Assembly (NCBI GenBank): GCA_030390025.1
Contig: CM059431.1
Span: forward strand, 94,986,001-95,050,000
Reading direction: 5' to 3'
Origin: Squalus acanthias
Taxonomy: Eukaryota
DNA: 64,000 nt
A program made the translations under genes and the position numbers. The notes under the pieces were generated by a model. The model saw only the letters and a list, made by a program, of their open reading frames with translations, was not told where the DNA came from and ran no database searches. Numbering within the stretch: position 1 is the first letter of the stretch; the number at the start of each line of letters is the position of its first letter. Positions 1 to 64,000 of this stretch are shown here, one piece after another.

Positions 1-1265
1 GTACAACCAGCCTTTCTAGTACCTCCTCTTTATCAATTTTTATCCCATCCAGTATCTCCACTACCTCCTCTTTCACTATGACTTTGGCAGCACCTTCTGC
101 CTTGGTGAAGACAGATGCAAAGTACTCATTTAGTGCCTTAGCCGTGCCCTCTGCCTCCATGCGTAAGTCTCCTTTTTAGGTCTCCTAATGGGCCCCACCC
201 CTCCTCTTATTACCCGTTTTACTATTTTTATGCCTATAGAAGACTTTTGGATTCCTTTTCATGTTAGCTGCCAATCTATTTTCATACTCTCTCTTTGCCT
301 CTCTTATTTCCTTTTTCACTTCCCCTCTGAACTTCCTATATTCAGCCTGATTCTCACTTGTATTCTCAACCTGACATCTGTCATACGCACCCTTTTTCTG
401 CTTCATCTTACTCTTTATCTCTTTCGTCAGCTAGGGAGCTCTGGCTTTTGTTGCCCAACCTCTCCCCTTCGTGGGAATGTACCTCGACTGTACCCAAACC
501 ATCTCCTCTTTAAAGGCAGCCCATTGTTCAATTACAGTTTTGCCTGCCAATCTTTGATTCCAATTTACCCGGGCCAGATCCGTTCTCAACCCACTGAAAT
601 TGTCCTTCTTCCAATTAAGTATTTTTACTCTAAATTGCTCCCTGTCCTTTTCCATAACTAATCTAAACCTTATGATACTATGATCACTGTTCCCTAAAAG
701 TTCCCCATCTGACACTTACACCACTTGCCCCATCTCATTCCCCAGAACCAGATCCAACAATGCTTCCTTCCTCGTTGGGCCGGAAACGTACTGATCAAGG
801 AAGTTCTCCTGAGCACACTTCAAAAATTCTTCCCCCTCTCTGCCCTTTACACTATTACTATCCCAGTCTATATTAGGATAGTTGAAGTCCCCCATTATCA
901 CTACTCTATAATTCTTGCACCTCCCTGTAATTTCCCTGCAAATTTGCTCCTCTATATCCTTCTCACTAGTTGGCAACCTATAGAATACACCTAGCAGTGT
1001 AATGGCACCTCTATTAGTTCTTAACTCTAACCAAATAAATTCTCTCCTTGACCCCTCCATGACATCATCTCTCTCCAGTATTGTATCATTCTCCTTAACC
1101 AATACTGCCACCCTTTCTTTCTTTCCTTCCCTATCTTTCCTGAACACCTTATATCCAGGAATATTTAATACCCAATCCTGCCCTCTTTTGAGCCAGGTCT
1201 CTGTTATTGCTACCACATCATGTGGCTATTTGTGCCTGCAGCTCACCAACCTTAGTTAACAGGCT
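1..1265 (-). mobile_element. CR1 LINE fragment, ORF2 N-terminal AP-endonuclease region (decayed)
   Basis: Minus ORFs 716..1216 (AITETWL, GVFYRLP, VIMGDFNYPNIDW, LLDLVL), 431..715 (LGNSDH) and 185..406 (NPKVFYRH) give the CR1 APE domain and linker, broken by frameshifts. Confidence 0.9.
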
Positions 1266-1411
1266 TTGTGCGTTTACACACTTGCACTGTAAACCTCTCT
1301 TAGACCTTCTTGTACTCTCAAGTACAATACCCCAACCCAGGAATCAGTCTGATGAACCTTTGTTGCTCTCTCTCTAAGGCAAGTATATCTTTCCTTAGGT
1401 AAGGAGACTAA

Positions 1412-1757
1412 AGGGGAAAAATTCAGTTGGTTGCGCCTCCCGTTAGCGCCTTAAGAGGGCGCTAATGGGGCGCAAAGCATCTAGCACCTGGGCGCGGTGA
1501 TGTTTGCGCCGCTCGCGAAATTAACTAGACATTTTGCGGCGGCGCTAAACACTACCGCCACGAACTCCTGCGCCGGCAGATCGTGACATCAGTCGAGTGC
1601 GCAACGCCCCGGTATCGCCCCAGAGCGGATATTGAGTGGCGCCCCCTGCCTTACCACCTGCCGCTAGCAACGACAGGTTGAGAGGAGCGTTTTGCAGTCA
1701 GGAAGGGACTGGGAGCGCTATTTAAAGGCGACCGCTTCCTGCCTTTTATTTGCCCCA
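1412..1757. mobile_element. Internally deleted family-A Harbinger-type MITE
   Basis: Matches about 340 bp of one end of family A (ggggaaaaattcagttggttgcgcc...), ends atttgcccca, and is flanked by TAA (1409-1411 and 1758-1760). Confidence 0.75.
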
Positions 1758-1823
1758 TAATCTGTACACAGTATTCCAGGTGTGGTCTCACTAAGGCCCT
1801 ATATAATTGCAGTATGACTTATT

Positions 1824-2710
1824 GGGAGAGAAATTCAGTATCGCCCCATTTGGGGCACAATTATCGGCTGGGCGCAAAAATTAGCGCCTGGCGCTAATTA
1901 TCGCCTCCGACTGCAAACTTGACTTTTTTCGCCCCTGGATATGATTGGAGCGCTAAATCAGGCGCTTCACACCTGTCTTAAGGCGCAAAGGCCGAGGAGC
2001 GAGGCGCTACCTCAGAGCGCTGGCGAAGCTCATCTGATGTCAGTCAGCAATGGAAGAGACACAATGGCGCCGGCCAGTTCTTAAAGGGGAGGGTTGATCT
2101 TGCTTTCCATCCACATCCTGCTCATTGCAGCCTTGAATCTTGACCTGGAGAGACCTGTACATCAAATCTGCTGGAAAGAACAATGGAGAGGCCCAGGGAA
2201 AGAGCTCAGAGTGCAGCCCCCACAGTCTCTTCTAAATCGATACAAGGAAGGGCAAATCAAAATGAACCTGCAAAGTGCTGCTCAGTACCCAAAGCTCCTT
2301 CACACAGCGTTGAATCTCTCCAGAAGTCTCTCTCTCTCCCTCTCAGAATGCGTGGTTCAAAAATGCCACCAACAATAAAAGGCAGGAAGCGGTTGCCTTT
2401 AAATAGCGCTCCCCCAGTTCCTTCCTGACTGCAAAACGCTCCCCTCAACCTGTTGTTGCTAGCGGCAGGCAGTAAGGCAGGGGGCACCACTCAATATCCG
2501 CTCCGGGGCGCTACCGGGGCGTTGCGCACTCGACTGACGTTACGATCTGCGCAGGAAATTGTGGCGGTGGTGTTTAGCGCCGCCGCAAAATGTCCAGTTA
2601 ATTTTGCGAGCGGCGCAAACATCGCCGCGCCCAGGCGCTAGTTGCTTTGCGCCCCATTAGCGCCCTCTTAAGGTGCTAACGGGAGGCGCAACCAACTGAA
2701 TTTTTCCCCC
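1824..2710. mobile_element. Family-A non-autonomous PIF/Harbinger-type element (about 890 bp)
   Basis: TIRs gggagagaaattcag / ctgaatttttccccc and a 3-bp TSD ATT. Closely similar copies at 4437, 10625 and 28383. Confidence 0.85.
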
Positions 2711-4220
2711 ATTTACTCTGACACTCCAATCCTTTTTTAATAAAGGTGAACATACCATTTGCTTTCCTAATTGCTTGCTGTACCTGCATGTTACCTTTCA
2801 GTGACTCGTGTACAAGGTCACCTAGGTCCCTCTAAATACCAGCATTTCCCAATCTCTCACCATTTAAAAAATATTCTGCTTTTCTATTTTTCCTACCAAA
2901 GTGGATTACTTCATATTTCTCTACAGAATATTCCATGTGCCATGTTCTTGTCAACTCTGTTTTCTGTCCGTTTTCCAATCCTCAAGCCATGCTAATATAT
3001 TACCCCTAATCCCATGAGCCCTAATTTTATATAATAACCTCTTGTGTGGCACCTTTTTAAATGCTTTCTGAAAATCTAAATACACTACATCCACTGGTCC
3101 CCTCTTATCTACCCTGTTAGTTACAACCTCTAAAACCTCTATTAGATTTGTCCAACATGAATTCCCTTTCATAAATCCATGTTGACTATGCCCAATCATA
3201 TTATGATTTTTTAAGTGCCCTGTTACCACGTCCCTAGTAATAGATTTTAGCATTTTCTCTACTGTTGATGTCAGGCTAACTGGTCTATAGCTCCCTGTTT
3301 TCTCTCTCCCTCCTTTCTTGAATAGCAGGATTACATTTGCTACCTTGCAATCCATGGGGATGGTTCTAGAATCTAGGGAATTCTGGAAGATCAAAACCAA
3401 TGCATCCACTGTCTCTGTAGCCATCCAGGATGTAGGCCATCAAGTCCAGGGGATTTGTTGCCTTTTAGTCCCGTTATAGAAATTATAGACCTGTTTGTCG
3501 AACATCTGTTGTGAGGAAGCTATTTGAATCTATAATTAAGGACAGAGTGACTGAGAACTTAGTGGAATTTGAGCTGATTAGAGAGAGTCAACATGGATTT
3601 GTAAAGGGTAGGTTATGTCTAACAAACCTAATTCAAGTAGTAGACAGGGGAATGTCTATGGATGTAGTTTATATGGACTTCCAGAAGTAATTCGATAAGG
3701 TTCCGCATAAGAGACTGTTTGCTAAAATTAAAGGTCATGGAATTGAAGGGAAATTATTGACCTGGTTAGGGGATTAGTCAGGTAGTAGATGATAGAGAGT
3801 AGCAATAATGGGTATGTACTTGAATTGGAAGGAATTGAGTGGTGTCCCTGTTCTGGGGCCTCAACTATTCACTATATTTATTAATGACTTAGATAACACA
3901 ATAGAGAGCCATATATCATAATTTGCACAATAAGTGGCATAGTGTGGATAGGAGCATAAAATTACAAAAAGACATTGGTAGATTAAGTGAGTGGGCAAAA
4001 ATGTGTCAGATGGGATTTCAATGCAGGTAAGTGTGAGGTCAACCATTTTGGACCAAAATAGGATAGATTTGAGTATTTCTTAAATGGTGAAAAGCTACAA
4101 ACAGTGGAGGTCCAAAGAGATTTTTGGGGGATATGTACACAGATCACTAAAATGTAGCAGTCAGGTACAAACAATAATCAAAAAGGCTAATAGAATGTTA
4201 GCCTTTATATCTAGAGGGCT

Positions 4221-6805
4221 AGCAAAAGACAAGGCTGAAGCATTCGCAACCACCTTCAGCCAGAAGTGCCGAGTGAATGATCCATCTCGACCTCTTCCTG
4301 AGGTCCCCACCACCACAGAAGCCAGTCTTCAGCCAATTCAATTCACTCCATGGGATATCACGAAAAAGCTGAGCGCACTGGATACTGCAAAGGCTATGGG
4401 CCCCGAGAACATCCTGGCTGTTGTGTTGAAGACATCGGGGGAGAAATTCGGTATCGCCCCGTTTGGGGCGCAATTATCGGCCGGGCACAAAGTTTAGCGC
4501 CTGGCGTTAATTATCGCCTCAAACTGCAAACTTGGCTTTTATCGCCCCTGGAGGCGATTGGAGCACTAAATCAGGCACTACACACCTCTCTTAAGGTGCT
4601 AACGCCGAGGAGTGAGGCGCTACCTCAGAGTGCTGGCGAAGCTCATGTGATGTCAGTCAGCAATGGAACACAGACACACTGGCGCCGGCTAGTTCTTAAA
4701 GGGGAGGATCGATCTTGCTCTCCATCCACACCCTACTCATTGCAGCCTTGAATCTTGGCCTGGAGAGACCTGTACATCAAATCTGCTGGAAAGAACAATG
4801 GAGAGGCCCAGGGAAAGAGCTCAGAGTGCAGCCCCCAAAATCTCTTCTAAATCGATGCAAGGAAGGTCAAATCAAAATGAACCTGAAAAGTGCTGCTCAG
4901 TACCCAAAACTCCTTCACACAGAGTTGAATCTCTCCAGAAGTCTCTCTCTCTCTCTCAGAGTGCGTGGTGCAAAAATATCACCGACAAAAAAAGGCAGGA
5001 AGCGGTCGCCTTTAAATAGCGCTCCCCAGTCCCTTCCTGACTGCAAAATGTTCCCCTAACCTGTTGTTGCTAGAGGCAGGTGGAAAGGCAGGGGGTGCCA
5101 CTCAATATCCGGTCCGGGGCGCTACCGGGGCGTTGCACGCTCGACTGACATCACGATCTGCGGGCGCAGGAGATCATGGCAGTAGTGTTTAGCGCCGCAA
5201 CAAATTGTCTGGTCAATTTCACGAGCGGCGCAAACATTGGCGCGCCCGGGCGCTAGTTGCTTTGCGCCCCATTAGCGCCCTCTTAAGGCTCTAATGGGAG
5301 GCACAAAGCAACCAAATTTTTCCCCCCTGTGCTCCAGAGCTAGCCGCGCCTCTAGCCAAGCTGTTCCAGTACAGCTACAACACTGGCATCTACCCGACAA
5401 TGTGTAAAATTGCCCAAGTATGTCCTGTCCACAAAAAGCAGGACAAATCCAATCTGGCCAATTATCGCCCCATCAGTCAACTCTCAGTCATCAGCAAAGT
5501 GATGGAAGGTATCATCGACAATGCAATCAAGCGGAACTTACTTACCAATAACCTGCTCACCAATTCTCAGTTTGGATTCCGCCAGGACTACTCGGCCCCA
5601 GACCTCATTATATTTTGGTCCAAAGATGGACAAAAGAGCTGAATTCCAGAGGTGAGGTGAGAGTGACTGCCCTGGACATCAATGCAGCATTTGACCGAGT
5701 GTGGCATCAAGGAGCCCTAGTAAAATTGAAGTCAATGGGAATCAAGGGGAAAACTCTCGACTGGCTGGAGTCATACCTAGCACAAAGGAAGATGGTTATG
5801 GTTGTTGGAGGCCAATCATCTCAGCTCCAGGACATCGCTGCAGGAGCTCCTCAGGGCAATGACCTAGGCCCAACCATCTTCAGCTGCCTCAACAATGACC
5901 TTCCCTCCATCATAAGATCAGAAATAGAGATGTTTGCTGATGATTGCACAGTGTTCAGTTCCATTCTCAATTCCTCAGACAATGAGGCAGTCTGTGCCCA
6001 CATACAGCAAGACCTGGACAACATTCACACTTGGGCTGATAAGTGGCAAGTAACTTTCACACCACACAAGTGCCAGGCAATGACTATCTCCAACAAGAGA
6101 GATTCTAACCAGTGCCCCTTGCCATTCAACGGCATTACCAGTGCCGAATCCTACACCTTCAACATCTTGGGGGTCACCATTGACCAGAAACTTAACTGGA
6201 CCAGGCACATAAATACTGTGGCTACAAGAGCAGGTCAGAGGCTGGATATTCTGCGGCGAGTGTCTCACCTCCTGACTCACCAAAGCCTTTTCATCACCTA
6301 CAAGGCACAAGTCAGGGGTGTGATGGAATACTCTCCACTTGCCTGGATGAGTGAAGCTCCAACAACACTCAAGATGTCAACACCATCTAGCACCTTAAAC
6401 ATTCACTCCCTCCACCACTGGCGTACCGTGGCTGCAGTGTGTACCATCTACAAGATGCACTGCAGCAACTCGCCAAGGCTTCTTCAGCAGCACCTCCCAA
6501 ACCCACGACCTCTTCCACCTAGAAGGACAAGGGCAGCAGGCGCATGGGAACACCACCAGCTCCACGTTCCCCTCCAAGTCACACACCATCCTGACTTGGA
6601 AATATATCGCTGATCCTTCATAGTTGTTGGGTCAAAATCCGGGAACTCCCTTCCTAACAGCACTATGGGAGTACCTTCACCACTTGGACTGCAGCGGTTC
6701 AAGGTGGCGGCTCACCACCACCATCTCAAGGGCAATTAGGGTTGGGCAATAAATGCTGGCCTTGCCAGTGCCGCCCACATCCCATGAATGAATTAAAAAA
6801 AATAA
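4221..6805 (+). mobile_element. LINE-X (CR1-group LINE, clade not assigned), 5'-truncated, RT plus 3' UTR
   Basis: ORFs 5400..5642 and 5615..6613 (ALDINAAFDRVWH, GAPQG, MFADD). 3' end gggcaataaatgctggccttgccag...gaatgaatt followed by an A run. Interrupted by the MITE at 4437-5326. Confidence 0.85.
4437..5326. mobile_element. Family-A Harbinger-type MITE
   Basis: TIRs gggggagaaattcgg / ccaaatttttccccc; body similar to 1824-2710. TSD not clear. Confidence 0.85.
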
Positions 6806-7204
6806 AGGGCAGGCATTTTTGCTGCAGCTACACAAAGCCCTAGTTAGACCACATCTGGAATACTGTGTACAGATCTGGGCATCACACCTTAGAAAGGATA
6901 TATTTGCCTTGGAAGGAATGCAAGCAGGATACACCAAAATGTTACCAGGGCTTCAAGATTATGCAGCGATTATGTAAACTAGGCTTGTATTCCCTGGAAT
7001 ATAGAAGGGTTAAGTGGTGATTTGATTGGGGTTTTTAGGATTTTTAAAGGAATTGACAGGATAGAGAGAATTTTTTTCCACTGGTGGGAGAGCCCACGAC
7101 AAGGGAACCTTAAAATCAGAGCCAGGCCATTCAGGAGAGAAGATAGGAAACATTTCTACACACAAAGGGTGGTGGAAATGTCAAACTCTCTCCCACAAAA
7201 TGCA

Positions 7205-7450
7205 ATTTCCTAGAAATTGGAAGTGTTAGCCCTGACCATTAAGGCCCATTTTGGAAAAGAATGGTGGCCTGCCTCACTTCTGCCCACTGCCGGCCGCCAT
7301 TTTTGGCAAGTTGGCAGCGCTGGCGTTACCTGCGCACACGGAATGTATTTTAATCAGTAGGAGCGAGACGTCAATTGACGAGCAACGCCGAATTGATGCC
7401 CTGCTCATCCATTTTGGAGCTCCCCGCTCCTCTTACCATCCTCTCCAAAA
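7205..7450. mobile_element. Old Harbinger-like terminal remnant
   Basis: ctagaaattgg start; downstream ttaccatcctctccaaaac resembles the left-end region of the element at 51651. Confidence 0.35.
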
Positions 7451-7587
7451 CAGACTCGTGCTTGCAGCCGCTGACAGCATTCACCATCATACACAGCAAT
7501 TCCCTGACGACGCATCAAGTGACAAATTTAAAACAGCCAGAAAGTAAAGATAGAATTATCTCCACGTAGCTAATGTAATGTTTATAT

Positions 7588-8346
7588 TAATGACTATCTC
7601 CAACAAGCGAGAGTCTAACCACCGCCCCATGGCATTCAATGGCATTACCATCGCCGAATCCCCCACCATCAACATCCTGGGGGTCACCATTGACCAGAAA
7701 CTGAACTGGACCAGCCACATAAATACTGTGGCAACAAGAGCAGGTCAGAGGCTAGGTATTCTGCGGCGAGTGTCTCACCTCCTGACTCCCCAAAGCATTT
7801 CCACCATCTACAAGGCACAAGTAAGGAGTGTGATGGAATACTCTCACTTGCCTGGATGAGTGCAGCTGCAACAACACTCAAGAAGCTCGACACCATCCAG
7901 GACAAAGCAGCCCATTTGATTGGCACCCCATCCACCACCTTAAACATTCACTACCTCCACCACCGGCATACCATGGCTGCAGTGTATGCCATCTACAAGA
8001 TGCACTGCAGCAACTTGCCAAGGCTTCTTCAGCAGCACCTCCCAAACCCGCGACCTCTTCCACCTAGAAGGACAAGGGCAGCAGGCGCATGGGAACACCA
8101 CCACCTCCAATTTCCCCTCCAAGTCACACACCATCCTGACTTAGAAGTATATTGCCGATCCTTCATCGTCGCTGGGTCAAAATCCTGGAACTCCCTTCCT
8201 AACAGCACTGTGGGAGTCCCTTCACCACATGGACTGCAGCGGTTCAAGAAGGTGGCTCACCACCACCTTCTGAAGGGCAATTAGGGATGGGCAATAAATG
8301 CTGGCCTTGCCAGTGACGCCCAGATCCCATAAGCAATTTTTTTTTA
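7588..8346 (+). mobile_element. LINE-X 3' fragment
   Basis: ORFs 7578..7859 and 7856..8284 (INILGVTIDQKLNW, KSWNSLP) and the same 3' UTR as the other copies. Confidence 0.9.
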
Positions 8347-9459
8347 AATACGCAAACCTAGGTCTTGATGGCTAACCCTTGGGATTTGAAGGTAAGGGTT
8401 AATTTTTTTTGGTGGTTTTCTTATTTGAAACTGTCCTGGCTGAGATTGTAATACTGAATGTGTAATTGATTACTTCTGTGTGACTATTAGAGCCACCTTG
8501 AGGTTTGGATTAGGAATCACCTATGCATTTTCAGTATTTCGAACTCTGAAATGTAAAGTATGAATTCAAATTCTTTAAGTTATCAGCTATGAGTACTCTC
8601 TCCTCACCATGGAGTAGGAAAAAGCCCTCAGTTGTGTCAGACCCTCCTAAGTCAGTGACTAAAGTGACCTCAGCATGTCAATGAAATACAGTATAATGGT
8701 TTCAAAAACTACAAAGCGCTGGGTTTGATATTTCCTGTGCTATATCTTTTTCTTGCTGCTTCATGAAAATTTAAACAAGCATTTAAAATAAATAGCTTTG
8801 CTTAGTCTCTATTCCTTTTGAATGTGATGTGTGGGGAAAGTGACAGGGGAGAGTCCTTGAAAGCATTAAATGGGCCACCGTGACTCAATGTCAAAAAACA
8901 ATGAACAGTGGCGTCCACAGGGAACGGTTTCTCTTTAAACAACACTGAATGCTGCATGCCTTCTTCAAAGCAATGAGAGGTCCAGACTACATTACAATCA
9001 AAATAATTAATTTGCCCTGTTTTACACCCACACCCTCCCTCCTTCTCCACCTATAAATGAAAAGAGGATCCCATAAAACCCGATGTACGATCAAACCACA
9101 GACTTTCCTGGCGCAGTCGACAGACTCCCCACAAATGAGCAAACAAGTTGCCAAACCCTTTTTTGATTTGTAGAAATTTTGCGAGCCGGAGCCTGAGCTG
9201 ATTTAAAAGATAACACACTTCCATTTGTAGGTTCCAGAGCTTTGCTTGTGTCACTTTGATGCGCTTTAAATGACAAGAGCTTTCTCCACAAGAGTACTGT
9301 AACTCACTCCACAATACTGTAACATTGATTGGTAAGCGGGTGGCAGGTAAATTGCTGTAATAAATACGGCAACTGTTCCGTAGATGGGCTACAGCTTGAC
9401 TCGTTTGTTCCTCGTTCTCCTTAAATCCAACTGGTAACAGACGCGATCATTGGCCTCCC

Positions 9460-11640
9460 GCTTGAATATATTTAATGACTTGGCCTCAACTACCTTCTGT
9501 GGTAGAGAATTCCACAGGTTCACCACTCTCTGGGTGAAGAAATTCTTCCTCATTTCTGTCCTAAATGGCTTACCCGTTATCCTTAGATTATGACCCCTGG
9601 TTCTGGACTCTCCGACCATCAGGAACATTCTTCCTGCTTCGAGTCTGTCAGAATTTTATATGTTTCGATGAGATCCCCTCTCATTCTTCTATACTCCAGC
9701 GAGTATAAGCCCAATCGACCCAATCTCTCCTCATATGTCATTCCTGCCATCCCAGGTATCAGCCTTGTGAATCTTCGCTGAGCTCCTTCCATGGCAAGAA
9801 CATCCTTCCTCAGATAAGGCAACCAAAACTGCACACAGTACTCAAGATGTGGTCTCACCAAGGCCCTGTACAACTGCAGCAGGACATCCCTGTTCCTATA
9901 CTCAAACCCTTTCGCTATGAAGGCCAACATACCATTTGTCTTCTTTACCGCCTGCTGCACCTGCATGCTTACTTTCAGCGACTGGTGCACAAGGACACCC
10001 AGGTCTCGTTGCACTTCCCCTTCTCCCAATCTATTGCCATTCAGATAATAGTCTGCCTTTCTGTTTTTGACACCAAAGTGGATAACCTCGCATTTATCCA
10101 CATTATATTGCATCTGCCACGCTTCTGCCCACTCACTCAACCTATCCAAATCATCCTGGAGTTTCTCGGTATCCTCCTCGCAGCACACACTCCCACCCAG
10201 CTTTGTGTCATCTGCAAACTTGGAGATATTACATTTAGTTCCCTTATCTAGATCATTAATGTATATTGTGAATAGCTGGGGTCCAAGGACCGATCCCTGC
10301 GGTACCCCACTAGTCACTGCTTGCCACTCGGAAGAAGACCCATTAATTCCTACTCTCTGCTTATTTCTCAGTTCTACCCATACAGATTCTGCATCATCAG
10401 AGCTAATATCCTTCCTTTCAATTGTGTTAATTCCCTCTTTAACCAGCAATGCTACCCCACCTCCCTTTCTTTTTTGCCTATCTTTCCTAAATATTGAATA
10501 ACCCTGGATGTTGAGTTCCTGGAGCCATGTTTCTGTAATCCCAATCAAATCGTATTCATTTACCTCTATTTGCGCAGCTAATTCATCCACCTTGTTCCGA
10601 ATGCTCCTTGTATTAAGTCACAAAGGGGGAAAAATTCAGTTGGTTGCGCCTCCCGTTAGCGCCTTAAGATGGCGCTAATGGGGCGCAAAGCATCTGGCGC
10701 CCAGGCGCGGCGAAGTTTGCGCCGCTCGCGAAATTAACTAGACATTTTGCGGCGGCGCTAAACACTACTGCCACGATCTCCTGCGCCGGCAGATCGTGAC
10801 GTCACTCGAGTGTGCAACGCCCCGGTATCGCCCCGGAGCGGATATTGAGTGGCGCCCCCTGCCTTACTGCCTGACGCTAGCAACGACAGGTTGAGGGGAG
10901 CGTTCTGCAGTCATGTAGGGAAAGGGGGAGCGCTATTTAAAGGTGACCGCTTCCTGCCTTTTATTGTTGGTGCCATTTTTGAACTACACATTCTGAGAGA
11001 GAGAGGGAGAGACTTCTGGAGAGATTCAACGTTGTGTGAAGGAGTTTTGGGTACTGAGCAGCACTTTGCAGGTTCATTTTGATTTGCCATTCCTTGTATC
11101 GATTTAGCAGAGACTGTGGGGGCATCACTCTGAGCTCATTGCCTGGTACTCTCCATTGTTCTTTCCAGCACATTTGATGTGCAGGTCTCTCCAGGCCGAG
11201 ATTCAAGGCTGCAATGAGCAGGATGTGGATGGAAAGCAAGATTAACCATCCCCTTTAAGAACTGGCCCGTGCCATTGTGTGTGTGTTCCATTGCTGACTG
11301 ACATCAGATGAGCTTCGCCAGCGCTCTGAGGTAGCGCCTCGCTCCTCGGCCTTTGCGCCTTAAGACAGGTGTGAAGCGCTTGATTTAGCGCTGCAATCAC
11401 CTCCAGGGGCGATAAAAGTCAAGTTTGCAGTCGGTGGCGATAATTAGCGCCAGGCGCTAATCTTTGCGCCCGGCCGATAATTGCGCCTCAAATGGGGCGA
11501 TACTGAATTTCTCCCCCAAAGCCTTCAGGCTTGTTTTTTTAACGCTCTCAGACCTATGTGAATTATTATTTACTGTGACCATGTTTGATTTAAACCGTTG
11601 AGTTCTTTGCCTTCTACCTTTGTTTTTCTCCTTCAACTGC
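9460..11640 (-). mobile_element. CR1 LINE with a large internal deletion, interrupted by a family-A MITE
   Basis: ORF 9619..10590 fuses the APE N-terminus (ITETWL...VWVELRN) directly to the RT C-terminal half ([16 protein letters not shown]). Near-identical to the CR1 at 24061-25910. Confidence 0.9.
10625..11517. mobile_element. Family-A Harbinger-type MITE (reverse orientation)
   Basis: TIRs gggggaaaaattcag / ctgaatttctccccc and TSD AAA (10622-10624 and 11518-11520). Confidence 0.9.
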
Positions 11641-12919
11641 ACAGTCACCTTATATAGGTTAAAAAAAAGTAGAGTATTGAAAGAAAATCAAACATTTGTG
11701 CAGTTTCATCCCCAGTTTAATAACGACAATGTCCATGATGCAAAACTGGCATAAATTGACAGCCTCATACAGACACGTCAGAAGGAAGGTTCACTTGGAA
11801 AGTGGAAAAAACCATGCTACGTAATATGGGATGCTCTTGTGAGGTTTGGTTTACGGCCTGTTGTTGGCAGAGTAAAAAAACTTCTTTATGCATCTGACCT
11901 TGCTACAGCTGGTCTGGAAGGGCTTGATGCGGATACAGTGGGGTAAATTTTTGGAGACTCCGCTACCAGTGCAGAGTCTCGGTCAATGAGAAATGGATGA
12001 AAATCTAGGAGCACCGCAAATTCAGCATGCTAATGTCTACAGGCAGTTTGCTGCTCCTAGCTCTCGTTGAGTGAGCATGACTCGTTTACAGTACCGAGTC
12101 TCCAAACATCCATCCCTGTGTGTAGAAAAGCGGAAAAAATCTTTCATTTCCCAACACTGACACTCAGTCAAATGCTGCCTTGATGTCAAGGGCAATCACT
12201 CTCACCTCACCTCTGGAATTCAGCTTTTTTTTCCATGTTTGAACCAAGGCTGTAATGAGGTCTGGAGCCAAGTGGTCCTGGCGGAACCCAAACTGAGCAT
12301 TGGTGGGCAGGTTATTGGTGAGTAAGTGCCACTTGATAGCACTGCCGACAACACCTTCCATCACTTTGCTGATGATTGAGAGTAGACTTATTAGACGATA
12401 ATTGGCCGGGTTGGATTTGACCTGCTTTTTGTGGACAGGACATACCTGGGCAGTTTTCCACATTGTCGGGTAGATGCCAGTGTTGTAGCTGTACTGGAAC
12501 AGCTTGGCTAGAGGCACAGCTAGTTCTGGAGCACAAGTCTTCAGCATGACAGCTGGGATGTTGTTGGGGCCCATAACATTTGCTATATCCAGTGCGCTCA
12601 GTGCTATCACATGGGGTGAATTGAATTGGCTGAAGACTGGCTTCTGTGATGGTGGGAACCTCAGGAGGAGGCCGAGATGGATCATGCACTCAGCACTTCT
12701 GGCTGAAACTTCAGTCTTGTCTTTTGCTAGCCCTCTAGATATAAAGGCTAACATTCTATTAGCCTTTTTGATTATTGTTTGTACCTGATGCTTCAGCCTT
12801 GTCTTTTGCACTTACATGCTGGGCTCCGCCATCATTGGGGATGGGGATATTCATGAAGCCTCCTCCTCCCGTTAGTTGTTTAACTGTCCACTACCATTCA
12901 CAACTGGATGTGGCAGGAC

Positions 12920-13492
12920 CCTGGTGAGACTACACCTGGAGTACTGTGTACAGTTTTGGTCTCCTTACCTAAGGAAGGATATACTTGCCATAGAGGGAGT
13001 GCAACAAAGGTTCACCAGACTGGTTCCTGGGATGGGGGGATTGTACAATGAGGACAGATTGAGTAGACAAGGCCTATATTCTCTAGAGTTTAGAAGAATG
13101 AGAGGTGATCTCATTGAAACATGCAAAATTCTTACAGGGCTTGACAGGGTAGATGCAGGGAGGATGTTTCCCCTGGCTAGGGAGCCTAGAATCAGGGTTC
13201 ACAGTCTCAGAATAAGGGGTCTGCCATTTAGGACTGAGATGAGGAGAAATTTCTTCACTCAGAGGGTGGTGAATCTTTGGAATTGTCTACCCCAGAGGGC
13301 TATGGAAGCTCAGTCGTTGAGTATATTCAAGACAGAGATCGATAGATTTTTAATATTAAGGAAATCAAGGGATATGGGGATAGTTCAGGAAAGTGGAAAT
13401 TAGGTAGAAGATCAGCCATGATCTTATTGAATGGCGGAGCAGGCTCGAAGGGCCAAATGGCATCTTCCTGCTCCTATTTCTTATGTTCTTAT
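12920..13492 (+). mobile_element. CR1 3' end inserted in LINE-X
   Basis: LEYCVQFWSPY...RRMRGDLIE, FFTQRVVNLWN, and a 3' tail ending ttcttatgttcttatg. Confidence 0.9.
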
Positions 13493-14851
13493 GACTGCAG
13501 AGCTTTGATCTAATCTATTGGTTGTGGGATCGCTTCGCTCTGTCTATGGCATGCTGTTTCCACTGTTTAGCATGTATGTAGTCCTGTGCTGCACCTTCCC
13601 CAGGTTGGCACCTCATTTTTAAGTATGCCTGGTGCTGCTCCTGGCATGCTCTTCTGCACTCCTCATTGAACCAGGGTTGGTCCCCTGGCTTGATGGTAAT
13701 GGTAAAGTGAGGGAAATGCCAAGCCATGAAGTTACAGATTGTGGTGGAATACAATTCTGCTGCTTTTGATGGCCCACAGCGCCTCATGGATGGCCAGTTT
13801 TGAGCTGTTAGATCTGTTCCGAATCTATGCCATTTAGCACGGTGGTAGTGCCACACAACACGATGGAGGGTGTCCTCAGTGTGAAGACGGGAATTCGTCT
13901 CCACAATGCCTGTGCGGTGGTCTTTGCTACCAATACTGTCATGGACAGATGCATCTGCGACAGGTAGATTGGTGAGGACAAGGTCAAGTAGGTTTTTCCT
14001 TCGTGCTGGTTCTCTCACCACCTGCCACAGACCCAGACTGGCAGCTATGTCCTTCAGGATTTGGCCAGCTCGGTCAGTAGTGGTGCTACCGAGCCATTCT
14101 TGGTGATGGACTTTGAAGTCCCCCACCAAGACTACATTTAGTGCTTCTTCCAAGTGGTATTCAACATGGAGGAGTACTGATTCATCAGCTGAGGGAGGGC
14201 GGTAGGTGGTAATCAGCAGGAGGGTTCCTTGCGTATGCTTTACCTGAAGCCATGAGACTACATTGGGTCCGAAGTCAATGTTGAGGACTCCCAGGGCCAC
14301 TCCCTCCCGACTGTGTCGCCACCTCTGGTGGGTCTGTCCTGCCGGTGGGACAGGACATACCCAGGGATAGTGATGGAGGAGTCTGGGACATTGGCTGAAA
14401 GGTATGATTCTGTGAGTATGACTATGTCAGGCTGTTGCTTGACTAGTCTGTGGGACAGTTCTCCCAATTTTGGCACAAGCCCCCAGATGTTAGTGAGGAG
14501 GACTTTGCAGAGTCAACTGGGCTGGGTGTGCCATTGTCGTGTCCAAAGCCGTTGCCTCGGTCGATGCCGGGTGGTCCGTCCGGTTTTATTCCTACTATTG
14601 TTTTTCGTTGCCATTTGGTACAACTAAGTGACTTCAGAGGGCAGTTAAGAGTCAACCACATTGCTGTGGGCGTGGAGTCACATAGAGGCCAGACCAGGTG
14701 AGGACGGCAGATTTCCTTCCCTAAAGGACATTAGTGATCCAGATGGGTTTTTACGACAATCCAGTAGTTTCATGGTCACCATTACTGATACTAGCTTTTT
14801 ATTCCAGATTTATTTTATTAACTGAATTTAAATTCCCCAGCTGCCGTGGTG

Positions 14852-14927
14852 GGATTTGAACTCACGTCTCTGGATCATTAGTCCAAGCCTCTAGGATTAC
14901 TAGCCCAGTGACATAACCACTATGCTA
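14852..14927 (-). promoter_or_regulatory. Type-2 RNA polymerase III internal promoter (A and B boxes) of the LINE-X head
   Basis: Minus strand A-box TAGCATAGTGG (14927-14917) and B-box GAGTTCAAATCC (14863-14852). Confidence 0.7.
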
Positions 14928-15015
14928 CCCTACCCCAAAAGTATTGCAGTAACTTAGTTTACAGAGTTGGTTAGTTGCTTTGAGTTTGAACCTAACGCTT
15001 GCTATTTCATTTTAG

Positions 15016-15312
15016 GGCTTTACAATGAACCATCAATAACTGTGGCACCTAAGGATGAAGTCCAGTATGGAACTGAGGTGAATCTAACCTGCTCTTCCAG
15101 TAACGGTTATCCAAAGCCAGAAGTTGAGTGGTACAATAAAACTGGAGATGTTCCTTTTGAAAAGGATGAGACAAACACCAGATGCGATCCTGTCAACCAC
15201 TTGTGCAACGTTACCAGTGTCCTGAGGGTCAGAGTTACTACAGAATGTGTTATAATCTGCTCCATAATAAACTCCAGCCTTCAAGACAATAAAACGTCAG
15301 CGTATCATCTCC
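15016..15312 (+). CDS. Exon encoding a CD80-like (C2-set) IgC domain of a B7-family protein (CD276/ICOSL-like)
   Basis: Acceptor ttcattttag and donor c|gtacgt; 297 bp, phase 1-1. Encodes LYNEPSI...NLTCSSSNGYPKPEVEW...LCNVTSVLRV...IICSIIN, typical B7 IgC motifs. Confidence 0.85.
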
Positions 15313-16083
15313 GTACGTAACCATGTTAGGATACATTGCATGTTTAAACAATCTATGTCTTGATATAACACAGCAATTATATTTCAATATTTTGGTGGCA
15401 GCATCATTCATATTTGTTGGATGCAAATTCTATTATGATGGACTCACTAAAGAAAGATTCCTTATACCACATGCGCTCAGGACACAGCCCACTGGATTTT
15501 TGGGTTAATCGGTATTTTTGACCGGAAAATTGCAGAAGATTACGGCAACACTTATGTGATATTCCTTCATTTCTCATGGAGAAATTGTGGGCTATTGTGG
15601 ATCTGTTTGGACTCTCTGGGGAGAAATTCCCTACCTTATCGCCACCCGTTAGTGCGGCGTAATGTGGAGAAAGCGGCGGCGGCCGCTCTTCCGCCAGCTG
15701 GTGGCGGGTCCAACTGCATCCTACATTTTCGAAGTCCCGGTAGCGCTGCCGTTATGAAGTATCGCCCTGCAAAGAAAAATGGTAGAGCACGCTGACTTAA
15801 TGTCACCACGGCGAACTTTGACCCTAGTGCTGAGTTCAGTGCTGGGTCCTAAGCACGCCAGGTAAACCCAGCAAGCGGACTGACAGAGGCGCTGTCAGCA
15901 CCTCTTAAAGGGACACACAGATCTTTCAGGTAAGTTTGCATTTAAGCCTTTAGACTAGGTTTTATTTTATTTGACTGAAGTAGTGGCTTGCTGCAATAGA
16001 TGTTAAAAGTTTTTTAAATGTGTAGGGAGTGCTGCTGGATGCTTGCAAGGCCTCAGATGGTAAAGGAAGGCCTCTGAGAAGAC

Positions 16084-16220
16084 AGAAAATGCTGCAAATA
16101 CTCAGCTGGTCAGCAACATCCGTGGAGAGAGAAACAGAGTTCATGTCTCAGGTCAAAATGCTGCCTGACCAGCTAAGTATTTCCAGAATTTTAAGCTGTC
16201 ATTTCAGATTTATAGCATCT
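16084..16220. mobile_element. Short inverted Penelope terminal-repeat fragment inside the Harbinger element
   Basis: agaaaatgctgcaaatactcagctggtcag... followed by its inverted copy; same insertion site as 52146-52295. Confidence 0.7.
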
Positions 16221-17389
16221 ACTCGCAAAGAGAAAAGGAAGATGCAGAAGAGGAGGAAGCAGAAGAGGAGGTAGCAGAAGAGGAGGTAGCAGAAGGAAGG
16301 ATGCAATCCAGACCACACCTTTCTGGCCAGGATATCCAGAATGGAATCATCCACCTGCGGTTCCAGTGACCATAACCCCAAATTCCTTTGAAGATTTGTT
16401 CCATACCTTACCTTACCTTCCCTGTTACTGACCATCACAGCGTCCTTTTAGCCACAATGCTGAAATAAAAGCCACCACAAAGCAAACTTTCTAATCCAAC
16501 TTTATCCATCTATCCATCCAATATGGCATCAAGAAATGAACTCCTCCCCCTTATGCATTCTCTTAGTGACTGTCTTGTGTGTGCCTTTGCCCAGTGGCTG
16601 CAGCATGGCTGGTGGAAGGCTGTTGACTTTCAGTGGGGGACACTGCAAATGGCCTTGCTGGTCGACCTTGAGTAGCTGGTGGCTGGGAGTGTCGAATCAA
16701 GTGATGGTGTTTCTTCTTCTTCTTCTTCACTCTCCTCTCCCACTTCTTGGTCACCCACTGGCTGGGCAGGCTGCAATTCTTGGGTGTGTAAAATGAGGAA
16801 GGCACAAGGGTGGAGTTGTGGTGAGGGGAATGCAGCAAAACAAGAGATGCATGGCAGAAGGAAGGTAGCGTATGAGGATACCAGCATCTTTTCTGCCCTG
16901 CCGCTGGCCAAGAGCTCAGCCATGCCCCTGCCATCAATGGCCTGCACTGTCTCCTCCAAGGGAGTGAGGTGAGGCTAGGAATGGGAGATGTGCCTCGTGA
17001 TTGGTACAGATTATTTGTAGGTGAGTGATTGTAGTGGGGAGTCGTGCATTGAGCAGTGTGTGAGGCTAATGCTGCAGTTGGTAGGAGATGGCTTTTGAAG
17101 ATGCATTCACTGACCTTGACTAGTGGTCTGAGGTCATTAAGCTTCTTAGGGCACTGGAGCCAGGTAGTGGGGGTGACACTGCTGGCAGTGATGGCCTCGG
17201 TGATGTCGTCCCACATCATTCTTTCTGGTGGGCCTCCTGGCCCCTGTGGGTAGAGGTCCTTTCTCTTGTGTGCGTGACCCTGGGTGTCCCTTCCCTGGCT
17301 TGCTGAGCCATTTGTGTTAGTGTTGAAGCACTTTTCCCATTTTTTGAGGTTCGGAAGGGAATTCAGCTTTAAGAGCTGAAGACTCCTGT

Positions 17390-17625
17390 CCTATTACCAT
17401 CTCGTCTCACCTTGTGTATCTCTTAATGTCTCTACGTCTCACAGACCTTCCCTTTTGTTCTTTTATTCCCTCCCCCAGCCTCCAAACTTGCTTTTTCATC
17501 TGTTTCATTTCCTGCTTTTTTCTCAGTTCTGACGAAGGGTCTTCGACCTGAAACGTTAACTCTGTTTCTCTCTCCACGGATGTTGCCTGGCCTGCTGAGT
17601 TTTTCCAGCGCTTTTTGTTGTTATT
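17390..17625 (+). mobile_element. Penelope-like element 3' terminal fragment
   Basis: Homologous to the 3' part of the GIY-YIG-bearing element at 54405-55155. Confidence 0.75.
17525..17561 (+). ncRNA. Minimal type I hammerhead ribozyme (Penelope-associated)
   Basis: agtt-CTGACGA-a-gggtc-ttc-gacct-GAAAC-GTT-aact: catalytic core, stem II, stem I agtt/aact, and palindromic AACGTT stem III. Confidence 0.75.
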
Positions 17626-18199
17626 CCCATTTGGGAGTTCTTTTTAATGTTGATTTTTTTTTGGAAAGGCAGTAAGGGCTGAAAACTGCATTTTTTCACT
17701 TAATTTTAATTTTTATTAGTTCTGAATGCATTGCCCTTTAATTCATAGCCCTTTTAAATGCCCACAATTCATTGCAAACTCCACAGCCTCGCTCCCAGAG
17801 GCTGTAAGAAGCTGCAACGCTGCTCCTGGATGGGAACTTCGGGTCGGATGCCTCCATTAATGCCACTGTAAGTTAGCATTGCGTTTCAAATCTTTAGTCC
17901 CAGCGTGAATTTTTGCCCGATAGTGTTTCGGCCATTTTCAGCAGCCGTAAACCCGAGGCCGCAGTGTCACACTGGCAGGTTTTTGTCGATGTCCAATTTC
18001 TAAGCCCCTGTTACTAAGTCTGATTGTTAAATTGTCTTACAACTATTTAATTTTCTAGTAGCCCTGATTGTGGTAGAGTTCTTGTAGATAGGAACATAGG
18101 CTATTCTGCCACTCGAACCTGTTCCAGCATTCAATGACATCATGGCTGATCTGTATATCCACTCCATCTACTCGCCATGGTTCAGTAACCCTTCAGTAA

Positions 18200-18820
18200 C
18201 ATAAACCGACAAAAATTGACACCGAGTCAATGAAGGAGATATTAGGATATTAGGACGAGTGACTAAAAGCTTGGTTAAAGAGGTAGGTTTTAAGGAGTGT
18301 CTTAAGGGAGGAGAAAGCGGTAGAGAAGTGGAAAGGTTTAGGGAAGGAATTCCAGAGCTTAGGACTTAGTTTTCTGAAGGCGCTGCTGCCACTGGTGGCC
18401 AGCGTTAGAGGAATACAAAGTTCTTGGAGAGTTGTCGGGCTAGCGGAGGTTACAGATAGGAAGGGGTGAGGCCTTGGAGGGATTGAATATGAGGATGAGA
18501 ATTTTAAAAATGAGGCGTTGCTGGGCCAGGAGCCAATGTAGGTCAGTGAGCATATGGGTGACAGATGAGCAAAACTTAGTGCGGGTAATGATCTGGGATG
18601 TAAAGTTTTGTATGAGCTTGAGTGACCAGGAGAGCAATGGAATAGTTGAAGTAAGAAAAGCATGGATGAATCTTTCAGCGGCAGATGGGCTGAGGTAGAG
18701 GCAGAGATGGGCAATATTACGAAGGTAGAAGCGGTCTTTGTGATGGAGAGGGTATGGGCTGGGAAGCTCAGCTCAGGGTCAAATAGGATGGCAAGGTTAG
18801 GAACAGTCTGGTTCAAATGA
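18200..18820 (-). mobile_element. L2 LINE 3' fragment
   Basis: Minus ORFs contain NLAILFDPELSF, LTDLHWL, KLWNSFP and KTLLKTYLF, typical of the L2 C-terminus. Confidence 0.8.
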
Positions 18821-19109
18821 AGGTGGTTTATTTGTTCTCATGAGCGAATATGTTGTGGTATGTCGGCCATGCTGCTTATATAGTGTGACCATTAGTATTT
18901 CTATGGTCGCGTTTATTCCCAACACCAGATTTCTGATTGATCCCCTTGGAGGACAAGGCACACCCAGCAGTTTATCTGGAATGTGTAATTTAATCCTGCC
19001 TACCTAAGTAATCAAGTACTTTGCAAAGTCTAACTTGAGCTATTCTGACTGCCAGGCTCCAGACAGAACAGAGCTCACATCGAACAGACAGGGCTCACCC
19101 TCGTAGGTT

Positions 19110-19785
19110 AAGAGCTTCTCCCCCCACCCAAACAGGTTTCTGCTCCTCCCAACAAGTTCCTGACCTCCTCCCCCCACCCCACCCCACCCCAGGTTTCTGA
19201 ACACCTCCCCTCCCCCCAGGTTCCTGCCCTTCTCCCCTCAACAAGTTCCTAACCTTCCTCCCACCCCTCGAATTTCTGACCTTTTCCCTCCCGCCAAGTT
19301 CCTGACCTTCACCTCATCCAAATTCCTGACCTCCCCCCGCCAAATTTCTAACCTCCCATCTCCGCCCAAGTTTCTGACCCCCCCCCCCAAGTTTCTGACC
19401 TCCGCCCCGCCCAAGCTTCCTCCCCGCCCCGAGTTCCTGACTTCCTCCCCCCACCCCTGGTTTCTGAACACCTCCCCTCCCCCCCTCACCCCAGGTTCCT
19501 GACCTTTTCCCCCCAACAAGTTCCTAACCTTCCTCCCACCCCTCGAATTTCTGACCTTTTCCCTCCCGTCAAGTTCCTGACCTTCACCCCCTGCCCAAGT
19601 TTCTGACCTCCCCCCCCCCCCCCCCGGAGTTCCTGACATTCTCCCATCCGCACCCCCCCCCCCCCCACCCGCCCCGAGTTCCTGACCTACTTCCCCCACC
19701 CCACCCCAGGTTTCTGAACACCTCCCCTCCCCCCCCCCACCCTTCTCCCTCCAACAAGTTCCTGACCTCCCCCCCACCCCCCCAT
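19110..19785. repeat. C-rich degenerate minisatellite (about 22-25 bp; aagttcctgacctcc...cccc)
   Basis: Recurring (a)agtt(c/t)ctgacc core separated by C runs. Confidence 0.85.
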
Positions 19786-19959
19786 AGATGGGGTATTGTG
19801 TGTGGGTCATGGATTGTTAACAGGTTTATTGGGTATGAAGTGAATCGTAACAGTGTCATGACTTCCGGATATCATCCAGTTCAATGATGTAATTTGCCAC
19901 ACACGCACCGAGCTTTCTGAGAAATAAACCAGGTCTTGGAGGAGGAAAGGGAGAACATG

Positions 19960-20711
19960 GGCCCAGAAATTCAGGTCCCCACGGGTGAGTACGTGCTGTG
20001 TACTCACCCGTAGGGCCACCGGAAGTGCCGGTTTTGCGCATGCACGGGAAAACGGAACTTCCGGTCTCTTGAAGGAAGGGGTTCGCGGGTCAACCGCGTG
20101 CGCCGGAGAGGCAGTGCGTACGCAGCGAACTTCGGCTTTTTTTACAGGTTTCTCCGTGCGGGTAAGTCCCTAGCAGCTGCGCGTGGAAAAAGCAGGCGCA
20201 AGGCCTACTTTTAACAAGGTAAGAGGTGAATTAAGTAAAATTGAAACATTTTTTCCACAGGTTTATCATTTTTAAATACTTTAAAGAAAGTTAAGTTTAT
20301 TTTTAGCGCCGTTAAAAACTTTAATAAATGTTTTCAAATATTTAAATTTTTGTTTAAAAGTTAATTTATGTAATTTATAGTTATTTTAAAAATGTGATGT
20401 TTTTTTAAAAATGTATTTGAAGTTTTAGTGAGGTTTTGGGACCGATCTCTATTCATAGATTTGACAGGTCTTCCTGTCAAATCTATGAATGGAGATTCCC
20501 TGCTCCGATTGGCTCCCCATGGACCACGTGATCCCAGGGGACGCTGCGAACTAGCTTTGCCGTTGGGATACGCGAGCACTGCGCGCCGGCAGCTGGAGGA
20601 GGCCCAGGATCGGAATCCCACGCGGGCCCACAGCACAACGGCAGGCGCGGTATGTAAGTGCACCCGCTATGCTTGCACCCGTGGGAAGCCTCCGACCCGA
20701 ATTTCTGGGCC
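19960..20711. mobile_element. Family-C Harbinger-type MITE (about 750 bp, AT-rich centre, internal palindromes)
   Basis: TIRs ggcccagaaattc / gaatttctgggcc and TSD ATG. Related copies at 45984 and 56913. Confidence 0.85.
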
Positions 20712-20854
20712 ATGGTGCAGGTGTAAAGGGGGTGGGGTTGGAAGAACGTGATCCATCTTACCATCTGGATCATGTTCTCTGCTTTCATCCCTCCCCCCCT
20801 TTACACCTGTATCATGTTCTTTCCCCATTCCCACTGTGCTCTCTGCATTCTTTA

Positions 20855-21210
20855 TGCCCCCCTCCCCACGTTCCTGACCTCCTCTCCCCCCAAGTTCCTG
20901 ACCTCCTCTCCCCCCCCGAGTTCCTGACCTCCTCTCCCCCCAAGTTCCTGACCTCCTCTCCCCACCGAGTTCCTGACCTCCTCTCCCCTCCGATCCTCTC
21001 TCCCTTCGATCCTCTTTCCCCTCCTTTCTCCTCCTCTCTCTCGCTCTCTCCCCTCCTCTCTCCCCCGCCTCCCTCCTGTCTCTCCCCAATATCTCCCCCT
21101 CCTCTCTCTCTCCTCCTCCGAACTCTCTCATCCCTCCTCCTCTCTTTCTCCCCCATCCTCTCTCTCTCCCTCTCTCTCTCTCCCCTTTCGAGCCTCTCTC
21201 TTCCCCCCCG
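20855..21210. repeat. C-rich minisatellite (gttcctgacctcctctccccc) grading into a CT-rich tract
   Basis: About 5 units of the same core as 19110-19785, then polypyrimidine. Confidence 0.8.
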
Positions 21211-21980
21211 GGCCACCTCCCCGCCACCCACGGATCCAGTGACCTTCTCCTTACGGAGCCAAGTAAACCGTGGTGCACAGTTAAGTCCGCAACTGTTGGG
21301 CACTGCGCACGCGCGCTTCGGTAAACAGCGCGCCTGCGCAGAAAGGGATCGGGTGCGCGTGCATGGCTCTGGGATACCGTGCGCATGCGCAGAAGGCTGC
21401 AAAGATGTTCTTGCAGATAATCACAGCATATTTCTGCAGATGTTATAGCTGGGAGGTCCATTAATGCATTGTTAGTACTTCTGCACCTCAGAACTCAGAG
21501 CTCATAACACGTGGGGAATAAGGCTGATGCTTGATAAAGACCTCCAGAAGCACCTTCATGCATGTTGTAGGCTTATTAAAGTCCCCCAAAGATATTTTAA
21601 TTAGGGCCAGGACCCATATTGTGGCTGGCTGGAGCATTCAAACAGGCACTCAGTGGCCATATAAAGCAGGCACTGCAGAGGAGACCCCCTTACTTTATTT
21701 TGTGTCTTTGCTCATAACTGGGTCTCATTCATTAACACTTGTTGCCAGTACTTGCTGTTTATTTTTCTGCCTATTTTACTTCTTCTTTATTCTGGAGATC
21801 TGTAACTGTTTTGCTGCTTTGCTGTGCTCCAAGAAAAAGGACCACCCTTCTTTGCTGGATCTCCTGCAGCAGCACCTTCGAAACTGCTTCAGTGAGCGGA
21901 GCTGTTTGGCCTGTTTGTCTTCTTCATTTCTATTCCTGTTGAGCAGCTGCAGAGCTTTAAAACTGAGCAGCAGATGTTTA

Positions 21981-23200
21981 ACATAGAACAGTACAGCACA
22001 GTACAGGCCCTTCGGCCCTCGATGTTGTGCCGAGCATTGTCCGAGACCAAGATCAAGCTATCCCACTCCCTATCACTCTGGTGTGCTCCATGTGCTTATC
22101 CAATAACCGCTTGAAAGTTCCTAAAGTGTCCGACTCCACTATCACAGCAGGCAGTCCATTCCACACCCCAACCACTCTCTGAGTAAAGAATCTACCTCAG
22201 ACATCCCTTCTATATCTCCCCCCATGCACCTTATAGTTATGCCCCCTTGTAACAGCTGCCTCTACCCGAGGAAATAGTCTCTGAACATCCACTCTATCTA
22301 TCCCCCTCATCATCTTATAAACCTCTATTAAGTCGCCTCTCATCCTCCTCCGCTCTAAAGAGAAAAGCTCCAACTCCCTCAATCTTTCCTCATAAGACCT
22401 CCCCCCCAAACCAGGCAGCATCCTGGTAAATCTCCTTTGCACTCTTTCCAATGCTTCCACGTCCTTCCTATAGTGAGGTGACCAGAACTGCACACAATAT
22501 TCCAAATGTGGTCTCACCAAGGTCCTGTACAGTTGCAGCATAACCTCACGGTTCTTAAACTCAAACCCTCTGTTAATAAACGCCAACACACCATAGGCCT
22601 TCTTTACTGCTCTATCCACTTGAGTGGCAACCTTCAGAGATCTGTGGATATGAACCCCCAGATCCCTCTGCTCCTCCACGTTCCTCAGAACCCTGCCGTT
22701 GACCCTGTAATCCTTATTTACATTTGCCCTACCAAAATGAATCACCTCGCACTTATCAGGGTTAAATTCCATCTGCCATTTTTCGGCCCAGCTCTGCATC
22801 CTATCAATGTCTCTTTGCAGCCTACAACTGCCCTCCACCTCATCCTCTCAGCCTCATCTGTTCCAAAGAAAACAACCCCAGCCTATTTAATCTTTCCTCA
22901 TAGCTAAAATTCTCCAGTCCTGGCAACTTTCTCATGACTCTCCTCTGTACCCTCTCTAGTGCAATCGCATCTTTCCTGTAATCTGGTGACCAGAACTGTA
23001 TGCAGTACGCTAACTGTGGCCTTTTACGCTCTTCTTTTTGAAACGCTCACCCAATTCCCTTTTAAATGATGTCAAAGTCTATCCTTTGTTAGACACTTGC
23101 AGTAAACCATTCCATGTTTTAATAATCCTCTTCTGAAAACATTTCTTCTAACTTCTCCCTCCATTCTTTTAGTGATAATTCTGTGTCCTGGCCCCCTTGT
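21981..23200 (-). mobile_element. CR1 LINE 3' fragments (young copy 21981-22850 plus an older piece)
   Basis: ORF 22197..22838 (WQMEFNPDKC, LEYCVQFWSPH) and CR1 3' tail at 21981. Confidence 0.85.
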
Positions 23201-23244
23201 TACTAATTGTTACTGATTCAACAACCAATGAAGATGACATTTAT

Positions 23245-25990
23245 TTTTTATTTGTTCATGGGATCTGGGCATCGCTGGTAAGGCCAGTATTTATTGCCCA
23301 TCCCTAGTTGCCTTTGAGAAGGTGGTGGTGAGCCGCGTGGTGAAGGTACTCCCACAGTGCTGTTAGGGAGGGAGTTCCAGGATTTTGACCCAGCAACGAT
23401 GAAGAAAAGGGGATATACTTCCAAGTCAGGATGGTGTGTGACTTGGAGGGGAATTTGTAGATGGTGGTGTTCCCTTGCGCCTGCTGCCCTTGTCCTTCTA
23501 GTTGGTAGAGGTCGTGGATTTGGGAGGTGCTGCCGAAGAAGCCTTGGCAAGTTGCTGCAGTGCATCTTGTAGATGGTACACACTGCATCCACAGTACACT
23601 GGTGGTGGAGGGCGTGAATGTTTAAGGTGGTGGATGGGGTGCCAATCAAGTGGGCTGCTTTATCCTAGATGGTGTCGAGCTTCTTGAGTGTTGTTGGAGC
23701 TGCACTCATCCAGGCAAGTGGAGAGTATTCCATCACACTCCTTACTTGTGCCTTGTAGATGGTGGAAAGGCTTTGGGGAGTCAGGAGGTGAGACACTCAC
23801 TGCAGAATACTTAGCCTCTGACCTGCTCTTGTTGCCACTGTATTTATGTGGCTGGTCCACTTAAGTTTCTGGTCAATGCTGACCCCCAGGATGTTGATGG
23901 TGGGGGATTCGGCGATGGTAATGCCGTTGAATGTCAAGGGGCGGTGGTTAGACTCTCGCTTGTTGGAGATAGACATTACCTGGCACTTGTGTGGCGCGAA
24001 TGTTACCTGCCACTTATCAGCACAAGCCTGAATGTCGTCCAGGTCTTGTTGCATGGACTGTAAGAGTTTTTATAGATATGTGAAGAGAAAAAGATTAGTG
24101 AAATCAAGTATAGGTCCCTTGCAGTCAGAAGCGGGGGAAGTTATAATGGGGAACAAAGAAATGGCAGACCAATTAAATGCATATTTTGGTTCTGTCTTCA
24201 CAAAGGAGGACACAAATAACCTCCCAGAGATGTTGGAGAACATAGGGTCTGATGAAAGGGAGGAACTGAAAGACATCAGTATTTGCAGTGAAATGGTGTT
24301 AGGGAAATTGACGGGATTGAAGGCCGATAAATCCCCAGGGCCTGATAATCTACATCCTAGGGTACTTAAGGAAGTGGCCCTAGAAATAGTAGATGTATTG
24401 CTGATCATCTTCCAACATTCGATGGAATCTGGAACTGTACCCATGGATTGGAGGGTAGCTAATGTTACCCCACTATTCAAAAAAGGTTGTCGAGAGAAAG
24501 CGGGGAATTACAGACCGGTAAGCCTGACATCGGTAGTGGGGAAAATGCTAGAGTCCATTATAAAGGATGTAATAGCTGAGCACTTGAAAAACAGTAACAG
24601 GATCGGACAAAGTCAACATGGATTTACAAAAGGTAAATCGTGCTTGACTAATATACTGGAATTTTTTGAGGATGTAACTGGGAAAATAGATAAGGGAGAA
24701 CCAGTAGATGTGGTATATTTGGACTTTCAAAAGGCTTTCGATAAGGTCCCACATAAGAGATTAGCGTGTAAAGTTAAGGCACATGGGATTGGGGGCAAGG
24801 TATTGACTTGGATAGAGAACTGGTTGGCGGACAGAAAGCAAAGAGTAGAAATTAATGGGTCTTTTTCTGAGTGGCAAGCAGTGACTAGTGGGGTACCGCA
24901 GGGATCGGTCCTTGGACCCCAGCTATTCATAATATACATTAATGATCTAGATAAGGGAACTAAATGTAATATCTCCAAGTTTGCAGATGACACATAGCTG
25001 GGTGGGAGTGTGTGCTGCGAGGAGGATACCGAGAAACTCCAGGATGATTTGGACAGGTTGGGTGAGTGGGCAGAAGCGTGGCAGATGCAATATAGCGTGG
25101 ATAAATGCGAGGTTATCCACTTTGGTGTCAAAAACAGAAAGGCAGACTATTATCTGAATGGCAATAGATTGGGAGAAGGGGAAGTGCAACGAGACCTGGG
25201 TGTCCTTGTGCACCAGTCGCTGAAGGTAAGCATGCAGGTGCAGCAGGAGGTGAAGAAGGCAAATGGTATGTTGGCCTTCATAGCGAAAGGGTTTGAGTAT
25301 AGGAACAGGGATGTCCTGCTGCAGTTGTACAGGGCCTTGGTGAGACCACACTTTGAGTATTGTGTGCAGTTTTGGTCGCCTTATCTGAGGAAGGATGTTC
25401 TTGCCATGGAAGGAGTTCAGTGAAGATTCACAAGGCTGATACCTGGGATGGCAGGAATGACATATGAGGAGAGATTGGGTCGATTGGGCTTATACTCGCT
25501 GGAGTACAGAAGAATGAGAGGGGATCCCATCGAAACATATAAAATTCTGACAGGTCTGGACAAACTAGATGCAGGAAGAATGTTCCCGATGGTCGGAGAG
25601 TCCAGAACCAGGGGTCATAATCTAAGGATAAGGGGTAAGCCATTTAGGACAGAAATGAGGAAGAATTTCTGCACCCAGAGAGTGGTGAACCTGTGGAATT
25701 CTCTACCACAGAAGGTAGTTGAGGCCAAGTCATTAAATATATTCAAGAATGAGTTAGGTATATTTCTTAAAGCTAAAGGTATCAAGGGATATGGGGAGAA
25801 GGCAGGTACAGGGTACTGAGTTTGGATGATCAGCCATGATCTCATCGAATGGCGGAGCAGGCTCGAGGGGCCGAAAGGCCTACTCCTGCTCCTATCTTCT
25901 ATGTTTCTATATTATCTGAGGAGTTGCGAATGGCACTGAACACTGTGCAGTCATTAGGGAACATCCCCATTTCTGACCTTATGTTGGAGG
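23245..25990 (-). mobile_element. LINE-X 3' fragment (23245-24060 and 25911-25990) split by a CR1 insertion
   Basis: ORFs 23248..23649 and 23797..24054. LINE-X resumes at attatctgaggagttgcgaatggcactg. Confidence 0.85.
24061..25910 (+). mobile_element. Young CR1 LINE, 5'-truncated, full RT domain plus 3' UTR
   Basis: ORFs 24032..24997, 25010..25423 and 25448..25819 are in one frame separated only by stops. Tail ttctatgtttctat. Confidence 0.95.
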
Positions 25991-26019
25991 GATGGTCATT
26001 GCAATTATTGTATCCATTG

Positions 26020-26300
26020 GAGTGCGCCTCTGGTTTAGCGGTATTATTCCAGCCTCTGAGTCAGAAGTTGCAGGGTTCAAACCCTGCTCTAGACAGACAC
26101 AGCAAGTGGAGACCAACTCTAAATTCTGGGTTGACATCCAGATACTCCCGTCTGGTGGGTATGGGTGGCCCCACCTCATTGTTGGTTTTGGGAGTCAATA
26201 AAATCTCCAGTCATATGGGACTAACCATCCTAGCGGCTGGTATAAAGATAGTTACAGCCACGGAAGAAGCAGTCACGTTACGGCCTTTCCGACTGTTAAT
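26020..26300 (+). mobile_element. Degenerate tRNA-derived SINE
   Basis: A-box-like tggtttagcgg and B-box gggttcaaaccc, with ctctgagtcagaag between them as in the SINE heads at 57935 and 58850. Confidence 0.45.
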
Positions 26301-26904
26301 CACCCTGTGAATACTTCCACTACTTCAAACTATTCTCTAAGGGAAGAGTGTGAAGATATGAAAACAACATTTTGTTAATGACAATGGCCGTAATCATTAT
26401 CAAGGTTCTTCAGCTTGATTTAATTTTGTACATTTTGCTTCAGTATAAAAGCTCTTAATGAACAAACATCTTGCTACAGATTTTTACTTGTTTCTTGTTC
26501 CTTCTCCATTATGAACCACAAATGCTCTTGAGCCTGTTGCATGTTGATCACTGATGTATTTCAAGTGTTTATGAACCAAAGTGTTCCCTATTAGGTATGC
26601 GAGCCAATTAAATTTTGTTGCAATGCCTCTTTGAATACGAGCTTAATTTTCTCTGTGGCCCCAAAGGACCAGGTGTGATACCGTAGACATGAGACAGCTT
26701 GTAAAATCCCTCACTAACTCTTCTAACTGCTCAAAAATCTTACCTCAAGTTACCGCCCTTCCAGAATTTGGCGCTGAAAGTTGGAATCCAGGATGTGCGT
26801 GCATGATGTTAGTGATGCCATCATGCACAATATGTACCTACATTGCCATGTAAGGTGTGTGATGACATCACCAATGCAAGCCACAAATATCTCATGATCA
26901 TCAG

Positions 26905-28382
26905 TTGATACATTTTGGTAGGAAGAATGAGGAGAGACAATACAAGCTAAATGTACAATTCTAAAGGGGGTGCAAGAACAGAGAGACCTGGGGGGAGAAA
27001 TTCAGTTGATTTGCGCCTCCCATTAGTAAGAGGGCACTAACGGGTCGCAAAGCAACTAGCGCCTGGGTGCGGCGCCGCCAACGCCTCCCGCAAAATTCAG
27101 TGGGAGGTTAGCGGCGGCAGTAACCATTAGCACCCCGCGGTGTTGCGCCGCCGGCAATGACATCATCGCCATGCGCAGCACCCCGCTCGCGCCCCGGCCG
27201 CGATCTTCAGTAGCACCCCCTGACTTACCGCCGGACGCTATGTCCGACAGGGTCGGGGGGACTACCTGCGGCCAGGGCGGCACAAATTAAAGTGGAGATG
27301 CCGGGCGGCCATTTTTGTTGCTGGCCACCTGCCAGCACTTTCCCCCGTTGCTGTCCCCGGCCTTCTGTGCAGCCCCCCGCCCCCCATGGGGTGCCGGCTG
27401 CGCTCCGTGAGCCCGGCACTTCTCTTGAGTGCCGGGCTCTTTTGCCGGCATTCTGATCCCTGGTGGCCCAGCTGTGCTAGGCCCCTCCCCTTTAATAAGG
27501 GGAGGAAGGCCTGCAGTACCACGGCGCGCGCTGCGGCACGTAGCGCCGTGCTATTCACTCGCAGTGCCCCAAGAGGGAGACGAGGCGCTTCCAGTAGCAC
27601 CCCGCTTCCCTCTTGGGGCGCTACCAGTGAATTTTGGGTGCAGAGGCGCTAATTTTTTCGGGGCGCTACCCAATTTCCCCCCCCTGGTGTTTTTGTGCAC
27701 AAATCTTTGAAGGTGGAAGGACAGGCTAACAAAGCAGTTAATAAAGCATATTGGATTTGGTCCTTTGGCTTTATAAATAGAGACAAAAGCCTAGAATTTA
27801 TGCCAAACCTATATAAAACACTTTTCAGCCCCAGCAGAAGTATTGTGTCCAATTCTGGGCACCACACTTTAGGAAGGATGTGAAGGTTTTGGAGAGAGTA
27901 CAGAAGAGATTTACTAGAATGGTTCCAGGGATGAGGGATTACAGTTACATGGATAGACTGGAGAAGCTGGGCTTGTTCTCCTCAGAGCAGAGAGGCTAAG
28001 CAGAGATTTGATAGAGGTGTTTAAAATCATGGAGGGTTTAGATAGAGTAAATAATGCAAAACTGTTTCCAATGGCTGAAGGATCGATAACCAGAGGGCAC
28101 AGATTCAAGGTGACTGGCAAAAGAACCAGAGGCGACATGAGGGAAAACCTTTTTGCGCAACGAGTGGTTAGGATTTGGAATGCATTGCCTGATGGGGTGG
28201 TGGATACAGATTCAATAGTAGCATTCAAAAGGGTGTTGGATAAATACTTGAAGGAGAAAAGCTTGTAGGGATATGGGGAAAGAGCAGGGAATGGGACTAA
28301 CAGGATTGCTCTTCGAAAGAGCCGGCGCAGACTTGATGGGCCGAATGGCCTCCCTCTGTGCTGTACTATTCTATAACTCTAT
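26905..28382 (+). mobile_element. CR1 3' fragment interrupted by a family-B MITE
   Basis: ORF 28008..28268 (QRVVRIWNALP). The (attctatg)n tail is split by the MITE at 28383. Confidence 0.85.
26991..27683. mobile_element. Family-B Harbinger-type MITE (about 690 bp, GC-rich)
   Basis: TIRs gggggagaaatt / aatttccccccc and TSD CTG. One end is shared with family A; copies at 47032 and 56017. Confidence 0.85.
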
Positions 28383-29276
28383 GGGGGACAAATTCAGTAT
28401 CGCCCCGTTTGGGGCGCAATTATCGGCTGGGCGCAAAGATTAGCGCCTGGCGCTAATTATCGCCTCCGACTGCAAACTTGACTTTTATCGCCCCCCTGGA
28501 GGTGATTGGAGCGCTAAATCAGGCGCTACACATCTGTCTTAAGGCGCAAAGGCCGAGGAGCGAGGCGCTAACTCAGAGCGCTGGCGAAGTTCATGTGATG
28601 TCAGTCAGCAATGGAACACAGACACAATGGCCCCGGCCAGTTCTTAAAGGGGAGGGTTGATCTTGCTCTTCATCCACATCCTGCTCATTGCAGCCTTGAA
28701 TCTCGGCCTGGAGAGACCTGCACATCAAATCTGCTGGAAAGAACAATGAAGAGGCCCACGGAAAGAGCTCAGAGTGCAGCCCCCACAGTCTCTTCTAAAT
28801 CGATACAAGGAAGGGCAAATCAAAATGAACCTGCAAAGTGCTGCTCAGTACCCAAAACTCCTTCACACAGCGTTGAATCTCTCCAGAAGTCTCTCTCTCT
28901 CTCTCTCAGAATGCGTGGTTCAAAAATGTCGGCAACAAAAAAAGGCAGGAAGCGGTCGCCTTTAAATAGCGCTCCCCCAGTCCCTTCCTGACTGCAAAAC
29001 GCTCCCCTCAACCTGTCGTTGCTAGCGGCAGGCGGTAAGGCAGGGGGCGCCACTCAAAATCCGCTCAGGGGCGCTACTGGGCGTTGCGCATTTGACTGAT
29101 GTCACGATCTGCCGGCGCAGGAGCCCATGGTGGTAGTGTTTAGCGTTGCCGCAAAATGTCTTGTTAATTTTGCATGCGCAGCAAACATCGCCGCGCCCGG
29201 GCGCTAGTTGCTTTGCGCCCCATTAGCGCCCTCTTAAGGCGCTAACGGGAGGTGCAACCAACTGAATTTTTCCCCC
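28383..29276. mobile_element. Family-A Harbinger-type MITE
   Basis: TIRs gggggacaaattcag / ctgaatttttccccc; imperfect TSD tat/gat. Confidence 0.9.
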
Positions 29277-29349
29277 GATGATTCTATGAACAGGCAAAAT
29301 ATATCTTTGTGCAGGTCAAAATCAGGCAGAAATTGTTTTTTATAGATAC

Positions 29350-29589
29350 TGTGGCGGATCGCCACCTAAACGGGCATAACCCACTTTTCCGTCTGTGGAC
29401 AATATATCGGTGAACCTTCCCTTTAAGGCACCTTACCTTTAAGACATGAGTGGGCGGGGCTTCAGGGTTTTTCCAGGGAATTCTGGGAGCAGCTTTCTCA
29501 GCCATTTTGTGTGCCATGCAGTGAATTAAAGTTTCTTGTTTTCCACATATGGATTCAGCCTCCATTCGTGTTTCGCGGCAGCCTCAACA
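29350..29589 (+). repeat. 5' LTR
   Basis: tgtggcgg...gcctcaaca; differs from the 3' LTR at 2 of 240 positions. Confidence 0.95.
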
Positions 29590-29590
29590 T

Positions 29591-29602
29591 TGGTGACCCC
29601 GA
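29591..29602 (+). promoter_or_regulatory. Primer-binding site complementary to the tRNA-Trp 3' end
   Basis: TGGTGACCCCGA, 1 nt after the 5' LTR. Confidence 0.85.
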
Positions 29603-29629
29603 TGCTCAGAACGTATTCCGAGCACTGCA

Positions 29630-32600
29630 ATGGCGGACACGAACGCAGTTTCCGTGAAACTGCCGGAGTTTTGGGAAAACCAGCCCGAAGCCTGGTTTCT
29701 CCAAGCTGAATCTCGCTTCCAGCTGCGAAATATCACCACAGATGGTACGAAGTACGACTATCTCATCACATCACTCAGTAGCGCCGCAGTTTCCAAGGTT
29801 TGGACAATGCTGCAGAACCCACCAGAGGAAGGCAAGTACGCACATCTCAGGACAGCACTCCTTAAAAAATTTACGGCCTCGGCATATCAGCGAAACTGCC
29901 ACCTCCTCGACCTTCCAGGCCTCGGTGATGCCTCACCGTCAGACCTCCTCTCCCTCACCGACGAGAGCCCTCCCGGATCCCTCTTCCGCACGCTGTTCAT
30001 CTGCCAGCTCCCTCTCAGCATCCGCCCAGCGATCGTGGTGTCCGGCCTCACGAACTTGGAAGCCCTGGCCGATGAGGCCGACAAACTGCTGTCCGCTCAC
30101 TCCAGCCGCAACGTCACTCTGGACCTGGCAGCCAATGCCTGGGCGCGCCCCTCACCATCCAGCACGCGGCCACAAGGGCCTGTCACCAGGCCCACGGGGC
30201 CTTCACGCCCCTCTAACCCGGGCCACTATTACTACCACGCATGGTTCGGCGCCAGGGCACAACGGTGCACACCTCCCTGCTCTTTCAAGTCCGCCCCCGT
30301 ACCAGCCCCCGCGATGGCTGTGGGCCACGCGGGCTCCCTGCTGTTCGTTACGGATGACAAAACCGGCCGCCGGTTCCTGTGCGACACTGGGGCTCAGCAC
30401 AGCATCATCCCGGCCTCCTCCCTCGACATCCAAAAGGGCGAACGAGGACTGGTGCTGGCTGCTGCTAACGGCTCGGAAATCCGGATGTATGGCACCCGGA
30501 CAGTCACCCTCGACCTCGCTGGTCGCCGCTACCGATGGGAGTTCATCACTGCCAAGGTGCTCTCCCCTCTCATCGGCGCAGATTTCCTGTGCACCCATGG
30601 CCTACTGGTAGGCATCCTCCGTCACCGCCTCGTGGACATGAACACCATGTCCCCCATCCTGGGCGCCATGGCCACCCGTCAACCCGCCGACATGGCGTCA
30701 CAGTGCCACGCCCGGGCCACGGATGACTACTCGGCACTCCTGGCCGAATTCCCAGCCCTTACCAATCCGACCTTCTCCGCGGAGGCCGCCAAACACGGGG
30801 TGGAACACTTCATCCCCACCACAGGCCCCCCAGTGTACGCCCACGCCCGCAGGCTGGACCCGGCCAAACTGGAGATCGCGCGGACCGAGTTTGCCACCAT
30901 GGAACAGCTCGGCATCATCCGCCGCTCCAACAGTCCCTGGGCCTCCCCACTCCACATCGCCCCCAAACCAGGCGGAGGTTGGCGCCCCTGCGGGTATTAC
31001 CGCTGGCTCAATGACGCCACCACCCCTGATCGGTACCCCGTGCCGCACATTCAGGACTTCTCGGCTAGACTGGCCGGCCGCTCAGTCTTTTCCAAGGTCG
31101 ACCTGGTGCGCAGCTACCACCAAGTCCCCGTCCACTCCGTGGACGTCCCCAAGACAGCCGTAATCACCCCCTTCGGCCTGTTCGAGTTCCTGCGGATGCC
31201 CTTCGGCCTCAAAAACGCGGCCCAGGCATTCCAACGGCTCATGGACTCGGTCCTTCGGGACCTGAAGTTCCTGTCCGTCTACCCGGACGACATCCTGGTA
31301 GCCAGTTCCTCCAAGCAGGAACACCTCAAACACCTCCGCATCCTGTTCGGGCGCCTCAGCGACCACGGGCTCATCCTCAGCCTAGCCAAATGCCAGTTCG
31401 GCCTGGACAAGATCGACTTCCTCGGCCACCACATCACCCATGCTGGGGCCATTCCCCTGCCCACCAAGGTGCAGGCCGTCCAACAATTTCCCCGCCCCAC
31501 CGCCATCAAAGGCCTCCAGGAGTTCCTCGGGATGGTGAACTTCTATAACCGCTTCATCCCCAAAGCGGCGTCCCTCATGAGGCCCCTGTATGAAACCCTC
31601 CGGGGCAGGAGCGGCAAGATGGCAGTTGAATGGACGGCAGACGCGTCAGCCACCTTCGACTCCACCAAGACTGCACTCGCCAACGCCACCCTGCTCGCGC
31701 ACCCACGGCCCAATGCCAGGGTAGCGCTCACCACGGACGCCTCCGACCACGCGGTCGGCGCCGTGTATGAGCAGTGGGTCGACGGCGCCTGGCAACCACT
31801 TGCCTTCTTCAGCCGCCAACTATGCCCCCCGGAGGTCAAGTACAGCACCTTCGACCGCGAGCTTCTCGCGCTGTTCCTGGCGGTCCGCCATTTCTGGTTT
31901 TTGCTTGAGGGACACTCCTTCATGGCGTTTGTCGACCACAAGCCCCTGACATTCGCAATGGCAAAGACAACCGACCCCTGGTCCACCAGGCAGCAGCGCC
32001 AGCTCGCGGCAGTGTCCGAGTTCACCACGGACATCCAACACATCTCCGGCCGAGACAATGTGGTAGCCGATTGCCTCTCCCTCCCCGCCATCCACGCCGC
32101 ACACCTAGCAGTCGACTACGCTCAACTTGCAGCAGACCAGATCACCGACCCGGATCTGCTCTCCGCACCCACCAACCTACCAGGGCTACGCCTGGCCGAC
32201 GTCGCCTGTGGCCCGACCGCAGTCACGGTCAAGTGCGACATATCCCTATGTCAACCTCGGCCCGTTGTCCCAGTGGCCTGGCGCCGCCGGGTATTCGACA
32301 TTCTCCACAACCTCTCCCACCCGCGCATCCATCAAATTGGTAGCCAACCGCTTCGTCTGGCGTGGCCTTCGCAAGGATGTGCGTACTTGGGCCAACTCCT
32401 CCCTAGCCTGCCAACGGGCCAAGGTACAGCAACACACGAAAACACCCCTCGAGGAGTTTACCGTCCCCTCGCGGAGATTCGACCACATCCACGTGGACAT
32501 CGTCGGGCCCCTGCCGCCGTCGCAAGGCCACACGCACTTGCTGACCATCGTTGACCGCACCACACGCTGGCCTGAGGCAATTCCACTGACCTCTACCACC

Positions 32601-33422
32601 ACCGCCGACATCGCCAGAGCCTTCATCAGCACCTGGGTCGCACGGTTCGGCGTCCCCTCCAACATGACGTCGGACAGAGGTCCGCAATTTACCTCTGAAC
32701 TCTGGACAGCCGTTGCACGCAATCTCGGGGTGACCATTCACCACACCACAGCATACCACCCCCAAGCCAATGGACTGTGTGAGCGGTTCCACAGATCCTT
32801 GAAGGCATCTCTTCGAGCCAGCCTCCAAGACGGCGCCTGGACCGACCGACTTCCGTGGGTCCTCCTCGGCCTGCGCACCGTGGTTAAAGAAGATCTCCGC
32901 GCATCGGCAGCAGAGCTCGTGTACGGTCAGCCGCTGCGCGTACCCGGCGAGTTCCTGCCCACCTCCACGACACCCTGGTCAGCCGACCAGCAACGCCACG
33001 ACTTCGCCTCACCGGCGCTGCAGTTCACCCCGGTGCCCATTGCTCGACACGGCGAATCCACCTCACACGTCCCACTAAGCCTGCACCAGGCACGGTTTGT
33101 TTTCGTCCGGCACGACGCCCACCGCGGACCCCTTCAACCCCCGTACGACGGGCCCAACAAGGTGCTACAGGCTGGGGACAAATTTTTCACCCTGCAAGTG
33201 GGCGACAGGACCGAAAAAGTGTCGGTTGACCGACTCAAGCCAGCACACTCGGAGCCCGGTGAGCAGGTCCCTGTAGCTCGTCCACCTCCACGCGACCGAC
33301 CTGCCCTCAAGCCGGTTCACCCGGCTGCTGCACGCCCGGCCGTTCCATGTCCACCGGCGTCCTACAAGAGCCGCTCCGGCCGGCCCATCAGACCGCCGCA
33401 CTGTCTCGTCCACACCTCCTAA
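29630..33422 (+). pseudogene. Gypsy gag-pol polyprotein, disabled
   Basis: KLPEFW gag, YYYHAWFGARAQRCTPPC (degenerate CHCC), LCDTGA protease, RT with YPDD, TDAS RNase H, integrase HVD/SDRGPQF/ERFH and PYDGP. Frameshift near 32321. Confidence 0.9.
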
Positions 33423-33442
33423 GCGGATTCTGGGGGGAGCTG

Positions 33443-33682
33443 TGTGGCGGATCGCCACCTAAACGGGCATAACCCACTTTTCCGTCTGTGGACAATATAT
33501 CGGTGAACCTTCCCTTTAAGGCACCTTACCTTTAAGACAGGAGTGGGCGGGGCTTCAGAGTTTTTCCAGGGAATTCTGGGAGCAGCTTTCTCAGCCATTT
33601 TGTGTGCCATGCAGTGAATTAAAGTTTCTTGTTTTCCACATATGGATTCAGCCTCCATTCGTGTTTCGCGGCAGCCTCAACA
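33443..33682 (+). repeat. 3' LTR
   Basis: Direct repeat of 29350-29589, followed by ATAC. Confidence 0.95.
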
Positions 33683-33828
33683 ATACACCAATTTTGCAAA
33701 TCTAGGAATTTATTTGTGAACTGATATGTTTCTAACTATTGCACAATGATTGTTTTGGACTGGAACAGTGTTTTGAAATAACTCCCTCGATTTGCTTTTA
33801 TGATCATAAATCCTTTCTTTTCACTTAG

Positions 33829-33953
33829 GGCCTATACCTTTTCGCAGTAAAGAGCAGAGAAACAAGATTCTAGGACTAACAACTGCTATGGGAACTGTGG
33901 CTGCTGCACTCCTACTGGTGCTGATATATTTTGTGAAAGGTCACCCAGAAACA
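33829..33953 (+). CDS. Transmembrane exon of the B7-family gene
   Basis: Acceptor tcctttcttttcacttag and donor aca|gtaagt; phase 1 in, phase 0 out. Encodes (R)PIPFRSKEQRNK-ILGLTTAMGTVAAALLLVLIYFV-KGHPET. Confidence 0.75.
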
Positions 33954-34234
33954 GTAAGTAGATGCTTCCCATTACGTGTAAAAATGTGTTTGAAGTGAAT
34001 ATGTAAGTGAGCGATTAATTCTATGTAAATAAACCAAATCTAAAGATGTCTCAGTATTATGTAGGTTTGCATTTTCAGTGGGTATGGTACAGACAATTTT
34101 AAGAAATACTTTTAAACATGAGATGGAACCAGGTAAATATAGGATTTACACTCAAGGTGGGCACCAACTTAAATTTCGTAGTTTGTAATTTATCACATTT
34201 GGGAGAGGTTATTCCGGCTACACTGATTTGCTTT

Positions 34235-37200
34235 TGTCTAGGGAATTATTTACCATTGGTGTTGGTGCCTTTGATAGTCATGGGGACTATTTGCTCTTAA
34301 TGTTACTGTCTGTGAGGGTGGAGGTGACATTTTGGCCTTGATGTTAGTGTCTATGAGGATGGAAGGGTTTATTTGCCTTTTGTGTTAGTGTATATGAGGG
34401 TCTATGGGGCCATTTTCCATTGGTATTATTGTCTATGAGTGACTAGCGGACTATTTGCAGTTTGTGTTAGTATCTATGAGGGTTAAGGGGACTATTTGCT
34501 CTTGGTGTTAGTGTCTGTGAGCGTGGGGGACAATGTTCCCTTTAAGTGGTCTGGAGCTCCCACGCAGCCAGCTCACTGGCTTTTAAATGCAAAAACCGCA
34601 CATGCGCGGATTTTTGAATGCACCACGTAGCCCCTTAAAGGGGCCACGCGGCCCAAAAAAGAATTAGAGGGAACATTGGTGGAGAGTACTTTATGCATTT
34701 GGTGTTAATGTCTATGAGGGTGCAGGTGGCTATTTGACTTGGTGTTAATGTCTATGACGATCGGGGGGATTATTTGCCCTTGGTGTCAGTTTCTATGAGG
34801 GTGGGGGACTATATGGCCTTATGTTAGTGTCCAGGAGGGTGGAGGGGTGTATTTACCCTTGGTGTTAGTGTCTATCAGGATCTAGGGGGCTATTTACCCT
34901 TGGTATTAGTGTCTATGAGGGTCTAGGGGGCTATTTACCCTTGGTGTTGGTGTCTATGAGGATCTAGGCAGCTATTTATTCTTGGTGTTCATGTCTATGA
35001 GGATCGAGGGGGCTATTTATCCTTGGTGTTAGTGTCTATCAGGGGCTAGGGGGTTTTTACCCTTGGTGTTAGTGTCTATGAGGATCGAGGGGGCTATTTA
35101 CCCTTGGTGTTAGTGTCTATTAGGATCTAGGGGGCTATTACTCTTGGTGTTAGTGTCTATGAGGGTCGAGGGGGCTATTTACCCTTGCTGTTAGCGTCTA
35201 TGAGGATCTAGGGGGCTATTTACCATTGGTGTTAGTGTCTATGAGGATCTAGGGGGCTATTTACCATTGGTGTTAGTCTCTATTAGGATCGAGGGGGCTA
35301 TTTACCATTGTTGTTAGTGTTTATGAGGGTCTAGGGGGCTATTTACCCTTGGTGTTAGTGTGTATGAGGATCTAGGGGGCTATTTATTCTTGGTGTTAGT
35401 GTCTATGAGGATCGAGGGGGCTATTTATCCTTGGTGTTAGTGTCTATCAGGGGCTAGGGGGCTATTTACCCTTGGTGTTAGTGTCTATGAGGATCGAGGG
35501 GGCTATTTACCCTTGCTGTTAGTGTCTATGAGGATCTAGGGGGCTATTTACCATTGGTGTTAGTGTCTATGAGGATCTAGGGGCTATTTACCTTGGTGTT
35601 AGGTCTATGAGGATCGAGGGGGCTATTTACCATTGTTGTTAGTGTTTATGAGGGTCTAGGGGGCTATTTACCCTTGGTGTTAGTGTCTATGAGGATCAGG
35701 GGATATTTACCCTTGGTGTTAGTGTCTATGAGGATCGAGGGGGCTATTTACCCTTGGTGTTAGTGTCTATGAGGATCTAGGGGACTATTTACCCTTGGTG
35801 TTAGTGTCTATGAGGATCTAGGGGGCTATTTACCCTTGGTGTTAGTGTCTATGAGGATCTAGGGGGCTATTTACCCTTGGTGTTAGTGTCTATGAGGGTC
35901 TAGGGGGCTATTTACCCTTGGTGTTAGTGTCTATGAGGATCTGGGGGCTATTTACCCTTGGTGTTAGCGTCTATGAGGGGCAAGGGGCCTATTTATCCTT
36001 GGATTTAGTGTCTATTAAGATCAAGGGGGCTATTTACCCTTGGTGTTAGTGTCTATGAGGATCTAGGGGTCTATTTACCATTGGTGTTAGTGTCTATTAG
36101 GATCGAGGGGGCTATTTACCCCTGGTGTTAGTGTCTATGAGGGTTCAGGGGGCTATTTACCCTTGGTGTTAGTGTCTGAGAGGTTCTAGGGGGCCATTTA
36201 CCCTTGTTGTTCGCGTCTATGAGGGGCTAGGGGGCTATTTACCCTTGGTGTTAGTGTCTATGAGGATTGAGGGGGCTATTTACCCTTGGTGTTAGTGTCT
36301 ATCAGGGGCTAGAGGCTTATTTACCCTAGGTGTTAGTTTCTATGAAGGTCGAGGGGGCTATTTACCCTTGGTGTTAGTGTCTATGTGGATCTAGGGAGCT
36401 ATTTACCCTTGGTGTTAGTGTCTATGTGGGTCGACGGGGCTATTTACCCTTGGTGTTAGATTCTATGAGGGTCCAGGGTGCTATTTACCCTTGGTGTTAA
36501 TGTCTGTGAGGATCTAGGGGGCTATTTACCCTTGGTGTTCGTGTCTATGAGGATCTAGGGGTCAATTTAACCTCGGTGTTAGTGTGTATGAGGATCTAGG
36601 GGTCTATTTACCCTTGGTGTTAGTGTCTATGAGGATCTAGGGGGCTATTTCCCCTTGGTGTTAGTGTCTATGAGGATCTAGGGGGCTATTTCCCCTTGGT
36701 GTTAGTGTCTATGAGGGTTGAGTGGACTATTTACCCTTGGTGTTAGTGTCTATGAGGATCCAGGGGGCTATTTACCCTTGGTGTTAGTGTCTATGAGGAT
36801 CTAGGGTCTATTTACCCTTGGTGTTAGTGTCTATGAGGATCGAGGGGACAATTTATCCTTGGTGTTAGCCTCTATGAGGATCTAGGGCGCTATTTACCCT
36901 TGGTGTTAATGTCTGTGAGGATCTAGGGGGCTATTTACCCTTGGTGTTAGTGTCTATGAGAATGTCAGGGCTATTTACCCTTGGTGTTAGTGTCTGATGA
37001 TCGAGAGTTCTATTTACCCTTGGTGTTCGTGTCTATGAGGATCTCGGGGGCTATTTACTCTTGGTGTTAGTGCCTATGAGGATCGAGGGGGCTATTTACC
37101 CTTGGTGTTAGTGTCTATGAGGATCTAGGGGGCTATTTCCCCTTGGTGTTAGTGTCTATGAGGATCTCGGGGGCTATTTACTCTTGGTGTTCGTGTCTAT

Positions 37201-39770
37201 GAGGGTCCAGGGGGCTATTTACCCTTGGTGTTCGGGTATATGAGGGTCCAGGGGGCTATTTACCCTTGGTGTTAGTGTCTATGAGGATCTAAACGGCTAT
37301 TTACCCTTGGTGTTAGTGTCTACGAGGATCTAGGGGGCTATTTACCCTTGCTGTTCGTGTCTACGAGGGTCGAGGGGGCTATTTAGCCTTGGTGTTCGTG
37401 TCTATGAGGATCTAGGGGGCTATTTACCCTCAGTGTTAGTGTGTATGAGGATCTTAGGGGCTATTTACCCTTGCTGTTAGTGTCTATGAGGGTTGAGTGG
37501 ACTATTTACCCTTGGTGTTAGTGTCTGTGAGGATTCAGGGTGCTATTTACCCTTGGTGTTAGTGTCTATGAGGATCCAGGGGGCTATTTACCCTTGGTGT
37601 TAGTGTCTATGAGGATCTAGGGTCTATTTACCCTTGGTGTTAGTGTCTATGAGGATCGAGGGGACAATTTATCCTTGGTGTTAGCCTCCATGAGGATCTA
37701 GGGGGCTATTTCCCCTTGGTGTTAATGTCTATGTGGATCCAGGGTGCTATTTACCCTTGGTGTTAGTGTCTATGAGGATCCAGGGGGCTATTTACGCTTG
37801 GTGTTAGTGTCTATGAGAATGTCAGGGCTATTTACCCTTGGTGTTAGCCTCTATGAGGAGCTAGGGGGCTATTTACCCTTGGTGTTAATGTCTGTGAGGA
37901 TCTAGGGGGCTATTTACCCTTGGTGTTAATGTCTGTGAGGATCTAGGGGGCTATTTACCCTTGGTGTTAGTGTCTATGAGAATGTCAGGGCTATTTACCC
38001 TTGGTGTTAGTGTCTGATGATCGAGAGTTCTATTTACCCTTGGTGTTCGTGTCTATGAGGATCTCAGGGGCTATTTACTCTTGGTGTTAGTGCCTATGAG
38101 GATCGAGGGGGCTATTTACCCTTGGTGTTAGTGTCTATGAGGATCTAGAGGGCTATTTACCCTTGGTGTTAGTGTCTATGAGGATCTAGGGGGCTATTTA
38201 CCCTTGGTGTTAGTGTCTATGAGGATCTAGGGGGCTATTTACCCTTGGTGTTAGTATCTATGTGGATCCAGGGGGCTATTTACCCGTGTTGTTTGTGTCT
38301 ATGAGGATCCAGGGTGCTATTTACCCATGGTGTTATTGTCCAAGAGGATCTTGGGCGCTATTTACGCTTGGTGTTAATGTCTATGAGGATCCAGGGAGCT
38401 ATTTACCCTTCGTGTTAGTGTCTGTGAGGATCTCGGGTGCTAGTTACCCTTGGTGTTAGTGTCTGTGAGGATCTCGGGTGCTAGTTACCCTTGGTGTTAG
38501 TGTCTATGAGGATCGAGGGGGCTATTTACCCTTGGTGTTAGCGTCTATGAGGACCTAGGTCGCTATTTACTCTTGGTGTTCGTGTCTATGAGAATGGAGG
38601 GGGCTGTTTACCCTATGTGTTAGTTTCTATGAGGGTCGAGGGGGCTATTAACCCTTGGTGTTCGTGTCTATGAGGATCTAGGGGGCTATTACCCTTGGTG
38701 TTAGTGTCTATGATGGTCGAGGGGTCTATTTACCCTTGGTGTTAGTGTCTATGAGGATCTATGGGGCTATTTACCCTTGGTGTTAGTGTCTATGAGGATC
38801 TAGGGGGCTATTTACCCTTGGTGTTAGTGTCTATGAGGGTCGAGGGGGCTATTTACCCTTGGTGTTAGTGTCTATGAGGATCGAGGGGGCTATTTACCCT
38901 TGGTGTTAGTGTCTATGAGGATCTAGGGGGCTATTTACCCTTGGTGTTAGTCCGCTAGATCCTCAAAGACACTATTTACCCTTGGTGTTAGTGTCTATGA
39001 GGATCCAGGGGGCTATTTACCCTTGGTGTTAGTGTCTATGAGGGTCCAGGGGGCTATTTACCCTTGGTGTTAGTGTCTATGAGGATCCAGGGGGCTATTT
39101 ACCCTTGGTGTTAGTGTCTATGTGGATCCAGGAGGCTATTTACCCTTGTTGTTAGTGTCTATGAGGATCCAGGGTGCTATTTACCCTTGGTGTTATTGTC
39201 CAAGAGGATCTTGGCGCTATTTACGCTTGGTGTTAGTTTCTATGAGGATCGAGGGGGCTATTTACCCTTGTGTTAGCGTCTATGAGGATCGAGGGGGCTA
39301 TTTACCCTACGTGTTAGTGTCTATGAGGGTCGAGGGGGCTATTTACCCTTGGTGTTCGTGTCTATGAGGATCTAGGGGGCTATTACCCTTGGTGTTAGTG
39401 TCTATGAGGATCGAGGGGGCTATTTACCCTTGGTGTTAGTGTCTATGAGGATCGAGGGGGCTATTTACCCTTGGTGTTCATGTCTATGAGGATCTAGGGG
39501 GCTATTTACCCTTGGTGTTAGTGTCTATGAGGATCCAGGGGGCTATTTACCCTTGGTGTTAGTGTCTATGTGGATCCAGGGGTCTATTTACCCTTGGTGT
39601 TTGTGTCCAAGAGGATCGAGGGGGCTATTTCCCCTTGGTGTTAGTGTCTGTGAGGATCCAGGGAGCTATTTACCCTTCGTGTTAGTGTCTGTGAGGATCT
39701 CGGGTGCTTGTTAACCTTGGTGTTAGTGTCTATGAGGGTTGAGGGGGCTATTTACCCTTGGTTTTAGTGT
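34235..39770. repeat. 41-bp minisatellite (ggtgttagtgtctatgaggatctagggggctatttaccctt), roughly 130 copies
   Basis: Period 41 (for example 35821 to 35862). Degenerate at the left edge, homogeneous inside. Confidence 0.97.
34531..34678. mobile_element. 148-bp hAT-like MITE inside the minisatellite
   Basis: TIRs caatgttccctttaa / ttagagggaacattg; degenerate 8-bp flanks gtggggga / gtggagag. Confidence 0.7.
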
Positions 39771-39779
39771 CTTAGTTAT

Positions 39780-40100
39780 GCTCCTAATATTCTCTTTTTG
39801 CTTTTGCTCTGGCCTCTCTTGAACATGTAGATTCTTATAACACCCTGGTCTCTTTCCCTCTCAACAGGCTTTAATTTAGAAGCCAGTGTGGGCTACATAT
39901 GCTTGGCATTAGCCATACCCACCTGCAGAACTCTTCATTTATCACCATTAAATGTCATCTATAAGATGCAGGCCCCTTTATCCATCACATCTAGATTAGA
40001 TTTTGTCATTTTTTTTCTCTTCAAGGGTTCTGACACCAGCACTTTCCTTCATGTCATCTGCGGACTGCACCCTCAATACCTTCATCCAGATCATTGATAC
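39780..40100 (-). mobile_element. Old CR1 RT remnant
   Basis: Minus ORF 40054..40242 ends with QLFTICINDLDEGIEG-like sequence. Confidence 0.55.
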
Positions 40101-40179
40101 AAATGGTGAAGAGTGTTTGCTGTGGTTTTACATTGAGATATATACTTCTGACAGTAAAAAATATTATTTTCTCTTCCAG

Positions 40180-40203
40180 CTCAACAAAATATGGAAAAGG
40201 TGA
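40180..40203 (+). CDS. Candidate terminal coding exon of the B7-family gene (LNKIWKR*)
   Basis: Strong acceptor ttattttctcttccag in unique sequence, phase 0 as required by the TM exon, TGA at 40201-40203. Confidence 0.45.
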   Translation, partial: LNKIWKR

Positions 40204-40949
40204 AGTCTCGCTGTAACTTGTAGTCATCAAGCATTTAATCAACGTGTTGAAGCTTTAGAGAATGCATGGATGGACCCTACTGCCAGGAGATGAGGAAGTG
40301 CCACTGGCTGATAGGACACTAGATGTCTCCTATTACCATTGAACTGAATTAACAAATAGAAACATTTTGTTTAATCACCTGCTCCACTGTTTTGTAGACA
40401 CATGGGGCTGGATTTTCATAGGGCCGTTGAGGCAGGATTGGAGGCATGTGGGGGGTTAAAATTGGAAAAAAAATGGCGGGCGCACCCATCCCGCCTCCGC
40501 CGAATTTTCCCAGGTGCGCGTTTTCAGATACAGTTCCTGACCCTCATCCAAGAGGCGGGATTGGCCCTTAAGGCCATTGACAAGCTCCTAATTGGCTCCA
40601 TAATGCCATTTTCACAGGCCTTTTGGATTTTTACCAGTTTTCCACGTGATGCACGCCTCCTCTGAAACACGACGGTGAAACCTGGCGGGTACACATTTGG
40701 CTTGCTGGCTTTCAGCTGCAGCTCCACCATTAAAGAGTAGTTTGGAGCAATCATCATTTGCAGGTGGCAGAACTTAGTTGTTTCAGGTCTGGGGAAACTT
40801 TAGCAGGCCTACTCATTGTTGTGGAAGTTTGGAGCCTGACACCCATCTCCAGTGTGAGCTCCTGGAAAACCCCTCACCCCACCTTGACTCAGCGCTTCCT
40901 CAACTGAGGCACCTACCAGAAGAATGGGAACCATTCGGTTCCTTTCCCC

Positions 40950-41091
40950 CTGGACATCAGATGAGGACGAGGAGGAGGAGGAGAGAGAAAACGAACATCT
41001 GGCAGAGGCGCATCAACCAGCGGCGGCAATGCGCGAGACCATTGCTGGCCGGGACGCAAGGAACGCACTCATCTTGGCCAGATTAGCCTAG
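40950..41091 (+). pseudogene. Harbinger transposase C-terminal remnant
   Basis: WTSDEDEEEEERENEH...AGRDARNALILARLA*: acidic run plus the R-x-x-L-I-x-x-R ending typical of Harbinger transposases. No DDE core present. Confidence 0.6.
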
Positions 41092-41348
41092 CCTAGCCAA
41101 GCAACCACTTGTGCCTCGCAGCTTCTTGCCACAGCATCGTTAATGGCCAGGACCCATCATCTTCCTAGCACTCTGACCATCATTCTGACAACTGCTACTC
41201 CTCCTAAGCCCGCAATGTGGAAGTCCCAATAGCGAGATGACACAGGCCACAACTGCAGCAGTAGCCATCAGATTTTTTATTTACAGGAAGCTACTAATGG
41301 CTTATCATAATTAAACATAACATTTCACCCAAGTGACAAACCTTGTGA

Positions 41349-43264
41349 CTATTTGTGCAGTTTCTTTCTCTTACACGTGCTTCTACGTGGTGGTTCCCCC
41401 TTGGCATCAGCAGATGTGGAGGCCCCTTGCTCACTCTGTTGCTGCTCCTTTTTCGACACCTTGGGTGGGCGTCCCCTGGGGTGCCAAGCCTGTGAGGGCT
41501 CGCCAACAGTCTGCTGCTCCTGCGGCTGTGCAGGGGTTGAGACACCGATCTCAGTTGGGTGGGGACTCTGGTGGGGCTCTGACCAAGGACTTGTCAGTGG
41601 CATGGAAGTGTGAGCGCTTGGAGAGGAGCCCCCACTTCCTTGTTCTCTGCCACCATCATCCCTCTCATGGGTCAGGCCCACCTCAGCGCTTGCAAGTGGC
41701 TTGAGAGCACCTTGCTGCACATCAGGGGGGCCATGGGGACCCGTATCTGCACTGGCAGTCCTACTCAGAAGGACTTCCATGAAGGTCTGGTTTCTCTGTT
41801 CAATAGATGTCCATCACTCCTCCAGAGATGTCATTCTATTCAGAACACTCACCATGTTTTCTGCACTCTGGTGACTTATCACTTCCATGGAGGTTGCCAT
41901 CCTTTCCATGGTGATGCGTTCATGCGCCAATGACTCCACAAAGGCTCTGCTCATGTTCGCAATGGACTCCTCCATTCGCTCCACACTCGCAGCGACCCTG
42001 GAGACAAAACCTGCCAGAGACTCCTGCATCTGTTCCTGGAGTTCCAGCACCGCTGTTCTTGTGGATGGACCCAGAAGCATAGGGTCGACATGCAGCTGAG
42101 CCGAGCTGGGAGAGTCCTGCGCCCTCCGACGAGGACTCTCCACTGCTTTCCCTGTCTCCACCATCTGCTGAGGCTCACTTGTGAGCTATGATATACCAGG
42201 TGACAACACTACTCTATCTCGCGAGGGTCCCACCGAGGTGTGAGTCTCGGTGCTGGCCTGGCTGAATTGTGCTGACGCTGCGCCCTCAGAGGTTTCAGCT
42301 TCCTCTGAGGAGTCTTGAGCCTCAGGCTGTTCCTCCTGGATGGTGGGGACGGGTGCTTGCAATGGTCCTGTGGGGGAGTAAAGGAAAAAGTCAGAGATGT
42401 GAGGCCAAGGTGACATGCACAGTGCATATTGCAGATGATCATAAGTCCAATTGTTAGAGCTTCAGAATCATTATCAGTGACTCATGCAATGTCAAAGAGA
42501 GATGAACAACTATTCTGTCACCGGCTTGCTCTGCTGCGCCCGTCTGCCCGTCCCCCACTTGCGCATCCTCATCGAGTCCCATGATCTCCAGGGCCGCCTC
42601 CTCCCAGGTGGTGAGCTGGGCTATTGAGGGTGGCCCTCCTCCTGTCCTTGCTCTTTCGCGCTTATTGTGAGCTCTCTTTTCCTGCAATGAGGGAGACAAG
42701 TGGAGTTTGAGTGAGAATGAAGGAGAGAGTTTATAGAATCCATCTCATAGATGCTTATAAGGAGGCAAAGATGGAGTGAGGTGGCAAGACCAAGGGCCCA
42801 TCCTGTGTGTTGTAAGTTGATTGCATAGCATGACAGTGATAGGGAGTGTGAGGGCTGCACAGTGGAATAGTTAGGTGAATGTGACCATAGAGAGAGAGGG
42901 AATGAGTAAGGGTGCAGGGATGTCAGTGTCAAGTGGGATGGGGAGGAAGAGGTTGCTAAAGCTGAGTGCTGGTGAGGAGAGGCAAAGGGCATCAGATTGA
43001 GGGTGATGGGAAAGTCATACTCACTTTTCCAGTGCGCACAAGGTCATGAAATCTTTTGCGGCATTGAATCCAAGATCTGTTGATCAAGGATAGAGAAATC
43101 ACCTCCTGGGCCACCTGGAGCCACACAGCCTTTGTTTGCTGAGGAGGCTTCTTTCTCCCTGAAGAAGGGAAGAGCACCTCCTTATGATTTCTTGCTCCAT
43201 CTATCAGGGCTTGCAGGGCGGCGTCCTCGAATCTTGGAGCAGACTTGGGTTTGTTGGTACACAT
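41349..43264 (-). pseudogene. Harbinger Myb/SANT-like (NAIF1/MSANTD-type) gene, three exons, two premature stops
   Basis: Exons 43264-43025, 42681-42522 and 42367-41349 with GT-AG introns and matching phases. Motifs APRFEDAAL...WLQVAQEV...RSWIQCRKRFHDL and RTGGGPP. Stops at 42186-42188 and 41814-41816; AATAAA at 41281-41276. Confidence 0.85.
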
Positions 43265-44521
43265 GATGCCTCCAGGTCAATGTAGAACAAAGGCCAGAAG
43301 GTTGTCAGTCTGCAAAGGAAGCAAGGCCTCTTGTAGACCTTAAAAGCAGCAGCAATGATGACGTCATCAGAGGCGACTTTCAGACTGGAAAAGCTAATTG
43401 GGCCAGGGGTTCCCACACACTGGAACTCAATTGCCCAATCAGGGGAAAATCACGTTTGTTACACACATCTCATGAGAGTCGTGTGGATAACACGGAATTC
43501 GGATAACACGACCCCAACCCGCCCCAGTATCAAAATCCAGCCCATGAAGTCTCGTCCCAATGATGACATGAAACCCAGCCATGCTCGGTTGTAAGTTTTG
43601 AATGGCTAGGAATGCTCAGAGTGATCCTATGATCCTCTGTCCTTATGGAACTGTCTGCAACTAATAAGGAACTTGGGGGAAACACTTTTAGGTTTGTTGT
43701 GTAAACTGACAACCATGGATCCAACTTGCATCAACGCCCAAAGCAGTACACCGTAGAAAACAAATGATATCAAGCTTCCTCAATAGTCTTTCCTTATGTT
43801 TGTGAAATGTATAAAATGGCCCTCACAGGGTAGCAATAATGCACGTGCTACAGCACAAACAAACTTGAATTCATGTTGATGTCAGAAAATTATTGCACTG
43901 TTTAATATAATATGCACTGTCATGGGTTAAAACAAACCAGCACATAGAGATCAGCAGAAAATATTCCAGTCCATCCACCCAGTACAGAATCTCAGTCGAT
44001 GACAATATGGGCAGAAAATCGAGAGAACCACAATACACCTTCATGTCAGTTCTCTGATTCATGTTCCTGTCAAACAGAACGTTGAGGAAAATATGAAGGA
44101 CAGTTACAAAGTGTTTTTTAACTATCAGAAGCAAGAGGAGAATACAGAGCAATGTTGAACCACTGACCAGTGGCAGTGGGGAAGTGGTGCTGAGACAGGG
44201 AAGTGGTGGACTTACTAAATCATTATTTTGTGACTGTTTTTGTATTGAAGAGTGAACAAGATGTCTGAGTTGAGAGAAAACCAACAAGTGTGGATATTGG
44301 GTTAGGACAGGATCTGACTCAATTGTGATTCCCTCCCATGGAGAATTGCTTGCTGATACTGTCAAGGCTCAATCCTGTGAAGAATAAACACTGCACAAAG
44401 TATCGGAGGGCATTTGATACCCGTGGAATCACACGCCAGCCTTTGGGAGAGGAAGGGAGAAATCTAGAATTTAATAAACACGTCCATTTTTGAGCTATAG
44501 GTTAGATTGCAGTTAGACTAT

Positions 44522-45289
44522 TAGCCAGAAATTTCCTGGAATGATGCAATCGGTAAGTTACATCATAAGTCATCCTGGTTCGCACACTGATCTTCCTGAA
44601 ATGAACTAATGCCATAATTTCCTGGGGAAAAATTTGCATATGCTGCAGCGAACATAGCTGTGTTCCACAGACTTCAGAAGCAGTGTGACCAATTTTGGGC
44701 CCCGGGAAACTTGGGTGAAAGTACTACAAAATTTTCAGAACAAATGTCTCCTTCCATGGCATCTGCTGCCTCCAGTGAGATAGCCAACCATTGACCTGCT
44801 GACATGTTGAGAGGGGCTTTGGAAAACTATTGGCATCAGACATTCACAGCACTCCTTTCAGGAACACTGAAGATGTCAGTAAGAAGAAAAGAAAACCTGG
44901 AAAAAAATCAACTCCAAACTGCTGAGATAAAGCTGCAAAGTTTGAGTAGTCCTCCCAGGCTGCAAATGATGTGAGAATCATAAATTATGCTGCTAGCAGT
45001 TGACCTCAGACCCATCTGGGCCTAGATTTTTTGAGTTACTGGACGTTTTGAGCAAACTATGTACATCCAGAAAATTTGCACTTGGGCTGGGGCAATGCTA
45101 ATGAGCTTTGGAGGGTTTTGGTTAAGGTCTCAGCAAAGCTGCACAAAGGTCCTTGGAAATTATGAAGTAGCATGAAAACTGGCTTAACTCATTTATGCCA
45201 TATTTTTGTTAGGCTTCTGTGCTGGAAAACGGCATTACAATGTAGCTATGCCATTGTTATGGTGCAAGTTCCCAGGAAATTCCCGGCCA
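44522..45289. mobile_element. Old Harbinger-type MITE
   Basis: Imperfect TIRs tagccagaaatttcctgg / ccaggaaattcccggcca. Confidence 0.55.
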
Positions 45290-45983
45290 CTGTGTCCAGT
45301 TTTGAGCATCCTACTTTAAAAAGGTTGTAAAGACCATGGAGAGGATGCAGAAAGGGATTCACTAAAATTATACCAGGGATGAGTGGCTTTAGGAAGAATA
45401 GAGGCTAGAGAAACTGGGACAATTTTCACCACAACATAGATGGTTAAGAGGACATCTGACAGGGAGGTGTGTTCACGAGGTAAATAGAAAAAAACAGGAG
45501 TCTGTTCACTAAAACTAAAATAAACATAGTCAGTACAGCACAAATTAAAACTTGGTCTGACCTCCAGATGTGCTACTTTGCAGTTGGGAACCTTTGACCC
45601 TATAAAATTGTACAGAGATTTTACACTGCAACTTTCACAACTAGTGAAATGGTTGCTGAAGATTATCTATAATAATTGATTGGAGTCTGTTAGAACATGT
45701 TGCGCTCAAATTGTGAAAACGTTACTTGCTGTGTGTAACTGTGTATTCAGTGCTTTATTTTTGTTTAATCAATAATCCAAATTGATGTAATTCATTCTTA
45801 TCTGTGAATGCTTCAAGTACTTTCTAATGATAAGGACTGACTGTAGCCAAGACAATTTTCTTACCTCGTATAATGTAATATAAACTAACATGGAACAAAT
45901 AAAAAGACTATTAGATGTGGATAAATTCAATGAGGAATTTGTGCTCTTGTTAAATTTTAGAATAGGGACCTTTTTTGATTCAA

Positions 45984-46736
45984 TGGCCCAGAAATTCCGT
46001 TCCCTACGGGTGTGTACGCGCTGTGTACTCACCCGTAGGGCCAACGGAAGTGCCGGTTTTAGGCATGCACTGCGCATGCGCTGGAAACCGGAACTTCCGT
46101 TCTGTGCAGAAAGGGCTTGACAGGTCAAACGCCTGCGCCGGATAGGCAGCGCGTACGGCAGAAACTTCAGTTTTTTTCACAGTTGCGTCAGTCCAGGTAA
46201 GTTGGAAGAAGCTGTGCCTAGAAAAGCAGGCGCAAGGCCTGCTTTTACCAGGCTAATAGTTGAAGAAAGTAAAAAAAAAAAAATTTTCCACTGATTTATC
46301 ATTTTAAAATACTTTAAAGAAAGGTAAGTTTATTTTTAGCCCCGTTAAAAACTTTAATTATTTTTTTCAAAAATTTAAATTTTATTTAAAATAGTTAATT
46401 TATGTAATTTATAGTCATTTTAAAAATGTGAAATTTTTTTTTAAATGTATTTGAAGTTTAACTTATGTTTTGGGGCTGATCTCTATTCATAGATTTGACA
46501 GGTCTTCCTGTCAAATCTGTGAATGGAGATTCCCTGCTCCGATTGGCTCCCCATGGCCCACGTGATCCCAGGGACGCTGCGAACTACCTGCGCCCCTGGG
46601 ATACGTGAGCACTGCACACCGGCAGCTGGAGGAGGCCCAGCAATGGAATTCTGCGCTTCCCGGGAGCCCTCCGGTCCAGGCGAAGATTTTTCCAAATCAC
46701 AGCCCTCCACCTGCTGCGAACGGAATTTCTGGGCCA
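45984..46736. mobile_element. Family-C MITE
   Basis: TIRs tggcccagaaattccg / cggaatttctgggcca; body similar to 19960-20711. Confidence 0.85.
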
Positions 46737-46809
46737 TCATATAGACTGGGGTCTCACAAACAAAACAAAACTATAAACTGTAGCTTCTAAATATACTTTT
46801 TAACTCAGA

Positions 46810-49500
46810 TTTGCAGGAAACTTGGTTGAGAGGTGATGATACCTTACCCTTAAATGAAGCCTCCCACCTGACTATACATTCCACCACCTTCCCCGTTCAG
46901 ACCGCCATGGTGGCGGTGTGGCTCTCATCACCAAATCACAACTTGGTCTGTCCCCCTAGTCCTCCGGCACTTTCTCCTCCTTTGAGCATCTCGCCTTATT
47001 CCACCTCTCTCACCTCTCATTTAAAATTCTCGGGGGCAAAAATTGGCTCGCGGTCCCTTTGGGGCGCTAACTTCGCCGGGGTGCTAAAGTTAGCGCCTAT
47101 GCCCGAAATTGAATGGTAGCGCCCCAAGCAGGAGGCGGGGCACTACAGGAAGCATTCCTCCTCCCTCTTGGAGTGCTTAAACTCAATATCACGGCGCTAC
47201 GTGCAGCAGCGCCACGCGCGCCGGCACGTAGCGCCGCGGTACTGCAGGTCTCCCTCCCCTAATTAAAGGGGAGGCGCCAAGCGCAGCGCACACCGGGGCC
47301 CTGCTGGACCACCGGCGAGCGGGGTGCCGGCAAACGAGCTTGGCACTCAAGGAGTGCCGGGCTGATGGATCGCGGCCGGCACCCCGCAGGAGGAGGCCAG
47401 AGGGGGGCAGATGCTGGCAGGCGGCCCAAAAATAATTGCCGCCCGGCACCTGCCCTTTAATTTACGCTGCCCCAGCCGCAGACACGGCACCCTGATCCTG
47501 TCGGACATAGCGTCCGGCAGTAGGTCAGGGGGCATGAGCTAAATTTGTGGCTAGGACGCGAGCAGAGCGCTGCGCACGGCAATAACGTCATCGCCGGAGG
47601 CGCAGCACCGTGGGGCACTACCGCCTACTGCCACCGGTAACCAGGAGGCGTTAGCGGCTCTGCGCCCGGGTGCTAGTTGCTTTGTGCCTCGCTAACGGGA
47701 GGCGCAAAGCAACCGAATTTTTCCCCCTCGTTCTCTAACGCCCACCCAAGTACCATAAAATTTTTATTTTCAAGATATCTTCACGGCTTTCCTCCCTCAG
47801 CCTCTGCACCAAGCGACTTCTCATCCTTAGTGATTTCAACCTCCATCTCAATTCCTCATGCTCTCTCTCCTCTGAGTTCACTGCCCTCCTATCCTCCCTT
47901 AATCTCTCCCACCATGTAAACTCCTCAACCCATATTCACAGCCACCCCCTCGACCTTGCCATCTCTTGTGGCCTCGCTATTCCCATCGTGTCAATCGCAG
48001 ATAAGGCCATTTCTGACAAGGCCATCTCTGACCACTTCCTCGTATCGCTCTCCATCACATTCCCCTTCCACGCCCCCGCCCCCACCCCCCACCCCCAAAC
48101 CTACTTCCTTCTGTATCCACCCCTGGAAAAAACTCTCTCCCAACTCTCTTACAACTGCACTTATGAAATCCCAACTGTCCAACCTTTGGCCCTCCATTCA
48201 GCACAACATTTCTGCAGCTACCGATCTGCTCAACCACACCCACACCACCACCTTTGATGCCCTAGTCCCTATTAAAACAATTACTCTCTCTCACCCTGGC
48301 CGTTCCCCCTGGTACAGCCATCATCTTCACTCCCTTAAGTCCAAGGGACGCAGACTTGAACGGGTATGGTGGACAATTGGTTCAGCCATTCACCGCCAGA
48401 TCTGGCTGGACCACATAAAACATTATCAGGTCCTGCTCTCGTCTGCCAAAACTGCTCACTATTCCAGAATAATTCTGGAATGCAAAGATAAACCTAGGCT
48501 TCTATTCTCTACTGCTAGCCGTCTTCTTAAACCCCTCTCCCCGTCTCATCCACCCTCACCTCCAACAAGTGTGAGGAGCTCATGGACTTCTTTGTCTCTA
48601 AGATTGAGACCATCTGTTCAGCTGCCTCTGCCACTTCCCTTCCTTCCCCTAGCCCACCAGGCCAAACTTCCTTGAAGGTTCCACCCTGCCCTAGCCCTGA
48701 ACTTACATCTTTCTCCAGTTTCTCTCCAATCTCCCCTCATGACTTCCCCGCGCTCATCTTGTCCACTTCCTGCTCCCTCGACCCTATTCCCACCAAACTG
48801 CTGACCACCCAACTTCCTTTTCTGGCTCCCGTGTTAGCTGATAATGTTAATGGTTCTCTCTCCTTAGGTACTGTCCCCCTCTCCCTCAAATCTGCCATCA
48901 TCACCCCTCTCCTCAAAAAACCAACCCTTGAGCCTTTCGTCCTAGCAAACTACTGCCTCATCTCCAACCTCCCTTCCTCTCCAAAGTCCTTGAACATGTT
49001 GTCGCCTCCCAAATCCGCGCCCATCTTTCCCGGAACTCCATGCTTGAATCCCTCCAATCAGGTTTCCGCCCCTGCCACAGTACAGAAACGGCTCTCATCA
49101 AAGTCACAAATGACATCCTTTGTGACTGTGACAAAGGTAAACTATCCCTCCTCTTCCTTCTTGACTTGTCTGCAGCCTTTGACACGGTTGATCACTCCAT
49201 CCTCCTCCGACGCCTCTCCACCGTTGTCCAGCTGGGTGGGACTGCACTCGCCTGGTTCCATTCTTATCTATCTAATCGTAGCCAGAGAATCACCTGCAAC
49301 AGCTTCTCTTCCCACTCCCACATCATTACCTCTGGTGTCCCCCAAGGATCTATCCTTGGCCCCCTCCTATTTCTCATCTACATGCTGCCCTTTGGCAACA
49401 TTATCTGAAAACACAGCGTCAGTTTCCACATGTACGCTGACGACGTCCAGCTCTACCTCACCACCACCTCTCTCAACCCCTCCACGGTCTCTAAATTGTC
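46810..49500 (+). mobile_element. L2 LINE ORF2 (APE to RT), decayed, interrupted by a family-B MITE
   Basis: QETWL, ISDHFLV, LDPIPT, QSGFRPCHSTETAL, LLDLSAAFDTVDH, GVPQGSILGP and YADD. Confidence 0.9.
47032..47726. mobile_element. Family-B MITE (reverse orientation)
   Basis: TIRs gggggcaaaaatt / aatttttcccc and TSD CTC. Confidence 0.85.
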
Positions 49501-51430
49501 AGATGCATCTGTCCATGACAGAATTGGTAGCAGTGATGAAGTCCCGTCTTCACAGTGAGGAAACCCTCCATTGTGTTGTGTGGCACTACCACAGTGCTAA
49601 TTGGGAAAGATTCAGAACAGATCTAGCAGCTCAAAAATGGGCATCCATGAGGCACTGTGGGCGATCAGTAGCAGCAGAATTGTATAACATCACAATCTTT
49701 AACCTCATGGCCTGGCATATCCCTCACTCTACCATTACCATCAAGCCAGGGGATAAACCCTAGTTCAATAAAGAGTGTAGAAGAGCATGTCAGGAGCAGC
49801 ACCAGGCATACCTAAAAATGAGGTGCCAACCTGGGGAAGCTGCAACAGAGGATTACATGCATGCTAAAAAACGGAAGCAGCATGCGATAGACGGAGCCAA
49901 GCAATCCCATAATCAACGGATCAGATCAAGGCCCCGACAACATCCCGGCTATCTTGCTGAAGACTTGTGCTCCAGAACTAGCCGCGCCTCTAGCCAAGCT
50001 GTTCCAGTACAGCTACAACACTGGCAACTATCCGACAATGTGGAAAACTGCCCAGGTATGTCTGTCCACAAAAAGCAGGACAAATCCAATCTGGCCAATT
50101 ACTGCCCCATCAGTCTACTCTCAATCATCAGCAATGTGATTGAAGGTGCGTCGACTGTGCTATCAAGCAGCACTTACTCACCAATAACCTGCTCACTGAT
50201 GCCCAGTTTGGGTTCCGCCAGGACCACTCGGCTCCAGACCTCATTACAGCCTTGGTCCAAACATGGACAAAAGAGCTGAATTCCAGAGGTGAGGTGAGGT
50301 GAGAGTGACTGCCCTTGACATCAAGGCAGCATTTGACCGAGTGTGGCATCAAGGATTCAATGGGAATCAGGGGGAAACTCTCCACTGTCTGGAGTCATAT
50401 CTAGCACAAAGGAAGATGGTTGTGGTGGTTGGAGGTCAATCATCACAGCCCAGGACATCACTGCAGGAGTGCCTCAGTGCAGTGTCCTAGGCACAACCAT
50501 CTTCAGCTGCTTCATAAATGACCTTCCCTCCATCATAAGTTCAGAAGTGGGGATGTCCGCTGATGACTGCACAGTGTTCAGTGCCATTCGCAACTCCTCA
50601 GATAATGAAGCAGTCCATGCCCGCATGCAGCAAGACCTGGACGACATTCAGGCTTAGGCTGACAAGTGGCAGGTAACATTCGCGCCACACAAATGCCAAC
50701 CAATGACTATCTCCAACAAGCGAATGTCTAACCACCGCCCCTTGACATTCAATGGCATTACCATCGCCGAATCCCCCACCATCAATATCCTGGGGGTCAC
50801 CATTGACCAGAAACTTAACTGGACCAGTCACATAAATACTGTGGCAACAAGAGCAGGTCAGAGGCTAGGTATTCTGCAGTGAATGTCTCACCTCCTGACT
50901 CCCCAAAGTCTTTCCACCATCTACAAGGCACAAGTCAGGAGTGTGATGGAATACTCTCCACTTGCCTAGATGAGTGCAGCTCCAACAGCACTCAAGGAGC
51001 TCGACACCATCCAAGACAAAGCAGCCCGCTTGATTGGCACCCCAACCACTTCCTTGAACATTCACTCCCTCCACCATCGGCGTACTGTGGCTGCAGTGTG
51101 TACCATCTACAAGATGCACTCGCCATGGCTTCTTCGGCAGCACCTCCCAAACCCGCGGCCTCTTCCACCTAGAAGGACAAGGGCAGCAGGCGCATGGGAA
51201 CACCACCACCTCCAAGTCACACACCATCCTGACTTGAAAGTATATCGCCATTCCTTCATCGTCGCTGGGTCAAAATCCTGGAACTCCCTCCCTAACAGCA
51301 CTGTGGGAGGACCTTCACCACATGGACCGCAGCGGTTCAAGAAGGCTGCTCACCACCACCTTATCAAGGGCAACTAAGGATGGGCAATAAATGCTGGCCT
51401 TGCCAGCGATGCCCTGATCCAATTTAACAA
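49501..51430 (+). mobile_element. LINE-X, end of APE to 3' UTR, with internal deletions
   Basis: ORFs 49818..50279, 50299..50490, 50343..50657 and 50970..51377, plus the family 3' UTR. Confidence 0.9.
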
Positions 51431-51650
51431 AAACATTTTTGTTGTTGTTGTTCAATATTAATTATTTGGTTGATTTTCTTGCAGAATTGTTTTTGTCAAC
51501 CCTCTTTTACCCCCAAGAATACAATAGATGACTGGTGTCTGGAGACAATTGTTGGCTATTCTTTGTGCAGATGCTCCACCATGTGGCTCAGATCTGAATT
51601 TACTTCACACATATATTGGGAGTTTGATCTCTGCCAAGTTGCAGCACATA

Positions 51651-54000
51651 GGCATAGAAATTCCCTACCTTAACGCCATGTGTTTTCAGCGTATTTCTTC
51701 AAAAAATGCCTGCCGCCTCTCTTCTGCCCGCTTGCGGCGCAGGACACCATGGCCACGATTTTGGTGAGGGCCATTGCTCTGCCATTGCCAACGCTGGCCT
51801 CTCAAATTAAAATGAGCAGATCGTGGCATCAATCATCGTGCAATGCCTGATTTGACACCACGACTGCTATTTTTGATGTCGCCGCACGCCATAATACCCT
51901 CTCCAAACTAAGCATGGAAGAACGTGCGTGTAGCAGCCCTGCAGAGAGGCTGTCAGCACTTCCTAAAGGGACACCTATATCATTCAGGTAAGTTTGGATT
52001 TCAGCTTTTGGACTTTTTAATATTTTATTGATGTAGTGGCTTCGTGCAATACAGTTAAAAAGTGGTTAATGTGTGCAGGGAGTGCAGCAAGTGGTGCTGG
52101 ATGCTTGCAAGGCTTTTGATGGTAAATGAAGGTCTCTGAGAAGACAGAAAATGCTGGAAATACTCAGCAGGTCAGGCAGCATCTGTGGAGGGAGAAACAG
52201 AGTTAACGTTTCAGGTCGAGATGCTGCCTGAACTGCTGAGTATTTCCAGCATTTTATGCTTTTATTTCAGATTTTCAGCATGCGCAGTATTTTGCCTCTG
52301 AGAAGACCGCTTGCTCACAGTTCTGGGGGGCACATGGAGATGAAGCAGAGGCAGCAAAGGGGACAAGCAGCTCGCAGAGGGAAGAAGACGACAGAGAGGA
52401 GGAGGAAGCAGAAGAGTAAGAAGCGGAAGGAAGGATGCAACCCCGACAGTCCCTTTCTGGCCGGGATATCCCAGGATCGAATCATTCACCTGCGGATCCA
52501 GTGACCACAACCACAATTGCCCTTTCAACATTAATTCCACACCTTACCTTCCCTCTGTTACTGACTATCATAGCATCCTCTTGGCTACAACGCTGAAATA
52601 AAAGCCACCACAAAGCAAACTTTCCAATCCAACTTTATCCATATATGTATCCAATATGGCATCAAGAAATCAACTAAGTATCCTTGTGCATTCCCTTAGT
52701 GACTGTCTTGCTTCTGTCTTTGCCTATCCTAGTGATGTCACGCAGTGCTCCCCCAGTGGCTTCAGTGGGGGACACTGCAGATAGCCTTGCTGGGCGACCC
52801 TGAGGAGCTGGTGGCTGGAAGTGTCAAATCGAGTGGTGATGTTTCTTCTTCTTCTTCTTCTTCTTCTTCTTCTTCTTCTTCACTCTCCTCTCCCTCTCCT
52901 TGGTCAATCATTGGCTGGGCAGGCTGGATTTCTTGGGTGTCTGAAATGAGGAAGGCACAAGGTAGGATTGTGGTGAGGGGAGGGTGGGAAAGCAAGAGCT
53001 GTATGCTTACACCATGCGCAGCTTGTACATCAGAAAAAATTGTAGGATGAGGGGGAAGTGGGATGTGAAAAGGAGGATAACGTATGAGGATACAAGCATC
53101 TTGTATTCTTTCAGCCCCGCCGCTGGCCAAGGGCTCACCCATGCCCCTGCCAAGAATGGCCTGCACCATCTCCTTCAAGCGGGTGTGGTGAAGCTAGGAA
53201 TGTGAGGTGTGCCCCGTGTATGGTAGAGATTGTTGGTAGGTAAGTGATGGGGGCGGGGGGGTCGTGCATTGAGCAGTGTGTGAGGCTAGTTGTGCAGTTG
53301 GTAGGAGATGGCATTCACTGACCTTGACCACTCGTGTGAGGTCCTGAAAATTCTTTGGGCACTGGCGTCTAGTCCTAGGACGACACTGCTGGCAGTGACG
53401 ACCTCGGCGATTTGGTTCCACAGCCTTCTTTCTGGAGGGCCTCCTGGCCCCTTCTGGTTAGAGGGCAACTCTTCCAGTGTTCACCCCCTGCAAAAAACTC
53501 GAGTGCTGCATGCGAGACCCTGGGTGCACTTTCCCTGGCCTGTTGATCCATTTGTGTTAGTGCTGAAGCACTTTTACCATTTTTTTACATGTAGAAGGCA
53601 GTTCAGCTTCAAGAGCTTATGACTGGCATTTTGGAATTATTTTTAATATTTTTCTTTTTTTCAGAAGGCAGTTGAGCTCTAAGTGCTATAGACTACCTAT
53701 TTTTAAATTATTTTTATTTTTTTTATTTTAGAAGGCAGTTCCCCTTTAATGGCTTGAGACTGCTTTCTAAAATGATAGCCTAGCTTTAAAAAAAAGGCAG
53801 CCTCGCTCCAGGGAAGCTACGGCCACGCTACATTGGGCATCCTGCTAAGCCCACAGCCTGAAGCAGCGCATTCCACATTTGGCTGTGTGTTGTAATCATT
53901 CAAATCAGCAGGCAGCAAAAAATAATGGTGCTGCCTGCCATCATTTTACAAGCATGAGCAAGCCCCACCCATTTTTGGGCTTTATCAGATTTCTTAGGCC
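51651..54000. mobile_element. Non-autonomous Harbinger element (sister of 15617-18007)
   Basis: Termini ggcatagaaatt / gatttcttaggcc and TSD ATA. Minus Myb remnant LWNQIAEVVTASS...RQCPKNFQDLTRVVK; plus transposase tail QDRIIHLRIQ*. Confidence 0.85.
52146..52295. mobile_element. Inverted Penelope terminal fragment with a 12-bp TSD
   Basis: Flanked by ctctgagaagac (52134-52145 and 52296-52307), with an internal inverted repeat. Confidence 0.8.
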
Positions 54001-54404
54001 ATAGTATTGCTAGGCGTACCAGTATCTCTTTGGAACCATGGATTTATTGGTGTTTATTCAGTGAATTATTGTTCTCTGAACGGCAATAAGTCAGTATATT
54101 AGAATTAAAAAGTCCTTAATAGTCATTTTTATGAGTTCAGTTTTTATCATCTACTTGGAGGCGAAATGCATTGTTATTTTCAGAATTAGTCTACATCAAT
54201 ATCAAGGATAACATTCTGTTTTTACTAATCTTATGATTTCCCACAAGCTCCTACCTCGCACACTATTTTCTAGACTTTTTATGAAGGATCACAGTCCCAA
54301 GAGAAAATGCGCAGGATGGGTGCTTGGCAAGTACTGGAGTAGTGAGGTCATTGAGTGAGTGGGTGCAAGCACCGCTGCAGGCATATCGCCAGTGCACATC
54401 CATT

Positions 54405-55155
54405 TGGCAATCCATCAAACAGATGCAACACCTGCCCTTTTACCTCCTCCCTTCCCATCGTCCAGGGCCCTAAACACTCCTTCCAGGTGAAACAGCAATT
54501 TACTTGTACTTCTTGCAATATAATATACTGTATTTGCTGCTCACGTTGCAGCCTCCTCTACATTGGGGAGACCAAATGCGGATTGGGTGACACCTTCGTT
54601 CAGTCTGCAAGCGTGACCCCAAGCTTCCGGTCGCCTGTCACTTTAATTCTCCGCTCCACTCCCACTCTGACCTCTCTATCCTCGGCCTCTTACACTGTTC
54701 CAATGAAGCTCAACGTAAACTCGAGGAACAGCACCTCATCTTTCGATTAGGCACTTTACAGCCTTCTGGACTCAACATCAAGTTCAACAATTTCAGATCA
54801 TAACCTCTGCCCCCATTTTTTCAGACGGCAGCTGTTGATGATTCTGCTATTCCCATTTGCACCTCTTCAAGACCCATCTTTTGTTTGTTACTTGTCCCAT
54901 TACCATCTCCTTTGCTATGTACAATCATACCTTTTGTCATTTAACCACTCCTGCCTTCCACCCTATCACAGACCCTCCCTTTCGGTCTTTCCTCCCCTCC
55001 CCCCTTTCCCTGCCCTTACACTTGCTAAAAATGTGTTACATCTCTAACTTTTTCCAGTTCTGATGAAAGGTCATCGACCTGAAACGTTAACTCTGTTTCT
55101 CTCTCCACAGATGCTGCCTGACCTGCTGAGTATTTTCAGCATTTTCTGTTTTTAC
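54405..55155 (+). mobile_element. Penelope-like element 3' part: GIY-YIG endonuclease remnant and terminal repeat
   Basis: RCNTC...FTCTSCNIIYCICCSRCSLLYIGETK (Cys linker plus GIY-YIG) in ORF 54355..54750, with a hammerhead downstream. Confidence 0.9.
55056..55092 (+). ncRNA. Minimal type I hammerhead ribozyme
   Basis: agtt-CTGATGA-a-aggtc-atc-gacct-GAAAC-GTT-aact. Confidence 0.8.
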
Positions 55156-56016
55156 ATCAAACATGGGCTTGGGTCCTGTACCACTCTTGTTAGTTCCTAA
55201 CAGAACTTGTTTTGTGTCCCCATACTGGGTTTCTTTTTGCTCCATTTACTTGTGGCATAAATAACCCCTCCCCCAGCTTTATTAGAGGCTGACAAGTGTC
55301 TAAAATTCAATTTGAAGTTCAAAAAAGGCTCAAACAATATTTGTTCCACAAGTAGCCATTTATCTTTAAGTGTGTATATCCCTTTAATTTGGATCACTGC
55401 AATGTTCCTCATCAATGAAGCATTTGTGAGTGAGGAAAGCAAGATCAGGTTCAGGGACACACTTTTGCGGTACTAATGGCCACCCCCCTCCCCCTTGAAA
55501 TGCCTGGTGTAGCAGACATAGAAATGAGGCAACAACAGGATTCAGTGCTGTGACCAGAACCTGCAGGATCTGGAAGAATTGTAGAAAAAACTGTATCCAA
55601 ACTGCAGAGCTCTGCTCAGGTAAACAACTGTTATTCCTGTCAAGTATGTGCAGCAAGTAGAAGTACAGGAAAGTCATTTCTGCCAACATTTTAATCCTCT
55701 CATTTGGTAATGCATGAACAAGCCAACACCCTTATAGCTTCCACAATCAATCACTTGAAGCAATGATTCGGTTAGGTATTGGACGTCACACACATCCACC
55801 AACACAAATGTTGCTCAAAACAAACTAACCACAGACACATATCATACAATGAATAGAATAAATCTACTGTGCTATTTATTAATGTGTCATTGATTAGAAT
55901 AAAGCAGGAACACAACAAAAGACAGAAATAGAAGGTATTTGGGGAACTGCGCAGGAATGTGTAGGTGGAGTGGAGCCTTACCCTCTTCCACTTCACCTTT
56001 TGTTTCCATACACAGA

Positions 56017-56708
56017 GGGGGAAAAATTGGGTTGCTTTGCGCCTCCCGTTAGTGCCCTAAGAGGGCGCTAACGGGGCGCAAAGCAACTAGCGCCCGGGCG
56101 CGGCGCCGCCCACGCCTCCCGCAAAATTCAGCGGGAGGTTAGCGGCGGGGCTAACTGGTAGCGCCCCGCGGCGCTGCAGCGCCAGCGATGACGTCATCGC
56201 CGTGCGCAGTGCCCCACTCACCCCGGCTGCGATCTTCGGGAGCACCCCCTGACTTACCGCCGGACGCTATGTCCAACGGGGTCAGGGGGGCCTACCTGCG
56301 GCCGGGGAGGCGCTATTTAAAGGCGAGGTGTGCGGGCGGCCATTTTTATTGCTCCCGCCCCCGGCCTCCTGAATGCCCCCCCCACCCCCCCGTGGAGTGC
56401 CGGCTGCACTCCAAGAGAAGTGCCGGGCTCTTTTACCGGCACTCCCGATCCCTGGGGGCCCAGCTGGGCCCCGGGTCGCGCTGTACAAGGCCCCTGCCCT
56501 TTAAGAAGGGGAGGAAGGCCTGCAATACCGCGGCACATAGCGCCGCGATATTGACTCACAGCGCCGCAAGAGGGATGTGGGGCGTTTCCAGTAGCACCCC
56601 GCTTCCCTCTTGGGGCACACCTACTCAATTTCCGGCGCGGCGGCGCTAATTTTTCCGGGGCGCTACTTTGTTAACACCCCAAATGGGATGTTACTCAATT
56701 TTTAGCCC
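56017..56708. mobile_element. Family-B MITE
   Basis: Termini gggggaaaaatt / aatttttagccc and TSD AGA. Confidence 0.85.
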
Positions 56709-56912
56709 AGAATCTCTAAGGCCCTCTCCACATAAGCACAGAATCTCCAAGGTCCTCTCCACATAAGCACTGAAGGGTTGAAGCTTTAGTTAACCCCCTT
56801 CTTGTCTAGAGATGCTCGTGCCAATTATGTGTGGCTTTCTCCTCAAAGTACATAATACAGGGACATATGTTATAAGCAATATGAGAGAAGAGAAGGCAGA
56901 TTTTCCTTTTAG

Positions 56913-57653
56913 TGGGCCGTATTTTCCAATCGGAGGCCTCCGATCTGGAAAAAATCTACACACGTACCTGAGGGCTCCCGAGGTCCGAACACTTCCGTTC
57001 CTGGGCCTCTCCAACTCGAAATGTGCAGGGCCCACATATCCCAGAGGCGCATGCGGTTCGCAAGCGTCCCAGGGATCACGTGGGCCATGGGGAGCCAATC
57101 AAAGAAGGGAATCTCCCTTCATACACTTGACAGATAGACCTGTCAAATATATGAATGGAGTTCACCCCAAAAACACTTTAAAACATTAAATAAATTTTTT
57201 TTTAAAAATCACATTTTTAAAATTAGTTGAAATTACAATAAATTAAATATTTTAAACAAAAATTTAATTTTTTGAAAAATGTAATTAAAGTTTTTTACGG
57301 GGCTAAAAATAAACTTACCTTTTAAAAGTATTTTTAAATGATAAATGAGTGAAATTTTTTTTAAAACTTTTTTCAAATCTTATGCTAGTAAAAGCGGGCC
57401 TCGCACCTGCTTTTACCAGGCGTAAGATTTCTAAGGGTTTTCTGCGGGCGAAGGTTCTGCTGAAAGCGGAACTCTCCCCCCGCAGAGGCCCTTCTCCAGG
57501 GCAGGCGTCTTATCTGTCAAGAGCATTCTTGACAGATCGGAAATGCCAGTTTTCAGCGCATGCGCTTGGCATGCCGGAAACCGGCATTTCCGATGTCCCT
57601 ACGGGTGTGTACACAGCGCGTACCCACCCGTAGGGATCAGAATATCCGGTCCA
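56913..57653. mobile_element. Family-C MITE (reverse orientation, diverged termini)
   Basis: Reverse-complement similarity to 45984-46736, including the tacgggt..acccgta and tgacag..ctgtca palindromes. Confidence 0.8.
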
Positions 57654-57934
57654 TTGTGCTTAAAGGATTTTCTGAGCATCTGGAAGATCAGGCGGAGAGA
57701 ATCGAATGTGTGTAACAGTTCCCTCAATTTTCCATTCATTTAAATTAATGGACAGATAATCAGGTGGGCTCCATCACAGACCTATGATCCTCCTCAGCCG
57801 ATTTTACTGTGTACACTGCACCTAGAAAGTCCTTTACATCCAAGTGCAATAAGATTAAGATTTGCCTTGATATGGGTGAACCAAGTGCCGAGGCCAGAAA
57901 CACCGTATATGAATCAGGGAAGATATAGTATACA

Positions 57935-58365
57935 GGAGTCAGCTGTAGCTCAGTGGCAGCACTCTTGCTTCTGAGTCAGATAGGTCATGGGTTCAAATCC
58001 CACTCCAAAGACTTGAGTAAAAAATCTAGGATGATACTGGAATGTGGTGTACTGCACTGTCAAAGGTGCTGTCTTTCAGATGAGATGTTAAACCAAGGGC
58101 CCATCTGCCCTCTCAGGTGGATGTAAAAGATCACGGCATTATTCTGCAGAAGAGCTGAGGGATTCTCCCTAGTGTCCTGGCCAATATTTATCCCTCAACT
58201 AACGTCACTAAAACAGATTATTTGGTCATTATCACATTGCTGTATGTGGGACCTTGCTGTGCACAAATTGTCTGCCGTGTTTCCTACATTACAACAGTTC
58301 AAAAAAGTACTTAATTGGTGGTAAAGTGCTTTGGGAAGTTATGAGGTCGTGAAAGGCGTATGTCT
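57935..58365 (+). mobile_element. tRNA-derived DeuSINE (SacSINE1-like)
   Basis: A-box tagctcagtgg, B-box gggttcaaatcc, and Deu-domain-like tgtcctggccaatatttatccctcaac...attatcacattgctg. Confidence 0.75.
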
Positions 58366-58849
58366 TCCTTTTTCTTTTTAGGTGTCTGTTGAGGTCCCTG
58401 AGCTTGGTATTCGTTGTTTGGCTCATTTAATGAGCCACCAACAATGTGGAGTGCCTTGAATAAAAATGGCCATGTCTCTGGATTAGGAAAGTGCATGAAC
58501 AACTGACCGAATGCTGTGCATTTTCCCTCTGTTATGCGGCAAAAAGCTTGAAGTGCTGGTAGGACACATTGTAGGGCAACATCTTGAAAGAAAGCAAAAC
58601 ATGAGCATCGCTTACCTGAGCAACCTTCCTGCTCTCCTGTTCCGTGGACAGCTGACATTACAGCCATCCTTTCAGCAAGCTCCATTCATTCAGCTCTCGT
58701 GTTGGCTCTCACTGAAAGGTAGTCTCTGCTTCAAAAAGGAGCAACTTCTTTGTAACAACATCTCCAAAGCTGCTTTAATAAATAGAACTGTTCCTTGTCT
58801 TTTTGCAGCCATCTCTGCAACGGTACAGCTTCAGTAGCAACCCTTTAAG

Positions 58850-59760
58850 GATTGGTGCTTAGCCAGTGTCAACCAGCACTTTCGCCTCTGAGTCAGAAGG
58901 TTGTTGGTTCAAGTCCCACTCCAGAGACTTGAGCACAAAAATCTAAACTGACACTCCAGTGCAGTACTGAGGGAGTGCTGCACTGTCAGGAGTGCCATCT
59001 TTCAGATGAGACGTTAAACCGAGACCCTGTGCTCTCTTTCTTTCAAGTGGCATAGTGGTTAGCACTGGTGCCTCACAGCGCCAGGGACCCGGGTTCGAAT
59101 CTGGCCTCGGGTGACTGTCTGTGTGGAGTTTGCACATTCTCCCCGTGTCTGCGTGGGTTTCCTCCGGGTGCTCCGGTTTCCTCCCACAGTCCAAAAATGT
59201 GCGGGTTAGGTTGATTTGGCTATGATAAATTGACCCTTAGTGTTAGGGGGGGATTAAATATGTGGGGTTACGGGGATAGGATAGGAAGGGATATGTTAGG
59301 GGGAATTAAATATGTGGGGTTACGGGGATAGGGTGGGATATGTGTCGGTGCAGGCTCGATGGGGATTCTGTGTGAGAAAGCAGGGACAGGGTACTGGATT
59401 TGGATGATCAGCCATGATTGTATTGAATGGTGGAGCAGGCTCGACGGGCCGAATGGCCTACTCCTGCTCCTAGTTTCTATGTTTCTATGTTTCTATCCCA
59501 TGGCACTATTTCAAAGAAGAGCAAGGGAGTTATCCCCGGTGTCTTGGCCAATATTTATCCCTCAACCAACATAACAAAAGCAGATTATTTGGTTGTTATC
59601 ACATTGCTGTTTGTGGGAGCTTGCTGAGTGCGGATTGGCTGCCGCATTTCCTACATTACAACAGTGACTACACTTCAAAATTACTTCATTAGCTGTAAAG
59701 TGCTTTGGGATGTCCGGTGGTTGTGAAAGGTGCTATATAAATGCAAGTCTTTCTTTCTTT
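58850..59760 (+). mobile_element. DeuSINE split by a V-SINE and a CR1 tail
   Basis: Head at 58850-59035; body resumes at about 59497 (cccatggcactatt); (cttt)n tail. Confidence 0.75.
59047..59365 (+). mobile_element. V-SINE (HE1-like)
   Basis: tRNA head (ggcatagtgg...gggttcgaatc) plus V-domain ctgtgtggagtttgcacattctccccgtgtctgcgtgggtttcctccgggtgctccggtttcctcccac. Confidence 0.85.
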
Positions 59761-59809
59761 CGTAGTATATCCTGCGCCCAACCTTTGTACAATTTCAGTA
59801 TGTCATACA

Positions 59810-62800
59810 CTATGTTACAAAGTATTTACACCACAGAAACAGGCCATTTGGCCCAACAGGCTTTTAATGATCCATGAGCCTTCTCCCACCCTCTTCATCT
59901 AACCACTTCAACATATCCTTCTATTCCTTTCTCCAAGTGCTTCTCAAGCTTCCCCTTAAATGTATATATACTATTCGCCAAAACCAGTCCTTGTATCAGC
60001 GACTTCCACATTCTAACCACTCTCTAGCTAAATAAATTTCTCCTGAATTCCCTATTTGATTTATTAGTGACTATCTTATATTTATGGCCCCTCGTGCTGG
60101 TCTCACCTGCAAGTGGAAACATCTTATCTTCGTCTACGCTGTCAAACCCTTTCATAATCTTAAAGACTTTTATTAGGTCACTTCTCAGTCTTTTCTTTTC
60201 TAGAGAAAAGAGCCCCAGCTTGTTCAATCTTTCTTATAGGTATAACCTCTCAGTTCTGGTCTCATTCTAATAAATCTTTTTTGCACCTTCTTCAGTGCCC
60301 CTATATCCTTTTTATAATATGGAGGACAGAACTGTTCATAGGAACATAGGAACAGGAGTAGGCCATTGAGCCCCTCGAGCCTGTTCTGCCATTCAATGAG
60401 ATCATGGCTGATCTGCGACCTAACTCCATATACTCGCCTTTGGCCCATATCCCTTAATACCTTTAGTGAACAAAAAGATATCAATGTCTGATTTAAAATT
60501 AACAATTGATCTAGCATCAATTGCTGTTTGCGGAAGACAGTTCCAAACTTCTACCACACTTTGTGTGTAGAAGTGTTTCCTAATTTCACTCCTGAAAGGT
60601 GTAAGCCTTTCTCTTACTACAGTTCGGACTTCAAGAATTATGAATAAGGGTAACAATGATAGACAAGTATGTGATCAATAAAATTGGTCTTTATTCACAC
60701 TACAGTTCAAAATTCAAGTGTACGTCGCAATCAATATGCGCCCAATCTACTCGTACATAAAAGTATTTCCCAGCAATTTACATGCTACCTCTGAGCGATT
60801 TATATTCCAAATCAACCGTACATAAAAGTACCCCTTTAAACAATATCTAAGCTCTATGTCTGACTTTCATGCATACTCCCTTATCGCTGGGTGATCGGTC
60901 CAGGGATAGTCGTAAGTCAAAACATAGACTGGCCAGCTTTCTCTGTTCGTCTGTTCTTCCACTTCTGTCTTCTTTCTTTCTTCTGTGTTCTGAATTTCCT
61001 GCCTATGGGTCACTTTTTATAGTGCCTTTCTGCTGGCCCCACTCGTATATCACTGTCTGCCTCCTTCTGATAGGTCAGTTTCACTCCAAACCTTCCTTGA
61101 TTGGAGTTCCTTCCGCATGACACGTTCATGTTCCTGTGAGGTGTGTGGGGGTGGGACTTCCTTGTCACTCGTGTTCCTCCTTCCTGTCCATGTGGTCTTA
61201 CAAAGGACCATACTGACCACCAGTAAAAGGATCCCCTGCTGACTTCTGCCATTTTGTGTTTTCACAAACAAAGAACACATGCTGATTTCCTACATTTTGA
61301 ATCCGTCTGTAACCATTTTCATAATTCATTCTGAACTTCGATCTCCACACGGTAGCAACGGTTTTATTACAATTTTTAGAATCTTACAAAGGCTCTAATT
61401 TTTAGACTATGGCCCCGAGTTCTAGAATCCCCAATCAGCAGAAATAGCTTCTCTCTATCTACCCTATCTGTTCTCCGTAATATCCTGAAAACTTCGATCA
61501 GATCGCCCCTTAACCTTCTAAATTCTAGGGAATACAACCCTAATTTGTTTAATCTCTCCTTGAAGTCTGGGTATCGTTCTGGTAAACCTACTTGCACTCT
61601 CTCCAAGGTCAATATATCCTTCCTAAGGAGTGGTGCACGGAACTGCTCACAGTACTCCAGGTGTGGTCTAACCATGGTTTTGTATTGCTGCAGCATAACC
61701 TCTACCCCCTTGTATTCTAGTCCTCTAGATATAAAGGCCAGCATTCCATTAGCCTTTGTAATTATTTTCTGTATCTGTTCATGACATTTTAATGATCTAT
61801 GTACCTGGACCCCCAAGTCTCTTTGGACCTCCACTGTTTTTAGCTTTTCACCATTTAGAAAGTACCCTGTTCTATCCTTTTTAAGTCCAAGTGGATGACC
61901 TTGCATTTTCCTACATTGAAATCCATTTGCCACAGTTTTGCCCATTCACTTAATCTGTCGATATCCCTTTGTAAATTCATGCTTTCATCTACACTGCCTA
62001 CAATGCCGCCTACCTTTGTGTCATTGGCAAATGTGGATGTATGACTTTCTATGCCATCATCTAAGTCGTTAATAAATACTGTGAATAGTTGAGGCCCCAA
62101 CACAGATCCCTGCGGGACACCACTAGTCACATCCTGCCAATTTGAGTACCTACCCATTATCCCTACTGCCTGTCTCCTTCCGCTCAGCCAATTTCCTAAC
62201 CAGGTCAATAATTTGCCCTCAATTCTGTGGGCTTCCACCTTAGTTAACAGTCTCTTATGTGGGACTTTATCAAATGCCTTCTGGAAGTCCATGTAAATAA
62301 CATCCATAGACATTTCCCTGTCCACTACTTCAGTCACCTCCTCAAAAAATTCAATCACGTTTGTCAGGCATGACCTACCTTTCACAAATCCATGCTGGCT
62401 CTCTCTGATCAACAGAAAATTTTCGAGGTGTTCAGTCACCCTATCCTTAATTATAGAGTCTAGCAATTTCCTGACAACAGATGTTAGGCTAACTGGTCTA
62501 TAATTCCTTGGTTTCCCTCTCTTGCCATTCTTAAATAGTGGAGTGACATGCGCAATTTTCCAATCTAAAGGAACGGTTCCTGAATCAAGAGAACTTTGTA
62601 AGATTATAGTTCGGGCATCTGCAATGTGCTCACCTACTTCCTTTAAAACCTTGGGATGGAAACCATCTGGTCCTGGGGATTTGTCACTCTTTAGTGCCAT
62701 TATTTTCTTCATTACTGTTATTTTACTTACGTTAATTTTATTGAGTCCCTGTCCCTGATTTAATATTAGTTTCCTTGGGATTTCTGGCATTCTATTCTCT

Positions 62801-63665
62801 GCCTCTACTGTAAATACTAATTATTCAACATGTCCACCATTTCCTTATTATCATTGACAATGTCACCGCTTTGAGTTTTTAAGGGGCCAATGTTGCTCCT
62901 GACCACCCTCTTTTTCCTAATATAATTGTAAAAATTCTTTGTGTTGATTTTGATATCCCTTGCAAGTTTCTTTTCATACACCCTTTTTGTAGCTCTTACT
63001 ATCGGTTTTTGACCCTTTGCTGTTCTTTGTATCTTTCCTATTCGCCAGGATCTGTGCTATTTTTTGCAATTTTGCATGCTTTTTCTTTTAGTTTTATGCT
63101 GTCCCTTACCTCTTTAGTCGTCCATGGCTTTTTTTTTGGCAAGGGCATAAACTGGTTCTGCATCACCTTAAATTATTTTTTGAACATCTTCCACTGATCT
63201 TCTGTCATTTTACCCATTAACAGATTTACCCAGTTTACTGTGGACAGTCTCTGTCTCATCCCATTGAAGTCAGCCTTACCCAAATCTAGAATCTTAGCAG
63301 CTGTTTTGTGTTTCTCCCTTTCAAATGTTACGTTGAACTCAATCATGTTATGATCGCTATTGGATAAATGTTCACGTACAGTTAGGCTGTTAACTAAATC
63401 TGGCTCATTACTCATTACTAAATCTAATATGGCTTGCCCCCTTGTTGCCTCTATGACATACTGTTGTAGAAAACTATCCCAGACGCACTCAAGAAATTTA
63501 CTGCCTTTCTGACAGGTGCTAGTCTGCTTATCCCAATCTTTATGAAAGTTAAAATCCCCCATTAAAACCACTCTGTCTTTACTACATGCTTGTCTAATCA
63601 CTGCATTTATACAATCTAGCACTTCACAGCTGCTACTAGGGGGCCTATACACAACTCCCACTACA
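59810..63665 (-). mobile_element. CR1 LINEs (3' fragment 59810-60335 and long copy 60336-63665)
   Basis: ORFs 63173..63793 (VYRPP, MGDFN, SDHN), 61855..62790 (RT) and 61376..61945. Interrupted by the solo LTR. Confidence 0.9.
60600..61388 (-). mobile_element. Solo LTR (789 bp; ERV or Gypsy)
   Basis: tgtaag...cttaca termini and a 4-bp TSD AAGG. Minus-strand TATAAAA at 61021-61015 and AATAAA at 60695-60690. Confidence 0.85.
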
Positions 63666-63669
63666 CGAT

Positions 63670-64000
63670 AGCAAAATACTGCGGATGCTGGAAATCTGAA
63701 ATAACAACAGAAAATGCTGGAAAAACTCAGCAGGTCAGGCAGCATCCGTGGAGAGAGAAACAGAGTTAACGTTTCAGGTCGAAGACCTTTCATCAGAATT
63801 GGAAAAAAGCAGGAAATGAAATAGATTTTAAAGCAAGTATTGGGCTGGGAAAAGGGGGAGGGGATGAAAGAACGAAAGGGAAGGTCAGTGATAGGATAGA
63901 AAGCAGGAGAGATGAAGAGACATTGAGAGACATTAAGAGATATTCAAGGCAAGAGGAGGTGGTAATGTGACAGGTTGAGGAACAAAGGATGGCTCTAGAT
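63670..64000 (-). mobile_element. Penelope-like terminal repeat, running off the window
   Basis: Reverse complement of the 54950-55155 type of sequence. Confidence 0.8.
63764..63800 (-). ncRNA. Minimal hammerhead ribozyme (one stem I mismatch)
   Basis: Minus strand aatt-CTGATGA-a-aggtc-ttc-gacct-GAAAC-GTT-aact. Confidence 0.7.

Follow-up and report, generated by a model that had tools for sequence, protein, structure and literature searches.

A tRNA-like head at the 5' end of elasmobranch Zenon LINEs: a candidate internal promoter for RNA polymerase III in an ORF1-less retrotransposon

The minus strand of the window (the whole stretch of 64,000 nucleotides of Squalus acanthias DNA analyzed here) carries, from position 14936 down to 12164, a LINE that, judging from sequence comparison, is a decayed, 5'-complete copy of an elasmobranch Zenon element. 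This is a single-ORF LINE, encoding an endonuclease and a reverse transcriptase (RT), that is broken and 3'-truncated and has no ORF1; head, endonuclease and RT follow one another contiguously. The element begins with a tRNA-derived head (14835..14936, minus strand), delimited by an Rfam tRNA match, the shared 5' ends of contigs and seven Zenon consensuses, within which the A box, TAGCATAGTGG, lies at 14917..14927 and the B box, GAGTTCAAATCC, at 14852..14863, both on the minus strand (the former found by regular expression with the general consensus motif, the latter by regular expression and the Rfam tRNA alignment). The head is followed on the same strand by a linker and a body (14633..14834), a 5'UTR module that is common to a short SINE-like derivative and is attested by foreign contigs, proteins and the seven consensuses, and then by a LINE-specific leader that extends to the endonuclease (14513..14632), is defined by translations and has a homologous stretch that the whale-shark proteins P0005 and P0004 read through. 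The leader contains an in-frame ATG at 14622-14620, which is specific to this copy and reads ACC in the Squalus Zenon consensuses (by eye), and an in-frame TGA at 14515-14513.

The domain of the AP-type endonuclease, together with the beginning of the EN-RT linker, occupies 13492..14512 of the minus strand, as indicated by Pfam, the ORFs and a two-segment tblastn match of P0005; Exo_endo_phos_2 is matched on 14219-13914 in a minus-strand ORF (E 6e-11), and the frame shifts near 14297-14312 and is interrupted by a stop codon at 13514-13512. At 12911..13491, on the plus strand, the element is interrupted by an oppositely oriented 3' fragment of an unrelated LINE, which matches 25905-25330, 9461-9868 and other places in the window, not LINE-X (as the family was called in the preliminary description), and is foreign to Zenon. 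The linker continues at 12164..12910 of the minus strand and leads into the N-terminal part of the RT, both identified by homology to copy B (see below) and by Pfam, with RVT_1 matched on 12430-12167 in a minus-strand ORF (E 8e-8); this part includes a foreign fragment of about 63 nt at 12728-12790 flanked by 19-nt direct repeats. Thus, the AP-type endonuclease and the RT lie on successive minus-strand ORFs by Pfam, as in the single-ORF layout of Zenon. The endonuclease frame opens at about 14512, approximately 425 nt after 14936, and no ORF of at least 50 aa with a family match was found between the 5' end and this frame, which agrees with the original observation that there is no room for an ORF1. 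Another identity, the HE1 SINE/HER1 LINE pair (V-SINE), both names of which are listed in a table of a review, was considered and rejected; this pair may fit the unrelated insert at 12911-13491.

The segment 14927-14852 of the minus strand matches the pattern TRGCNNARTGG ... GTTCRANNCC, which follows the general consensus motif and spacing rules for A and B boxes; there are two matches to this pattern on both strands of the whole window and none in 200 mononucleotide shuffles, so that the head is beyond chance expectation. The Rfam tRNA model aligns with 14928-14848 (minus strand), with a score of 20.7 bits (E 0.11) that falls short of the gathering score of 29; because this alignment covers model positions 7-64 only, the head lacks an acceptor stem. 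ARAGORN called no tRNA, and Rfam at gathering thresholds reported nothing in the window, a profile consistent with a head of the SINE type and not with a tRNA gene. Pattern, shuffles and Rfam score together bear out the tRNA-like 5' head with A and B boxes that had been described from the letters alone. A role of this head as an RNase P processing signal is disfavored, given the span of the Rfam alignment and the fact that no acceptor-stem pairing was seen. The arrangement is that of a type-2 unit: an A box followed by a B box at a workable spacing (64 nt between their starts, 14927 and 14863) and close to the start. In terms of SINE2 elements, the tRNA-derived 5' head with its two boxes is present, but the element is not short (about 100-700 bp) and non-coding; it encodes EN-RT, and of the forms seen only the deletion derivative described below (P0007) conforms to this size and coding status.

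Four sister copies, all recognized by homology and all 5'-truncated, are found in the window: copy B (49500..51431, plus strand), which has the family 3' end with AATAAA in the tail; copy C (5328..6785, plus strand), with an upstream piece at 4153-4433; copy D (7589..8330, plus strand); and copy E (23251..24055, minus strand), from which a further piece, 25911-26000, has been split off by another LINE. The headed copy lacks about 1.1 kb of its 3' end (homology to copy B stops at 12160, whereas B continues to 51431) and hence the 3' terminus itself; three of the four sisters finish in short A-rich runs, with T9 following in one of the four, and runs of T5-T9 occur within about 30 nt after three of the four 3' ends. 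Positions 1-979 of the element, used as a query, match nothing else in the window; a single copy here, 14936-12164, thus carries the 5' head attributed to the family. The idea that the LINE specifically targets a SINE for insertion was also considered and rejected, the 3' flanks of the four sister copies being unrelated.

Evidence from beyond the window came from aligned contigs, drawn from runs with a share above 0.05, and from proteins. In run X1, the matches of 185 contigs have a common 5' limit at about 14929, beyond which the flanking sequences are dissimilar (agreement 0.40), and contigs from other organisms continue through the head and linker into the body (X6 records 31 and 32, X11 record 16). 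Proteins P0007-P0011 translate the linker and body module; the whale-shark protein P0005 extends from the 3' edge of the body through the leader into the endonuclease, P0010 has the body joined to the endonuclease, and contigs from three organisms (1, 4 and 2 contigs) join 14538 to 14633. The aligned contig pieces, the longest of which are about 250 nt, include none that spans head to endonuclease. The window copy lacks about 14 nt that most other copies have after 14633, which accounts for the many loose contig ends before this position; these ends mark no family boundary. The short derivative, represented by P0007 and P0008, combines the head, the 5'UTR and the Zenon 3' tail in a SINE-like build. 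Neither a 30-nt endonuclease pattern, compared with contigs of metagenomes and genomes, nor a 22-nt pattern from the body, compared with genome and viral contigs, had any match; the 303-aa ORF found one weak metagenome locus (L001, 43% identity over 30 residues), which was left out of the analysis, and no related locus in viral contigs. Contig depth dips at 14520-14621; depth is one figure per contig, so nothing is read from it or from the ratios of depth between head, body and endonuclease. Cover by run X15, which is only guessed to be RNA, is no sign of expression.

Is the head, then, a property of the family? We compared the window copy, by eye and with short exact motifs, to the first 400 nt of the published Zenon consensuses listed in PMC13343379 (Supplementary Table 2, 1,004 rows; Genome Biol Evol 2026). 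All seven elasmobranch Zenon consensuses, from four sharks and one ray (CarCar, HypSab, RhiTyp, ScyCan and SquAca-1/-2/-3; 2.9-3.3 kb), have this head, linker and body at their start, so that LINE-X is identified as elasmobranch Zenon and the head as a family feature; the head is found in none of the three non-elasmobranch Zenon consensuses (two from hagfish and one from coelacanth). The first 400 nt of SquAca_Zenon-1, -2 and -3 are nearly identical to the window head, linker, body and leader (by eye and with four exact motifs); a 15-nt body motif from the window recurs in all seven elasmobranch rows, and the head motifs in the SquAca rows only. Six exact B-box variants searched across the 1,004 rows matched three rows, all of elasmobranch Zenon, and therefore the heads are no general artefact of the consensus library. 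The claim that the head belongs to the LINE would have been undone by full-length copies lacking it, and the published elasmobranch consensuses, every one of which starts with the head, have upheld it. The consensus 5' ends could in principle have been over-extended through the short derivative, which shares the 5'UTR; the longest single genomic Zenon insertions nearly equal the consensuses in length (3322 vs 3314, and 3299 vs 3288 and 3293).

Elasmobranch Zenon is thus a CR1-group element of about 3.3 kb with a single EN-RT ORF, no ORF1 and an A-rich tail. According to PMC13343379, Zenon elements universally lack ORF1, belong to the CR1 group, have a poly-A tail that is unique among CR1-group elements and make up 3-7% of shark genomes (4.4% in the spiny dogfish and 6.7-6.8% in the whale shark and great white shark). 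The main text of that paper contains no occurrence of tRNA, promoter or polymerase III, and so the head, although present in its data, is undescribed there. We consider it highly probable that a full-length Zenon consists of a tRNA head with A and B boxes, about 200 nt of conserved linker and body, and an ORF from about 320-420 nt, and that loss of the ORF leaves a short element, composed of the head, the 5'UTR and the 3' tail of Zenon, that resembles an ordinary tRNA-SINE.

The second feature considered is the scarcity of T4 (TTTT) runs on the sense strand. No sense TTTT occurs in 14936-13492, 12910-12164, 49500-51423 or 7589-8330, and the first one within the span of the headed copy, at 13128, is inside the insertion 12911-13491; counting thus confirmed that the LINE-X stretches named initially are free of such runs. 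The sisters contain two in 5328-6785 (at 5613 and 6288) and one in 24055-23251 (at 23408), and these three proved to be copy-specific, as had been stated, other copies reading CCTT, TTTC, and CATT or CGAT, in this order, at the three places; that the sense strand of the window copies was T4-free in the ancestral state is supported. The other LINE, 25910-24061 (minus strand), reported as a CR1 with several sense T4 runs, has nine. A 3,283-nt composite of the element contains no T4 run, and its base content predicts 5.28; TT, however, is itself under-represented (observed/expected 0.79), and the element is T-poor (21% T). Synonymous-codon shuffles of the composite give an expectation of 2.02 (P 0.097), and dinucleotide shuffles one of 0.99 in the 1,445-nt piece (P 0.35; 0.23-0.45 per piece). 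The window background is 4.3-5.9 T4 runs per kb, and LINE-X accounts for the second-longest T4-free stretches on each strand. Among the 400-nt prefixes (by eye), TTTT is found in none of the seven elasmobranch ones vs all three from headless Zenon. The absence of T4 therefore exceeds chance only weakly, and the proposed avoidance by selection did not hold up as significant given the T-poor composition and the coding constraint (P 0.1-0.35).

These observations can be accommodated in a scenario in which the head would act as an internal type-2 promoter, with TFIIIC bound to both boxes and RNA polymerase III (Pol III) initiating at +1. Because initiation would occur at the first nucleotide of the element, the promoter would be copied into every full-length daughter, as in SINEs; with a sense strand free of T4 terminators, some of the transcripts would extend over all 3.3 kb and terminate in 3'-flanking DNA. 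Such full-length Pol III RNA would then be the template for target-primed reverse transcription and, although capless, might double as a poor but sufficient mRNA. Transcription from type-2 promoters starts 9-10 nt before the A box, and the A box of the window copy begins 9-10 nt after the element 5' end, an agreement that appears to support this scenario. Both boxes are kept in the consensus sets of four sharks and one ray, and the zero T4 runs of the composite, vs 2-5 expected, with copy-specific runs in the sisters, likewise seem to be in its favor, as does the contrast in TTTT between the elasmobranch and the headless prefixes. Several facts appear to point the other way. The AATAAA signal and the A-rich tail are those of Pol II mRNAs, which would count against Pol III, and so, in all likelihood, would the imperfect B boxes: that of the window copy has A in place of the first G of the canonical GGTTC, a variant shared with SquAca_Zenon-1 and -2, and the B box of the stingray consensus contains a gap, whereas three galeomorph shark consensuses have the canonical GGTTCGAATCC. 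Moreover, passages of Kojima 2024 (PMC10886601) give SINEs a length of 100-700 bp and tie it to weak Pol III processivity, and LINEs are described as transcribed by Pol II in parts of Kojima 2018 (PMC5786205). The 317-nt 5'UTR of the window copy shows no unusual fold (z -0.39 vs shuffles), and an IRES-like structure in it was rejected on this ground. All things considered, we regard it as somewhat less likely than not that 14936-12164 is a dead elasmobranch Zenon from a headed family in which the head drives Pol III transcription of the element. Taken by itself, the proposal that Pol III transcribes the entire element is plausible, and we would go no further than this. In its most general form, which we put forward quite tentatively, the scenario implies that elasmobranch Zenon may be an autonomous protein-coding LINE that replicates from Pol III transcripts, copies its promoter, keeps the sense strand T4-free and has an uncapped, cap-independently translated RNA, with the SINE-like partner derived by internal deletion of the headed LINE.

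TFIIIC sites can function as insulators or enhancers, and in the main rival scenario this is the role of the head: it would be a family-level feature that, when bound by TFIIIC, maintains the copy in an open or insulated state or enhances nearby Pol II activity, with the element RNA produced by Pol II from an internal 5'UTR promoter starting at +1, and Pol III making only short head-plus-body RNAs and the short derivative. This is a genuine possibility, if on the doubtful side. It is in line with the AATAAA and the A-rich tail, with the strong conservation of linker and body in seven consensuses, which could hold such a promoter, with a T4 absence compatible with chance given the composition, and with the use of Pol II by all LINEs described in the relevant parts of Kojima 2018 (PMC5786205) and Kojima 2024 (PMC10886601). 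The price is a second promoter that starts exactly at the tRNA-like +1, and neither the complete lack of T4 in 3.3 kb nor the contrast between headed and headless prefixes is explained.

Other explanations detach the head from the LINE. The autonomous element could be headless and start in the linker or body, its 5'UTR and tail having been borrowed by a tRNA SINE (the Okada-Hamada/Kojima model), in which case headed copies would be occasional SINE-LINE recombinants and the consensuses would have been extended into SINEs. There are precedents, in that passages of Kojima 2018 (PMC5786205) describe many tRNA-headed SINEs with LINE 5' and 3' parts whose LINE is headless; furthermore, a short element of head, body and tail does exist (P0007 and P0008), and no contig, at about 250 nt for the longest, joins head to endonuclease in one piece. 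However, the sole 5'-complete copy of the window is headed, as are 7/7 independently curated consensuses, the lengths of which are matched by the longest insertions, and the canonical B box occurs in no other family among the 1,004 rows; we find this explanation quite improbable. As for chance adjacency, that is, an unrelated SINE beside a 5'-truncated LINE at this locus, the presence of only one headed copy in the window would be compatible with it, but it is refuted by the body-leader-endonuclease junction in whale-shark P0005, P0010 and all seven consensuses, and its probability is practically negligible.

What would follow if the head indeed drives Pol III transcription of the LINE? Textbooks and current specialist accounts, as laid out in parts of PMC10886601 and PMC5786205, assign LINE transcription to Pol II acting at promoters in the 5'UTR, and SINE transcription to Pol III acting through heads derived from small RNAs. 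Here, by contrast, an autonomous LINE family has a SINE-type head at +1 in every published full-length elasmobranch consensus. Should this head drive the LINE, Zenon would be the first protein-coding mobile element that depends on Pol III, a natural test of the length limit and translatability of Pol III transcripts, and a new, simpler route to the birth of SINEs, with the usual order of events, in which a head is added to a LINE fragment, reversed. Even if the RNA is made by Pol II, SINE bodies derived from LINE 5' regions extend beyond the RTE and Vingi clades, and a headed LINE can parent a SINE-like element.

Among known systems, R2 and other rDNA-specific LINEs, in which translation is cap-independent, offer a working analogue only, that is, a LINE RNA without a Pol II promoter of its own that is uncapped and yet translated. 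They differ from Zenon in belonging to another clade and in being site-specific, co-transcribed by Pol I and released by ribozymes, with no tRNA-type internal promoter; passages of Kojima 2018 (PMC5786205) describe their dependence on rRNA gene transcription and 5' ribozymes. The elasmobranch Zenon LINEs of PMC13343379 are the same element as the one described here (ORF1-less, about 3.3 kb, with an A-rich tail), and the window copy differs from their consensuses in being broken and 3'-truncated. The short Zenon derivative is built (head, 5'UTR, 3' tail) like the tRNA SINEs with LINE 5' and 3' parts, such as Bov-tA, AfroSINE, Mar-1 and CoeSINE4, treated in parts of PMC5786205, where the partner LINEs are headless and come only from the RTE and Vingi clades, whereas the Zenon LINE is itself headed and is a CR1-group element. 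A deletion of this kind is also seen in Persaeus, a lepidopteran Zenon derivative in which, according to sections of PMC6740152, the 5'UTR and ORF start are joined to the ORF end, 3'UTR and poly-A; Persaeus is presented there as devoid of homology to tRNA, 5S or 7SL and of any Pol III promoter, whereas the shark and ray derivative inherits the parental tRNA head. Finally, the TRIMp3 elements Cassandra, Helenus and Ajax likewise combine a Pol III promoter derived from a small RNA with a class of retrotransposons normally made by Pol II; as portrayed in parts of PMC10886601, these are non-coding LTR elements of 311-1263 bp, and their autonomous partners are argued to need Pol II.

The LINE family represented by the copy at 14936-12164 on the minus strand (LINE-X) can be identified from its sequence as elasmobranch Zenon. 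In the available text of a 2026 survey (PMC13343379), Zenon is an ORF1-less lineage found in elasmobranchs, coelacanth and hagfish, and the sole lineage of the CR1 group with a poly-A tail; in the window, 3 of the 4 sister 3' ends terminate in short A-rich runs behind an AATAAA-bearing tail. Runs of T5 to T9 lie at most ~30 nt downstream of three of these four ends (51425-51441, 6770-6830, 8320-8345), in excess of the background of ~5 per kb, a comparison that involves four cases only. The genomic share of Zenon is 6.8% in the great white shark, 6.75% in the whale shark, 4.4% in the spiny dogfish, 3.2% in the catshark and 0.7% in two batoids (PMC13343379), and copies with an intact ORF2 number 1/1419, 3/612 and 1/294 (PMC13343379 supplement, in which the entry for SquAca_Zenon-1 is garbled).

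The window DNA is vertebrate, with many interspersed repeats. The Zenon copy, all parts of which lie on the minus strand, begins with a tRNA-like head (14936-14835), followed by a linker and body of ~200 nt (14834-14633), a leader of ~120 nt between body and endonuclease (14632-14513), an AP-type endonuclease (14219-13914; Pfam Exo_endo_phos_2, E 6e-11) and, after a linker, the first part of the reverse transcriptase (12430-12167; Pfam RVT_1, E 8e-8). The copy is dead, with a TGA in frame at 14515-14513, a stop at 13514-13512 and, between them, a frameshift near 14300. Its 3' break is at ~12160-12164, and sister copies extend 1.1 kb further. The copy is interrupted by 581 nt of the 3' part of an unrelated LINE in the opposite orientation (12911-13491, plus strand) and, at 12709-12809, by a ~63-nt foreign fragment flanked by 19-nt direct repeats. 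This fragment, which derives from the other LINE family and reads ..IIKKANRMLAFISRG.., lies within the Zenon ORF; the copy at 4153-4433 has the identical junction, with the foreign sequence extending further upstream, and the common junction looks like template switching at microhomology that was inherited by a subfamily. An open frame at 14958-15320(+) that adjoins the Zenon 5' end reads like an immunoglobulin-type domain (..VNLTCSSSNGYPKPEVEWYNKTG..), and the copy is probably located in a host-gene intron.

The 581-nt insertion belongs to a second LINE family, one rich in T (31% on the sense strand; 12911-13491 and 9461-9868, plus strand; 24061-25910, minus strand), one copy of which is thus nested in a Zenon copy while another splits the Zenon copy at 23251-24055(-); the family may be a shark HER1-type LINE. 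At 48531-49932(+), an L2/CR1-like reverse-transcriptase ORF continues stop-free into a Zenon endonuclease fragment from 49500, yielding a 410-aa open frame that bridges two LINE families at a chimeric junction; the Zenon copy involved (49500-51431, plus strand) is devoid of 339 nt found in the copy at 14936-12164.

Is the head a feature of the family or of a single copy? Within the window, the copy at 14936-12164 is alone in extending to the 5' end: for positions 1-979 of the element there is no second match, the other four copies being 5'-truncated. The curated CR1-group consensuses in Supplementary Table 2 of PMC13343379 were compared over their first 400 characters, that is, the 5' end. The preliminary description had raised the question whether other full-length copies begin with the head, and the answer is in its favour: all seven elasmobranch Zenon consensuses, from great white shark, Atlantic stingray, whale shark, catshark and spiny dogfish (three entries), open with an A box and a B box, after which come the same linker, body and leader. 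The three dogfish entries are, by eye, near-identical to the window copy, and within that table the window head motifs match these entries only, which makes a squaliform shark the probable source of the window; no head like that of elasmobranch Zenon is present in the two hagfish and one coelacanth Zenon entries. Six exact B-box variants, run against 1,004 rows, match in three rows, all of them elasmobranch Zenon, so the heads are no routine artefact of the library. Consensus length is about that of the longest single insertion in the genome (insertion vs consensus: 3322 vs 3314; 3299 vs 3288 and 3293), which, together with the contiguous window copy and the B-box specificity, makes over-extension of the consensuses via a short derivative unlikely. 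The head has been retained at the extreme 5' end of a LINE lineage in four sharks and one ray.

Further evidence on the head comes from sequencing runs and gene models, although the supplement is what settles the question. Between 20 and 55% of the 31-mers of 13500-15000 are present in runs of at least seven organisms, and contigs from three DNA runs of three organisms cover 29 of 30 bins. Single contigs span head, linker and body (e.g. 14679-14863 and 14717-14892), others reach from the endonuclease into the leader (14402-14605), and 14538 is joined to 14633 by 1, 4 and 2 contigs in the three runs, none of which yields a contig running from head to endonuclease in one piece. In one run (X1), 185 contigs diverge from the element at ~14929 into dissimilar flanks, a position that marks a common 5' terminus. 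Exonised LINE-X fragments are present in gene models of Heptranchias perlo, Heterodontus francisci and Rhincodon typus. The whale-shark protein fragment P0005 takes in the final 26 nt of the body, crosses the leader and enters the endonuclease, and P0010 joins body to endonuclease. In P0007 and P0008, linker and body lead straight into the 3' tail of LINE-X, with P0008 adding the 3' part of the head; this build indicates that a short SINE-like derivative, consisting of head, 5'UTR and Zenon 3' tail, exists beside the full-length LINE.

The presence of A and B boxes in the head, as originally claimed, is borne out by a match to the pair at 14927-14852(-) using regular expressions of the consensus motifs (one further match in the window; none in 200 shuffles). 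A second pair, at 57946-58000(+), shows no sequence relationship to the Zenon head and probably belongs to the head of a different SINE. The Rfam tRNA model scores the head at 20.7 bits, under threshold and over model positions 7-64 only, and ARAGORN calls no tRNA in the window, a SINE-type profile, with the promoter boxes retained and the cloverleaf gone. Between the 5' end and the start of the endonuclease frame lie ~425 nt, an interval that accommodates no ORF1, again as proposed.

The sense-strand counts of TTTT (T4), the Pol III terminator in vertebrates, also proved correct, with none in the LINE-X stretches singled out initially, three in sister copies, each of them copy-specific, and nine in the 1,850 nt of the unrelated LINE at 25910-24061(-). 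Across the window, T4 runs occur at a background density of 4.3-5.9 per kb; on each strand, the T4-free stretches of LINE-X are exceeded in length only by a 41-bp satellite array (34699-39772; 124 copies, 86% match), which is also the source of the pronounced skew in GC and AT at 34-40 kb. Because LINE-X is T-poor (21% T) and already depleted in TT (0.79), dinucleotide shuffles expect just ~1 T4 per 1.4 kb (P 0.23-0.45 per piece). For a 3,283-nt composite, base content predicts 5.3 T4 runs vs 0 observed; the proposed codon shuffling, applied to the 3.2 kb reading frame, goes in the anticipated direction (2.0 expected, 0 in the composite) but is not significant alone (P 0.097). The T4 gap is real and suggestive, short of significance on its own. 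By eye, TTTT occurs in the 400-nt prefixes of 0/7 headed vs 3/3 headless Zenon consensuses.

So which polymerase makes the full-length RNA? Since the head can be passed on only by RNAs starting at or before it, the template RNA would start at ~+1 of Zenon, and a type-2 Pol III promoter initiates at ~+1. That Pol III makes the full-length RNA is a tangible possibility, if short of an even chance, and is supported by the T4-free sense strand and by the division between headed and headless prefixes. A Pol II internal promoter could initiate at the same position, in which case the head would act as a TFIIIC site or would drive short RNAs only; this alternative is just slightly less likely. Pol III RNA is uncapped and would require cap-independent translation; the candidate in-frame ATG of the window copy is ACC in the dogfish Zenon consensuses and the Zenon 5'UTR folds no better than shuffles, all of which counts against Pol III. 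Furthermore, in the available text of the specialist literature, the SINE size of 100-700 bp is tied to weak Pol III processivity (Kojima 2024, PMC10886601) and LINEs are said to use Pol II (Kojima 2018, PMC5786205; Kojima 2024, PMC10886601). Pol III transcription of Zenon is an attractive, testable hypothesis rather than a result.

The Zenon family is already known, whereas its tRNA head appears to have gone unremarked: tRNA, promoter and polymerase III have zero occurrences in the main text of PMC13343379, and in the available part of the whale-shark preprint there is one mention of Zenon and none of tRNA. In the full-text literature searched, which left subscription journals and Repbase notes outside, no autonomous LINE is described as carrying a tRNA-derived head. 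As far as the available texts go, SINEs that combine a tRNA head with LINE 5' and 3' parts are well known, from the RTE and Vingi clades only, and their partner LINEs are headless (Kojima 2018, PMC5786205); Persaeus, a lepidopteran derivative of Zenon that retains its 5' and 3' parts around a deletion, is explicitly without a tRNA part or Pol III promoter (PMC6740152); and the TRIMp3 LTR elements that do have Pol III promoters are all short and non-coding (Kojima 2024, PMC10886601).

What the first reader, a model, noticed from the sequence alone, without database searches (positions are those of the whole stretch)
12164..14936. Candidate RNA polymerase III-transcribed, ORF1-less LINE with a tRNA head and a TTTT-free sense strand
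Seen: the LINE-X 5' end is a tRNA-like head with A and B boxes, only about 430 bp upstream of the endonuclease reading frame, leaving no room for an ORF1. By eye I found no sense-strand TTTT in 12164-12910, 13492-14936, 49501-51420 or the body of the 7588 copy. The few T4 runs in other copies (5613, 6288, about 23405) are copy-specific changes absent from sister copies. The CR1 at 24061-25910 has several sense T4 runs. Established: runs of 4 or more T terminate vertebrate Pol III, and LINEs normally use Pol II 5' UTR promoters. Inference: this family may be under selection for full-length Pol III transcription, which would require cap-independent translation of its single ORF.
Basis: partly seen in the sequence, partly recalled or inferred. 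Interest (0 to 1): 0.8.

Follow-up and report, generated by a model that had tools for sequence, protein, structure and literature searches.

The report
LINE that starts with SINE head
A 3.3-kb jumping gene in this shark-like genome always begins with the tRNA-like start normally seen only in short parasitic repeats and avoids runs of T on its coding strand, which fits, but does not prove, transcription by RNA polymerase III.

Summary
The copy at 14935..12160 (minus strand) belongs to a ~3.3-kb LINE family with one endonuclease-RT reading frame. Its full-length copies start at the same base of a tRNA-derived head with A and B boxes.

- **5' ends:** in samples chosen without using the head, 10 of 20 and 18 of 40 copies reach position 1-4. 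The rest are scattered 5' truncations, and none has another 5' end.
- **SINE relation:** the first ~329 nt and last ~100 nt are those of a ~380-400-bp SINE-type element. At least four deletion forms of the LINE exist.
- **T runs:** the master sequence has no sense-strand T4. In 96 kb of copies, 27 T4 runs fall at 21 sites, none shared by more than 3 of 81 copies. Fifteen A4 sites are shared.
- **Significance:** T4 absence alone is weak (P about 0.1-0.2). Synonymous shuffles do show T-specific avoidance: codon-junction T|T is 9 against 24 expected and TTT is 6 against 13.5. Five control retroelement frames do not show this.

Pol III transcription of the whole LINE is plausible (about 0.45) but unproven, and no RNA evidence was obtainable. 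"ORF1-less" is ordinary for this group. I found no report of a head on an autonomous LINE.

The parts
14836..14935 (-). tRNA-derived head (element positions 1-100); the 5' terminus of the family
   Evidence: Rfam tRNA 20.7 bits, below threshold. 5' ends of copies pile up here: 18 of 40 and 10 of 20 in unbiased samples. 28 of 48 heads start with exactly GGG.
14917..14927 (-). A-box-like motif TAGCATAGTGG
   Evidence: Read. The one subfamily difference inside it (element position 13) falls on a degenerate consensus position (consensus recalled).
14852..14862 (-). B-box-like motif AGTTCAAATCC
   Evidence: Read. No subfamily-diagnostic change at 71-83 in 53 aligned 5' regions (52 copies plus the L038 reference).
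14607..14835 (-). 'Body' (element 101-329) shared with the SINE-type elements. The window copy has a small deletion near its end.
   Evidence: SINE-type copies match LINE positions 1-300 to 1-329. Only 2 diagnostic positions in 229 nt.
14513..14606 (-). LINE-only leader, open in the endonuclease frame but without an in-frame ATG
   Evidence: The motif AAACCGGAYGGACCACCCGGCATCGAC occurs 7086 times in the genome at up to 2 mismatches, 0 in the reversed control.
14443..14661 (-). Small overlapping ATG frame ('ORFb', 72 codons here, 75-76 in other copies)
   Evidence: It runs to the same stop in 5 of the 13 copies where the start motif was found.
13493..14512 (-). Endonuclease domain and linker, frame broken in this copy
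   Evidence: Exo_endo_phos_2 6.1e-11. Collinear with other copies.
12914..13492 (+). Nested fragment of a CR1-like LINE (3' end of its ORF); not part of LINE-X
   Evidence: Matches 25330-25905 and 9461-9868. Absent from other LINE-X copies.
12160..12913 (-). Start of the RT domain. The copy stops at element position ~2173 and lacks its 3' part.
   Evidence: RVT_1 8.4e-8. Mapped onto a full copy.
5328..6802 (+). Another LINE-X copy, 5'-truncated (element 1798-3300; a further piece lies at 4222-4433)
7589..8338 (+). LINE-X 3' fragment (element 2541-3292)
23241..24059 (-). LINE-X 3' fragment (element 2459-3300), continued at 25912-26001 across a CR1-like insertion
49500..51423 (+). LINE-X copy with an internal deletion (element 1015-1470 joined to 1763-3283)

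Best explanation
LINE-X is an autonomous non-LTR retrotransposon of about 3.3 kb, with one endonuclease-RT reading frame, belonging to the broad CR1/L2 group.

**Shown.** Its regular 5' end is the tRNA-derived head plus the ~230-nt body of a SINE. Its last ~100 nt are that SINE's tail. The ~380-400-bp SINE-type elements of this genome are internal-deletion derivatives of the LINE, made at least four separate times.

**Shown.** The RNA that is copied back into DNA starts at the first base of the head, 8 nt upstream of the A box.

**Inferred.** This start is set by the head's internal A/B-box promoter for RNA polymerase III, as in SINEs. The sense strand has been kept free of T4, and depleted of TT and TTT even at synonymous sites, so that Pol III can run through 3.3 kb to a terminator in the flank.

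**Inferred, weakest step.** The uncapped RNA is translated at a low level by an unconventional start. The endonuclease frame has no ATG. A 75-codon ATG frame overlaps its beginning.
For: **Structure**
- 11 collinear copies of 3218-3315 bp share one 5' and one 3' end.
- EN and RT domains are present.
- The 5' terminus was tested on samples chosen without the head. 10 of 20 copies picked by the endonuclease start reach position 1-2. 18 of 40 picked by a leader motif reach 1-4, 3 stop at 14-29, and 19 are scattered over 70-352. None has another 5' sequence.
- About 7086 copies carry the leader motif.

**SINE-type forms**
- 1169 exact body-to-tail junctions against 1360 body-to-leader junctions.
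- 20 fetched copies fall into four forms: LINE 1-306/307+3204-3300, 1-300+3192/3194-3300, 1-322+3223-3300 and 1-327/329+3224/3228-3300.
- 11 of the 20 start at LINE position 1-3.
- Contigs of four public runs also join body to tail.

**T runs**
- 7 of 11 full copies have no T4, and the other T4 runs are copy-specific.
- In 96,294 aligned bases there are 27 T4 runs at 21 sites, at most 3 of 81 copies sharing one. Fifteen A4 sites are shared by at least half the copies.
- TTT is 7-10 against 26-27 expected from base composition. AAA, CCC and GGG are near expectation. The CR1-like control has a TTT ratio of 1.10.
- Synonymous shuffles of 974 codons give TT 86 against 101.2±4.1, TTT 6 against 13.5±3.1 (P 0.003) and junction T|T 9 against 24.2±4.1 (0 of 2000 shuffles as low). 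AA, AAA, CCC and GGG are unchanged.
- Each third of the ORF shows it: T|T ratios 0.29, 0.45 and 0.35.
- Control ratios are 0.97, 0.94, 0.73, 0.79 and 1.21.
- Among the 16 junction dinucleotides only C|G, T|A and T|T are strongly depleted, all at z below -3.5.

**Promoter**
- The A and B boxes keep their conserved positions in both subfamilies.
- There is no excess of an extra 5' G: 6 of 48 heads have four G, 2 of them by an A-to-G change.
Against: - **No RNA evidence.** No listed run is on record as RNA.
- **Length.** 3.3 kb is several times longer than any element credited with a Pol III promoter: SINEs 100-700 bp, Helenus up to 1263 bp, with length attributed to Pol III's weak processivity (PMC10886601, section 20).
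- **Published view.** Kojima 2018 (PMC5786205, section 22) holds that protein-coding excludes SINE-type transcription and that bipartite LINEs use Pol II.
- **T4 alone is not significant.** P is 0.16 by synonymous shuffle and 0.1-0.24 by dinucleotide shuffle.
- **The T|T test has limits.** It rests on decayed copies tiled from three loci and on only five control frames from a few related CR1-like families and one LTR element. Two controls show mild depletion (0.73, 0.79). U-run avoidance could serve other ends, such as RNA-binding proteins or cryptic splice sites.
- **The head is degenerate.** Rfam scores it 20.7 bits against a threshold of 29, with no hit at E<1 in three other loci. There is no cloverleaf and the fold z-score is -0.3.
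- **Translation.** An uncapped RNA with 8 upstream ATGs and no in-frame ATG is a poor messenger.
- **Hitch-hiking.** Box conservation could simply come along with a recently captured SINE head.
Confidence: 0.45

Rival explanations
1. Pol II LINE with a captured SINE 5' end. The LINE acquired the head and body of its partner SINE by RT template switching in the shared region. It is transcribed by RNA polymerase II from an internal promoter that happens to start at or near head position 1. The head is a passenger, or an element that opens chromatin or binds TFIIIC. T-run avoidance has another cause.
For: - All known autonomous LINEs are held to use Pol II (PMC5786205, section 22).
- 3.3 kb and a protein-coding frame suit Pol II.
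- AATAAA lies 54 nt and ATTAAA 10 nt before the 3' end.
- The head is degenerate.
- T4 absence alone is not significant.
Against: - It needs a Pol II start that coincides to the base with the SINE-type start. 11 of 20 SINE-type copies and 18 of 40 LINE copies begin at the same position.
- It leaves the T-specific synonymous-site avoidance unexplained.
- Three AATAAA and one ATTAAA lie within the first 354 nt.
- There is no excess of an extra 5' G.
Confidence: 0.35
2. Head regained in each cycle. The LINE RNA starts inside the body or leader. During target-primed reverse transcription the RT jumps, through the shared body, onto abundant Pol III-made SINE RNA. New copies therefore end with a SINE head that the LINE transcript itself never had.
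For: The LINE and the SINE-type elements share about 300-329 nt at the 5' end. Template switching is the accepted origin of SINE chimeras (PMC5499810, section 12; PMC5786205, section 22).
Against: - There is no second pile-up of 5' ends inside the body or leader. Truncation points are scattered in 19 of 40 copies. A cluster at ~322-330 in 3 of 20 copies did not recur in 0 of 40.
- SINE types A and B carry T at position 4, whereas LINE copies carry A. LINE heads are therefore not simply copied from those SINE RNAs.
Confidence: 0.07
3. 5' end made by processing. The LINE is co-transcribed with host genes, and a tRNA-processing enzyme (RNase P-like) cuts just upstream of the tRNA-like head. This would parallel the self-cleaving ribozymes at the 5' ends of RTE, R2 and other LINEs.
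For: Ribozyme-defined 5' ends are known for six LINE clades (PMC5786205, section 22). The family has a sharp common 5' end.
Against: - The head lacks an acceptor stem and does not fold as a cloverleaf (z -0.3).
- Rfam's tRNA model matches only positions 7-64.
- No ribozyme family matched in 3 loci at E<1.
- It does not explain T-run avoidance.
Confidence: 0.05
4. Chance adjacency of a SINE and a 5'-truncated LINE in this window.
For: Within the window, no second copy of the head or the endonuclease part exists.
Against: The same junction occurs genome-wide: 1360 exact body-to-leader junctions. In unbiased samples 28 of 60 copies are full-length to the head's start.
Confidence: 0.01

Closest known systems
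SacSINE1 (tRNA head, Deu domain) and its partner LINE L2-2_CM in cartilaginous fishes (Luchetti et al. 2017, PMC5499810; abstract and sections 7 and 12 read)
   Same: A tRNA-headed SINE of up to ~460 bp in sharks, skates and chimaeras whose tail matches the 3' end of an L2-type LINE. The sizes and layout fit the SINE-type elements here.
   Different: That paper reports LINE-SINE homology at the tail only. Here the LINE also carries the SINE's head and body.
Bipartite non-autonomous LINEs, and SINEs whose bodies come from LINE 5' parts (RTE, Vingi; Kojima 2018, PMC5786205; sections 7 and 22 read)
   Same: Short elements made of the 5' and 3' ends of an autonomous LINE by internal deletion, with SINE bodies that equal LINE 5' UTR sequence.
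   Different: In those cases the tRNA head sits only on the SINE and the LINE is taken to use Pol II. Here the autonomous LINE itself has the head. The paper names only RTE, Ingi, Vingi and R2 as sources. LINE-X is 27-35% identical in RT to CR1-like LINEs, and its clade was not settled.
RTE-1_DAn and relatives, said to contain a tRNA-like sequence (one sentence in PMC5786205, section 7)
   Same: A LINE with a tRNA-like stretch that produces spurious hits to tRNA-derived SINEs.
   Different: The text I read gives no position, function or SINE relation. It is a different clade and host (an insect, by its name).
Cassandra, Helenus and Ajax ('TRIMp3'; Kojima 2024, PMC10886601; passages and section 20 read)
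   Same: Retroelements that carry a small-RNA-derived Pol III promoter as their own transcription start.
   Different: They are non-coding LTR elements of 311-1263 bp. LINE-X is a 3.3-kb protein-coding non-LTR element.
Single-ORF L2-clade LINEs with partner SINEs, such as UnaL2/UnaSINE1 and ZfL2-2 (recalled, not looked up)
   Same: About 3.5-4 kb, no ORF1, and a 3' tail shared with a tRNA-derived SINE and recognised by the RT.
   Different: As far as I recall, their 5' ends are not SINE heads.

Membership tests
Non-LTR retrotransposon (LINE), autonomous type | APE-type endonuclease and reverse transcriptase in one reading frame | tested here: met
   Exo_endo_phos_2 6.1e-11 and RVT_1 1.7e-38. 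The frame spans ~330-3240 of 3300 across copies. All 11 full copies examined have broken frames.
Non-LTR retrotransposon (LINE), autonomous type | Common 3' end with many 5'-truncated copies | tested here: met
   Shared tail ending in a short A run. Scattered 5' truncations: 29 of 60 lie beyond position 30. Four of the five window copies are 5'-truncated.
Non-LTR retrotransposon (LINE), autonomous type | Target-site duplications | tested here: not met
   0 of 15 copies exceed the 95th percentile of mismatched flank pairs. Many CR1/L2-type LINEs make short or no duplications (recalled).
tRNA-derived SINE head (Pol III type-2 promoter) | A box and B box in order, 30-60 nt apart, near the 5' end | tested here: met
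   TAGC[G/A]TAGTGG at 9-19 and AGTTCAAATCC at 73-83. The consensus motifs are recalled.
tRNA-derived SINE head (Pol III type-2 promoter) | Recognisable tRNA homology or cloverleaf | tested here: inconclusive
   Rfam tRNA 20.7 bits, below 29. None at E<1 in three other loci. ARAGORN none. No cloverleaf in the fold.
Pol III transcription unit covering the whole element | No T4 or longer terminator on the sense strand before the 3' end | tested here: met
   No T4 site is shared by 20% or more of copies over 3.3 kb. 7 of 11 full copies have none.
Pol III transcription unit covering the whole element | Transcripts with 5'-triphosphate, Pol III occupancy, inhibitor profile | not testable with these tools
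   No run on record as RNA. Contigs cannot show starts.
RTE clade | RT phylogeny groups it with RTE; ~3.2 kb, tiny overlapping ORF1, very short UTRs | tested here: inconclusive
   Size, a 75-codon overlapping frame and bipartite derivatives resemble RTE. But the RT and the C-terminal domain align at 27-35% with CR1-like LINEs. No reference set was available for a tree.
CR1/L2 group (L2-2_CM-like) | RT and C-terminal domain homology; stringent 3' tail shared with a SINE | tested here: inconclusive
   27-35% identity to four CR1-like frames, including the region after the RT. The tail is shared with SINE-type elements. Homologue names gave no clade.
SacSINE1 / Deu-SINE superfamily (for the SINE-type derivative and the LINE's body) | Sequence match to the Deu domain consensus | not tested
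   No consensus available. Motif strings were not found in the paper library. The supplement could not be read. The resemblance is recalled only.

The most novel reading that the evidence does not exclude
LINE-X is an 'autonomous SINE': the first protein-coding retrotransposon transcribed from end to end by RNA polymerase III from a tRNA-derived internal promoter, with its 3.3-kb sense strand purged of terminators. Its 5' leader would also be the source of a conserved SINE body, possibly the Deu domain. That would turn the usual picture around: the SINEs would be deletion products of a Pol III LINE, not parasites assembled from a tRNA and a LINE tail.
Probability: 0.35. Interest if true: 0.9.

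Novelty: new variant of a known kind. Interest (0 to 1): 0.72.

Why it matters
Textbook accounts separate LINEs (Pol II, protein-coding) from SINEs (Pol III, non-coding, limited to a few hundred bases). This family has thousands of copies in which an autonomous LINE carries the SINE's promoter head as its own start. It repeatedly spawns SINE-type elements by internal deletion, and it shows a T-run avoidance that only makes obvious sense for Pol III.

If Pol III does transcribe it, three things follow:
- the known length range of natural Pol III transcripts is extended several-fold;
- an uncapped messenger must be translated;
- there is a direct route for the birth of SINEs and their conserved bodies.

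If Pol II transcribes it, it is still a clear case of a LINE capturing its parasite's 5' end. The T-run signal would then need another explanation.

Tried and rejected
- **RNA evidence.** The look-up of sequencing runs listed no holder on record as RNA. I laid contigs of four runs of unrecorded kind (X1, X5, X8, X18). They hold the family and the body-to-tail joints but say nothing about expression, starts or strand.
- **Target-site duplications.** No signal above the null (0 of 15).
- **Headless variant starting at ~322-330.** 3 of 20 copies (inspected), but 0 of 40. Dropped.
- **Read-through from the mini-ORF ATG at ~303.** Most copies have a second stop ('MA*'), so rejected.
- **Clade naming by homologue names or atlas clusters.** No informative names.
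- **Ribozyme or tRNA hits in three other loci.** None at E<1.
- **The 'L048' frame as a control.** It turned out to be partly LINE-X itself, so I do not count it among the controls.
- **Check against SacSINE1 and Deu.** The Nishihara 2006 paper is not held. The Luchetti 2017 supplement could not be read. Motif strings are absent from the library.
- **Literature for a tRNA-headed or Pol III LINE.** Searches found none beyond the RTE-1_DAn remark. One search was swamped by an unrelated meaning of its search word.
- **Earlier scan notes.** Nothing on this genome.
- **In-window search for a second head.** None.
Full report
**What is at the coordinates.** The element lies on the minus strand, and its sense strand runs from 14935 down to about 12160.
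- It opens with a tRNA-derived head. TAGCATAGTGG at 14927..14917 fits the A-box consensus and AGTTCAAATCC at 14862..14852 fits the B box. Both consensus motifs are recalled.
- Rfam's tRNA model matches 14928..14848 at 20.7 bits (E 0.57, threshold 29). ARAGORN calls nothing. The head does not fold as a cloverleaf (z -0.3). It is a degenerate tRNA derivative of the kind seen in SINEs.
- About 423 nt downstream an endonuclease frame opens, followed by an RT (Exo_endo_phos_2 6e-11, RVT_1).
- The copy is interrupted at 12914-13492 by a fragment of a CR1-like LINE on the other strand. It stops at element position ~2173, so it lacks its 3' end.
- Four further 5'-truncated or deleted LINE-X copies lie in the window. 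No second head does.

**The family.** The window's genome is held (3.7 Gb).
- A search with the first 457 nt gave 8840 candidates. All 40 scored matches cover the whole query, and the 29 non-self loci run on into the endonuclease and RT. That query contained LINE-specific sequence, so this result is biased.
- Twenty 7-kb fetches show a unit of about 3.3 kb (L038: 3300 bp) with 90-94% pairwise identity.
- The unit has one 5' end (GGGAAYGGTAGC...) and one 3' end (...CACCACCACCTTCTCAAGGGCAAYTAGGGATGGGCAATAAATGCTGG...GAAT(T)AAAAAAA).
- The coding region spans about 330-3240. All 11 collinear copies have broken frames.

**Is the head the LINE's own 5' end?** I tested this on samples chosen without the head.
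- Of 20 copies picked by similarity to the endonuclease start, 10 reach element position 1-2. The other 10 stop at 34, 49, 158, 175, 205, 297, 329, 343, 351 and 439, with unrelated upstream DNA.
- Of 40 copies picked on one chromosome by a leader motif at 357-383, 18 reach position 1-4, 3 stop at 14-29 and 19 are scattered over 70-352. None has an alternative 5' sequence.
- The leader motif occurs 7086 times at up to 2 mismatches, and 0 times in the reversed control. By extrapolation there are a few thousand head-bearing full-length copies.

**Relation to SINEs.**
- The first ~300-329 nt and the last ~77-109 nt of the LINE also occur joined directly together. There are 1169 exact body-to-tail junctions against 1360 exact body-to-leader junctions, found with patterns of equal stringency.
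- Twenty fetched short elements are about 360-400 bp and fall into four junction types: LINE 1-306/307+3204-3300, 1-300+3192/3194-3300, 1-322+3223-3300 and 1-327/329+3224/3228-3300.
- Eleven of the 20 start at LINE position 1-3. None of those 11 has a T4.
- Some forms retain up to ~50 nt of LINE coding sequence. I therefore read them as recurrent internal deletions of the head-bearing LINE.
- Types A and B have since diverged, with T at position 4.
- Contigs of four public runs with coded organisms show the same kind of body-to-tail joints.
- This matches the 'bipartite' derivatives described for RTE, Ingi, Vingi and R2 (PMC5786205, sections 7 and 22). The difference is that here the autonomous parent carries the tRNA head.
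- The layout fits SacSINE1 with its L2-type partner in cartilaginous fishes, for which only tail homology is reported (PMC5499810, sections 7 and 12). I could not test that identity by sequence.

**T runs.**
- Family-wide, 7 of 11 full copies have no sense T4. The others have 2-3 at copy-specific places, against 14-19 A4 runs.
- In 96,294 aligned bases of copies there are 27 T4 runs at 21 sites. None is shared by more than 3 of 81 copies. Fifteen A4 sites are shared by at least half. The master sequence therefore had no T4, a conclusion reached without building a consensus.
- Taken alone this is weak. Dinucleotide shuffles expect only 1.4-2.9 T4 per copy (P(0) 0.1-0.24). Synonymous shuffles expect 1.6 (P 0.16).
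- The depletion shows at shorter runs. TT is 0.69-0.74 and TTT 0.26-0.38 of base-composition expectation. AAA, CCC and GGG are near 1, and the neighbouring CR1-like LINE has a TTT ratio of 1.10.
- With the protein sequence and codon usage held fixed (974 codons, 2000 shuffles), TT is 86 against 101.2±4.1. TTT is 6 against 13.5±3.1 (P 0.003). T|T across codon boundaries is 9 against 24.2±4.1 (no shuffle as low). AA, AAA, CCC and GGG are unchanged.
- Each third of the ORF shows it (0.29, 0.45, 0.35). The older window copy shows it more weakly (0.64, P 0.047).
- Five control frames from the same DNA give 0.97, 0.94, 0.73, 0.79 and 1.21. They are four CR1-like frames at 27-35% RT identity to LINE-X and one LTR pol. 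A sixth frame proved to be partly LINE-X and is not counted.
- Of the 16 junction dinucleotides only C|G, T|A and T|T are strongly depleted (all z below -3.5), and the first two are general vertebrate biases. T-ending codons make up 6.7% before T, against 20.4% before C and 13.9% before A.
- Phe is rare (19 of 974 codons), with TTT used for 3 of the 19.

**Promoter and 5' end.**
- In 53 aligned 5' regions (52 copies plus the L038 reference) the subfamily-diagnostic positions are 6, 13, 21, 26, 32, 158, 316, 331, 345 and 357.
- The one inside the A box falls on a degenerate position, and the B box has none.
- The body is the most conserved part, with 2 diagnostic positions in 229 nt.
- 28 of 48 heads start with exactly GGG, and there is no excess of an extra G such as capped templates often leave. 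That link to caps is recalled.

**Translation.**
- The endonuclease frame is open from just after a conserved TAA at 327-329 but has no ATG before the endonuclease domain.
- The small ATG frame at ~303 mostly reads 'MA*'.
- A 75-76-codon ATG frame starting at ~277 overlaps the start of the endonuclease frame. It reaches the same stop in 5 of 13 copies, and there is a 72-codon version in the window.
- How the long frame is started is unknown.

**Reading.** The structure is firm. The polymerase is not.
- For Pol III: the RNA start coincides to the base with the SINE-type start 8 nt upstream of an A box. The boxes are retained. There is no T4 in 3.3 kb. The T-specific avoidance at synonymous sites is what the model predicts and is absent from the controls.
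- Against Pol III: there are no RNA data. The length is far beyond that of elements credited with Pol III promoters (PMC10886601, section 20). The messenger would be poor. The set of controls is small.
- I put end-to-end Pol III transcription at about 0.45 and Pol II with a captured head at about 0.35. Per-cycle template switching and RNase P-like processing are minor rivals.

**Novelty.** My searches of the held library found no description of an autonomous LINE whose regular 5' end is a tRNA-derived SINE head. [quoted passage not shown] Repbase and Dfam could not be consulted, and the supplements of PMC5499810 could not be read, so an existing library entry cannot be excluded.

Noticed in passing
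window 14443-14661 (-); L012, L013, L018, L021, L030 at the equivalent place: An ATG-started frame of 72-76 codons ('MWLTLNCPLKW...CPTD*') begins in the SINE-type body and overlaps the start of the endonuclease frame in another phase. It reaches the same stop in 5 of the 13 copies where its start was found. It could be a vestigial or real small first ORF, or a route into the long frame by frameshifting.
   Followed up: partly
element positions 327-440 (window ~14609-14496): The endonuclease frame has no in-frame ATG upstream of the endonuclease domain. It opens right after a conserved TAA and is preceded by eight out-of-frame ATGs.
   Followed up: partly
L046:1179-4292: A ~3.1-kb CR1-like LINE insertion sits antisense inside a LINE-X copy. 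It has an uninterrupted 988-codon endonuclease-RT frame filling almost the whole insertion. I used it only as a control for composition.
   Followed up: partly
window 29597-33419 (+): Long open frames of an LTR-retrotransposon pol (RVT_1, RNase H, integrase, DUF7041) in the GC-rich stretch of the window (GC 0.57-0.64).
   Followed up: no
window 15020-15200 (+): Exon-like sequence right next to the head. By eye it encodes an immunoglobulin-like domain ('..NGYPKPEVEWYNKTG..'), so the LINE-X copy probably lies in or beside a host gene.
   Followed up: no
L053, L059, L063 (sample): Three 5'-truncated LINE-X copies end within ~10 nt of the SINE/LINE boundary (element ~322-330). None of 40 copies in a second sample did.
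   Followed up: yes
element 101-329 versus 1-32 and 330-384: Between LINE-X subfamilies the body differs at 2 of 229 positions. The first 32 nt of the head differ at 5, and the LINE-only leader differs at 3 of 55. The body looks like the most constrained non-coding part.
   Followed up: partly
L035 oriented 4990-5330; L040 oriented 5100-5320: Old copies, about 70-77% identical, of a related SINE with the same head-body-tail layout but another body-to-tail junction. The SINE architecture is therefore older than the present LINE-X subfamilies.
   Followed up: partly
L038:2407-2539: A long, near-perfect hairpin in the flank of a LINE-X copy, with weak hits to miRNA-precursor models far below threshold. 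It is probably an inverted-repeat transposon.
   Followed up: no
window 61858-63943 (-): Another CR1/L2-group LINE (endonuclease and RT frames, 32% RT identity to LINE-X). It is T-rich on its sense strand, with 11 T4 runs in 577 codons.
   Followed up: partly
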